From: Nitrosopumilaceae archaeon
GTDB lineage: Archaea > Thermoproteota > Nitrososphaeria > Nitrososphaerales > Nitrosopumilaceae
Reading direction: 5' to 3'
NCBI GenBank assembly: GCA_965207375.1
Contig: CBDBMG010000003.1
Span: 64,001-128,000 of the forward strand
DNA: 64,000 nt
Shown piece by piece: positions 1 to 64,000 of this stretch (position 1 is the first letter of the stretch; every line of letters begins with the position of its first letter). The notes below the pieces were generated by a model, which worked only from the letters and a program-made list of their open reading frames with translations, was not told where the DNA came from and made no database searches. Both the position numbers and the translations under genes were made by a program.

Positions 1-105
1 ACGATATAAATTTTGCTCTTGTTGTCACGAAGAGATGAGTAGATAATATAAAGACACTTACATATGTACTCATGATGTCACTAAGTTTAGCTACTCTATG
101 CTAAC

Positions 106-1189
106 CTCCTTTAGCAGCAGCTTTGATGCCATCTTCATCTTCTTTAGTATCAGACCTCAGGGCATAGAGGTCAAACCTTTACAACAATAACGTATGTATG
201 ATCAAACAAGAGATAATTACCAAGAAGGAATCTGATATCCTTGATTAAGTGTTACCAGCATCACCGCCCTAGAGTGGTATACGACTATGGTTACCATGAC
301 AATCATCATGACCTACTAATAGATATATACTATACTCATACAAATTTTCAAGGGAAGTAATTTCATGAACAGGATTAATGATTTTGTTTTTGGCTTGTAA
401 CAGTTTATTAGAAGTACAAAGGTAATGTCCAGAACATTATCGGTCATGTGCTATTGTCCAGAACATTATCGGTCATGTGCTGCTGCAGCTATACAGTAAG
501 TTTTGAGTCTCAGATAGAAAGCTTGAAAGGATTTATTAATTTTATTTTGCGATAACTTAGTAAGCTTACAGCGACAAAATTCATGACCTTCACACTGTGT
601 ACGGTACAAACCATGCTGCTGTATCTCATGGTCTGCCCACACTGCTCAGCAGTCGTACATAATGACTAGAAAATTTTATAGTTGTGACCAATGCTTATAC
701 AGTGAGTCTATTAGCAATGTTAACAGCCAGGATTTTCTAGGAGGGATTTCTATTGGTAAAGTGAAGCAGCTGGAGGTGTGGGGCTCACCCAGATGCACAT
801 GATAATTGCTAGCTATATACAGTCAATATTTACTAGAGGCCTTAACATCATTAAACCAGTTACGAAGACAATGAAAAGTTACAGATTGGTTAATCTCTAA
901 TGCTAACAACAATTAAATGATAACTTACGCAGTTGGACAAATATATTTAATGTGTTCATTGGCAATTAACTTCGTAGCTTGTGCCCAGCCATGTCACAAT
1001 CATAACAACCAAGCTCACGTGCACTCTACAAGCTTACTGACCCAGTATCACCAAGTCCATGTAAAAATATGATCTTGCATTACATTATTCTAAATATAGC
1101 ACACCAAATCTTTAGGATTAACTTACAGTTGCCGTATGCTTGGCAGTAGCTGGAATTGTTACCGCTCCTTTTAGAACTGAACTACTCAT
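106..1189 (-). CDS. LYPLA1: Acyl-protein thioesterase (LYPLA1/LYPLA2 family), exons 1-5; runs off the left edge; possibly a pseudogene
   Basis: Hand-spliced from ATG 1189: MSSSVLKGAVTIPATAKHTAT | IIFLHGLGDTG | HGWAQATKLIANEHIKYICPTA | AVMLVTLNQGYQIPSW | FDLYALRSDTKEDEDGIKAAAKG. The FLHGLGDTGHGW and PSWFD motifs are diagnostic of APT1/2. The exon 3 acceptor (~994-995) reads TG rather than AG. Confidence 0.85.
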
Positions 1190-3690
1190 TATATCAGCAG
1201 TGCAAATGCGCCCGTCGACCTGACAAAATTAGCCATGTGAGTCGTGAGACTAGGGATCTCCCCTGAAATAAAGCATTGGTCTCGTGGCGCCCCACCCAAA
1301 AACCCACATTGCGTAGAAATACAACACAAGTTACAGATCAATACAAATTGTAATCAATGCAAAATGTTAACAAAACAAATCTATATTGCAGTGAATCATG
1401 TTCACGCACAAGTACTGTTACTGGTTGATCCTGTAAATAACAACATTTCATGAGCTTCATTAAGCCAATCAGACTGCAGAGCCCCACTCCACTACCCGTC
1501 CCTTGTGAGAATACATAGCCAGCATTAGTAACATACCCAATTATCAGTCTAGATGATTGCAATGACTCCAGCTGTAATGCAGCAGTGATGTCTTAGATTG
1601 ATCGCCATGGTGACTGAAATCTTTTGCAACTTGTGATTTAGGAACTTCCCCAATCTTTAACTCCTTCTTAGCCATTTTAAACTCCTTGTTTGTCAGTAAA
1701 GTAGTACCAATAAGAAGCTTGTCATTATGCTGAATGCATATACCTTTCGTATTCAACTCCTCCACTGGCCCATAATAACTTTCATCATTTGATAATTTTA
1801 CTAAATCTTCTGTTGATGGTATGCATATCATTGACCTGACAGTGGGCTTGCCATGGTGACACATAACAAAAGAAACAGCAACTAGTGATTTAGGGTGCTC
1901 AACAATTAGAGTAGATAACTACATATCATTAATAAGTGATAACCAATTCTCCTCAGAACTGACGGCTGGTTTTACTGCCATTAAACTATCTAGTAATTTT
2001 GATAATGACACGAGATGCTTCATTGAGCACAGTACGTAATATGAAATCTCTCCATCTCTCACTAAACCATGATCTGTTGACAGTTTTGCTCTCTTAAAAA
2101 CCGGACCGTTGTCTTGTTCCTTATCTCCTTGCTCAGTATACTGTCTGATCACTGAACTCCACAATGGCTGAAATGGTGACAAAGAATTCAGCTTCCCAAA
2201 GTTTGGTCTCTTGTCTGGTGGATATTTACAATACTTTGATTGTAACATCTTCAAATTGTTTAACTCCAATTGTTGCCCAGCATTGGTATCAGGATAGTCA
2301 GTGGGATAATGAAGTATTGACCTCTCCAGATGATAACACCTCATCTCTTCATATCCTATAACTCTAGCCCCATGGTATACTAGGCTTAACCAGAGGGGTT
2401 TCCCCCATTTTGCTGGCGCTATAATATCCCATCCCGCTCCGACCCCATCAACAGTTTGGTGAAGAAGTAATAATGGCAGGTAATCTTCCAGCTTTTTCAA
2501 CTGTTCAGAAACATTGTGTAATCTTTCTGACCGAATCTTGTTAATTTGATATTCTGGGACAATTGTTTGCTCGCAATCTCTTACCGCCTTGTTCCAAATA
2601 TAGCACTGCGATAATTGAGGTGATATTATTTCACTAATGCTGGTGGCAGCTGGTTGAGCAATATTCAATTTTTTGTCAGGCATTGACAAACAAAAGTCCT
2701 TAACAGTCAAACCCACAATAGCTCTGTTAGGTATTTCAGCAGGAGACTCAGTTTGGGATAAACACTCAAAGAATTTCTTTTTGTCTGCCAATCTGTCATT
2801 ATCTGTAGGTTGCCTAGTTACCCACCATTTTCCCTTGTCACCTTTATCATCAATTGGTTCACACACTGGGTCAATTGTTTGAATGATAACATTGTTACAC
2901 TGCCCACCTATCAGCTTATAGTGCATCATTTTATCCTGTAGATTATTAACAACAACATCACTACTGCTAGCACTAAGCAGTGTCTTTATATTGTTACTAA
3001 TCTCCTTCATCAATATATCAGTGATAGCAGGATGTATGAGTAGCCATAGTTGCCTCTGAGCTGTGGTCTGCTCAGGTCTCCATAGAAACTGAGCAGGGTC
3101 AATAGCATTAGTGGGATAACACAGTGACTGATAGAGTATCACATCACCACTCCTACAACCACTAAGATAATCTTTTGCTTCTATAGTAACACCTATATAT
3201 AGTACAACAATACCTATATATAGTAACACACAACTATATATAGTAACACTTATATACAGAAACAGGTGGTTATCAACTATGAGCTCCATTCTTATGCTCT
3301 AATACTTGTGCCAAATACAGAATGATGTACCACAGAAATCATAAGCTATAATATTATAGGATTGACCATTCTCAAACAAATACACATGAAGTATGAATGC
3401 CCAGCAATCATTATCCCAAGGCAGTGGGGGGTGGTCATGTCCATGTTATGGTGCATATAGGTCACAAGAGCCCATAGATCACATGAGCCAATAGGTTAAA
3501 ATACAATGAATGGGGCAGATTAAATATTTGGATTGTGGACCTCAGAAGGCCACAGTCCCTCCTCAGTTTGGTATATTAGCCCCACCCCAATTGTAGATAG
3601 TAGCTTTAAGATGATATAATCACATCTCCCTCATTTTAAGATATTAATCACATGTACTGCTGATTAGCATGTCCTACCCAAACAACAGTC

Positions 3691-3814
3691 AACATCACGA
3701 CTGACTGGATATCACCATAGTAACATCATGATTGACTGGATATCACCATAGTAACATCACGACTGACTGGATATCACCATAGTAACATCACGACTGACTG
3801 GATATCACCATAGT
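3691..3814. repeat. 31-bp minisatellite x4
   Basis: Unit aacatcacgactgactggatatcaccatagt at 3691, 3722, 3753, 3784. Confidence 0.95.
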
Positions 3815-4164
3815 GTGACGGTAAGGTTTATTAGTAGTGATTAAAAAGTAACCACCCGATCTCCCCTAATCCCAGGCCAATAAGTAATCATATACTTACC
3901 GACTTGTTTACTCATCATTGGCTGAAGTACAGTAATAATATCACCTTGACTATCCAGTAACTCTACATACCCATGATATGATGAATCCTAAATTGTAATA
4001 AAGAATGATATATAATAAATAATGGTGTTTAATGACTCAAAACTAAACCTTAAAAACTGCTTCATACATTACAATTTAGTTATTAAAGGTTGATCATCCT
4101 TATAACTATTTATTGGTGACAACAAACAACTAATTATCTACTACACTGGGTTACGGGGTCCCAT

Positions 4165-5180
4165 GGCCTTGTGGCCTTAGAGAATTTGCCTCTGCTTTTG
4201 ATACACAGTGCAGAATTATCACACTCGTCTGCTACCACGCAAGCTGCTTATCGACCTTTCTAGTTACTACGTATCTACAAACTTGTTATGCTACACTGAC
4301 CACTCCACACGTTACTAACTGTAACATGACTGTTACTGACCACTCCGTGACTGTAGGAAGGTGTTAACGTTTGGCTCAAAGAGGTGACAGAATCACTGCA
4401 GTTGAACACTGTAATCCACATTAAGGTCCGGCCTATTAACTATGTTGTGCAGTGCTCATCAAGCCTTGGTGATCATTAATAGGATTGTGTGATATGATAT
4501 AATTACTACTGTTATAGCTGGCACAAAATCTTTATTACAAAGTTAGGTAGAAATATTAGAGTAAAATGACTGTTCTATTAGAGTAGATATGCTGACATAT
4601 GCTTTGGTGCTTATATTTACCTACTATGGCAGATGCCTAGACTGTAACTACTAAGCCGTCTAGTAATAAACTCATATTACACTCAATATCGGATGCCAGT
4701 TTTATGTAGCTAATATTTGAAACAAACATTAACATCTTCCTTCTAACAGTCACGGTAGATGCATGGAGTGGTCAGTGTAGCATAGATACATTAACATCTT
4801 CCTTCTAACAGTCACGGTAGATGCATGGAGTGGTCAATGTAGCATAGATACATTAACATCTTCCTTCTAACAGTCACGGTAGATGCATGGAGTGGTCAGT
4901 GTAGCATAGATACATTAACATCTTCCTTCTAACAGTCATGGTAGATGCATGGAGTGGTCAGTGTAGCATAGATACATTAACATCTTCCTTCTAACAGTCA
5001 TGGTAGATGCATGGAGTGGTCAGTGTAGCATAGATAGTAGGTAGAAAGGTGCTAGTACCGGAGCAGACGCTTATAATATGTAACTGATAAGCAGCCTTGC
5101 GTGAAATTAGTGGCAGACCAGTGTGGCAATTCTGCATTGTAGTAAAGCAGAGGTAAAAAACCTTAGGGCACAAGGCCACT
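4165..5180. mobile_element. Degenerate non-autonomous element with long imperfect terminal inverted repeats
   Basis: 4165-4370 (tggccttgtggccttag...gctgcttatc...ctacactgaccactcc) is the reverse complement of ~4975-5180 (ggagtggtcagtgtag...gataagcagc...cttagggcacaaggcca). Confidence 0.6.
4726..5035. repeat. 62-bp minisatellite x5
   Basis: Unit acattaacatcttccttctaacagtcacggtagatgcatggagtggtcagtgtagcatagat at 4726, 4788, 4850, 4912, 4974. Confidence 0.95.
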
Positions 5181-5200
5181 TTTGCAGTAACTCCTAGGAT

Positions 5201-5697
5201 TACCATATAGTACTTTGGTGGCGGAAACCTTTGACAAATGCAAAATGGCGAAATAAAACTTTGGCGGATGTACTTACAATTGTGTATTGGCGATTAAAAC
5301 TTTTGGTGAATCGAGTTGACGCAAACTATACTAAATTTTAACTGTAAATTAGTGGACGATCGTTACCACTTGCCTATTTCAAATCGCTATGCTGGGGTGA
5401 GAATCAAATAAGAGCGTCTACCACATGACTGCTCCTTCAATTTTAGTGTTGGCCAAATCACTGCCTTCGATGGTACCTTCTTGCTTAGTAAACCATTCGG
5501 CTCAGGCAAACTTGTGAAGATCAGGGGCACAAAGATCTCACAGGTTTACTTCAAAATGCCAGTAGCCATTTGGTGATCACACATATACGATAGTATTGCA
5601 ATTACGTGCATTATGACAAATTCCTTAAAAATTAATATTTTGGCAAATTCGCCAAATTCACCATTTTCCACTGCCAAAAGTTTTCCACTATACGGTA
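5201..5697. mobile_element. Tc1/mariner-type MITE (TACCRTA termini)
   Basis: taccatatag...ctatacggta ends with internal ttggcg/cgccaa subrepeats. Similar termini at 53538-53748, 54018-54206 and 59143-59362. Confidence 0.6.
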
Positions 5698-6984
5698 CAC
5701 ATTTATGGTGAGCAATAATTAGACTTACAGTGTTACTATAGTAGTGATTAACCAATACTACTCCTATATTAGCCGATACTGATAGCTAATCAGTTATCAA
5801 CATAACTTCCAAACCTGCAAACAACGCGCACCACTGTACTATGAAATTATCATTAAACATATTTGAGCATCATCCCTAATTGTTCCATCTGCCTTTCAAC
5901 AAATAATAATGTCATCTCCTTTAATATTATTATCAATAAATCTGAAACATCTTCTACAGAAAAACCATCTTGATATATTAATTTTAAGACCGAAAAACTG
6001 ATTTCCGATAGTTAAACTAATCATTGATGCATCACTAACATAGTGCTTGAAATAAGAATTAGAAATTGATCGGCCATTTATTGAAAGTAGGAACATATGT
6101 ATCATTGAATTCCCCATTGGAAATGTACAGTAAATTTGTCCTAGCATATCAGTTTTGGTTGGCCAAATCCTGAAATTGGTCGGAAAGTGGCTGACTGCTA
6201 TTTCAAGCTCTGCTAACAGTATATTTTACTACACTAGATTACACATTATGGTGGGCAGTAATTAGACTTACAGTGTAATTATAGTAACAATATAATTATT
6301 ACATTAGATTACACATTATGGTGAGGAATAATTAGACTTACAGTGTAACTATAGTAACAATATATTACATTAGATTACACATTATGGTGGGCAATAATTA
6401 GACTTACATATAATAAACATCCAGTATGTAAGTATCGATATGAAGCACATGCTCCTTTATCACAACACTGTTCTGCTATCTTGTAGCCATGGTATTCCAT
6501 CATTCTAAACCTCTTGGCGTGCCATATGTGACTCTGCAACCATCGAGACTTCTCTAATCGACTACCATACTCTTCTACTAATTTGCTAGATTTGTGACGT
6601 GTCTTCCTTGACAACTTCTTTGCTGTACACTCTACCACCTTAATAAAACAATATGATCAGTATGGTAACACAGTATATACTGTTATTTGTCCTAGACTAA
6701 AAAAAGCTGTTCAGATAAATCAGTAAAGATCCAGCACATGATAGAAAGGAACAAGTCCGGCTTTTTGCTTTTATTTTAAGGCTAAATGCTAATGAATAGA
6801 AAATTAATAAAGACCGAACAGTTGAATATTTTAAATGTACACTTAACACATATAAAATTAAAAACAGTGTTTCTCACTTTTAGTGAGTTTAAATTTTCAA
6901 TAAATTGATAATAAGTTGATATTAAATGTAAAGGAAACTAATGATATAATTATTGTAAAACACTATCATTAAGTACGGCAGTAC

Positions 6985-7935
6985 TTAATAGTAGGGATTG
7001 GTAAGAAATTGTATGGCTTTGGGAAAATTTTGTGCTTAAATTCAACCTTGCAATAGGCTTTACCCGAAAAAACTGGCTGGAATGCATTGGTAAGGCTGTA
7101 ATGATGCTGTACCTTGGTTAACGAAACAAGTCGAATATTTTGACCTACAGCCAACTTTGAAAATTTTGAAATTCACCTGTATTTCGTCTGCCTGCCTGCC
7201 TGCCGTAAGACCGGGTTGCGCTAGGTGTAGGGCTCCAGAAATTTCACACAATAAAAGTAATGGCGGCGGATTTATGAAAATCTTATTCTAAAGACGATTT
7301 ACCCACTGCGCCATGGCGATTCCCTTTATCCTTCATTCCTTTAATTGTTCTTTATGTATTCCTTAGCAAGGTGCGAATCTCACCAAAGGTGACGATAGCC
7401 TGTAACGGCTTCTGCTTATTGCGTCACACAAAAATCTGGCTTGCACGTGATATAATTAGTTGATGTTTTCGCGTGTACTCGTGCGTACTTTATTACATCG
7501 TGAACTTCGAGATTATAGCCTTGGACAATTACGTAAGCGCCTGTAACATTTTGTGCGCCTGCTAAAAGATTATTGAATGCTTAGCATGTATAAAAAGTAA
7601 ACAAACTAGAATGATAAAAAATTAAAAATTTAAAAAGTAAGTAGGGATTGAACTTTGGATTCAGTAGTGCTACAAAAGGTAAGGAAACAAGGAATAAGAT
7701 TTTGGGACGAGAGAACATTCTGGCAAGAGATAATTTGTAAAAGTTTAATCCCTACTTTTGGCTCACTTCATAGGTTTGCCAAAAGTAGGGAATAAACTTT
7801 TATAAATTATCTCATGTGAGAATGTTCTCTCGTCCCAAAATCTTATTCCTTGTTTCCTTACTTTTTGTAGCACTATTGAATCCAAAGTTCAATCCCTACT
7901 TACTTTTTAAATTTATAATTTTTTATCATTCTAGT
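6985..7935 (+). mobile_element. Non-autonomous repeat ending in a ~330-bp palindrome and CTAG|T (Helitron/Helentron-like)
   Basis: (ctgc)n microsatellite near the 5' end; palindrome 7605-7935 with ~158-bp arms. A near-identical 3' copy lies at 31212-31608 and a diverged relative at ~42450-43237. Confidence 0.6.
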
Positions 7936-9135
7936 ATAAATGATGTCACTGACACATTATGTATTTAGTATATAGAATCTGATATTTAGTAATGGATATT
8001 ATGATTTATAACAAATAGTGAAATATTAATAGTTTGTTTTAGTGTTATCAGTATGTATTTCCCCAACAGCCATAATTGTGTAAGGCTGTCAAGAATCAGT
8101 GGAGTGGAATGGTGGAACGGAAGACTGGAATGGAATAATGAATGAATAACTTGATGCTAAAAAGCCTTTTAAGCCGTTACTGTACAGCAGTACATGAATG
8201 CTATACACTCACATCATGTAGTAATGCAATGGGAACTTGAGGCTTCAATCAATATGATACAGTTAAATCCCGGTACAAGGGTGATATCATTTATATTACC
8301 TGAAGCCTCGGTGGAGTGGATGGGATTTAATTGGCTTCTATCCCAGTGTACAATATGTAATCAACTTCCTGTAAGCGGTTTCCGCAACTATACAATATTT
8401 GATTGGCTATTTTCCAGAAAACATTTAAATTGTTTGCTCAGAATGACTCTTTAGGGGGTGACAAGTTAGCTTGCTTTTTGCTTGGGATGGTATATTTGGC
8501 AGTCGGTCAGCAGCAAAGGCAATTAACTAGGCGAAAACATACGTGCATGCACGCCCAGCAGAGAGTCGAAAAGTACGTTCTTCAAGTGATAGCAAAATGC
8601 CATTGTCTCCAACACGTCAGCCACCGTTTCAGTAATAAAACACATAAGAAAAATTGTCTATAAAGGAGCCATTCCCAGAGGGGACAATAGAAATAGCAGA
8701 GGGGACAATCAACATAACGCGCTTTGCTTTCACCTGAGGGACGTAACTATCCTTTGGTCGCTTTTTTCAGCTCTTGTATGGAGCTTTGCATTTCAATTAA
8801 TGTTATTCTTGTCTATACTGTAGCTCACGCTCGGCAGCTTACGCTCGGCTTAAAATATAAAAACCTTTGATGCATGCTAATTGTCCGACACCAAAACCAC
8901 TGGGTATTATTTTTTATAACACCCAGTAGTTTTCTTTGATCCACCTACGCACTGAGGTAGAAAATAATATAATATAAGTTAGTTTGATGATCAACAGCCA
9001 AGATAAAATGTCATTGTGGTTGATAATGCAACTAGTGTGTGACATAGATGATTTGAAAGAGTTCAAGGGTACAAGCTTTCCTGGCGAAGAATCAATTCAC
9101 TAATCTTGAAGAACAGTTACACATTACAATATATG

Positions 9136-9414
9136 CAAGGGGTGGAAGCGCCCATATGCTGTGTGTCACGACTCAAGTCAAAACACAAGTCACGACTCAA
9201 GTCAAAACACGTCATGACTCAAGAAGAAATTCTCCTTTCAAAGCCATGATAGTCAGCCAAAATTAATAACTGATACCCACAATCATTTGCGCAATGCTCA
9301 CGAGTCAAGGGTTAAGCGGGAAGTATACTACAAATCAAGGGACAAGGGTGATTAACAGCAGTCATGAAATTTGATCACGCAAGTACACAGCATATTGGGT
9401 GCTTCACCCCCTTG
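9136..9414. mobile_element. MITE with CAAGGGG...CCCCTTG TIRs
   Basis: caaggggtggaagcgcccatatgctgtg / cacagcatattgggtgcttcaccccttg; the TSD is not clean. Confidence 0.65.
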
Positions 9415-10732
9415 TGTATGTGAAAATATATCTTTATGGAGCCTAAATTCTTTTAAAATACATAACAGTGAATTATGAGGTACTTTGAATGATTATAGAA
9501 ATGATCTACAGCCACAATGATTTCATGACGATAGTTGTTTTACTGCAGTGTTTTTAGCAATGCATTAGCTGATATTTGCTGTTATGATACGTATGTAGTG
9601 TGCACTGATGAAAGGTACAAATCTAAAGTTACACTATTAGACATGTGTGTAAGGGGTCATTCACAATTTTCGGTTTTTATGTGAGTGTACAAAGAGTACT
9701 CTTTTTGTTAACCCTCTCCTCCCTACCACAAAGCATACTCTGAAAATATTCATGTCACATGATGATCACCATGTTTTCCTATTTTTAAAGTCTCCCCCTA
9801 ATACAAACTCTTTGTACACTTGCAAAAGTTGAATGACCCCATAAGCAGAGTATACTGGTCGCTATATACACAAGTTTAGCCTATTAATAAATATAAAATT
9901 TAATCCCTAGCTGTGTTATCAGAACCTCCACTGGTGCAACATGTTAGTCATTTTCTAGAAAAGTCTAATTTGCTATTGGGAAAGCCAATGGTAGTCTATA
10001 ATAATTTCCTCAATGCATGGGCAATCAATTTCTAATCCTTATTTTCAAGATATGTATTTATGTATGTATAACATATGTAGCTACAGTCTATCATATTCAA
10101 CCAAATAATCATCAAGCTGTACAAAAAGGAAAAAAAATTCAGTCCAGTAGTCCAGTGAAGTGAATGGAGACACCCTTATCAGAGCAGTGCTCAGGAATGG
10201 TGGCACTGGTTATTGATTTAAGAATGAGAATAATCAAGCAATAGCTTATATGGCAGCTTAGCTACAGCATTTGAGTGGTGCTATGTAAAAAGAACTAATA
10301 ATTGGTCACATATTTCTTCTTAGCTTCGTGACTCACTATCCTTCATAAATACCAAATAAATAATCAGTTAATGGTCCAGTCCAACTAGCACGTATCCTAC
10401 ACTATACTAGGCCTAAAGGCATAAACCATTCGGTTATAAAGCCATGCTGAGTTGAAATAGCAGTTCCTCACATGGGCAGTAAATTATCACCTTTATGCTG
10501 CCTTAATGAAGTATCATGCTGAGAGCATGTGAGCACTGAAGTACCATGCTGAGAGCATGTGAGCAATAAAGAGCATGTGAGCATTGAAGAGCATGTGAGC
10601 ACTGATGAGAAATTATTATTCTACTTTGCATGGCCCGTTAGCACAAGATCAACAGGTATTATTATTTGCTATGACACTTGTCAGGATAAGCACAAGAGTA
10701 AAGTATAGATCATGATTTATGCTACCAGTAAC

Positions 10733-11229
10733 TAGGGCTGGGCAATAGTGAAATTTGAACACTATCATGATAGTAGGGAAACATGTCACGATAGCAATAG
10801 TATCACGATAGTACTGAATCATTAAAAGTAGTGTAAGTAGTGCCGAGTGACAGTAAAAATTTTACTATCACGATAGTTGCAGAGCAACTATTCCGATAGT
10901 GAATACTATCCCGATAGTTAATGAAGGGGTACATTTTACTTGCCATTTGTACCAAAGTATTATAACAGTGCCATCATATAGTAATGTATATGTTATTATA
11001 CCAAAAAGCCTTGAAAGTAAACAAGTCAGCTGACACGAGGAGATGGAATTTATTTGGACAGCTTAAAGTGTAAGAATCTGTATAAAGTTTAACTTTACTG
11101 TTTGGATATGTTACCATCCATAAAACCACCAAAAATTTAATCAAGATAGTTATTTAGTAAAATATCCCGATATCAATAGTAACTTACTATCGTGATATAT
11201 CGCGCTATTGATACTATCGCTCAGTCCTA
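10733..11229. mobile_element. hAT-type MITE (TAGGGCTGGG termini)
   Basis: tagggctgggcaatagt ... actatcgctcagtccta, with many internal actatc/gatag subrepeats. Same terminal octamer as the hAT at 12553. Confidence 0.7.
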
Positions 11230-11745
11230 AGTGTAAGTAGGTAACTGTTAACAAATATATGTAAAATCTACTACATAAAGCTGAAAAGCCATCCGTCTGT
11301 CTGTCCGTCTACATTCTTTCCTCGTAAGGCTGCTAACTCTGCTGTCTCTGTGTCGATTTGACTTCAGACTTGCTTGATGCAATAGCTATATCTTCTGGCA
11401 TCACAGAGTTTGTTTTTATAAGTTTCTAAGAGCTGCATTTTTCGGCACAAGTGCGTAATAGACACCTGTGTTGATAGAAACGGCCATTAACCACAGCAAT
11501 CCAGTACATAGATGGTAACGCACTTGACTATAACACCTTAGTTCAGTGGTCGAGGATTTAGTCACTGCATATTTTTTAACTTTCAGTGTAGCTGCCGTCA
11601 GTGCTCAGTGTTCTCTCTATTTTACAGTTTTTAAATGTCGCAAAGAAGTGAACACAGTGTAGGAAATAATTAGAATATAGATGTCATGTACACTGTACAA
11701 TCACGTGACATCATTAATCATGAGCACTTTCCCGCCTATCTTACA

Positions 11746-11760
11746 TGGCGCTGCGAGCAG
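11746..11760 (+). other. Primer-binding site complementary to a tRNA-Ser 3' end
   Basis: TGGCGCTGCGAGCAG directly after the 5' LTR matches the reverse complement of the ...CTGCTCRCAGCG-CCA end of eukaryotic tRNA-Ser(CGA/TGA). Confidence 0.75.
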
Positions 11761-12552
11761 TTAACCAGTATCTGCACGTAAACCGAAGTCATATCAGTCG
11801 TTTAACCCGAAACATGATTCCCTGGTGCCGGTTCGAGGCACCAAGTAAGGTGATAAACCAGAGTTTACTGACAATCATTCTCCTGCCATTTTCTTTTGTC
11901 TAGATACGACGATGCTGTTTACATTCCGGCAAGGAGATCTTCCCAAGTTAGATTTACAGGTGGACCGCAGATCTGATTTTACCGCCTGTAAAGCACAATA
12001 GGATTCCTACGCCAGCTTGTCCGGACTCAATGGCGAAGACGAAGCCAAGCAAGTTCAAGCGCTAACCTTATGTTTCTCCCGCGAAATTTTAAGAATCTCG
12101 GCCTATCTGAAGACGAAAGAAAAAGTGTTAGCGCCATAATAGTCGCCATCAAACGATATATTGAAGGGCACATCAATGAATTGGTAGAAAGAAGGAACTT
12201 CCGAAAAAGAACACAACAGCCTGGTGAGACATTTGATGATTTCCTAATTTCCTTATGAGAGTTGGTGAAAACATGCAACTTTTGCTCGGAGACTTGTATC
12301 CAGAAGAACCTCAGAGATCAAGTTATAGAAGGACTACTAGAGATAGACACTGTTGAAACTCTTCTACAGGAACCTAATCTTACTCTGGCCACAACAGTCA
12401 ACAAGTGCCAGGCCCAAGAAGCGGCCAAGAAGCAGAGAGCAAATATAGCTAACCAGCAGCCAGAAACAATAGCTGCACTACAGAGGCATAGGAACCAGAA
12501 TAGTCCAGTACCTACAAGAACACCATGTCCAGGATGTGGGGCGGCTACTCAC

Positions 12553-14988
12553 TAGGGCTGAAACGAAGTATTCGAATATTCCGAAGCTTCGAAGCTGAAA
12601 CGACCTTCGAAGTTTTTGCAAGGATTCGAAGGTTCGCAAATGTAGTTATACGCATGCGCAAATAGTTTAATTAATAGTGCTGTTAAATGGCGTCGCAAAG
12701 TGAATCGAGCGGTGGTAGTAACAGAAAAGTATCGGATGTGTGGAGTTACTTTACTAAAGTAGCAGATATGAAGAAGGCTATGTGTACTATTTGTCGTAAA
12801 GAATTAGCCTATTTAGGCAGGACGACGAATCTTCGCGACCATCTTACCTCGCAGCACGCGCTTTGTTATAATGCTGATAAGAAGAATGAAAGCAAGAAGA
12901 AGACGCTCGATAGATTTATTATAAGACCTGCTAAGTGTAGTGACGCTCGTATGAAGAATATAACAGACAGGGTAACTCAGATGATAGTTCGAGACTTGCG
13001 TCCCATCCGAGTTGTTGAATGCGAGGGTTTTCGTAATCTAATCAATTACTTGGAGCCTGGATATATCGTGCCAAGCAGAAAGCAATTCACTGCTGATATT
13101 AACCTGAAGCATGCAAAATGCAAGGAAGTGCTGAAACAACGCCTGAAGAATGAAGCGCAGTTTATAGCATTAACAACAGATATATGGACAAGCTTGGCAA
13201 CAGAAAGCTATCTCTCGGTAACTGCGCATTATATTGATAGTAACTGGGAGTTGCAGGCATTTGTACTAGAAACCTTATCCTTCCCAGAGAGGCATACAGG
13301 AGTCAATATTGCTGATAAGCTAAAAGGGTTAGCAGAAAGGTGGGAAATTATGGATAGTGTTATGGTGGTCAGCCATGATCAGGCCTCTAACATGAAAGCA
13401 GCCATGGATATTTTACTTGAAGAGTGTAACTGGAAAAGCCTCAACTGTGCTGCCCATTGCCTTCAGCTGTGTATATTGGCAGGCTTCAGTATCAGTACAA
13501 TTGACAGATTATTATCAGCTGCCAAAAAGATTGTAACACACTTTCATCACAGCACAGTGGTATCAGAAGCCCTAAAACAAAAACAAGCACAGATGGGCAT
13601 GTCTTGTAAAAAATTGATCACAAGTTGTGCCACTCGATGGAATTCCACTTATGAAATGTTGGATCGGTTGTTGAAACTCCGATGGCCCATAACTGCCGTA
13701 TTGTCAGATAGTGAAGTCACAAAAGTAAGTGATAGATATTTGGATTTAAAACCAGAGCAATGGAAATTAGTCGAGGACTTGGTAACTATCCTGGAACTTT
13801 TCAGTGTTGCAACAACATTTTTTAGTTACGAAGAGAATGTTTCTATGTCAGCTGTGTTCCCAATTTTCTATGGAATACTCGACTACAGAGCTCTCAGAAT
13901 CAATAATAATCAAACAATTTAAAGAAACTGTCCCATCAAACATCATAGAAAGATTTGAACTGAGAACATTACATAATGCATATCCAATGTTGCTGACGGC
14001 TATTCTTGACCCTCGTTTTAAAAATCTTACCTTATCAAGGTACACAGACAGTGAACAACGAGAACTGAAACTATCTATTGTTGAACTGATGGAAATGTAT
14101 AGAGAATTTGAAGAAAATGAGTCAGATGTGCGAATTGTGGATACTTCTACTGAATCTGTTGTTAAACGTTCAAGAAAACTCAGTGCACTAGATAAACTTC
14201 TTGGTGAGGAGGTGATGATATCAGAACCATCCCTAACTGAATTAGATAAATATCTGGCAGAACCCCCTTCACTTCGACGAGAGGACCCACTGAAACGGTG
14301 GAAAGAAAATGCTGCTCGCTTCAAAGTAGTATCATATGTAGCTAGACGACTGCTTTGCATGCCAGCTACAACAACTCCCTCTGAGAGGGTTTTCTCCACT
14401 GCTGGGCTGACAGTTACTAAGTTAAGAAGCTGTCTGAAGCCCAATGATGCACTAATATTTTTGAACAAAAATATGGGTAAACTAAACTTAGCTAGCTAGC
14501 TACTAATGTACAATAAATTTGTACTTTTGTATTAAATTCTTACCACACTATAGCTAGATATTACAAATAGTAAGAATTACAATATGATATTGTTCTCTTA
14601 TTGCAGCAGCTTGTACTTCTTTCTTCATCCTGCACGATCGACGGTGATGTGCCACGCCCACTTTTAAACTGACTTGATACCATAGTAAAAGTCTCAAAAC
14701 GCCACAGTTAATGCATGGAAAACACCAATTTAGGCTTTAGTTAGCATTCTCAGCTATGCATGATTGCTGTATGGACAGTTGGACATGCCCATTTTTCGAT
14801 CGATCGAGCGCATAACCTCTGAACTGTCACCAAACACTTATAAATTTATCAAATAGAAAGATGAAAAACTTGAGCAGCACATGCATAGCTAAAATACAAA
14901 AAAACCTTTAAATCCGAAGCTTCGAACCTTCAGACCATTTCCTTAACGAAGGTTCGAAGGTCAAATTTCAACCTTCGTTCCAGCCCTA
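12553..14988 (+). mobile_element. hAT (Ac/ZBED1-like) DNA transposon inserted in Gypsy gag
   Basis: TIRs TAGGGCTGAAACGAAG / CTTCGTTCCAGCCCTA; perfect 8-bp TSD CTACTCAC (12545-12552, 14989-14996); subterminal ttcgaa repeats. Confidence 0.97.
12687..14499 (+). pseudogene. hAT transposase (BED zinc finger, DDE core, dimerization domain), frameshift near 13880
   Basis: VWSYF..CTIC..NLRDHL (BED), ALTTDIWTS, CAAHCLQL, TRWNSTYEML and PATTTPSERVFSTAG, split across ORFs 12687-13922 and 13804-14499. Confidence 0.93.
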
Positions 14989-17900
14989 CTACTCACCCAG
15001 GTGGTCGATCTCAGTGCCCCGCATATAGCCAAACATGCTTCCATTGTCAGAAGGTTGGCCACTTTGCGAAAGTCTGCCGTAGCAAACCTAGTAGTCACAA
15101 CCCTCACCCCACGTCATCTCAGGTACCAGCCAGCACGGCTACTATTAGACAATAGACACCTGACTATTTCCAACATTAGGAATGTCACAGCCAATGAGCC
15201 AGCACCCTTGGTCAAGGTACTTGTCACCTCGGCCAATGGTTCTTGCAAACTACAAGCCCTCCCAAACTCAGGGGCTGACATATCTGCAGCTGGGAAAGAA
15301 ACCTTACAAACCCTTAACGAACATGTGAACAGCCTCATACCCTCCAGGGTCATTCCTAAAACCGCAAATGGGATGAAAAATATACCCGCTTGGGAAGATA
15401 CCTGTGAAGATTCAGTTAGGTTGCTATGAGCACAGTGAGGAACTGCACATTTATCCCAACATTTCTGGAACCCTACTTTCATGGAAAGCTTGTAAGAGTT
15501 TAGGAATCCTGCCTGACTGTTACCCCAATCCCATCACACCTAAACAACAGAGTATTAATCAGATTACCGAAACCTTGTCAATCCTGGAACCACCCACACT
15601 TGACAACATCATGAAGGAGTTTCCCAGCGTCTTTGATGGGCAGATTAGAACCATGACGGGTGAAGAATTCCATATTTCACTTACAGATAATGCTAAACCT
15701 TTTTGTGTGAACACGCCTCGTTCTATACCATTCATGTACCGCGACAAACTTAAAGCAGAGCTAGAGTTGTTACAGGGACAAAACATTATCACACCGATTA
15801 CTGAGGCCACAGAGTGGTGTGCCCCTATAGTCGTAACACCTAAGAAAAATTCAGACAACATCCGCATGTGTGTAGACCTATCACATTTGAATCGTTGCGT
15901 ACGTTGAGAGCGATACCATTCGCCCACCCCTGCAGAAGCCATTGCTGACATTGCAGCAACTAATGCCAAATACTTCACTGTGCTTGATGCCATGAAGGGT
16001 TACCACCAATGCCCTCTTGATGTTGACAGTCAACTCCTAACCACCTTTATTACTCCCTTCGGGAGATACAAATATCTACGTGCTCCATACAGCATCTCCT
16101 CCATATCGGAACACTATAACCGCCGTATGGCAGAAGCCCTGGCAGGCCTATCTGGATTCTGCAGGATAGTAGATGATATTGTCATATATGACAGCACTAT
16201 TGAAGACCATGTGAGTCATGTGAGACAGTTCTTACAATGCTTCACTGAGAAGCAGATTGCCCTTAACCCGCAAAAGTGCAAGTTTTGTGTAACCAAGGTG
16301 ACGTTTGCTGGATTTCATCTATCCTCTGAAGGGTATCAAGTTGACCAGTCCATAACAGGTGCAATATCACAGTTCCCCAAACCAACCAACCGCACAGATT
16401 TACGCTCCTTCTTTGGACTTGTCAACCAGTTGTCCTCCAGTATTAACACAGTAGCCACATTGTTAACACCACTCAGACCTCTCCTGAGCACTAAGAATGA
16501 TTTTCTGTGGAGTGATAATCATGAGAAAGCGTTTGCAGCAGCAAAGGATGCACTCACTGCAGTACCAGTATTGTCCTTTTTTGATCCCAACAGACCTACT
16601 CGCTTGTGTACTGATGCAAGCCGACAAGGGCTTGGTTTTGTCCTACAGCAGCAAAGCAATGATATCACATGGAATCTCATCCAAGCTGGCTCTCGCGTTA
16701 TGCGGTAATCGAATTAGAGATCCTGGCAATATGCTGGGCTATACAGAAATGCAAGCTCTTCTTGACAGGGTTGCAGCACTTTTCTGTCATTACCGATCAT
16801 AACCCACTTGTTCCAATCATCAACAACCATCGCCTTGATGAGATAGAAAACCCCCGGCTACAACGGCTAAAACCAGGTTGATGTCGTACAACTTCACCGC
16901 TAAATGGCTAAAAGGTAGCAAAAATGAGGCCCCTGATGCTCTGTCACGCAACCCAGTATCGGATCCAGAGCCCACTGACACACTTGCAGAGTTGGATGTA
17001 AACGATCAAGCAGAAATGTCAATTGCACAAATCAGAGCTCTACATGGAGAGACCCATGTAAATCGCCACCTCCAAGACCTTCGGCAACAAGCAGAACAAG
17101 ATGAGGAATACCAACAGCTACGTACCGTCATTCTACAGGGATTCCCCGCCCACCGCCATCAATTAACAGAATCATGCAGACGATACTGGAATATTCGTGA
17201 GCACCTTTCCTTAGATGACGACTTAATTGTATATGGTTGCAGACTCCTAATACCAGCCAAAATGCGTCGGCAAGTTCTTGCACAACTCCATGAATCTCAC
17301 CAAGGCACAGTGAGAACAAAACAGCGAGCACGTTTATCTGTATACTGGCCAGGTATAGATAATGACATTGATATAATGTCATTCTCGCTTGCCAAACATG
17401 TCAGGACAGTCTCCCCTCCAATGTTAAAGAGCCACTCATTCAAAAACCAAGACCTGACCGACAATTTCAGGAAATTGCCATTGATTTCTGCTCTTATGTC
17501 AGCAGAGATTATCTCATCATAGTGGATTGCTTCACAGACTGGCCAGTAATAATTTCAATGGACCACGGCACCACCACCTCACAGCTGATCACAGTCCTAC
17601 GTCAGTCCTTCTGTCGTACTGGCATACCAGAGATTATATGGTCAGATGGAGGACCCCAGTTTACCTCCAATATGTTTCAGGAGTTTGCAAAACAGTGGGG
17701 ATTCTCACACAAAGTTTCAACACCACACTATCCACAAAGTAATGGAAAAGTGGAAGCCACTGTGAAATCCATGAAAAGAATCATCCGCATATCATGGAAT
17801 CGACAATCACTCAACGAGGACAAGTCCTGTCGAGCACTGCTGCAGTACAGGAACACACCCTCTTGCAAAGATAGCTTATCTCCAGCACAAAAACTGTATG

Positions 17901-18847
17901 GACGCCCGCCCCATCCAGGACATCATACCAGCTCACCACCGATCCTTTTCAGCAGAATGGCAACACAAAGCAGAAGCAGCAGAACATCAGGCACAACAGA
18001 CATTAAAATCCTCCAAAGAATACTACAACCAACACGCCCACGCTCTTCAGGAAATTCAAATTGGCTCCAACGTCGCCATTCACAACAACAGAACAAAACT
18101 TTGGGATATATATGGCATTGTGACTTACATCAGCCCACACAGACGCTATCATGTTAAAATACTAAGTGGCAGAGTCCTGGTAAGAAACCGTCGCTTCCTG
18201 CACTGTCGTGTCCCAGCCTCAATTCCAGTAAGTACCCAACAACAGCTAACCTCCCACATCACACCTACACCAGAGCCACCATCAACACGCCGGTCAACAA
18301 GATGTACACGCCCACATAGCAGACCCATAGAGGACCCTAACTGGAACTGATCACAGCTACCGCACAAACTTCAGCATATATATATTTAGCATTTGTGATT
18401 AGCTCCACCCCAAATGCTCGAAGAGGGGAGATGTAGGAATATAGATAATGTCATGTACACTGTACAATCACGTGATATCATTAATCATGAGCACTTTCCC
18501 ACCTATCTTACACACAGTATAGTCAGAATATCTATGCACTAGCTGTAAGTTGAGGACTCGATAAGTAGGGGTGTCCTTCAAAATTGAATTGATGCTAAAG
18601 CTACTTATAGCTGTGAAAGAAAACCCAGCATGCAACAGGTAGACATGCAACTACTGCAGCACTAGCATTTCAATTGGCTAATCAATAGATTAAGCTGTTA
18701 CAAGGTGACAAGTTGGTACAGCCTACTACAAGATGTTAAGTAAATAGTGTAAATAGACAAGGTGTTATAAGTAAACATTGGTACTCATGGCAACTACATA
18801 GCCATAGGCACCATGGTATGTTAACCCTGATCAGCTAGGTAGCTATA

Positions 18848-19095
18848 AGTAGGCATAGGAGACTAGGTAGACATAGGAGACTAGGTAGGCATAAGAGACT
18901 AGGTAGACATATAGGACTAGGTAGGCATAGGAGACTAGGTAAGCATATAGGAGTAGGTAGACATATAGGACTAGGTAGGCATAGGAGACTAGGTAGGCAT
19001 AGGAGACTAGGTAGGTAATAGGAGACTAGAAGACTAAGGCATATAGGAGACTATAGGTTGGCATAGGAGACAGGTGGGCATATAGGAGATCATAA
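18848..19095. repeat. 18-bp degenerate minisatellite (~13 copies) inside the Helitron-like element
   Basis: Unit taggagactaggtaggca. Confidence 0.9.
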
Positions 19096-19800
19096 TAGAT
19101 AGGGCATTAGTAGTTAAGCTTATAGGGGACCACAATACAGTCATAGATAGTGTAGCTATCATGCATGCAAATGAGACTACACGGCCTACACCCTGCACTA
19201 CAGGGCAGGTAGGGCTGTGCAATATATTGATAATTATATATAGTATTAACAAAGCTACTATATTTGGGACCTACAAACAGAAACTGTGATACCGAAATAT
19301 CAATAATTGCCGAGCACCTTAGCATGAGGCACATAATCGTGACACTATTCTCGGTTTGCGTACATATATATATGTGCATCACGCTTAGGAATGCTCCCCG
19401 TGACCCTGAAAACCACTAGGTAACCATACAAAGTAGAGTCGACGAATATTTAAGCGCATAACGAATCAGCGCCCAAAGAAACTGTATACTGACAGTCGGT
19501 AGCGATGTCAGATAATGCGCTTGAAGTTCAACAGCGGAAGAAAACCCTTGCACGCAATAGAAAGAGAAAACAAAGGCTTACTGCAAGCGCTCAAGATAGA
19601 TCGACTGAATTGAGCCAGCAAAGGAAACGCATGCGATTGCTAAGAGATAGGGAAACACCTGCTAGACAGTCTGCTAGATTAGAGGCTATGCGTCAACGTA
19701 CTAATACATCATCATAATTAAATCAAATCATCTAATTAATACATCATCACAATTAAATAAATTATGTAACAATATTCACTTTCCTGCTTGACATAACATA

Positions 19801-20366
19801 TGTGACCGGCTCTGCGAAAATGTGCATAGTTCGCACCTGGTAATAATTAGAGAAACACCTGTTTAAAGATTTTAAATTAACATTGCTAGCTTTTGCTCAT
19901 ACTAGGCCGCTTTTGTTTAGCAGAACTGGATTTAATAATGTATTGAATAGAATACAGTTTACCTTTGAAGTTGTTTCTTGGTTGATTTCAGGCCTTTTCA
20001 GACGATTTTTTCGAAGGTGTGCATCAATTTTAGCCCAGTGTTACGAGGGGGTGGGCGGGTGGGAGGAGGGGAGGGGAGGGTGGGGAGCAGATGGTTCTGA
20101 CCATACAACCAGGCCGAAGGGACATCATTCCGGTCAAGGGTAGAATTCCAGACCAATAACGCCCAATTGGTGCGCTCCACAGGTGCCAATGTGTCAGTCA
20201 TGGTACTACAAGGCCCCAAATACTCACCTCAGAAAAGCAGACCACTTGAGTCTGGCCATAGGAGACACGGTGTGTGCATAGCTATTGAGTGTAGCTATAA
20301 GCTGGATCAAAACAATGAATTTAAATTTTTGTGTGAACTATACACATTTTTGCAAATCCGGTCACA
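19801..20366. mobile_element. MITE, TGTGAC...GTCACA family
   Basis: tgtgaccggctctgcgaaaatgtgcatagttcgcac / gtgtgaactatacacatttttgcaaatccggtcaca. An inverted partial copy lies at 44264-44640. Confidence 0.85.
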
Positions 20367-20663
20367 TATACGTATACACATATCTGCAAATACATTTCAA
20401 TATAGCTACATACATATTTCAATTACATGCACTATCGCACGAGGCGTTCTGCACAATGTGTATTCCTAGTACTGAATATATAGTGAAGGAATAGAGTTTG
20501 AAAATTTAGCTACAAAGTAATGTTGTGGATAGGGGTTGGAATCTAGCTAGCTATGTGTAACTTTTCCCACTCTTATCTGCTTACCAAAATTTTTATTATG
20601 CAGTATTCACCATTTAACAGACACTGCTTTATATTCAGTAAAAATATCTATATTTAGTAATAC

Positions 20664-21435
20664 CAAGAGTTCATAATATATAGAGAGAGGAGAGTATCCA
20701 ACGCTCATATTGCCTGTTCAAAACACAATGCGTTAAGTTGTTGCATCATCTCCCAGATATTTTAGTATAATTTCAGTAAACTTTGATAACTGGCTTCACC
20801 GCAAAAGATTCGTTGATAGGTGTTGATTTATCAAAGAGAACACCACAAATTATTTCTTCTATTTAAACCCACTTTATACTCCAGTACTTAGTGATAAAAT
20901 TTGAGCCAAAATTGCGCTACTTTCGTGGCGATACTGCAGTCAAGATGGCGGCTTCTAGTGTAGACGGGAGAGGAAATTTCGACCAAGATTCAGACGAACG
21001 AGAGTGTAATGGTGCTCATAAGCGGCTTAGGTTAATCAAATGAAGCCAGTTACCAAATGGATGGAGTACTGCACGCAAGCAGCGTTACAGTTAGTTTTCC
21101 CGCCATTAATGCGGACGAGCCTTTCGAGTCTTTGGAGGTGACGTAGCTATTTAACTCGTCCAGAGATGGCGTAACAGTGCCAGGTACATGTGCACGTAGC
21201 AAGGCTATACCTGCCATAGATCCTGTATGGTTAAGGATCTATGGCTATACAAATTATTCCGTGGTATTTAAGCGCACGTTATATTGCAATAGCAGGCAGG
21301 TTGCGTGCTTATAGGATTTCAAGCAAGTTAACACCATTTGGTGATGATGGGTATTACATAATAACTTAACGCAGTGTTTTAAACGGGCAATAGAGCGTTG
21401 GATACTCTCCTCTCTCTATATATTATGAATTCTTG
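20664..21435. mobile_element. P-superfamily (Galileo-like) MITE
   Basis: ~75-bp TIRs starting CAAGA; 7-bp TSD GTAATAC (20657-20663, 21436-21442). Confidence 0.8.
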
Positions 21436-22219
21436 GTAATACCAAGGTATCAACTCATAAAAATACCGAATAACTGTTTTTGGCAATACCACAATAAGTA
21501 CACCTTGTTATATCAAAAAAGTAAAGTTAGTTATCATCTCACAAGTTAAACTTTCATCAGCCGCTTTGGTTACTAGTACATGTTTACACCCTCAGTGCAA
21601 ATAAGTCGGTACTATAGAATTAAAATTAAAATGTTAGCCTTGCTGCATGCATAAGATAGGGCTACCTGGCCAGCTTTAAACCACCAAAATTATCAGTTAG
21701 TACTTCACGATATGACTATCAAGATACGTAGTAAATTGCACTATCATGATAGTTGACCACTTTGACGATATTGAACTATCATACTGTCACCCAGCCCTAC
21801 ATTTGTCATAGTAACAGTTCATATTACAAATGTGTTTTGGTCACAGTGTATTTACCTCATTCTTGGCCTGTTCTCTGAGTCGATGTGGTAGTCACTTAAT
21901 ATTGTGACTCATGGATCTTCTCCTCATGTGTCGAGGAAGTGTTTGGAAAGTTCTTCTTGTACTGCCATGTTGTGAAATAGCAGCTGTCATATATGTAGTT
22001 CCATTGCTCTAGCTTGAACAAAATCACTTACACAAATACCCCTAGGACCTGCAGTATCCCGTACATCACTACCGGTTACGTTCTTTGGCTGTGCCTTAAG
22101 CCTCTTTTCTCGTCTCTTTTTCCTTCCAGTAACACGCTCTTCTTCATTTTCACCTTTGCTTTTCTTTTCTTCATCCTTTTCTGATTAGGTAACGCAGTAT
22201 TTATAGGCGTTTCTTCCAT

Positions 22220-22276
22220 CTACAACGTGCATTTTACTATTCTATCTAATGCACACCAAGTACACGTGCGGGAGTG
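22220..22276. promoter_or_regulatory. Putative bidirectional promoter between POP1 and RIDA (57 bp between ATGs)
   Basis: Divergent ATGs at 22219 (-) and 22277 (+); contains a CACGTG E-box at 22263. Confidence 0.65.
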
Positions 22277-25200
22277 ATGGCTGTGAGAGAGGCAGTTCGT
22301 TCCGTTGTCAAGAAAATCATTAACACTAGTACTCCGCTTGCTCCTAAGCCAATTGGACCTTACAAGTGAAAAAGCTAATAATACGATACTGTTGTATCAT
22401 AGGGTAGCCTATATATATCAGTACTAATATCATGCTGTCCATTGTAGCCAAGCCATTGCTGTGAGAGAAACATTGTGCCTATCTGATCAAATTGGATTAG
22501 ATCCTAATGTAAGGACACGGGGCTAGTCATATCTACTCAGTAACTGTATAACAGGCAAACTGGTCTTGATTAGCGGAGTCATTGTTTATTTCTCTGCCCG
22601 GCGCTACATCAGCACTCAAACACTAGCTACTGCCTCAACTTTAATTTTAAATAAGAAAAATAATCCCACATCAAAATTGCAAAAATTACTGATGATAAAC
22701 TGACTGACAAGTACTGACATAGTCATTTGGTCACTGATGTCATCGGTTTAGTCTGCTGCTTGATCAGAGTCAGGATCACTTAGCCACTAAAATTGAACCT
22801 TCCGTGAATTGTGTATTCATGACCTAATATGTGTTGTCAGTGTTCTTGCTGGCTGCTGGGCAGATTATGCACTTTTGAACCGCAGGTGCATGTCATGGTA
22901 CCTTTGTCTGTGAAGTTGGTAGCTATATGCATGCTTGCATGGTTGCTTTGTTTGTGTGCGTGTATCTTCCAATGGATTATTTTGTATGCCGTATACGGTA
23001 CAGCAAAATGTTATTATCACAATTGTCTGAAAGATTGTGCATAGGTAGGTGATGCCGGCTTTAATTTGCAGTGTAGCCTAGCTGTAGCTATAACAATTGC
23101 ATCGGCATGCTACTGGATTGCCACCTTATAGCTATGATGTTCTTTAATTCCTTCAGCCATGTAATAGTAGCTGGAGCAGCTGGACAGTGGTACTACAATA
23201 CATTAGTTGACTGCATTCCTCTGAATGTTTAATTCATCAGTAGCTGCTAATATGACAAAGCTGTTAGATTATAGTGTGATCCAAATTTTGAATGCTTCAG
23301 ACTTACCAATCAGATTGCTAAATGTTGTGATGTACGTACAAGCTACAATGATGTTGTGTCCAAATACATGTCATGTGCAATGTAGCCATAGTAACCACAC
23401 AGCTACTTGGATTTGTGTGGTTGACTCATTCTTATTTTGGATGATATATATACCTGCTAGTATATCCATACATGTAGCTAGCTATATAGCTAATGTAACT
23501 ATATTCTTAATACGTATATAACTTTATAGCTAGCTATAATGTTCTCAACATATAGACCATGGAATTGATCAGTGGAGATGTTTGTGATCAGACCAAACAG
23601 GTATATATATATAGCTACTACCTTATTTGGCTGTTTCTTTAAATTGTAGCTAATTTTGGATTATACAACATAGAGACAAATAGCTAGCTAGCTATAGTGT
23701 TTTATTGCATGGGCTTAGCTACTAGCGTATATAGCTATCTAACATGTTAGCTTAACTGTATCAGTCTATGATAATGTGCACATTAGCTATAGGATGATGT
23801 CATTTAACCATTAATTTACAGTCTTTATTATGCACTCTTATAGGCTCTTAATAATATGAAGAATGTATTGGAAGTTGCTAATTCATCTATGGACAATGGT
23901 TAGCAGCCATTACAGTAGAAATATAATAGCTACTACACGTGTAGAGGGAAACTTCGGTGGGAGTAAGATTTGGCGAATTTATCTACTTTTCTGAGCAAAA
24001 GATTTTACCATGAAAATTTATGTTATCAATAGCTATAATGACTTGTGCAAGAGGGGGACTAGCTCCGTAGCTGGTCATGCAAGGTTGTTGCTAGGCTGTG
24101 CCATACCAAATGCCAAGTTAAGGTGCCAAAGTCAACACTCATCAGATCCCACAAAAGGTGTAGACAGCAGGACGGTATAGTCATGGCAGAGCTCAAAATA
24201 ATGGTCTGTTACAGGTCATTTTCCAGCCCACTTTAGTGTATCAGATCCAATTTGGTAGGACAAATTTACTGGGGAAGCCAATGATAGTCTATAATCATGT
24301 TCCTATTTTGAATGAATGACTGACCAATATTATTAGCAATATCAGCAATGCTACTTGCAGGACCAATATTATTAGCAGTATTACTTGTAGCAACAGCAAT
24401 GCTATGGGTGTTTGAATGGTAATCATAAACTATAGCCAATTCAAAATAGCTCTATAGCATAACCATAATGCTACGTATAACTGCATACTGTAGCTATAGA
24501 GGGAAACGTTGATGAATATGGTGAATGTTGCTAATAATATTAGTCCTGCAAGTAGCATCGTTGTTGCTACAAGTAACACTGCTAATAATATTGCTATATA
24601 TATAGAAGATATTCATAAGGCATGGCATCATGCAACTACATTGAAAATTGAGCAGATATAATAATGTACAAGTGTAATGTAAAGTTCTGCCAAACTATAT
24701 AGTTTTACTATAACCAACTGATGATACCTTAGTATGAATAATACTGTAAGAGCAATTCCTTTATAGTCCCACTGTATGCATATGCCTTCCATTAGTTAAG
24801 CTGCTGCAGCAGAAGAATTAATGATCTGACATCAGTGGAAAAGAGACGGTGGGGATTTCCGCCTGACACCCTATCTTTCCAATATGATTATTAATTCAAA
24901 TCCTCTCTATACTGTAGCTATAGCGGGGTATTTTGACGAGCTAATTTGACATGATGAACAGCTATAGCATGCAGTTGGGGTTTAAAGGTCAAAGCTGTAG
25001 CTAATTCAATAACTGTGAAGGGGGCGGGGCACTGGGCACTTGCCCCCACAAAATTTGCTCTGTCCCCACAACTTTGAGTAAGTTCAGCCGGCCCTGCATC
25101 AATGTGGCTACTAAATGATTCCTTTAAAATAGCAATTGGTCAATCAGTTTTTATCTTGTTCTTGTTTGTTTCCTACAGTTGTGAAGGTGACAATATTTTT

Positions 25201-27021
25201 AGCTGATATTAATGACTACCCTGCAGTCAATGAAGTATATAGTCAGTGTAAGTAGTTGGATCATGTGATCAATTATAGTAGCTCATGTGAAATCTATACT
25301 GTGTGTAGCAATATGATGAAGTGATAACCATGTAGTTAATATGTTATGCATGCACATGTACATGATGCTGTACATGTTACTTGACAACCTTTACCAGCAC
25401 TTGTATACATTCATGTCATTTGATAATCTAGCTATGCTCCTGTACATATATAAAACTTTGTTCAAATAGCTGAACAACATGTACGCACTACATGTTATCC
25501 TCAATGTGTTGTGCAATGATGTTGTATTTCCGATTGTGTAGATTTTACTAAAGACTATCCTAGCAGAAGTGCGGTTGCAGTTAGTGCTTTACCAAAGGTA
25601 ATCATAAATAGCTGTAGCTATAGCAACCGGGTTCATGCCACATAGCTAAATAGTACCCTCTATTGATATCATTGTCTGTCATGTTTTTGCAGGGTATAGG
25701 GAAATGTACACGTATATTAACAGATCATAGTTGATTTGTCACTGGTAGTGGCTGTTGTGAAACAGTATGTTTGTGGTATGAGAAGAAAGGTAACTTAGGG
25801 TACCCTTTAAAGTTTGACTCTGGTGAGACTTACACAACCTCTAAAGCAAGGCAAGTGACTCTGGGCAGGATTTCATGCACCTTGGCTCCTCATTTCCTCC
25901 ATGCTGAGTGATAGGCCCTGTATATTATGCTATAGTATATAAAGCAATAAATAAACAAATACGTAGCTCAGTATGAGACTAGCATGCAAAACCCCCATAG
26001 CTATGGATAGCTACTGCCAAGCCTCACAGCTATGCAGGCAGGGTCAGTTGTGCAGGCTAGGTCACACTTACTATCATGCAGTATAGCAATTAGTTATATA
26101 CATCATATCACATGTTGCTAGGTCACACTTACTATCATGCAGTATAGCAATTAGTTATATACATCATATCACATGTTGCTAGGTCACACTTACTATCATG
26201 CAGTATAGCAATTAGTTATATACATCATATCACATGTTGCTAGGTCACACTTACTATCATGCAGTATAGCAATTAGTTATATACATCATATCACATGTTG
26301 AAAGCAAGTAAATTTTATTTGTTGCTGCATCACTATGTCAACTCTCGATATCATGTGTACTCTAGTGGCGGCTAAATCATAAATTTACTTGATAGCAGGG
26401 TTAAAAGTGTCACATGACCCGGTCATTTGGGTCACTTTTTGTCCAGGTCTTGTGGGTCAACATTTTCAATGCAAAGTATCCAGGCAAAGTGACCCAGATT
26501 TTATTGAAATTTAGAAAATGGCGTCTGAAAGTTCAGACTGGCTTACATAGAAGTAACTAAAGCTGCCAGAACAAATGCCACCACAGGAAGTGTCGTCTCA
26601 AGTATGTGTGTTCTAAAGGTAGCTGTGCTCAGGAACAATTCTGTGATACTACTCTTAGTAAAGAGGTGTTTGGAATCACCTGTTGTTCTATTTGTAAAGT
26701 GTGTAGTTACTTTGTACAAAACAAGAGTAAATGGAGAAAAGAAATTCCTGGCACTAAAAATCCACTTAATCATTTATAGTGCTGTTCACACCAAGTGCAG
26801 GACTATGTGGGTTAATTAATTAATTAATTAAATATTTACAGTTTATAAGTGATTTTGATCTTAAAATCTGGGTCACATCAACACTTTCAACCCTGGAAAC
26901 CAATCAATTTGTCTGATCTATAGCCATATCTGTGTATATACTCATTTCTTGTACACTGCAGGCAGCCAAGGTGAAATTGGAAGCAATTGCTATTGTACAG
27001 AACAATGCTAGGATAAATTAA
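22277..27021 (+). CDS. RIDA: RidA/UK114/HRSP12 2-iminobutanoate/2-iminopropanoate deaminase, 7 exons (22277-22365, 22448-22508, 23556-23600, 23844-23898, 25179-25247, 25542-25597, 26962-27021)
   Basis: Spliced protein ...APKPIGPYNQAI...LSDQIGLDPN...DQTKQALNNMKNVLE...VVKVTIFLADINDYPAVNEVYSQYFTKDYPSRSAVAVSALPKAAKVKLEAIA...*; all introns GT-AG. Confidence 0.93.
26056..26299. repeat. 61-bp tandem repeat x4 (near perfect)
   Basis: Unit gctaggtcacacttactatcatgcagtatagcaattagttatatacatcatatcacatgtt. Confidence 0.95.
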
Positions 27022-27059
27022 TGTACAACTACGTAATGATACTGTTATGTTATTATTTA

Positions 27060-27927
27060 CTATTCCTGCTGATATACGCTACTACGTAAAGGTTTTGTTT
27101 TTGACACAAAGATCTGATAATTCACTGGAGGCTCTTCGGACAACGCCCTGTCTTTTGGAGGCTGGCTGCTGCGTCTTCTCGCTTCCTCTGCCTGTAGCAA
27201 CATTATTTAGTATATAAACTAGTCACAAGGAGCCATTAGTACGTACATGAACTAGTCACAAGGAGCCATACATTACGTACATGAACTAGTCACAAGGAGC
27301 CATACATTAGTACATGAACTAGTCACAAGGAGCCATACATTAGTATATGAACTAGTCACAAGGAGTTATACATTAGTACATGAACTAGTCACAAGGAGTC
27401 ATACATTAGTATATGAACTAGTCACAAGGAGTTATACATTACGTACATGAACTAGTCACAAGGAGTTATACATTAGTACATGAACTAGTCACAAGGAGTC
27501 ATACATTAGTATATGAACTAGTCACAAGGAGTTATACATTACGTACATGAACTAGTCACAAGGAGTTATACATTAGTACATGAACTAGTCACAAGGAGTT
27601 ACACATTAGTACATGAACTAGTCACAAGGAGCCATACATTAGTATATGAACTAGTCACAAGGAGTTACACATTAGTACATGAACTAGTCACAAGGAGTTA
27701 CACATTAGTACATGAACTAGTCACAAGGAGTTGCACATTAGTACATGAACTAGTCACAAGGAGTTACACATTAGTACATGAACTAGTCACAAGGAGCCAT
27801 ACATTAGTACATGAACTAGTCACAAGGAGCTATACATTAGCGTCGTTCATTGAAGTAGCGTCTGATAATATAGTAACTTCAGTAGCCATTCGTCAGGCAC
27901 GGATTCCGTTGAAGATGTACAACCCAT
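27060..27927 (-). pseudogene. Small two-exon gene of unknown function with an MGCTSS N-terminus (27927-27836, 27191-27060); needs a 1-nt frameshift
   Basis: ATG GGT TGT ACA TCT TCA...; exon 1 ends ...SMNDAN|GT; exon 2 after TACAG encodes AEEARRRSSQPPKDRALSEEPPVNYQIFVSKTKPLRSSVYQQE*. No family recognised. Confidence 0.4.
27208..27840. repeat. 33-bp minisatellite, ~19 copies
   Basis: Unit tacatgaactagtcacaaggag(tt/cc)a(c/t)acattag. Confidence 0.95.
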
Positions 27928-28082
27928 TGAGACAATGGCTGCTCTTACACCAAGTGAATATTCTCATAATCCTTGATGCTGTCTATTTATTAGCTGAGAT
28001 CTTAAAGAATAGTGAAAAGGAGCACAATTTTCTCACGTGATGTAAAACTGTTCGATTGTGGGATTGGAGCTTTTTGCCGAAG

Positions 28083-30624
28083 ATGTTACTAGATAACGAC
28101 TCGGTAAATGTTAACACGCTGTTTGTTTCAGTTTTCATTAAATACTAGTTTCTCACTGAACTCGGAAAATTATTCTCTAAAACTAGACACGTGGGCTCCC
28201 TTACCTTGACCATGAAAAAATGTAAGTTGTATAAAAATTATTCTGTATTTACACATTGTGTGCATCAAATAATCGATTTGCTTAACCTGTGGTGATAGAG
28301 CAATGATACACTAATGTAGATTCATGTTTAGTGAAAACATTCAGCTTCCATCACATATCATATAACAATATTGTGTTTATTGTTTCGACTCCAGTGCTCA
28401 GTTCTTCAGCACTGGAGCAGCTGTGTATTGCCTGTTTACATTCTATTGTGATAATTACTAAGGGTACTAAATGTATAGTTTTATGCAGGGGGCATATCAA
28501 GTTTCGATTACCATCGATAATTCTTGGATAATCATCAGTGTTGGTCATTTTGAGTGTATAATTACTGATACCCACAATACTTATTTTTCTAAAATTTAAA
28601 TATGAGTGTCACAAATACTAGCTGGTTAAAATAATTTTTATGCAACTTAACAATACAAAGACAGAAGTTGTAAGTTGTTTATTGCATAACGGTTGATACT
28701 TATACACTCATAATACAAGAATAATCAATAGGGACACACACCCTGCATAACAAGACTTAGCATGAAATAGACTTTGTACGAGGGGAGAGGTCTGCTACTA
28801 CACAATGTGATGTATGTAGAAGTCTTTTGTGTTCACCAAATAAGGGCATGCGGCATGCATATTCATGTGATTTATTATGAAACAGTTTTATGACAATAAT
28901 ACAGAGGTTATAACCTGATTCCAGAATCATACCAGTTGTGATTTGAAATCATATGATATCCCTTGACTTTGCTAATACTGTTCTCTACTGTCTATTGTAA
29001 GTCTATTGTACTTGTCAGACAATGGACGTAGTAAGCCATGTCCAAGGACAAAGTCACGCAATCAATATCTTCGTGAACCAGAGGAGAACCTTTGCCTATT
29101 AAGAGCTAGTAATGGGAAAAAGAAGATATCAACTGTGGTAAGATGATGAATGTTATTGTGAAGAAAATTGTAAAATTATTTGTAGATAAGCCATCGAGAG
29201 GTGACAAGATTTCAAATGGTTAGTAAATAATGTAATTATATTATAATTAGCTAGCATATTATGGTAATTATAAATTGAAATACTAATTACTGCAATGAAT
29301 AGTGAATCCAATATTGAAATACCTGTACTAACAGATCACTATAGTTTGAAATAGTGATGCACTGATACACATAAATTGAATACCGATGCCAATACTGATA
29401 TACAAAATATAAGAATTAACATGGCCGATATCAGTACTTCAGTAATTAATGTCTACTTTTGGCATTCAGTGTTTTCAGGGAATAAGAGATCAGCCATACA
29501 AGGGGGTGTCACTCCCGTACCTTCTGTACTAACATCTGTGACCGCGGTCAAAATTGAAGTCAAGAGTCAAGCATAAAAAGCCAGTAAGTCAAAGGATAAG
29601 CAGTGTTGGTGAAGGTTCTTTAGGTCAACAGTCAACGTGCTATGCAAATAGTCAAATACCACAATCAATACTAACGTAGTGGATGAAGTTTCACGGTTTA
29701 GTTTATGGGAACACGTGCGAAATATATTAGTCGCAAAGAATTGTATTACAGTCAAAGTTCAGACGAAAAATGTAGCAGTCAAAGGTCAAGCGTCATTTTC
29801 AGTGAAAGTCAAAGGTCAAGAGCCATATTCCATTTTGACCAAGTTTGACCGCAGTCACAGATGTTAGTACAGAAGGTACGGGAGTGACATCCCCTTGAGC
29901 CATACTTGCAATAGAAGACAATTAAGATTGCTTTCATGACCTATGTATTATGCTGAAAAGTTAGACTGCTTCATTGGAGTATATCAATTAAGTAATGTGC
30001 ACGGTGACTGTTCTATTAGAGTATAACGATCTTTTGCTGTTTGATGCCAACACTCCCATCATTACGCTAATGCTTTTAGCTACCTATTATGCTAGTCTTA
30101 TGTGGCCAAACCTTTTGCACAGGCAGTATTGATTTTAGAGGTGATAAGCGCCCTTGTGAAATGGGTCTGGAACAGTTCACAGACCTTACTGGATTTTTAG
30201 TTTATAGGTGTCAACTGATTCAAAGGTATGGTTAAACTTTACTACTTAATGCTGAATCAACAGCTAATGAGTTCATAATTCACGTGTTTTGACACACTTG
30301 CCATTGATATCTGGACATCTGGTACAACACAGCAAAATTCCGTCACTATAAATATCTACGTATGGAAGAATGGGAACTTCCTTCTAGCGACATGCACTAA
30401 AAGGTGGGCACACAACTGTAATGAGGATAGCCGATGACGTATGTACATGTTGTTAAGCATGTAACTTATCTGTATTAAGTGTGTATTATCTATGCTTTAA
30501 TGGTTCTTTATTACTTTAATGATTCTATCTTTAGGCCTACGCTAATCTATTAAAGGTCAATATGGATGCACTGAAGAAACATGACAAACGGACTAAAACA
30601 CAAAAGACTAAAGCAACTCATTAG
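28083..30624 (+). CDS. SRP14: Signal recognition particle 14 kDa protein, 5 exons (28083-28103, 28149-28221, 29019-29137, 29186-29218, 30535-30624)
   Basis: MLLDNDSFLTELGKLFSKTRHVGSLTLTMKKYNGRSKP...NLCLLRASNGKKKISTVISHREVTRFQMAYANLLKVNMDALKKHDKRTKTQKTKATH*, collinear with SRP14; GT-AG introns. Confidence 0.95.
29499..29897. mobile_element. P-superfamily-like MITE in SRP14 intron 4
   Basis: ~55-bp TIRs CAAGGGGGTGTCACTCCCGTACC...; perfect 7-bp TSD AGCCATA (29492-29498, 29898-29904). Confidence 0.88.
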
Positions 30625-30884
30625 CCATTCTAAAATGATCAGTGTAGTAACTACCATATTTAGCCATGTATGTATGTGTATATGCTGCTTAAGTTACTGT
30701 GTGTATGCACAGGCAGAAATTTGAGGCATAAATTATGAGTACAACAGTTAATAACGCAAATGTTGAAGTCTGTTTACCCATATGTGATCCCAAAGTACAT
30801 GCACTACACACGGCAGTCTTACGTACATTAAATATACTAGCAATATAGTTGTAAATAGTTAGCTATTTAGAATAAATACATATA

Positions 30885-31094
30885 TGTGATCAGGCCTGAG
30901 AAAACAGAGGTCTTACCTACACATAAAATTCAGTCTACTTGATTGAAAACTCTTTCCTAACGGTATCTTAACACAAATTTTATCATATATGCAGAAATTC
31001 CTAAGGAATTTAATAACTTAAGATTTTAAATAGTGCACACAGAAAGAGATAGATACCATAGTGTGATAGGACTGGTTTTCTCAGGCCCGGTCAC
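30885..31094. mobile_element. MITE, TGTGAC family
   Basis: tgtgatcaggcctgagaaaac / gttttctcaggcccggtcaca. Confidence 0.75.
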
Positions 31095-31211
31095 ATAATA
31101 AATTATACTCAAATATACAATTGATGGTACGTAGCAATATAGTTGTACATAGTTATTTACAATATATACATATATACAGTCATATATAATATTGATGGTA
31201 GCAATATAGTT

Positions 31212-31608
31212 ATTACGTAAGCGCCTGTAACATTTTGTGCACCTGCTAAAAGATTATTAAATGCTTAGCATGTATAAAAGTGAACAAGCTAGAATGATAA
31301 AAAATTAAAAATTTAAAAAAATAAGTAGGGATTGAATTTTGGATTCAATAGTGCTACAAAAAGTAAGGAAACAAGGAATAAGATTTTGGGACGAGAGAAC
31401 ATTCTGGCATGAGATAATTTATAAAAGTTTAATCCCTACTTTTGGCTCACTTTATAGGTTTGCCAAAAGTAGGGATTAAATTATCTCATGCCAGAATGTT
31501 CTCTCCTCCCAAAATCTTACTCCTTGTTTCCTTACTTTTTATAGCACTATTGAATCCAAAATTCAATCCCTACTTACTTTTTAAATTTTTAATTTTTTAT
31601 CATTCTAG
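31212..31608 (+). repeat. Second copy of the leader-plus-palindrome unit (cf. 7528-7935)
   Basis: Starts attacgtaagcgcctgtaac; palindrome 31289-31608 ending CTAG|T. Confidence 0.9.
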
Positions 31609-32817
31609 TTAATAACAAGGATATCATACGAGTGAATGGGGAATAACTTGTTTATCTCTCACAAAGTTTGTTTGCTTGTACTAGATAGTTTGTCACAAAA
31701 GGTGTTTGTGTGTACAAACTTTGTTGTTAGCTGTAAATAGGTGTTAAAACTACAACATTAAAGGTTTCTGGGTAGGGAGATACTATAGTTATCACACTAT
31801 GGTAACTATAATATCTCCCTGGCGGCTTCTTTGATCTGCCCACGCACTGGGAGATAATGAACTATAAATTGATGCAATAGCTAGCTATCTGATGAAATGT
31901 AAAATTACTCTGCAGAGCTACCTACGCATTTCATGATGATCTGCACTTTCTAAGGGTACAGTTTTTACAATTGGGCTAACATGTTTAAATAAAATATTCG
32001 ACTAGCTGGCTACGTATTTATCTAGTTACACACCTTTTGCTTGAATGGCCAAGTGAGTAAGTCATCATAATCTGATTTCATTATCACCAGGAACAAAGAT
32101 ACTTGCCCTGACCATCGCCATCAAGGTACAGTCTGAGACACATCCGGTAGCCATGTAAAGAAGTAAAAAATGGTGGGCTATAAAGACTCAAAATTTTGCC
32201 AGTCTTAGCCTCTTCAATTCTTTTCTCTACCTCATTCACCTTCCATATAAGAATACTATTAATACTCCGTACAGCAAGGAGGTCTACTTTCAGCCCCACT
32301 TCATTCACCATACCATTGACCTGAGTAATTGCATTAGTGCACTGGTTCATTTCCGTTTGCAATGTGCCAACAGTTTCAGTGTTCTCTTCAACCTTCAGAT
32401 TAATAGCATCAATTTGACGAGCTAATACATCAAAACTGTTTTGCAGTGAGCGAATGTTGCCTTCGAAATGAGCTACGTCTGAAGAGTGTACACCATATGG
32501 TTTAGCTGCTGGTCCACTACCAATTCTGCTAACATTCTCAGTTAAATTATCGATTTGCTCACTGTGCCGGGAGGTTACTTCAGTAATTTGTTGTTTCAAG
32601 ATTACCATACTGTTTTCATACTGTCTAATAAGCTCCTTCTGCTGTTCATACATTTCACGCATTGATTTAAGTTCACTGTGAACATCTATTAACTCCTTTT
32701 GAAAATGTGTACTATCTTGTTGATTTTTATGCAAAATGTCCTTTACATGAAGTACTGAGTGTTGCAATAGTTGACCAGGTTTAACCTGTACACAAATGCG
32801 TAATATTATGTAAAAAG

Positions 32818-32939
<122 letters not shown>

Positions 32940-33275
32940 GTACATGCATACATATAGTACGTATGTACCACCTGTAGCTACTGCCACACATTCAGCTAAG
33001 TTATATAACATTTGTAAATCTTTTAAATTAAACATTAACAGCTTCTACAAATAATACAACTATTACTTAGGTGAAATTGCTAATTCTAAAACTAGCGGCC
33101 ATAACCATATAAATGCTTTCTAACAGAGCAATCAGTGAGCAAAAACCGACCATGTTAACACCTAAACTGAAATCCATTTTATTGGACAAAATCGTAGTTA
33201 CACTCAAGAACTACCTATGTACTGTATGTAGCTACAGTGTCTCTACTGTACATATACATAGTTATGTATACAGAG

Positions 33276-33650
33276 TAGGGATGCCACGATATAATAAAAT
33301 TTTCTATGTCATATGTCATGGAGAATTATGTCACAACATAAACTTATTAATTTTAGTTTTCACAACACTTTTATACATATAATCAGTGCATTTAAGATTG
33401 ATGTTAAAACACTTTTGTTTTACGTAGTCTGCAAAAATATTGACATAAGCATCAACAATATTTAACAATAATCATTATAACAAAAGCATTGCTCATATTT
33501 TCTACTGCTTATTACATCATAATGAATAAAAAAGTGTGCATTATTAATAGTTATCTATGTCATGACATAAAACAAGCTGTCATATCATATATCATGGAAT
33601 TTTATGTCACAACATGTCGTACGTATATCACGACTATCCCGGCATCCCTA
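33276..33650. mobile_element. hAT-type MITE
   Basis: TAGGGATGCC...GGCATCCCTA TIRs with perfect 8-bp TSD ATACAGAG (33268-33275, 33651-33658). Confidence 0.9.
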
Positions 33651-35962
33651 ATACAGAGCTCTGTGTATCACCAGCAATTAATGACTCACTTTGGTCCTAC
33701 AGTTAAGAGCTTCTCTCAGTGGACATGATAACAGTGCTTTGGTACACCGACCACCATAAACGTGCTCATTTAACTGTTGAATAAAATAAGTAGTTGTTAG
33801 TGTAGCAAAATAAGTATGTCTATAAATTATATCTCGAGCTCATAATAAATATAAATATGTACTCAAGACTCACAGTATTAAGTTCTGTAACCAAGGAAAA
33901 CAGTGATGACTACTGAATGATTTTTATACATAGGTATTGCAAAAATATCATAACAAAACTCATTTTCCACACCTTGTGTTTTATCTTAACTTATTAAGTG
34001 TGCCGTGCAATATACCGTATAGCTAGCACAAAATTCTAAAACTTTTATTCAACCAAATGTATCTTTATTTTTGTAAAATCCTCAACTACCGGATAAAAGG
34101 TTCGCTTGTACGTACATACATGACCACAAATACCATCAATAAAGACACACTAACATGGACTTTATTTTACCACAGCTATCGGACAGCTATGGTCTCGAGT
34201 GGCTAGACCATTTTGTTGCGGGGCACTTATAGATTGGAAGTGCCCTGCAGCACTAGCTTGAGACTACCACAGCTACAGCTGATTGGTCACATGGCAACTT
34301 TTGTAAGGAAGCTCTAGTCTGTGTATGGCAGCATCCCAAATATTTTTGATTCGTGATAACCTTGAACTACACTTTCTACCAAAAACACCACTATTTATCA
34401 TGTGACTCTAAAATTATCGATTGTGGGCGAGTTAATGAAGGATGATTTGCCAAAGTTTTCAGCTTGCTAATACCTCAGGTACTTAAGATTCATCAAAGTT
34501 TCCTCACCAAAATCCCTCTTACTTAAATTCGCCAAAGTTTTTATACGGTATACATATGTAATTACAATTATGTGATAATAGTGATGCCAAATATATCGTG
34601 ATATTTTTCACTGTTGTGTTAGGAACATTTGACAATGATGTATTGTTAAGGAGGCATAGTACATACTAGTTAAAGCACCATTACGAGTGCTGTACGATAA
34701 AATACAGCACGAGGGGTGGGGGCGAGTGGCAAATACAGCACGAGGCGAAGTATACGGTGCTTTTACTGATTTGTTGGTTTTGCGTGGGAGGATTAGTAAG
34801 TATTTTTGTAGTGAAGGCAGTGGTGAGATGCTTTTAGGCAGGTTAGTACTACAAGTTGACGAACCGTGATGCTTTATAAGCACTTACCTTGATGCTTTGC
34901 CGTTCAGTGCAATGTCGAATGGGTGTACTGTTATCTCGACTGTTATAATTTTTCGACACAACGATGCAATGAGCTTATTGCGAAGCCGGGCTTAATAGCA
35001 GATACGATTCTTGTAAACCAGCTTGTTGATCTGGTAAGATTGCTTATTTTCATGCTAGCTAATAATCTTTGTAAATCAATTTAAGGCGGGTGACAAGAAT
35101 CCATAAGGCGGGCAACAATTATCAAGGGGGTTGTATACGCAGTAGTTGCAAACTATAATTAAAATAACAGTACTGTATTTGCTGACCACCGTGCTGTATT
35201 TGCTATACAGTACACTTGATGTTTTATGGCATATATAGTATCAATTTTATATTTGATCCTCCCACGCACAAACCAACAAATTATATAAAAGGCTTCCCAC
35301 AGTACAATATTGGCTTCATATGGTCCACATGAAGTTTTCTTCCTTAAAACATAAAAACATCAAATGTTCAGCATGCGAGTCAGACAATGTTCCAATTATA
35401 AGCGCCTTAGCTGAGTACAGCAGTTTAATCAATTGAATTGAATAATGGTGTCCATAAAGAGCTCGCACCTTCTTTGATAAAATGAAAATACAAGGTTGAA
35501 AGTTCTTTAAGTATTACGCACAGGGATTACATGTATAAGCACATATGCATACAAAGCAAAAATGGAGCATGTGATTTCCTTATACTCAGTTTTTATAAAA
35601 TAATTGCACTATGAAAGAAGCCTTCTACTGCAAAAATTTTCCTGCAAATACTCATTTTATACACAAACTGTGAAAGTTCATCCACTTAAAAGTTTTGCTG
35701 AATATAGTAGGTAGCTACACATTTAGCTACTAGCTAGGTATATGAACGTGAACAGCCTATATGAATTACGCCATTGAATTGAACTTACATTGCATTAGCT
35801 AGCTACAACACCTGGAAATAATTTTGTATAATAGACTGACCTGTTGTTTAGATTCACAAGATGTCTTACAGAAAGGACAGCTTGAATCTTTGCGGTTTTC
35901 ACACTCTAACAGATGCTCCTAAACATATAAAAATTATATGTAACAATTAGCATACAATATAT

Positions 35963-36743
35963 GGTACCGCTCAGAGGTAACTTTGCACTCACTCACGAAT
36001 ATTTGTCGAGCAAACAGCATATCTTGATTGAGTTTCGTGTGTTGATTTGCTCGCAAGGCACTTGAAGCTGTAAAGTGATGAGTACTCAAAATAAACTCGA
36101 GTGCACAATTTTGCATGTATGTACATATGTACTGTACGTGATAGTCTTAGTGGTAGATGCAAGTAGACGAGTAAGCTACTCAACTCATCAAGTGTGAATC
36201 GTAATTTCACAAGTCAACTTTAGTTTCCTTAAGATATAACTACTACATAACCTGTGGCAAAAGCCTAACATGCCTAAAGATATTAATCTATCAACTCTAT
36301 TGCTTAGTTAATTAGTTCAAATTGCTTGAAAATATTAAGATACACTTAGTGCATTGTTCTATGATTGTTTGCGACTCTAAAATGATGAAATAAATCCAGT
36401 TTTGATCACTAACGAATAGAAGAATGAGCAAAATTGATGTGCAGAGACCAATACAATGACTCCATTGCAAAATGTGCCACTATGTTTTTTGCGCATGCCC
36501 AAGTATTATTCCATTTAAAGCATAGCATATGGTTTCAATAATAAATCTCGAGTGAAAGTAGCTACCTAGTGATTCAAACTTAAACTTTATTTTGTGAATA
36601 TGATTATATGCGAGTATCTTTGAGTGAGTAAGCTCTCACGTGTTATACCCTCAATGGTTGCTCGAGAGTAATCGAGGCATATCGAGCATTCAAATGGCGA
36701 GTGTAAGTTGCAAGCGAGTGCAAAGTTACCTCTGAGCGATACC
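35963..36743. mobile_element. MITE with ~30-bp TIRs
   Basis: ggtaccgctcagaggtaactttgcactc / gagtgcaaagttacctctgagcgatacc; right flank TTAA. Confidence 0.75.
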
Positions 36744-38546
36744 TTAACAATGGCAGTAGATTAACTATATATAGCACCTGGTTTTTAGATGGTAAAACAT
36801 CATCTTGTGATAAAAATTCTTAAAGACTTTATGTATCAGCAAAATTCATGAATCCACGTCCTACGTAGTATGTACATACTGTGTTACTAACAAGTTGCAC
36901 TTGACTAACTAAAGAATATTGTGATGCATGCCAAGTACGGTAAAGCTCAATTTAAACTTCACATACGCATGTGGGTACACACGTACAAGCACACGTCTTA
37001 CGCATGTAAAAGTTTATAATGTGGAGTGTATCTTCTTTGTTACATGCGGATTTGTTCTCCAGGTGAACTAAGCGTTAGAATACATGTGGTCATCTGTATA
37101 TCTCCGTAAATTTATTCGAAAGTGTAACACTGTTAACATTACCAGCTCTAACCTTATAAAAGGTACGTATGCTCTCTGTGGTACAGTAGTACTGAAGTAC
37201 ACATGCATATGCTAAGTCAGCATGCACACCAATGAAATATGCAAAATGTGTAGGAAAAACACGTGTGCTCATGCAAACCAAATGTACGAGTGCAGTTTTA
37301 AAGATGCACGTGCGCTATTCATGTAAATCATGATGCACATGGCAGCAGACTAACATCTCGTGTGTACACGCGTGCACCTATGTAACATGCATTTTTACGT
37401 TATTGATCTTTCATGCACACACAGGCTATTTTGCGAGTATTTTCAGAGGCATGTTGAGTCGTGTAATTGCCTCACATGTATGTAGCCAAGTTTAAATTGA
37501 ACTGTACTGTACACTCAAATGGTTTATATGTACATACAATATGCTGCTTGTAAGCAACTGTGTTAAGTGTATAATGTGCATGCAAGATATCCGATTTGTG
37601 GACATATAGCTTTAGCCATGCCTTGAGTAGTGCACATAAAATTTGCCAAGTACACGATTATGCAAAACTCAAAATAATGGTCTGTCACAGGTGATTTACC
37701 GGCACACTTTAGTATATGACCGAGCAAAGTCCAATTCTATAGGACAAATTTACTGTATATTTCCAATGGGGAAACCAATAATAACATTCCTATTTTGATG
37801 AATAAATGACCAACTTTTAACCCATATTTTGAGAACCGTTGATGAGAAAGTTGTTCATCTTTCTTTGCAACTGGAGCCTGCTCTTCTTTTAAATGATTTG
37901 CTACATATGTACCACAATCACCTATGTACGTATGTATATAACTGAAGTATTACAGTACATTTACTAATGTGCAACTGCCGAAAAATCTCCCTTGAAATGA
38001 ATGACTAATACAATGCTTATACGTATGTACGTATATGCCACTTATAGATATGTTCTATAGTGGTGGGAGTGCATTAAAACAAAGCTGGTTGTGACAACCT
38101 ATCCTAAAAACTAAGCTATGCACTGAATACATTTATAATTTATCCAAAAGGTTAGGGTACAGTATAACTTACATTTTAAACTACTATTCATGTATTTACA
38201 CAGGTAAGCAAGTCGCAAAAGCAATTACAAGCCATACCCAGCCAATAATACAGTTCTATTTATGTATGTACATACATATGTACCTGTAACATGGCAACTT
38301 GCACTTGCTGTAGGCAAAACTGACACCCGATATTCCTGAGAAGACAGTCTGTCTTCAAGTGTTGTGGTAGCTTAGATCTTAACATGGTAGCTCCGCAGAA
38401 TAATGTGCAATGGACTTCCAGATTACCACACTCAGTATAGTGTTTCTACACAATACCACCATACAAATTACCACACAAGTAAGTACACATGTATACACCA
38501 CAATATATACATATGTACATACATAATAAGATTGTATACAAATATA

Positions 38547-38798
38547 TGTGACAGGGCCTCCGAAAATCAACCATATGAGCACAAATTACACTTAGTTATG
38601 TAATAATGAATATCTCTAGTTCTAAATGGAATATCAGCATTCTGTAAGCTTTAAAAGATTCTCCATTAAATTCTGCATGTGTGGTAGAAAACCTGTGTTG
38701 TTATTTTAAAAAGATCACAAGTTATGAAAAGACAAAGTTGAAAAAATAAGGCAATTTTATGTGACTATAGATGGTTGATTTTTGCAGGCCTGGTCACA
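38547..38798. mobile_element. MITE, TGTGAC family
   Basis: tgtgacagggcctccgaaaatcaaccat / atggttgatttttgcaggcctggtcaca, flanked by TATA on both sides. Confidence 0.8.
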
Positions 38799-39659
38799 TA
38801 TAACTTACGCGGAGTACCGAGTTATTACTTAGTGGGAGTTAATAGATTCCATTCTCATAGCCATGATGGCATATGAGCAAATCAAGCAAGTTATTACAGT
38901 ACATAATAACGTTATACTGAACATATTGTAGTGAATACTAGTGATCTCATCATGGACCATCAGAACTCAGTGTTTGTTACATAACTTGAGAAGTTATATC
39001 TGTTCTCTATTTGTACTTGCTTCTTTGAAAATCAGAAGAGATGTCACTTGTCTCAGAGAGATTATCAAAAACAGTTAGTTACTGATTTAAATACACGGAA
39101 TATCCTATATACATTTCCTTAGATTTGTCTTTGTTTTCTGCATCATAAAAGTCCCAAATATAAACACTGCATTTCATATTGTTTTCAAGTACTCTGCAAT
39201 AGATCATCAAGGAGAATGAGTTGTTTCTAAAAGTATTCATTTTTCTCTGACTAGCTTGATAAATAAAATAAATCTAAGATGCTGATGGATTAGGCTGTTA
39301 AATACTTGTAACACCCAGTTAAGATTGTCAAATGTCATTACCATACCTACTAAACTGACATTGGGATGTGTGCATGTAAACCATTATCAAGTGACAGTCT
39401 GTAAATCTCCAATAATATAGTTGATTAGAAACTGTTGTTTTTCATAGACAATTCAGCACTTACGTAGCTAAATCTTTAATCCATCAAAAATCGTAAGTAT
39501 TTAGCTACACGTCAAACCTGTGTTACAAAAATTTCATCAAGTATTGAATACCAATGACTACGTACAATTGCTTGCTTGTATGTAGCTAGTACCCTTAAAA
39601 CTTGTGATTTAACCAATTAAAACTCAAGTGGTCATTGACACACATGACAAGATCTTCTA

Positions 39660-40367
39660 AATACACAGATGCTATAGTATCATGGGGTGAGCCAACTTGT
39701 GCAAGGTCATGGACATGATCATAGCTATAATAGAGCTATAATAGTTGGACTTTTGGTGTATACTAAACAATTGCAAATTAACTAAGGTAGTGAGTATTCT
39801 TGAGTGAGACTATTATACGTAAATAGCACATAATAACTCTTGCATTCCTCTTCTCATTAGCCTTTTCTCTCATCAGTGTTCTCTATAGCTGCTTTTTGCA
39901 CATAGCTACCACTCTCTCATATGCAAGTTCTTTTTATCTTCGGGCTCTCTTGGTCTCATTGTAGCCTTTATGCACGTTGTTGTGATATATCTGGGGCTCT
40001 ATTCTTTTCGTATCATTCTCTTTGCTTTTGCAGCATTGCTGTCATTTCCTGTTCGTGTTTGTATGATTCAAGAACCCATGGAAGCATTCTCTAGACAAAA
40101 TAGAGGGGTCGCCAGCATGACCATTTCTGTATTTATTTGAATGATGAACCATGGAACCATTCTCCATCAAAACAGTAGGCACATAGGATGATTGTTACCA
40201 TTTTTGTTCATTTTGCTTGATTTATGGACCATGGAGCTATTTCCCACTTGTAATAGAGGGTGGCACATGTGATGATTGTCTCGATCCATTTCCAGTTTTT
40301 CACATGGACCATGGAACCATCTCTAATTGCCAAATTGTATGGTGGGGCTCGCTCATGCTTACCCCAA
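39660..40367 (-). mobile_element. Degenerate copy of the Helitron-like family seen at 52246-53105
   Basis: Minus strand starts ttggggtaagcatgagcgagccccac and ends ggctcaccccatgatactatagcatctgt; internal ccatggaaccat repeats. Confidence 0.65.
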
Positions 40368-43237
40368 ATACACTACATATATCCTGTCTGATTCTCATTG
40401 GTAGACACTCGAACAGCATATTGAACTAGTAAAATATTAATAAGAATGAAGGGATGTTGATAATGGTATCAGTATTGGTATTGATGCAGGTAGATGTAGA
40501 TGCCAGTATATCAGTATTGGTAAAATAAATAACAATGTACTTGTGATTACATTACTTATAGCTCTTCGTACTATATTATGCATTTCACAAAGAGTTATTG
40601 TCTATAGGAAAGATATGCCAATGGAATGTTATATCAACAAATATTGGTGATCTGATGTGATAATATGAAACCAGTAAGGATGGCTTTGTGTAAAAGAAAT
40701 TGCGCATGGTATATAGTACATACATGCAAGAAAATAGGTAGCTATAATATTAATGCAGTGATACAAAGTACAGTACAAAGCAAATATTAGCTCTAACGAG
40801 TAGCTACTCATCATGGAATACCACAGAGTTCAAGGGTTAAGCTTCAGTATAACATTTCGAGGTCCTTTTTTCAATTTCTGGTCGCAAACCTGCTGCACCT
40901 TTCAGAAGTACAAACCTGTACTACATAGTAGCTACTGCAGTATTATCATACATTGAAACAACCAGGTGATCCTCTTGTATGGAGGTCTGTTAAAAAAATA
41001 AAATCACTTCGCAGTGCTCAAAAATCACACTCCTCGCACACAAAACCAAGTGCTTTAGTGGCAGTGTGTTTTGCTTTTGAAATAACCTGCCATGTGGTAA
41101 TTGATAATATCGTCATAAAACTCTTTGAAAACTTTCTGTAGTAATCACACCCAGCAGTATTGTACAAGTTTACATATACGTATGTATGTACGTACACTGT
41201 AGCTTTTTAGGCTTCTTCTGTCAAATTTCCTGAAATAGACTTGATTACATAACCAGTCTTTTCTTTATAACTGTGTGAGTTAACTGTTACTAACGTTTTC
41301 TTCAGACCAATCAATGCATGATGAAAAATATCAATGTCAGGTACAAATCTGGTACTGTAGTCCTACTTGTTTGCTATGTTCAAGCCAGGTAAAAACTGGT
41401 ACTATTGCTAAGATATTTACCTGAAAAGCTTCAAGTATTGCATGGTATCAATGCCATCAACTGTATCTTTACCAACTTATAACCTTGAGTTCTTTTTACC
41501 TTGTATTAGCACAAATATGCAGGTGACAGCCAGTACATCGCTGTTTAACTAACACAGTTTCTTATATCCAAATCAGTCAATTTCACTTGTTTGTCACTCC
41601 ATTTACTATGCACCATCCGTGGATAAAAGTGGATAAAACGGTAGTTTTAATTGTCAATCAAAAATCTTCGTATGGAGGCCTGTTAAAAGGTTGCCTTATG
41701 GAGGTTGTTAAGAAGTTGCTTTGTTCATGGATTTTATGACATGGTCAATTTAAGGATTTTATATAATTCTTTTCTGCTCTGGCTGGAATATCAGATACAT
41801 ATAAAAATTATCCTCTGATCACTGTAAAATCAATGCTGCTTTAGATCTAGCTAATCATAAACCATATCACGTAGTACTTTGTTGGGCTGAGTGATACTAA
41901 ATATGTTCACTGTGATTATTGTAACAAGAGGTAATGTGATTACTGCAGTAATATTGCAGTGGAAAACTTACTATAATAAAAAGGAGTATAGCATCATCCA
42001 ACATGTGTACCATTAATAATATTAATACTATGAAATACATGGCGATATTCTGCAATATATTGCAAATGCAATATCATTGATATCTGATATTGATATAGCT
42101 GAAATATTGCCCAACCCTAGCACTTCGTAATAGTAGGAATCAACAAGGTTTATCAAACACCCCAACAGAGCATACACTTATAAGTAGAGATGCAGATATA
42201 TGTATCGCTATAAATTATCATGATACATTAGGCAGTGATACCGTATCAATACACATATCAATATATCAAATAATGTGATATATCGATATTAAGACTATAT
42301 ACTTATAAATACAGTATTATGACTGAAGGGATTGACACAAGAAACATGGCGTCCCACTTTTACCCGCCTTGATAATATGCCTCATAATATACTTCATCCA
42401 AAAACTGACCAAAATGCATTAGTAACACTATAATAACACTGTAGAAATTCCTAACGATACGATCTGTAGAGAATTTTGGTACTTTCCAAATTTACCATTA
42501 TTTTGTTGCCTGCCAGACTGCCAATTGTAAGACCCACGAGCACTAGGAGTATGGCTTCAGATTTTTCACACAACAAAGGTTGCATCCGATTTACAAAACT
42601 TTTGCTCTGATGAAGATTCATCCATTGCACCGAAGTCCACGATGCAGCGAATCATATGTAACTGCAGGCACCTACTTGTTTACAGGTGCTTCTTAACAAC
42701 ATTCACACCTGTATTATAGCGAAATGCATTTGAAAGCATTGAATATTTTTGCCTTAAGTTGCATATATATTGCCATCCATTGTGAAGTTCACATCCTAAT
42801 AAAGTACACACACCAGCATTGCATCAGCAGGCGTATTACTAACTATGTCATGTGTGCAAGTGGCTATTTTGTGTGACTTAATAAGCAGAAGGTGCAAGTT
42901 TATTGACATGTCCTTTCGAGATTTACTCACCTTTCAATGAATATTGAAGGGAAAAGGAAAAATAATGAAGGATGAAAAATATAACATAGGCAAAATTTCA
43001 ATGTTTATCTAATGTCTTTGAGTATAATATAGCTGAATTGCCATTTTAACAAAAGTTTAGTAGGCGCCTGTAATGCTTTAGAAGGCAAGGACAGAGTGAT
43101 ATATATTCACATATTTAATTATGACTACATACGTATATACTTAAGTATGCTATAAAAAGCAAACACTCTAAAATTGAAAATTTAAAAGTGAGTAGGGATC
43201 GATCTTTCACTGCTACAAAAAATAAGGGACAAGAGAA

Positions 43238-43325
43238 CACATACATACATACATACACATACATACATACATACATACATACATACATACACATACATAC
43301 ATACATACATCAATACATACATCAA
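43238..43325. repeat. (CATA)n microsatellite
   Basis: Run of acat/atac units. Confidence 0.95.
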
Positions 43326-44577
43326 TACTGTATGTTTTTGGAAAATCCATCCTGCACATTATTTATTTTCCGTTTTGTGCCATGGAACAGTTTTTGCTAA
43401 TTGAGTATACAGTATCAAAATGCAAAAGTTTGTCCCTCTGAACCTTAGAGTCCAGGGGCATTGAACACATTATGGGTGCATACATACATGTTAGTTAGCT
43501 GGTCAGTTAATTGGTTTGTTTGTGTTGGTGTAACTTGGTTAGTATGATCAGTGGCAAGTTAGTTGTTTAATTATTTAGTTAGCTACTTAGTCATTAGTGT
43601 TAACATGCAGTTAATTAAATGCATGTGACTAGCTATAGCTACTTAGTTAGTTATAGTACGTAGTTATGTTGTAGTTAGTGCAGTGGTGTAGGAAGCATTG
43701 ATGCAATGCATGGGTGCAGGCTTCGGTATCCATAAATTTTTCTGTACAGCTGAGTTAGTCTCAGCAACTGCTGCCTGCTGGAATGTGGGGAAAACTTGGC
43801 AATTTACTGCTGTGTCCATGCAAAGGCCTTAACTCTCATGCATCTTTGCTTTTTGTGCCCAGTGGTTATGTATAACCTTTGGTTTTGCGTATAGTTGTTG
43901 AAAAATTTCGTGTATATTGTTAAAGAATTTTCGTGGGTTAAGGGTATACCCACGAAAATTTTTTAGCCTTGAAAATTTCCCGAATTACGGTATTTCGGCA
44001 TCTCAACTAAGAATACTAGTGTGGATTATGGATTGGCTTATGTAGTAAAAGGCTATTTCGGGATCTCAACTAAGAGTATACGTATTAGTGTGCATGGATT
44101 ATGCTGGTGCCCTCATGCATTTTCAAGTGTCCACATGCATTAACAGCTATATATGTTAACGTCATGAACTCCACTGTATAAAGCCCCGTATATATAGCTA
44201 CGTACATTGGTAAAATATAGCTATAGCTATACAGTGATAGAGTGTCACTAACTTAGCTATATATGTGACTGTCTCTGCAAAAACCAGCCTAGTTCGCACT
44301 AAAATTTAAATCAGTCATTTTTTGGCCAAGCTTATAGCTATATCCAATAGCTAAAACACCATGCATGTCTCCTATGCTTATATAGCTATACCCAATAGCT
44401 AGCCAAACACCATGTCTCCTATGGCCAGACCTAAATGGTCTGCTTTTCTGAGGGGAGGATTTGAGGTCTTGTAAAAGCATGACCGACACATTGGCACCTG
44501 TGGAGCGCACCAATTGGGCGTTATCGGCCTGGAATTCTACCCTTGATCGGAATGATGTCCCTTCGGCCTGGTTGTAT

Positions 44578-44618
44578 CATAGATTATAGAGGGAGCGAAG
44601 CGCCCTCTATAATCTATG
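44578..44618. mobile_element. 41-bp hairpin micro-element with a 7-bp TSD
   Basis: CATAGATTATAGAGGG-AGCGAAGCG-CCCTCTATAATCTATG flanked by GTTGTAT on both sides; the empty site is present in the paralogous MITE copy at ~20100-20112. Confidence 0.9.
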
Positions 44619-44716
44619 GTTGTATGGTCAGGACCATCTGGCTGTATACCCAGAGGTTTCGTTTCATTTCCGTTTCCATTCCGGTTTTATAACTTGCCCC
44701 TTGGCACCCAGGACCC

Positions 44717-44825
44717 TAGTCTGTCGTAGCCAGACTCTTTTTACCGCGCAGGGCCTTATCGCTTGCAGTATAAGTATAAGCGATAAGGCCCTGCGTGGTA
44801 AAAAGAGTCTGGCTACGACAGACTA
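44717..44825. mobile_element. AcademH-like MITE (TAG...CTA termini, 9-bp TSD)
   Basis: Almost fully palindromic 109 bp; perfect TSD CCAGGACCC (44708-44716, 44826-44834). Confidence 0.8.
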
Positions 44826-45155
44826 CCAGGACCCCGCCAGACCCTTCCACACGTGAATGCGCGTGATTGTGACGTCACAGATTGCGACGCAAAAACATGC
44901 GTAAACCTTGACTGTTTTATTAGAGCACCTTAACCTTAGTTTATCTATGCATAATATACACTTATCCTCTGTTGCACATGTATGTAGCTACAATGGTGAT
45001 TTCTATACTGGTCACAATAAAAAGAATTTTAGTCTATGGTAGCTATCTAACGAATACTTTTGGTTATAGTTTTTATACCAAAACTGATTAGCTACTTTTA
45101 GTTTTATGGTAGTTACCTGCAGCCCTAGTGGGATATAGCTATAGTACTTATGATA

Positions 45156-45329
45156 TGTGACTGGATTTTGGAAAACAGTTCCAGCATATTTCTTAGCTAT
45201 AGTTTAGTAATTTGAGCATTGAATTCCATGTAGTATTATGAAATATCTTTGAATATGTAATATTGTTTGTGTGGCAGTGATAAATATAACTAAATAAAAA
45301 TGTGTGATTTGGAACAAAATCCAGTCACA
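45156..45329. mobile_element. MITE, TGTGAC family
   Basis: tgtgactggattttggaaaa / caaaatccagtcaca; same TIR as 63511-63762. Confidence 0.75.
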
Positions 45330-45684
45330 TATTATGATGATAAAATCATTTTATGCAGTGGCAGAGGAACCTACTGAAACTCCAGGGGGCCACTTAGCTA
45401 CACTGTTAAAACAAGGGTGTGCATTTCATACCTCCATAGTACGTATATCACACCAAATGGTTACATACCCTTGGTGTGAAATATCTAGGTATGCATTTCA
45501 CACTATTTTAGCATAAAATCCATAATAACTTACCTTAATTACCACGCGGACAAGGGCGCCAAATAAGATACAAAGTGCCTGTAATTTTAAGCGCTCCCTA
45601 AAATATATGTATGTGAACGTGGACGCCACTGCAAACCTCGCTACAAACGATTCGAGGCATTTCCTTATAAACGTGGTAAGTAGC

Positions 45685-45954
45685 TAGGATCAACTGACAT
45701 ATATGCACAAACTTACTTAAAAAATTTCCGTGATCATATAAGTCAGTAGATGATCCCAAAGTTCGCCAGGTTTTAGCTAAAGAACACACTGTAGGTAGTG
45801 TACGGAATCCACATATTTACTTGTATTCCGCATTGCAATAATCACGTGATGAGTACACGGATTTCCGTATTTGCTTTACAAGCGCCCCTCTACTGACTTA
45901 TATGATCACGGAAAATTTTTAAGTAAGTTTGTGCATATATGTCAGTTGATCCTA
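45685..45954. mobile_element. MITE with ~66-bp near-perfect TIRs (TAG...CTA)
   Basis: taggatcaactgacatatatgcacaaacttacttaaaaaatttccgtgatcatataagtcagtaga and its reverse complement; no clear TSD. Confidence 0.85.
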
Positions 45955-47908
45955 AGCTATATTACGTGGCTGTGTGTTAAATACTTCACCAGTTACATGG
46001 TCTTGTAAAACAGCAACGGACGTTTCTTCTTGACAGTTGTAAAAATATTTCCATGGGTTTTCCAGTTTTCTCCGTGAATGTCACCTAGAGGAGGCCACAG
46101 CTGTACGAGTCTTGGCTTATTCAGCTTCAAATCTACATAAATCGATTCGCTGTAGCATAATGAATCCTTTAAACTTTAATTGAGCTTCATAGAGCAAACA
46201 TAGAGGTTTTTATGGGGCCTTTTGTAATTGTATGTCATCACGGCAATAACAGCGATTTAACTTGTTTTTGCATGTCGGCAGAAATTACCCCATAACTTCT
46301 AGATGCCAGCTCCTACAGAATTGAAACAAACACCAATACATTCTATATAAAACAGTGATTCTTTTAAGCTATAGTATAAGGCTTTGACTTAAGTACTTAG
46401 CTAATTGCAGGCTCTTAAAAATGATCTCGTTTTTGAAATGAAGAGAAAATGGCGAAATTTTGAAGGAGTTGGGATATCTCAGCAACGAAAAAGGTCTTTT
46501 AAAAATTCCCTTGTTTTAATTTCCCTTTGTATCAAATGTTTTCACTTGGTAGTGTTATTATAGACCTAGCCCTTCCCAATTTGCCACACATTAATTAATT
46601 AATTAATTATTTATGAGATTATTAGTATAGGTAATCACACACATTTGAGTGCAATTCGAGAATAATTGTACCAGTAACAGTCAAGTAATTGCACGAGGCG
46701 AAGCCGAGTGCAATTTGACTGTTACGTGTACAATTATTCTTGAATTGCACGAAAATGCGTGTGATTGCCTATTAATCGCATTGCACGACCTACGACGCCC
46801 ACTCTAACCTGAGGCACGCCGCTCTTTCCAATCTGAGGCACGGTCGCAAATCGTATTCCTTCCGCATCGCTTGTTTTAGCAGTTCCGCGTTCAGAATTGA
46901 CTTCTAAGACGTTAACATCGAGAAATTCTTCTACAAACTATGGAGTATTCATTGTGCCTGTAATCGTTACTTTGTTGCCATGTAAGTCGGTTACTATGAA
47001 TCCCCAGTGCTACGCAATTTCATTCGCTGTTCATTGCATCATTGTTTGTTGCACTTAAACGGCTTCCAGCAGAGTGAATTTTGGTTGGCTGTTTTACCGT
47101 GCAATTACTGAATATTACCTGTGCAATTACTGAATATTACTGTGCAATTAGAGAATAATTGCACGGCTACTAACGGCAAAATATATACAGGCTATGCGAT
47201 TATTATTGTAAACAAATAAACATTACCATTATACAATATAATAATCTCATAAATAATTAAATAATTAATTAATGTGTGGCAAACTGGGAAGGGCTAGGTC
47301 TATAATAACACTACCAAGTGAAAACATTTGATACAAAGGGAAATTAAAACAAGGGAATTTTTAAAAGACCTTTTCGTTGCTGAGATATCCCAACTCCTTC
47401 AAAATTTCGCCATTTTCTCTTCATTTCAAAACGAAATCATTTTTAAGAGCCTGCAATTAGCTAAGTACTTAAATCAAAGCCTTATAATATAGCTTAAAAG
47501 AATCGCTGTTTTATATAGAATGCAATGGTGTTTGTTTCAATTCTGTAGGAGCTGGCATCTAGAAGTTATGGGGTAATTTCTACTGACATGCAAAAACAAG
47601 TTAAATCGCTGTTATTGCCATGATGACATACAATAACAAATGGCCCCATAAAAACCTCTGTGTTTCCTCTATGAAGCTCAATTAAAGTTTAAAGGATTCA
47701 TTATGCTACAGCGAATCGATTTATGTAGACTTGAAGCTGAATAAGCCAAGACTCGTGTAGCTGTGTCCTCCTCTAGATGGCATTCACGAAGAAAACTGGG
47801 AAAGCCTCATGGAAATATTTACAACTGTCAAGAAGAAACGTCCGTTGTAGTTTTATAAGGCCATGTAACTGGCGAAGTATTTAACTTACAGCCACGTAAT
47901 ATAGCTTA
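45955..47908. repeat. Large inverted repeat (foldback): arms ~45955-46624 and ~47237-47908
   Basis: The arms align as reverse complements over ~670 bp with scattered mismatches; the right side continues as a diverged ~410-bp tandem subunit to ~48300. Confidence 0.9.
46627..47203. mobile_element. Non-autonomous element with a terminal palindrome centred on GAGGCGAAGCCGAG (Crypton-like, uncertain)
   Basis: Palindrome 46627-46773; an inverted related copy lies at 58815-58972 and a similar centre at 34740. Confidence 0.55.
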
Positions 47909-49460
47909 AAAGAATCGCTGTTCTATATGGAATAGATTGGTCTTTGTTTAAAATCTATAGAAGCTAGCATTCCGAAGTTATGGCCTGCCTTCTACTGATA
48001 TGCAAAATTTCTTTGATGCCATATTAAAATACAATTACAAAATAATGGCCATATAATTACCTCCCTGTTACTTGTATGAAATTCAAATAATGTTTAAAGG
48101 ATTTGTTATGCTACAGTGAATCGATTGATGTACGTATTAAGCTAAACAAACCGACATCACAGGAAGTGTGAGCCCGTCTTCACTGGCTTGTGAAAGGAAT
48201 TGCGTGTACGAGATAAGAAATTGTTTAACAAGAACTAAGAAAAACACACGTTGCGAAGAACTCGTGTGTCCTATGGCCTTGGAATGTGGCTTAAAAGATT
48301 CGCCTTGCTCTACTGAGTGAATTGACGTGTGTTTCAAACGTATCAGTGAATTTGTTTAAATAGTATGGAACCATTTCATTGGCATGCGTGCTGTTATAAA
48401 AGCACACGAAACAGCCGACTCAAAAATAGATGTTAAAGCTTTCCTACTTAAGCATATGGTTACAAAACAAAGCCTTTCATTATAAAACGAAAAGTACTTA
48501 CCTGTAAACACAGCCTAACTAGGCGTATTGATTCGTCTCCAAGTATAACGAATAAACGAAATTCCGTGTTACATGCGTTGCTAACACGCATACGTTGAGC
48601 AGAAAGAGATACAGCAATTTGTTCCCAGTAAATATTCCAGCCTTCCGAGTAATATATAACCTTCACTGTATCAGTCAATAGCTTGTTGGCCAGTGGGATA
48701 GTAAGATTTGATCCCAGGAGAATGTTTGGCTAGAGGTAACGATGACTACTCTATTAGAGAGTTTTCGTAAGTGAAGATCCATGATTGCTCCGCTTTTAGT
48801 TCCTGCCCTCAGCATTCTATAGATATGTCAGGTAACATGCATAGATAACACACTCTCCTTTAGAGATCTGATTATTTTCGAAAACAATTAGTTATAGGTT
48901 ACTATCCTAAGATCCATATACGTAGGTTACATCCTTCACTGGAAACTGGCTTATTAGTTATATTACTTAGTTATATTACTCAATAAAAGGGTACTATATC
49001 CTTACCTTGAATATTTGAAACAGAGGAAACGATATATCAAAAAATATCGTAGTTCAAATACATTTGTAATTGTAAAGCAGCTAGCTATTTATACCAACAG
49101 TTGATAATTGATGAAAACAATAAATTATAGCTATCAAAAATATTGTAGTTCGAATACATTAGTAATTGTAAAGTAGCTAGCTGGTTATACCCAATTGCAA
49201 TGTGTGATAATTGATGCTTTAATTGTACATCCCTTGATTTTATATACGTATGGTTATGTAGTCCGCAGGCTAGAAAAAACAATAATAAAAGAAATGATGA
49301 ATGTGATTTTTTTATTTTGATCACAAATCATTTTAAGTCCGTACCACTTACAACCTGGCTTTGAATATGGAAATGTACATTCGTCCCAGCACTAATAGAC
49401 AATGCAAAATGTCCCCCCTAATACAAAAGCATTCAGTAGAAATGTTTATCCACATCACTC

Positions 49461-52400
49461 ACCAGTTATTACGTATTGTGAATCACTGGAGAAAGCACAA
49501 TCCCAAACCCATTTCTTATTAGTGCCCTTCCTCAATGTATTCCGCTCGGTGAAATCAGCAGTTGACCATATTTTACATGAACCATCAGCCGAGGTGGTAG
49601 CCAACAAGCTGTAAAGAAGAGACATACCAAAATGATATCCTGACATCTGATGGTCAATGACCCATAGGTATGAGTTGCACCTAGTACTGGGCAAGAACCG
49701 GGTAGCACACCATAACCACCCTGCACCATGAAACTGATTGTGAGGTATTTTCATATTGATGTTATCTAGAAATATGGCCAAGCTGTTGATGATACTGCCA
49801 TTTCAGTATCACGATTGATACTCTGTATAGAAATAACACTATTTGCAAGAATTAGTGTGTTTTAGTGTTTTTATAACAACACATCCATCCTTTTGTATTT
49901 CCTAAGGTCCGGTGGCTGACTGGCTACTGCCCCCTTAGCCCCCCTAAATCTGCCACTGCTATATTGTCATTTTGATTTTTGATGCGCAGGTGCAAGGCCC
50001 TATTCAACAGCTATTACGATAGTTAAGATCACAACATTGATATTTATAATATCACTCAAATGGTAGTATTGGTTGTAATATGGACACCTTGGGACCAACC
50101 ATCAAGGTGTCTTGATTTTTCAAGTTAGCTTATGTACTAAAGGCTACTTTCAAGAAGTTATTACACATTCTAATTATATGTGTATATGCCTTTATAAGTA
50201 AAGAAAATTCCATCATTTGTAAAATAATTATTCATAATTTAATAGTCTAGATCTTCTGACCATTGTAACCAAACTATTTAATTTATCACAACATTACCTT
50301 TGGCTCCATTGATATTATACTTCCTTATATGGTCATAGAACTTATTCATTATTAGTAATGACTGACTATAAATACACAGGGCGCCATAAAATATACCACT
50401 GACCATCCCATTGTTATTGAATCAATGTAATGGCTTATAAAGATAGTAGGTTATATAATACATGGCTTCAATGTGAGTACGGTAAGATAATCTATGTATT
50501 AAGTATGTGGTGCCTTTTTAAAAACACACACACACACGACATGCGTGGAACACACACACGACACATGCATGGAACACACACACAACACATGCATGGAACA
50601 CACACAAAGAGTAAAACTGTCTACACCTGTTCGTGCTGTATACTACCAAATAAACATGATTACTGGGTCCCTATTATTCATTGGTATACTTGTCACCACA
50701 AGTATGGCTTCACAACAGTGCTCTTTTATATTTATTGTGGGTTAGAATGGCTTCAGTTTATGCATGTGTATGCAGAGTGGTGTGATGGGTTAATTTGAGG
50801 ACAAAATGTTTGTGTGCTGATTTTGCAGTTTATTCCAATCTTCTAATACACACAATGATACAGTACCTCTTGACCACCACAGCCAATCCATGAAAAACCT
50901 TTTGTGGCATACACAATGTACAGAATTTGGCTTTAGTGTTGGTGATTGTAAGGGGGCCTGGACCCCTGTTGAAAAGTAAGTTGCAATGAAACATTATGGT
51001 ATACATTGGTGCTGTTAAATTTAACATTTCTAGCAGTCTAGCATGGCTTTCTAGGACATCTTATTTAGAGGAGCAAACACAAATTTGTAATTTCTAAGTG
51101 AAATAGTTCCTTGGTCCCCTATATCAGGGACCTCATTCTAACTAAAGCCCCCCCTGTAGAATTGCCACTGATTGTACCACAAGTATTTAGTATTTATTAA
51201 TCACAATTTATGAAATTCTCAAATCTCACCTGGAGTCTGGGCTGAAGAGGCATTTCAGGGCATATTTTGGGTGAGCAATGATCCTGGTACGAGGGTTGAG
51301 CAATATCGGTGATTCCCCCACGCCGCCAGACAAACTCCACACAAAACACGTCCCCTACAAAAATACCATCATGATTGTAAGAATACAAGAAAAACCTATT
51401 TGATTTCTGGGGTACACTATTATTTGTGTGTGTACATGCATGTACAGTTGGGAGTTAAAGTGCCGTACTTTCTTGAGGTATTAATACAAAAACTGCACAC
51501 CCACCTTACTATTGACAGCAGCAAGGTACGCAGCATCGGGGTCAATGCTGACACTATGTATGGCCACATCAACTTCTGGTATCTATGGTAACAACAGCCC
51601 ATCATCATAGATGAATTATAAATTTCCACATAAAGACGTACATAAGTACATAGTCCAATGCTCTATAAAAACTATTATGACATTTTTACAAGTTAAAGAT
51701 CGTGTACATCTTTGTTAAAAACAGGTCAGGATTAATTTGATCAGATGTGTCTCATTATATCTGGACAAAGCTCAGCTACAAAGCATTTATTTACAATGTC
51801 AAATAAGACAAATATACCATCAGCGAACATACATACCACTTTACTGCTGGTGTCTCCGACAAGGTCCCAGAGGTGCAGCGCACCGGTTTGATCCCCGACA
51901 ACCAAAGCTGCCTGATTGGGATGAAGGCAGACACAGTTGATGGGAGCATTAGCCTGGAACAATTTCTGGCACTGCATATTACGTGACCTACAGAAATAAA
52001 AGCAGTAAGATCAAGCCTTTATCATTTGCTTTCTTTAGCACCCAGATTAATATCCTCATGCCCAGATAGACTCCATACATGTCAGGACTCAGGATAAATT
52101 AATAATATGTTCAAAATTGTGTTTCTTGTATTCTTACGATCATATTATTTCATGACGGTATTTTTATAGGGGATGTGTTTTGTGTGGAGTCATGAGGATG
52201 CTAAAGAAATCACCAATTCACTGTGTGAATAAAAGCAAGAGTTCATTGGGGCGAGCCTGAGCGAGCCCCACACTAGCGAGTCGCCCCCTCAAGATTGGTG
52301 TTATCGACCATGCACAAAAAATTACGACAAAAATTGGGTAACTTACGCATGCGACGAGAATTCAACGGCATAGATTACAGCGCGTCCTTGTGTAATCGTC

Positions 52401-54664
52401 CATGCCAAGATAAGTGAACGGTGTAGATTACAGGGTTTGGTGTTATCGTTCATGCCACGATAAGTGAACGGCGTAGATTACAGTCCTTCCATATTTGGTT
52501 TGGTGTTATCGTTCATGCCACGATAAGTGAACGGCGTAGATTACAGTGTTTCCATATATGGTTTGGTGTTATCGTCCATGCCACGATAAGTGAACGGTGT
52601 AGATTACAGGGTTTGGTGTTATCGTCCATGCCACGATAAGTGACGGCATAGATTACAGTGTTTCCATATATGGTTTGGTGTTATCGTCCATGCCACGATA
52701 AGTGAACGGTGTAGATTACAGGGTTTGGTGTTATCGTCCATGCCACGATAAGTGAACGGCGGAGATTACAGTTCTTCCATATATAGTTTGGTGTTATCGT
52801 TCATGCCACGATAAGTGAACGGCATAGATTACAGGGTTTGGTGTTATCGTTCATGCCACGATAAGTGAACGGCGTAGATTACAGTGCTTCCATTATGGTT
52901 CGTCCATGCCACGTTTTGTACGTGTGCGTTGATTAGAAAAAATGAAACGTGAAGAGAGATTGCAGCGACGAATAGACCTTTACAGACAACGAAGGGACAA
53001 GGAGAGGTTCATGCATACGTCGCTACATGCAACTTATTGAATGATTAATTGAACAGTTAAAATTACGATCAGGCTCGCCCCTCGATGCTGTTAGCATCTG
53101 TCTAGTAATAAAAGAAGGGAGAGTCACATGTTAAACACCATAAATTATGCAGAGTTACTCTACTCAGACATTACCATGAAACAAAAATAATTCCGCACCT
53201 GGGTGGGCTCGAACCACCAACCTTTTGGTTAACAGCCAAACACGCTAACCAATTGCGCCACAGATGCAGATGGAAACGCAAGCCGTAAACCTCACCAATA
53301 GAAGGATGTTAAATTAAAATATAAGGCCAAACAAAGTTAAAAATGTTTCTGGTCCTCCTGCCTGGTTATTTTTGCTAACCAGTAAAATATTTTTTATTAA
53401 CCATACAAATAATTTTGTGGATACCTTTATGTAAAAAATACAAAATTAAGCAAATTTTATAATGGATGAAAGAAATATTGTGTATGATCAATAAAAGTAA
53501 CCAGTTTTAGTTTTAATATGCCTGGATCAGAAACACATACCGTATACGTGGTAATTTTCGAAGGTCTTATATTTCACGGAAGATAAGTCTGTAAGGATTT
53601 TCGTGGTTTAATTTTCGCTGATCAGTAAGTCGAATACAGTGTTTCCTTAAGCTACTGCTTCTTTTCAAGGATTAAAATTTTGTGCTTGACAAGCTTACAG
53701 CGAAATCTGCGAAATTTACGTCCCTCAAAAATTACCGCGTATACGGTATTTAACTTTGCAGCCTAACCAGTGTAAGCTTTTGACCATGTGTGATTCTTGC
53801 TATTGCAGAATTTCACACACAATACTCCACACTTCTTTTTTAAAGGTATAATCTTGTTTCAGCATACCGCAAATCCCAAATCCTGGCAGTCCCATCCTCT
53901 CCGCCAGTGTACATCCACTTGCCGTTCTCACAGAACCCGACGGCTGTGACGTTCTTTGATATCCCGTTATAGTCCATCACCTGGAGGGATATACAGCAGT
54001 ATGCTACCATCACTACTACCATATACGGTAAAACATTGGGGGAAACTTTCAGTTTTCGTGATTTTTTGCTCAACTGCAAATGTTTTACATCAAATAGTTT
54101 ACTAGCAATAGTCAAAAGAAGCTGCTACCATGACAGTTTTCCTGTGAGCATTTATTATCTATTCTAACGGCGAAAGTTCTCCCTGAATGTTTTGCCATAT
54201 ATGGTATACTGATTGTTACTCACTGGGTTTGTATCCGTTGAGCAGACATGATACATTTTAACATGTTGGTAACCTATGATACGTCAAACAGTGCATATAT
54301 AACAAGTTGTAAATTTAGCAATCAAGAATGCTTTGTCAGCATACACATGAACAAATATACACATATAAATGTACAACACACATGCAGATGCACTCGCCAC
54401 ACACACATACGCACGCACGCACACACCTGCTACAGCAACATATTTCTTGTCAGGTGTAATGGCAAGCCCATTCACTTGCTGTAAGACAAATAAAACATCA
54501 TAGATAATAGGTGCAGTCCTCATAAGTGTACAGTATAATTTGCTACTTAAATGACTCACGGAGTCCGCGTGCTGAGCGGAACGGTAGCACACGCCATCGT
54601 GCGGATGCCAGAACTTGATCGTGTGGTCGTAGCCGCCTGTTACAAAAATAATATCTCCAGACAT
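49461..54664 (-). CDS. MLST8: Target of rapamycin complex subunit LST8 (WD40); 8 exons seen, last exon not found
   Basis: [25 protein letters not shown] | [11 protein letters not shown] | GYQHVKMY | [29 protein letters not shown] | [20 protein letters not shown] | [26 protein letters not shown] | [17 protein letters not shown] | [31 protein letters not shown]. Confidence 0.93.
52246..53105 (+). mobile_element. Non-autonomous Helitron/Helentron-like element with subterminal inverted repeats and an internal hairpin array
   Basis: A|TTGGGGCGAGCCTGA ... TCAGGCTCGCCCC, 3' hairpin GATGCT-gtt-AGCATC, end CTAG|T, no TSD; internal tandem array 52364-52912. Confidence 0.75.
53194..53267 (-). tRNA. tRNA-Asn (GTT), in an MLST8 intron
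   Basis: GCATCTGTGGCGCAATTGGTTAGCGTGTTTGGCT-GTT-AACCAAAAGGTTGGTGGTTCGAGCCCACCCAGGTGCG; cloverleaf closes; T5 terminator just downstream. Confidence 0.9.
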
Positions 54665-54769
54665 GTACAAAATTATTAGAATATGTTTCTATCCAATGCC
54701 CACTGAAACAACGTGAACTTGGTAATTGTCTGTAAAAGATTTATTTATGTGTATGAGGCGTGGATCATT

Positions 54770-57700
54770 ATGTCTTTGCAAAATGAAGATAATCATGGAG
54801 CTGTTAAGGTGGAGAGAGCTGCATGCCCGTACAAGAACATGTCGCACAAATTTAAATTCGAGAAGAAACGAGAATTCAAGGCGCAGTATGCACACATATA
54901 TTTCGCCAGACTACAGAAAATGAAGAAGTCGTTGCAGGACTCGGCAAAGCGAAAATGGGGTGAGTTATGCCATAGATCACTATGTCCCCAGTGTGCATCG
55001 ATTTCGCGCCGTAATCACGTGAGATACCCCTTCCATTTCCAGGTGACGTAAGCATAGTTCCAATCAGTGGATTGAAGGATCTCACTGATAAATGTTGCAT
55101 TGTAGGGACACTGTTTAAAGAAATGGAGCTGAAGCCATCCATCTTGAAGGAGATTAGTCAACAGGTAACTGACTGACAGAAAAGAGTTTAGTAGGTCAGT
55201 ATGAAGTGGTTAGCTTCTTTGAGGTAGCACTAGTTGGTATTGCTATGATTGTGCCTACTACATATGGTCTGCCATATACAGTTTAGATATGGAATTTACC
55301 AATTTTAAAATCTCTGCCAAGATTTAAAGATTAGAGTGCAGATTTATAGATTTGATTAAAATTTCAGGATTTACACTGTGTACATTTCAGGAATTGCAAT
55401 GTATTCATTAGTATTTCAAGCATATTTATCATGGTAATAGGATTTGAGATTTGAGCGATCTGATCTAAGATTTGATACATGGCAAACCCATTGATCTGTA
55501 ATTGTAATTCAACCACTCTGTCTAAATTTTCACCCTAAATCTAGTAATAAATATAATGAACAAATAAACAATAGTGTATGGTACTAGTCTCATCCCCAGA
55601 TGGGCCCGTGCTAATAGCACAAACACCGTCTGGTGACAATAGTTGATTTTCTTGATTCCGGAAGCCAAGATTTTGGCTGTCCAATCAGCTGTGAGGAGTT
55701 ACATAATCCACTAAAAATATTAGAATATCATGAGATATGGAAGGTTTACTGCCGTCTAGAATACCCTATCCTATAACGAAAATGTTCTAATAGCTGTGTG
55801 TATTATTTGTATAGGGAACGGATTTTCCGACACGACTTATTAAGCGACACGATATTCTAATATTTTAAGTGGGTTGTGAAATGATTGGCTAGATTTGAAC
55901 TTCCGGAATCAAGAAAATAGACTAATGTCACCAGACAGTGTTTGCACTATTAGCGTAAGCCCAGCTGGGAACGAGACTAATATGGTACATGTTTATTTAT
56001 TTATTTATTTACTAGCATCATTTAGTGCCATTACCACCAAGAAAGAAGTACCTTCATAAAACAGACTCACTAGTGTTAGAGGATGAAGCACAGAGGATCA
56101 ACCTTACTGGTGATATCCCAGTAGACGAGCTACTCACTGGCATCACCATAGCGTTACTAGGAAAAAGCGATGACAGTGGGAAATTTCATGTTGAGGAATA
56201 TTGTTTTGCTGGAGAATGTCCTACCATTGATGTTACCATGAACAACAGTATGAATGATATGTCTGACGATGATGATAACGACAAGTATGAAGATTTCGGC
56301 AAGCAGAATTTTTATAATTTCCAAAGTTTCATGTGAATGTGTGCTAAGGACTAAGTTGTGGGTACTAGAAAGAAAAATTTGGTCATTTAATATCACGAAC
56401 TTTTGTTTCGTGAGTTTTAATGTTTCAAAATGTTATCTTGGTGTCTTGTTGGTGTGTTCTATTAGGACATTTTGCATTATTTTATAGGTACATTGCTATA
56501 GTGTCAGGACTTAATGTTGGCTCTGCACACTGTGATCAGCTGAGCCTACAACTGTTCATCGATTACATAACTAGCACCGTGGACAGGGCTGCCAACCGTT
56601 GCAGTAGTGTCGTCCGACTGATAGTGGCGGGTAACTGCATCACTGATAATCCTGTGAAGTCTTCAACTGCAGTAGTTGATAGCAAAGTATGGTTACTACA
56701 ATAATATGGCCATCATAATTATACAGATTACTGTATGCCTTAGGCTGGTGTTTAATTTTAGCAAAAATAATCAATAATATTATTAAGCAGTGGCGTTGGA
56801 AGGTGTGGGTGGGGTTGGAGGCCTCCCCACAATTTTGAAAGTATAGAGGAAGAGCACCCAATCAAAATACTCTAATAAAGCAGTCATTTATCCTAATAGA
56901 GCAGTTAATAATGCATCATGTTATCATTACCAGCAATGCTGTACCCATGCACCACCACCACTGTTAAATGTCAATTGTTAAGGATCATATTTGTGATATT
57001 AATTCCTAATTGGTCTGGTTAATGAACATAGTATGACAACTAATGCTATATACAATGAGATCCAACCGATATGTTGTATACATATTCACTATATTAGAGC
57101 ATGAATTAATGGTTAAAAGTGCTCAGATGCGTCAGCACAAAATAAAATTTTGTCCTGCCAAATCAGTAGAAATACATACCGTAGTATTATAGCTAGACTC
57201 AGAACAATGCTTGGAAATGTCAGACTGTTACTTCATGCTCTGTAAATGTACTAACCTTGCCATGTATGTTAGATTGTGTTGATTTCCTGTAGACTAAATA
57301 TCAGACTAAGAATTATTCAGCTCAGAGCATTGAAGCAGTAAAAGAACTGGATACTGTACTGACACAATTAGCGGTAAGTTTGAGTAGTTTTAAGCAGTTT
57401 CGTTGCATTGAGACACTATTGAGGATTACAATGATCACCCTAGTGGATTGTAAAAAATGTTACATCCCTGGTGGGACTCGAACCCACAACCTTTGAATTA
57501 GAAGTCCAATGCGCTAATCCATTGTGCCACAGGGACCTTGATGATAAGGAATGTTTTGTCAAACTTGTATACTTAGCTATACCTATTCATGCTAGACAAC
57601 TTGTCCATTGTCTGTAGTGGTCATTCAGTGTATATCCCTATCAGTCATACTTGTATGGTAATATTACTGAGAGATTTCTATGTATAGCTATTATGGTGAG

Positions 57701-60068
57701 CACTCGTTTTGTAGAGTTGTCTACCGGTGGATGTAATGCCTGGATCACATGATCCGACTAACCACTTGTTGCCACAGCATCCACTTCATTGTTGTATGTT
57801 CCCTCAGGCATCACGTTACTCAATGTTACAATGTGTCACCAATCCCTACCAGGCTAGGGTGGGGGGAGTTTTGTAAGTTACACGAACTCATGCAACTGAG
57901 TGAGGGGATATTGATAAAACAATATTTTCTTACAGGTTATTAGGAACATCAGGTCAAAATATTGATGATGCAATGAGATTCTCATCCTATACTGATCCAA
58001 TGGCGGTATTGGAGCATACGTTGTTATGGAAACATTTGGCTCCCACTACACCTGATACTCTTAGTTGTTTTCCATACACAACTGATGACCCCTTCATCCT
58101 TGAGGACCACCCACAGATCTATTTTGCTGCTAATCAAGCATCACAGCAACATAAGATTATTAAAGGTATTCATTGCAGCTATAGCTAGAGTCTTGTATTA
58201 AGTTAAGTAACTCAGTATCCAGCCACTGCTGGATAGGTTGAGGTGATAGGGTCACAGAATGTAGCTATATATTACATAGCAATACCATGTGGACTTGGAT
58301 TGTTACCTGACATGATATGTAAAGTGACTGCACTGTAGCTAGCTAGCTATATGTTATTTCTTCAAAGGAAATCAATAAAATTTAATAGCCATTCCATGGC
58401 ATTTAAGGTATTGCCATGTGTTTATTTTCTTATCGCATAGCTAGCTTGTATATATTGTGCCATTAGTAGCAGTGCAATTATTCTCAAATTGGTAGCCTAG
58501 GGGATAGCAATATTCAGTAATTGCATGCTAAGATAGCGAATCAAAATTCACAATGCAGGAAGCCATTTAAATGCAACAAACAATGATGTGATAAACAGCA
58601 AGCGTAGCACTGGAGATTCATAGTAACTGACTTACATGACAACAAAGTAATGAATACAGGTGTAACGAATACTCCATAGTATGTAGAAGAATTTCTCGAT
58701 GATAACTTCTTAGAATGGAATTCTGAATGCAGAACTGCTAAAAACAATGTGGAAGGAACAAGATTTGTGACCATGCCTCAGATTGAAATGAGCAGCGGGC
58801 GTCGTAGTTCGTGCTATGCGATTAGTAGGCAATCACACATTTTCGTGCAATTCGAGAATAATTGTACACGTAACAGTCAAATTGCACTCCCCTTTCCCTT
58901 GTGCAATTACGTACTTGACTGTTACTGGTACAATTATTCTCAAATTGCACTCAACTGTGTGTGAAATTAGCTACATACTGGGAGCTAAGCAATTTAGTAA
59001 CCCTCAGGCCCTTAACTGCACTAGGGATGCTACATCCTCAGGCATTTGGGCTACTAGCATCTAACTGTCATATAGTTTATGTAGTATAGCTACAAAGGAT
59101 AGCTAACCATTTTGTATTTCAGATACACATTAAGTAAATAGCTACCGTATAGCTAGCGTAATTTTTGACAGGGGAAAATATTAACAGATTTTAAGCTAAC
59201 ATTAGCAATACATCAAAATTTCCCTTTCAGTGGTTTTGAGTAGTATAGTGCTAATACAGGTGGCCTAAGATGCTGTACGTCAATATTTTCCGTATTAAAT
59301 TTCTCAATGAAATACATCCATCAATATTTTCCCTGTTAAAAATTTGCGCTAGCTATATGGTAGGAACACGTATAGCTAGTTGTCTAGCTGGTAATGCCTG
59401 AGGCTTTAGGGCACTAAGTAAACACACGTAGTGATCTAGCTAGTGATTTATTAAACCTGCAAATTCACTACATTCAAATTGTAGTCTAAGCGTTAGTAAT
59501 GCAATTAGCTAGCTACAGAAACTAGCTATATAGCTAGCTTACCTAATTTTTGGAAGGGCTATCTTTTATAACAAGATATCTGTGTTGGTTTATATTCCTA
59601 AGCACATGGGCATAATACTGAGCATAACAGGTGAAATTTATGAGCACTACAACATAACATAGTAGGTAAAGATAAAAGCATAATAGGCTGTCCATACCAT
59701 AATAGCCGTTCCATGACATTGAAGGTGTTGCCATGTTTTTTTGCCATACAAAATAGCTATAGATAATAGCTATGTGTCTTCATTGTTAGTCACAATGCAC
59801 TCTATAGCTACCTGTTTCTACAGATGATGATGGTAGAAGAACTTGTCTACTGACAGTTCCTAACTTTGATCAAACACACAGTTGTGTTCTTGTCAACCTG
59901 AAGACCCTAAAGTGCAGTGAGATACAATTCCGTACATCACTAGTCTCATCATCACCAAGTGTGCCACACCCCATGGATACAGGAGACACTCCTATGGCTG
60001 CAGAGTCAGAAGAAGACATCAACTACATGGAGCTCTATCAAGATGACAATGATGATGATATGGATTAA
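54770..60068 (+). CDS. POLD2: DNA polymerase delta subunit 2, 8 exons (~54770-54959, 55043-55164, 56016-56284, 56488-56686, 57293-57372, 57715-57872, 57936-58165, 59824-60068)
   Basis: [115 protein letters not shown]. No lesion seen. Confidence 0.95.
55585..55979. mobile_element. AcademH-like MITE in POLD2 intron 2
   Basis: TAGTCTC...GAGACTA long TIRs; 9-bp TSD GTATGGTAC / ATATGGTAC (8/9). Confidence 0.8.
57463..57536 (-). tRNA. tRNA-Arg (TCT), intronless, antisense in a POLD2 intron
   Basis: GTCCCTGTGGCACAATGGATTAGCGCATTGGACT-TCT-AATTCAAAGGTTGTGGGTTCGAGTCCCACCAGGGATG; T6 terminator; one D-stem mismatch. Confidence 0.88.
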
Positions 60069-60791
60069 TTTTATTGTTGGTAGCTAGCTAGCGCCATAAT
60101 GTGTATATGTACATATTATTCTATCTATCTATATGAGGTTTACTATAGCTAGCTATATACAGCACAAGGAAGAATACACAACCTTTATCACAGTTTTATA
60201 GACTTACTTTCTATTCATCTCTAAGACTTTAATCTGCTGTCAGGAGCAATGACCTCATGCACACTAGCTGACTAGCTATGGAGATAACTGATGAATGCCA
60301 AGGGGAAGAAATAGTTAAGATTGTGTATCTGACTGTCCTGAATGTGAATGCAATAGTGGATAAATGTTTTGAAGTACAGAACGGTGAAAGTCTGGTACAT
60401 GGCCATGGATTGCTTTATAGCTATATGTATTCAATCAACATTAGTGGTACTAAGGACATTGAAGATAACCGTGAAGCTGTTAAGTGTAGATGTGTTAGAT
60501 CATTTATTCCATGCTCTTGTATTGAAGTTTAAGTCCATATATATGCAATATCCTAAAGGGAAATATCAGTTAATATATAGCTATATATAGCATCTATTGG
60601 ATTCTCTGATATGGTTGAGGAGGGAGTCTCGAGATCCCAAAGACCCCCTTGATCCTCCACTATGTAAATAAATGTGACTGCATAATTGCAGAGTGCAAGC
60701 AATGTAGCTAGCTATAATTTCTATGTAACCAATTGCAATATGCTATAGCTAATTGTCAAAGTTAACTATAACATGTTTACTTTTAATTATG

Positions 60792-61270
60792 CGAAGACAT
60801 CAACTACATGGAGCTCTATCAAGATGACAATGATGATGATATGGATTAATTATATTGTCGGTAGCTAGCTAGCTAGCTATATAGCTAGTTATAATGTGTG
60901 TGTGTACAAAAAAGTTTATATACTAACTATCACAATTTTACAGATTTGCATTCTATTCACAATGTGAAATGAAATTCAAATCAGCTATATACATGACTTC
61001 AGTCTGGTGAGCATTGAGCCAATGACCTCACACTAACATCCATGCAACTTTTACTTGGTGTGTAGATGTGTTACATCATTTATTCTGTGCTCTCATATTG
61101 AAGTTGAAATTATCCTAATTTGGCAAGGGAAATGTTAATTATATAGTTTACCAATAGCTATACAGCTGTCTTAGATTCTCTGATATATGAGGGGGTCTCG
61201 AGACCACAAAGACCCCCTTGATCTGCCCATGTGTAAATAAATGTGACTGCACAGTTGTGGAGTGCAAGCT
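60792..61270 (+). repeat. Tandem duplicate of the POLD2 C-terminal coding end and 3' region (cf. 60013-60700)
   Basis: Identical gaagacatcaactacatggagctc...atggattaatt at 60013 and 60792, followed by diverged collinear sequence. Confidence 0.9.
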
Positions 61271-61381
61271 TATAAGCTTTAGCATGATATAATTTATTTC
61301 TATAGCTTATGTAGCTAACTAGCTAGCTAGCAGCTATAGTTATTATATAATATAAACATTAAAAGTATATTGATTAAGAAT

Positions 61382-62850
61382 TTAAATTAATTGATTACAA
61401 CAATGTAAACACTGACACATAGGACTACATAGATCACAGCATTGACATGGACTTACAGGGTTTTTACAACAACTATATAAAAAATCTTTAAATAGTAAGT
61501 ACCTACGACACACAGACTTGTTCTTAGCATACTCATGTACAAGTTTGGAAGCTTTCATAGCACTACTTCTATAATATAGAATGGCCTGAGCTTGTGATCC
61601 GTTTTTTCCAGCCCTACCGGTTTCTTGTACCAAATCCTCAAGACTCTGTGGTAATCCCCAATTTATTATCCTAGCAATGTCAGGAATATCAACTCCAAGC
61701 CCAAAAGCACTACTGGCTATCACTAGTCTTAAGATGCTGCGAAATTCATCTAGTATTTCTTCTCTCATATCTGGAGTGGAAGCTGCAGTAAACAATGTAA
61801 CAAGCCATAACTGTCATATATTTAGAAGACCAGGTGGTTTGGTAATTTTTGGGCCAAGTTTTTTCTTAATTGCAGTGAACATATCTGTACATTCACGTAA
61901 TGACCGACAGAATATCACAGTTTTGGGCATATTTGTATGTGCCAAGGTTAGTTCATCAGCTAATGTTGTGGATAATTGTTCAATGGGTTCAGATGGCTTG
62001 ACTATGTATTTAATGTTTGACCTGTCTATGTTTAGCCCGATTATCATGGGATCATCCATAGCCAGATGAGATGTTACGACGCTGATTGTCTGATCAGTGG
62101 CAGTAGCTGTCAAAGCCATGACATTCACAGATTTAGGAATTAAACTTCGAAGTGTTCCTATTTCAAAAAATGCTTTCCGAAAAGTGTCTCCCCTATGCAA
62201 TGAAACAAATAATATGTAGCACACAAAATATACTTGGCTAACCACATCTGGATGCAATGTGCTTCATCGACGACCAGTGCCACTAATCTCTCTTGATACA
62301 CATTCTTCTGAAGCATGTTTCTAAATTTCTTATTGTTAAGTATGGACTCAGGGCTTATGTAAACCAACTGAATTTCTCCTTTCAATACAGACATAGCAGC
62401 CTTTTCATCATTCTGTGCCTCTCCCACAAACTCCACCGTAATACCTTTGTGCTTAAAACTTTGCTTTTGATCAATCATCAGGGCAATCAGTGGGGTAATT
62501 ATAACAGCAATGCTACCTTTACGACCTACAATGAGTGCATAGTTTACATGCATTATTCAAAATATTAACATATAATTATATTTGAAGCTTACCAAAAATA
62601 TTATCAAATAATATAATAATGGAAGTGTTGCATATATAGATTTTCCGTAACCTGTAGGAAGCACAACGAATACATCTTTTCCGGTTGCAAAAGCTTGAAC
62701 AGCTTCTTCCTACAAATGAAAAGTGCTTACTAAGGATTTGTAAAATGCTAGCTATTCCCTTACTTGCTTTGGTTTTAATTGTTCTAACCCCATAGTCATT
62801 AATGTACTTGCCAGGGCAGTCTTAAAATCCACCTGCAGTGCTTCTTTCCT
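61382..62850 (-). pseudogene. Stand-alone RecQ-like SF2 helicase (helicase core plus Cys-rich RQC-like end), disrupted
   Basis: LKPKQ | EEAV..KDVFVVLPTGYGKS, ITPLIALMIDQ, VVDEAHC, FRKAF, MALTATAT, AFGLGVDIPD, QETGRAGK, CRR..CQCCDLC. TGA at 61814-61816 and an apparent frameshift near 62610. Confidence 0.88.
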
Positions 62851-63510
62851 GATGATAACTTCGTAACTTTCAGAACGTCGTAATGTTAGGTAATTACGTA
62901 AAGAAGTGGGGGAATTTCACAGAATGTTTCGTATTTTGGTGCATTGTGGTTCACGATGACCACTGATATTATAATAATCTACACTCAGGTCATTAACCTA
63001 TCCATTAAAGTCTTCATTGCCCATTTGTTTGCTTGATGATCAACAATTAATTAGTTGCTTTAGTTGAGTTGAATGTTTAGGTGTGTGCAAAAACAGCTAT
63101 AGCTAGCTAGCTAGCTAATAGAGCAATATCATAATTAGTCATTTTAGATGCATACATAGCTATAATGGCTACAACAAAACAATTGTGTTTGTACTATCTT
63201 TTCCAGTAGGTAGTTACTTCATAAACTAAATAAAAATTAACAAAAATTCAAAGAAATTCTGGTAGAATCAGTCTCGAATAAATTTGCTGTATATAAATTT
63301 GAACTTGTAGCTACATACAATGTCTAGATTTCTAATCTATTGCTTGTGGTGGGAGTCACAAGTGAAGACAAATGATTATCTGTATGACTGTCTAATTGAT
63401 GTGAAAAATACAGTTAAACTAGCTAGCTACGACGTTCTGAAACTTTGATTAGAATGTCATGAAAGTTAAGGTTAGGTGGGGCAATTCCAAACGTGGGGAA
63501 ATTCCATATT

Positions 63511-63762
63511 TGTGACTGGATTTTGGAAAACAGACCATATTGTCATGCGTGAAATAAATAGAATTTCCATGTTTATGCATTTGTAATTTTAACAAGTACA
63601 AACTTCTAAACTATTTCCAATACTTAAATAGTAATTCAAGTTGTGTGTGATTGATTTAACCACTTATTAAGCCAGTAGTATCATCTGGAGTGTCTTAAAT
63701 AAACAGAAATATAAATGATGTCAAATGTGACAAAATGGTCTGTTTTCCAAAATCCAGTCACA
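63511..63762. mobile_element. MITE, TGTGAC family
   Basis: tgtgactggattttggaaaacagaccat / atggtctgttttccaaaatccagtcaca (28-bp perfect TIR). Confidence 0.88.
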
Positions 63763-64000
63763 TTTTAAGAATCTCTGTACATCTTTGGCCTGAAGAAATT
63801 CATAGATAGTTGAAGTTTATCGCATCAACTTATTACATGGACCATACTGAAAGTTGCATAATGCATAAACTTACAAAATAAAATTTGCTTGGCTTCACCA
63901 CACAATGTTCACTAATGTCTCTTAATGTTCTCAAGCTAGCTGGAGATCAAAGCCAAACATCAAATTTTCAGTGTTTTAGAATGTTGCAAGTAAAGTTTTT

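Follow-up and report, generated by a model that had tools for sequence, protein, structure and literature searches.

Palindromic four-base insertions at TA dinucleotides in probable sponge DNA, possibly excision scars of TA-targeting transposons

The window, a 64,000-nucleotide stretch from an assembly filed under a Nitrosopumilaceae archaeon, is animal DNA, probably from a sponge host, and holds repeat copies that differ from one another by four bases at a TA dinucleotide. Copy ATAGTTAGCTATTTA (30855..30869, + strand) reads TAGCTA at 30860-30865, opposite the TA of its sister copy ATAGTTATTTA (31149..31159, + strand), which is without the 4 bases. In the same way, copy GATGGTACGTAGCAAT (31123..31138, + strand) carries TACGTA at 31128-31133 opposite the TA of GATGGTAGCAAT (31194..31205, + strand), its own shorter sister. 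These two local pairs cannot be polarised, because only 2-3 short local copies exist; between the copies lies a ~210-bp MITE of the GTGA..GTCAC family (30883..31097), with 23-nt inverted ends and ATAT-type flanks. Further along, a repeat copy at 58901..58920 (+ strand) holds TACGTA at 58908-58913, the 4 bases being missing in 5 paralogous alignments, and the paralogous copy at 46679..46694 (- strand, aligned as its reverse complement) has a plain TA at the matching position. One unit of a local repeat (27234..27249, + strand) has TACGTA at 27240-27245, missing in 3 sister alignments; this difference is real, but it could equally be a tandem GTAC duplication. All four pairs, which the original prediction had quoted as recurrent insertions of GCTA or CGTA, are present where it placed them, and their alignments show clean 4-base gaps.

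The same motifs occur in stacks. Runs of (TAGC)n had been reported near 14489, 23681, 60862 and 63099, and runs of 3-4 units are found there: TA(GCTA)3 at 14489..14502 and at 23681..23694, the latter within a 360-base stretch holding 13 TAGCTA, and TA(GCTA)4 at 60862..60879 and at 63100..63117, one base on from the reported start. Mixed stacks also exist, with TACGTAGCTA (39461..39470) showing both insertion types adjoining and TAGCTACGTA lying at 44195..44204. Among the transposons of the window, a C..G-ended MITE with a TA target-site duplication (TA-CCGTATACGTGG...CCGCGTATACGG-TA, 53538..53748) is a candidate donor type for TACGTA scars. At 59141..59160 (+ strand), the end of a CCGTA-type MITE has the terminal repeat CCGTATAGCTAGCG where its relatives have CCGTATAGCG, a difference that looks like a TA→TAGCTA event within a transposon end.

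The comparison was extended to the animal-like contigs of the assembly (C2-C4, 2.14 Mb in total, with a single-copy subset of 1.24 Mb), and an archaeal contig co-assembled with them served as internal comparison. In the window, TAGCTA occurs 150 times (24.70 ± 4.99 expected) and TACGTA 47 times (12.65 ± 3.46 expected), and neither count is reached by any of 100 dinucleotide-preserving shuffles. Across C2-C4, the counts are 5297 against 840 expected for TAGCTA (6.3-fold, rank 2 of 4096 hexamers) and 2362 against 394 for TACGTA (6.0-fold, rank 4 of 4096), while in single-copy DNA TACGTA ranks first (1449 against 196 expected) and TAGCTA second (3105 against 488). The over-representation first noticed in the window is thereby borne out, these being the most enriched hexamer class; by a rough count, the 4,554 hexamers that the single-copy DNA holds in all correspond to ~7.6% of its TA dinucleotides. 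The non-palindromic control hexamers TAGGTA (0.95-fold) and TACCTA (1.03-fold) are not enriched in single-copy DNA, nor are the one-sided forms TACTA and TAGTA (0.96-fold). For longer symmetric forms of the type TA-N1N2-N2'N1'-TA, enrichment is limited to TATATATA and TATCGATA, with TACCGGTA (1.7-fold) and TAGGCCTA (0.6-fold) not counted as enriched. The archaeal contig has no excess of TAGCTA (0.63-fold) and only 1.6-fold TACGTA. Within the window both hexamers are clustered in non-coding DNA, and the coding stretch of a retrotransposon at 14.9-18.8 kb contains none. A search of the openly accessible literature found no report that TAGCTA/TACGTA are over-represented, and none describing palindromic +4 insertions at TA as a genome-wide class.

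Indels private to one copy of a repeat, polarised by majority rule, reveal how these hexamers arise. Private insertions of 1-6 bp in C2-C4 number 126, 63, 20, 80, 8 and 14, with a peak at +4, and private deletions of the same lengths number 182, 28, 16, 15, 13 and 5, with no 4-bp peak. The 80 private +4 events comprise 23 TAGCTA, 22 TACGTA, 5 TATATA, 3 TAATTA, 6 TATGTA/TACATA and 21 others, and 59 of them have the form TA→TA-NN-TA; the +4 peak of GCTA/CGTA at TA that had been predicted is thus present, with TA→TAGCTA or TA→TACGTA making up 45 of the 80. The smaller +2 class includes 29 of 63 events of the form TA→TATA, which leave the target-site duplication in two copies. As to polarity, the events are insertions, and no loss of GCTA or CGTA, the opposite change, is seen among 24 private 4-bp deletions. 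Among the private events of C2-C4, none of the 8 +5 insertions has a TAC(A/T)GTA-like form and none of the 20 +3 insertions reads TACTA or TAGTA. Paralog and haplotig alignments of at least 95% identity give the +4 peak again, with counts of 130, 31, 15, 40 and 12 for 1-5 bp, 16 of the 40 4-bp events being TACGTA or TAGCTA. Host DNA thus undergoes an insertion-only process at TA dinucleotides, TA→TA-N-N'-TA or TATA, in which TAGCTA or TACGTA are the main products, TATATA or TAATTA are rare, the one-sided +3 product never occurs and events can stack at one place. The original prediction of a pervasive mutational process at TA is in this respect upheld by the +4 peak, the polarity of insertion and the top hexamer enrichment.

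An assembly or polishing artefact is very improbable as the source of this pattern, even though the evidence comes entirely from assemblies, possibly produced by similar pipelines. The archaeal contig has no private +4 insertion among 70 and no TAGCTA excess, whereas the same TAGCTA/TACGTA enrichment is found in host-like stretches of all 4 of the 4 other assembly records, and 69-84% of sampled words of a 10-kb stretch are present in 6 runs of 2 studies. Biological ageing of the sites also argues against an artefact, the ratio of TACGTA to TAGCTA following local CpG depletion (0.29 to 0.70 across quartiles) and TACATA and TATGTA being ~2-fold enriched, as expected of old, decaying sites. The same erosion by CpG mutation speaks against protein-binding palindromes kept or multiplied by selection; the palindromic form of the motifs, their clustering in non-coding DNA and their absence from the coding part of the retrotransposon would suit such a function, but a +4 insertion spectrum this specific, in repeat copies that are decaying, cannot be the work of selection, and we regard this explanation as the least credible of those considered. 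Host contigs are present in several sponge metagenome bins, including the assembly under study, and TAGCTA/TACGTA provide, whether scars or not, a simple marker for telling host from symbiont DNA in such bins.

The distribution of the motifs into runs bears on microsatellite or satellite dynamics, in which slippage of (TAGC)n and (TACG)n, or amplification of motif-bearing repeats, would generate the excess. Same-type doublets (517 GCTA+GCTA, 105 CGTA+CGTA) outnumber mixed ones, of which there are 224 where independence would predict ~540. In addition, 7 of the 45 private TAGCTA/TACGTA events are formally tandem duplications, and some arrays are motif-rich. As a primary cause, however, this mechanism is largely refuted and improbable: 38 of the 45 events start from a lone TA without an earlier TAGC or TACG unit, single-unit runs dominate (3944 and 2062), mixed stacks exist, the enrichment is equally strong in single-copy DNA, and the 24 private 4-bp deletions include no match for the insertions. 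Clumping is nonetheless extreme, TAGCTA having a mean of 24.8 and a variance of 1062 per 10 kb (variance-to-mean ratio ~43).

A hairpin-mediated repair signature, the second cause proposed originally, fails to explain the G/C centre, which has no template in the flanks. Snap-back synthesis of the form X→X X' X is compatible with 19 of the 45 events, against ~16 expected by chance from flank base frequencies, and hairpin P-nucleotides of the hAT- or RAG-like kind, drawn from TA flanks, would yield TATATA only. Fill-in after topoisomerase II cleavage would duplicate four existing bases, and here the original site is a TA only, the G and C being new. A separate, minor insertion class, comprising CA→CATGCA (five times) and AGT, CAA and CTA cases in which the insertion repeats the adjoining flank in inverted form, does look hairpin- or snap-back-like.

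The reading we favour, at a probability of about 0.45, explains the +4 insertions as scars left by the excision of TA-targeting transposons, each scar retaining the two TA copies and one base pair per element end. The donors would be cut-and-paste, TA-inserting and TA-duplicating Tc1/mariner/pogo-like elements and their MITEs; upon excision, each flank would retain its TA together with exactly one base pair from the end of the element, or with none of its bases (TATA), and the flanks would then be joined without loss. Elements ending in C..G would leave TACGTA, which may later decay through CpG mutation to TACATA or TATGTA, and elements ending in G..C would leave TAGCTA. The strict symmetry, with both ends or neither represented, suggests fixed-register cleavage by a symmetric transposase complex and not the ragged trimming of 3' overhangs; the complex might cut one base pair in from each end, or leave a 5' overhang for simple fill-in. 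Such scars are permanent while the elements keep moving, so that they could have accumulated to the 4,554 hexamers counted.

Candidate donors are at hand. C..G-ended MITEs flanked by TA are, as originally stated, abundant, and polymorphic ones occur: 14 of 148 polymorphic TA-flanked insertions are C..G-ended, and an 892-bp element, TA-CGGTAC..GTACCG-TA, is present in one of two haplotigs 99% identical. G..C-ended TA-flanked families occur as well (28 of 37 ends of a GGCC type, and 8 of 9 of GCCTTAAT, lie on TA), but C..G-ended families far outnumber them, and none of the 148 polymorphic insertions is G..C-ended. Scans for exact 11-12-mer inverted repeats returned mainly palindromic stacks, internal stems and a 9-bp minisatellite and became usable only once sorted by hand; taking BLAST alignment edges as element ends was dropped, as (CA)n microsatellites swamped them. 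Transposases of fitting kinds are encoded, with Tc1-like DDE_3 matches in C4, one of them in a 408-aa open frame that also has an HTH_Tnp_Tc3_2 domain, and pogo-like DDE_1 matches in C2-C4. A search for Transposase_1 gave no match, and its controls were likewise silent. Contig C4 also has a piggyBac-like reading frame that looks interrupted, and no terminal repeats could be defined for the single-copy Tc1-like and piggyBac-like genes. Metagenome contigs, scanned by protein and by MITE-end pattern, returned no matches.

The target sites agree too. A is found at position -3 in 50 of 90 half-sites of +4 events (0.56, p=5e-5) and 93 of 206 transposon ends (0.45, p=0.002), against 0.35 at all TA, and T at -1 falls to 0.19 at +4 events and 0.14 at transposon ends, against 0.27 at all TA; the +4 sites and resident transposon insertions share a common target context. 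Trios of full MITE, footprint and empty site, which the original prediction had proposed to look for, did not turn up. Of 221 TA-flanked inverted-repeat candidates, 41 had comparable paralogous sites, none with TA-S-S'-TA opposite the element and a single one forming a near-trio with a non-canonical TAAGTA, and 32 large indels in high-identity alignments included no pair of element and TA-N-N'-TA, in a search confined to 2.14 Mb and hence of low power. The transposon footprints first proposed as the cause are plausible, with elements, transposases, shared context and the known minor Sleeping Beauty footprints TACGTA and TATA in their favour and the lack of a filled/scar pair and of a mobile G..C-ended element against them.

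Further observations count against excision scars. TAGCTA is as frequent as TACGTA (23 and 22 private events), yet none of the 148 polymorphic insertions is G..C-ended; scars are several times as numerous as transposon presence/absence differences; the +5 and +3 products canonical for Tc1/mariner are absent among private events; and the clumping of TAGCTA density is extreme. To our knowledge, a scar with exactly one base pair per end is documented for no family of the Tc1/mariner superfamily. The GC-type and CG-type events occur in the same flanking context, so that one enzyme fits as well as two element classes.

This last point leads to a less probable but serious alternative, a transposon-independent, TA-directed break-and-repair, possibly a germline process undescribed so far, in an early-branching animal. 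A symmetric (dimeric) nuclease, which could be a domesticated transposase, a topoisomerase-like or another enzyme, would cut TA with a 2-base stagger, fill-in giving TATA; the same G or C added to both ends in concert, or a self-complementary GC/CG dinucleotide, would give TAGCTA or TACGTA. Since the repaired site holds TA twice, it could be recut, which would account for stacks and hot spots. The process would run at ~0.5-1% of the substitution rate and would have left the ~4,550 hexamers in the 1.24 Mb of single-copy DNA. The equal rates and identical flanking context of GC and CG events suit this scheme, as do the extremely uniform outcome, without +3 or +5 products, and the strong local clustering and stacking, with 290 mixed runs such as TAGCTACGTA. 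Scars also greatly outnumber mobile TA elements, with 16 against ~2 presence/absence differences of TA-type elements in alignments of at least 95% identity, and a mobile G..C element was not found. The ratio to substitutions, ~5-10 events per 1000 in high-identity paralog and haplotig alignments, is roughly steady across the 96-100% range (5.3 at ≥99%, 9.8 at 98-99% and 4.8 at 96-98% identity); a test for bursts across these bins showed no clear heterogeneity, and bins below 96% are not comparable because mismatches were counted per pair and indels per site. What speaks against TA-directed breakage is that its target context matches that of resident transposon insertions and that TA duplication is the hallmark of TA-targeting transposition, and we know of no enzyme or repair pathway whose product is an untemplated dinucleotide of strictly palindromic form. 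G/C tailing of each end independently was rejected, as it predicts TAGGTA/TACCTA (0.95-1.03-fold) or the +3 forms TAGTA/TACTA (0 of 20).

If the insertions are excision scars, small insertions can come chiefly from cut-and-paste elements, which would here have created the two most over-represented hexamers of the genome. Their single base pair per end would be cleaner than, and different from, the product of any characterised Tc1/mariner element, would point to an unusual cleavage register and would offer a read-out of past transposition from sequence alone. If they are not, a basal animal has a mutational signature that is both new and highly specific.

Among known systems, Tc1 and Tc3 of Caenorhabditis elegans reportedly leave the footprints TACATA/TATGTA, and these resemble the host scars in being four-base TA scars made of the target-site duplication plus two element bases. 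In Tc1/Tc3, both bases come from one end (CA or TG) via a mismatched 2-nt overhang, whereas the host has a self-complementary centre (GC or CG), as left by a single base pair from each end or by CG/GC overhangs that are cohesive. In Paramecium, a domesticated piggyBac transposase excises TA-bounded internal eliminated sequences by cuts centred on TA, leaving 4-nt 5' overhangs that carry TA and a single base from the segment removed. If both ends of this geometry were filled in and joined blunt, exactly TA-N-N'-TA would result; the ciliate system differs in being a developmental programme with normally precise rejoining to a single TA, and nothing seen in the host points to such an enzyme at work.

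Sleeping Beauty prefers ANNTANNT as its target, duplicates TA and, on rejoining of the donor, keeps both TA and C..G end bases. Its canonical scars are the 5-base TACAGTA and TACTGTA, along with the one-sided TACTA and TAGTA, none of which is seen among the private +5 and +3 events of the host, where the product with one base pair per end is instead dominant and an equally common TAGCTA is without a C..G explanation. In experiments, TACGTA, TATA, TACATA and TATGTA have been observed as minor footprints of this C..G-ended element (bioRxiv 10.1101/659086). The excision scars of Mariner/Stowaway elements compared between rice species (PMC4423477) are likewise a genome-scale catalogue of a source of small sequence change; Mariner insertions there outnumber excisions by ~2.6-2.8 to 1, and 'perfect' excisions make up 8 of 94, most carrying deletions or filler DNA. 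Set against the rice record, the host scars are uniform, free of flanking-base loss and more numerous than the element polymorphisms.

The assembly, filed under an archaeal name, comprises 4 contigs and 4.3 Mb. Contig C1 (2.16 Mb) behaves like prokaryotic DNA and looks archaeal. Because contigs C2–C4 (2.14 Mb, G+C 37%; C4 carries the window) are rich in repeats, depleted in CpG (observed/expected 0.50) and encode animal-type genes and transposons, we read them as animal-host DNA binned together with a symbiont. Within the window, the animal-type genes carry a POP1-type POPLD domain and a TRAF/MATH domain; the transposons are represented by a hAT transposase with zf-BED and hAT dimerization domains and by the pol of an LTR retrotransposon (RVT_1, RNase H, rve). 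The TRAF/MATH-like frame, listed at 32084–32971 on the minus strand (with 32822–32936), extends into a long stretch of (CA)n, which it translates as THTHTH, and is partly a microsatellite artefact. We infer that the host is a sponge, on a basis that includes the ‘Poribacteria’ label of another record that has host repeats in common with this assembly. Host-like AT-rich stretches with the host's MITE also occur in four records that bear bacterial MAG labels (Poribacteria, Anaplasmataceae, Acidobacteriota and Binatia; loci L004–L011), and eight such 20-kb stretches (36–39% G+C) served as a sample from other assemblies. C4:1–54049 aligns collinearly with C3:198507–255794 at 99.2–99.8% identity, and C4:135242–181332 with C4:862667–929942 at 95–98.8%; contig ends with such alignments appear to be alternative haplotypes or else partly inverted segmental duplications of very recent origin.

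The original prediction held that 4-bp palindromic insertions, turning TA into TAGCTA or TACGTA, pervade this DNA, and the analysis supports and extends it; the literature searched, with subscription journals outside its coverage, yielded no prior description of the process. In the window, TAGCTA occurs 150 times against 24.7 ± 5.0 expected and TACGTA 47 times against 12.65 ± 3.46, counts reached by none of 100 dinucleotide-preserving shuffles. Against a first-order Markov background, C2–C4 hold 5297 TAGCTA (840 expected, rank 2 of 4096) and 2362 TACGTA (394 expected, rank 4), the other top hexamers including (CA)n words. Amplified repeats do not account for this excess, since the 1.24 Mb of single-copy DNA, lacking any paralog at 80% identity or above, keeps the two words at ranks 2 and 1 (3105 against 488 and 1449 against 196). 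The non-palindromic controls TAGGTA and TACCTA stand at 0.95 and 1.03 times expectation, and TAGCTA on C1 at 0.63 times. All eight foreign stretches, none allelic to C2–C4, are in excess (TAGCTA 12–76 against 5–9; TACGTA 5–56 against 2–4). An artefact is a very improbable primary cause of this pattern, and selection a more improbable one still.

The sequences originally cited from the window were all recovered at the positions given, with clean four-base gaps in the alignments. The four inserted bases of TACGTA at 58908 are missing from five paralogous alignments, and those at 27240 from three, though a tandem GTAC duplication is equally conceivable there. The cited stacks are TA(GCTA)3–4, and the two local pairs within 30838–31212 comprise too few copies for polarising on their own. 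Indels were detected by aligning the whole assembly to itself, polarity being drawn from paralogs in the 2.14-Mb host sample; an indel counted as private if, among three or more paralogous alignments, 80% or more disagreed with the copy that had it. Private insertions of lengths 1–8 in C2–C4 numbered 126, 63, 20, 80, 8, 14, 3 and 4, against ~13 expected at length 4 by interpolating lengths 3 and 5; private deletions numbered 182, 28, 16, 15, 13, 5, 6 and 6, and insertions on C1 60, 6, 2, 0, 1, 1, 0 and 0. The anticipated +4 peak is present, 45 of the 80 insertions creating TAGCTA (23) or TACGTA (22) and the others TATATA (5), TATGTA (4), TAATTA (3), TACATA (2) or other sequences (21). Thirty-eight of the 45 are not tandem duplications, and three TAGCTA events, of uncertain independence, sit in copies of one tandem array (C4:500–505 kb). 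Insertion polarity holds, as none of 24 private 4-bp deletions (15 in C2–C4) removed GCTA or CGTA. The foreign loci gave 14, 5, 2, 6, 1 and 1 private insertions of lengths 1–6, the six +4 events including TACGTA (2), TAGCTA (1) and TATATA (1), and no private 4-bp deletions.

Two rarer patterns were also observed. The 8-mer TATCGATA, enriched 4-fold in C2–C4 (95 against 23.5 expected), is the only TA-N1N2-N2'N1'-TA palindrome standing out besides TATATATA, and three of the four private 8-bp insertions generate TATAATTATA. A second class of private insertion, X to X X' X, comprises CA to CATGCA (five cases), AGT to AGTACTAGT, CAA to CAATTGCAA and CTA to CTATAGCTA (for example at C2:72621, C4:509046, C4:509093, C4:606805, C2:26097, C2:175523 and C3:390222), which is the pattern expected of hairpin opening or snap-back copying.

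Long alignments at 95% identity or above, including the apparent haplotigs C4:1–54049 and C3:198507–255794, contain 130, 31, 15, 40 and 12 indels of lengths 1–5, the forty 4-base indels including TACGTA (11), TAGCTA (5), TATATA (3), TATGTA (2) and TACATA (1). Events number 1 per ~188 substitutions at 99% identity or above, 8 per ~820 at 98–99% and 10 per ~2071 at 96–98%, a rate of ~0.5–1% of that of substitution. With rising local CpG observed/expected, taken by quartile, the TACGTA-to-TAGCTA ratio climbs from 0.29 to 0.70; TACATA and TATGTA show ~2-fold enrichment in C2–C4. Both observations fit birth of TAGCTA and TACGTA at equal rates followed by loss of TACGTA through CpG decay. TAGCTA is strongly over-dispersed (mean 24.8 per 10 kb, variance 1062); in the window, 13 copies lie inside 23440–23800 and none inside 49180–57189. 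Runs of TA(GCTA)n number 3944, 517, 85, 12, 2 and 1 for n = 1–6, and those of TA(CGTA)n 2062, 105 and 14, with single cases thereafter. The 290 mixed-type runs argue against pure slippage. Doublets of one type are in excess, which would allow for a contribution from slippage or for the same agent striking a site again; as primary cause, slippage is unlikely.

The cause originally proposed, excision of TA-targeting transposons, is our best available reading, a candidate held at somewhat below even odds (roughly 0.45). In its favour, the dinucleotide bordering inverted-repeat pairs on the outside is most often TA (621 of 3262). By an ad hoc annotation, 157 ends of CCGTA-type MITEs are flanked by TA, as are 21 of 21 ends of CGGTAC-type elements and, in the G..C-ended GGCC-type and GCCTTAAT families, 28 of 37 and 8 of 9. 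Fourteen C..G-ended TA-flanked insertions are polymorphic among repeat copies, and an 892-bp CGGTAC element separates two 99%-identical haplotigs. Transposase frames of Tc1-like and pogo-like type occur too. Open frames (C4:795215–796441, C4:569225–570817, C3:771749–772240, C3:765862–766356 and C3:380432–380869) include a Tc1-like frame of 408 aa (DDE_3, HTH_Tnp_Tc3_2; 5' part within a 162-nt inverted duplication), a piggyBac-like frame of 530 aa (DDE_Tnp_1_7) that goes on in another frame, and several pogo-like frames (DDE_1); because each is single-copy in this sample, their element ends are not definable. A further MITE family of ~250 bp with GTGAC..GTCAC ends (window 30883–31097; C2:251479–253715; C3:133063; C4:321966; C4:586517) always has ATAT on both sides, which reads either as an apparent 4-bp ATAT target-site duplication or as TA next to an element with T..A ends; a 2.2-kb relative contains an 804-bp unit three times in tandem and lacks a transposase frame. 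Large inverted arrays at C2:16845–19110 and C3:392072–395236 hold a 9-bp minisatellite, (GGTACTGTR)n.

Against excision, no pair with an element in one copy and a scar in another was found in the repeat-copy and high-identity alignments of the 2.14 Mb of host DNA. TAGCTA as a scar would require G..C-ended donors, and these are minority families, with none among 148 polymorphic TA-flanked insertions. At C3:557536, a CCGTATGG-type MITE occupies a TA that is plain in most paralogs, and one paralog (C3:499160–499274) shows the non-self-complementary +4 form TAAGTA. A transposon-independent break-and-repair process directed at TA is a serious rival, though we hold it the less probable cause.

Excision also fits poorly with the all-or-none outcome. 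The 45 symmetric +4 events stand beside 29 TA-to-TATA events (of 63 private +2 insertions; 22 start at a lone TA), none of 20 private +3 insertions is one-sided TA(G/C)TA and none of eight +5 insertions is TAC(N)GTA, which independent end processing would not give. This may point to cleavage in fixed register by a symmetric complex, which might cut one base pair inside each end or produce TA-centred 5' overhangs of 4 nt for subsequent fill-in. The latter geometry is that of TA-bounded excision in Paramecium. Two further points favour excision. First, the +4 half-sites and transposon insertion sites share a context, with A at -3 at 0.56 (p = 5e-5) and 0.45 (p = 0.002) against 0.35, and T at -1 at 0.19 (p = 0.05) and 0.14 (p = 7e-6) against 0.27; it resembles the ANNTANNT target preference of Sleeping Beauty. 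Second, TACGTA, TATA, TACATA and TATGTA are among six non-canonical Sleeping Beauty footprints described in a preprint (10.1101/659086). The balance of scars to elements counts against excision. For rice, one study gives 2.6–2.8 Mariner insertions per excision and clean excision in only 8 of 94 cases (PMC4423477). In contrast, scars here exceed element polymorphisms, by 16 to ~2 in high-identity alignments and 45 to 14 overall, an imbalance that a few hyperactive, often-hopping elements might produce.
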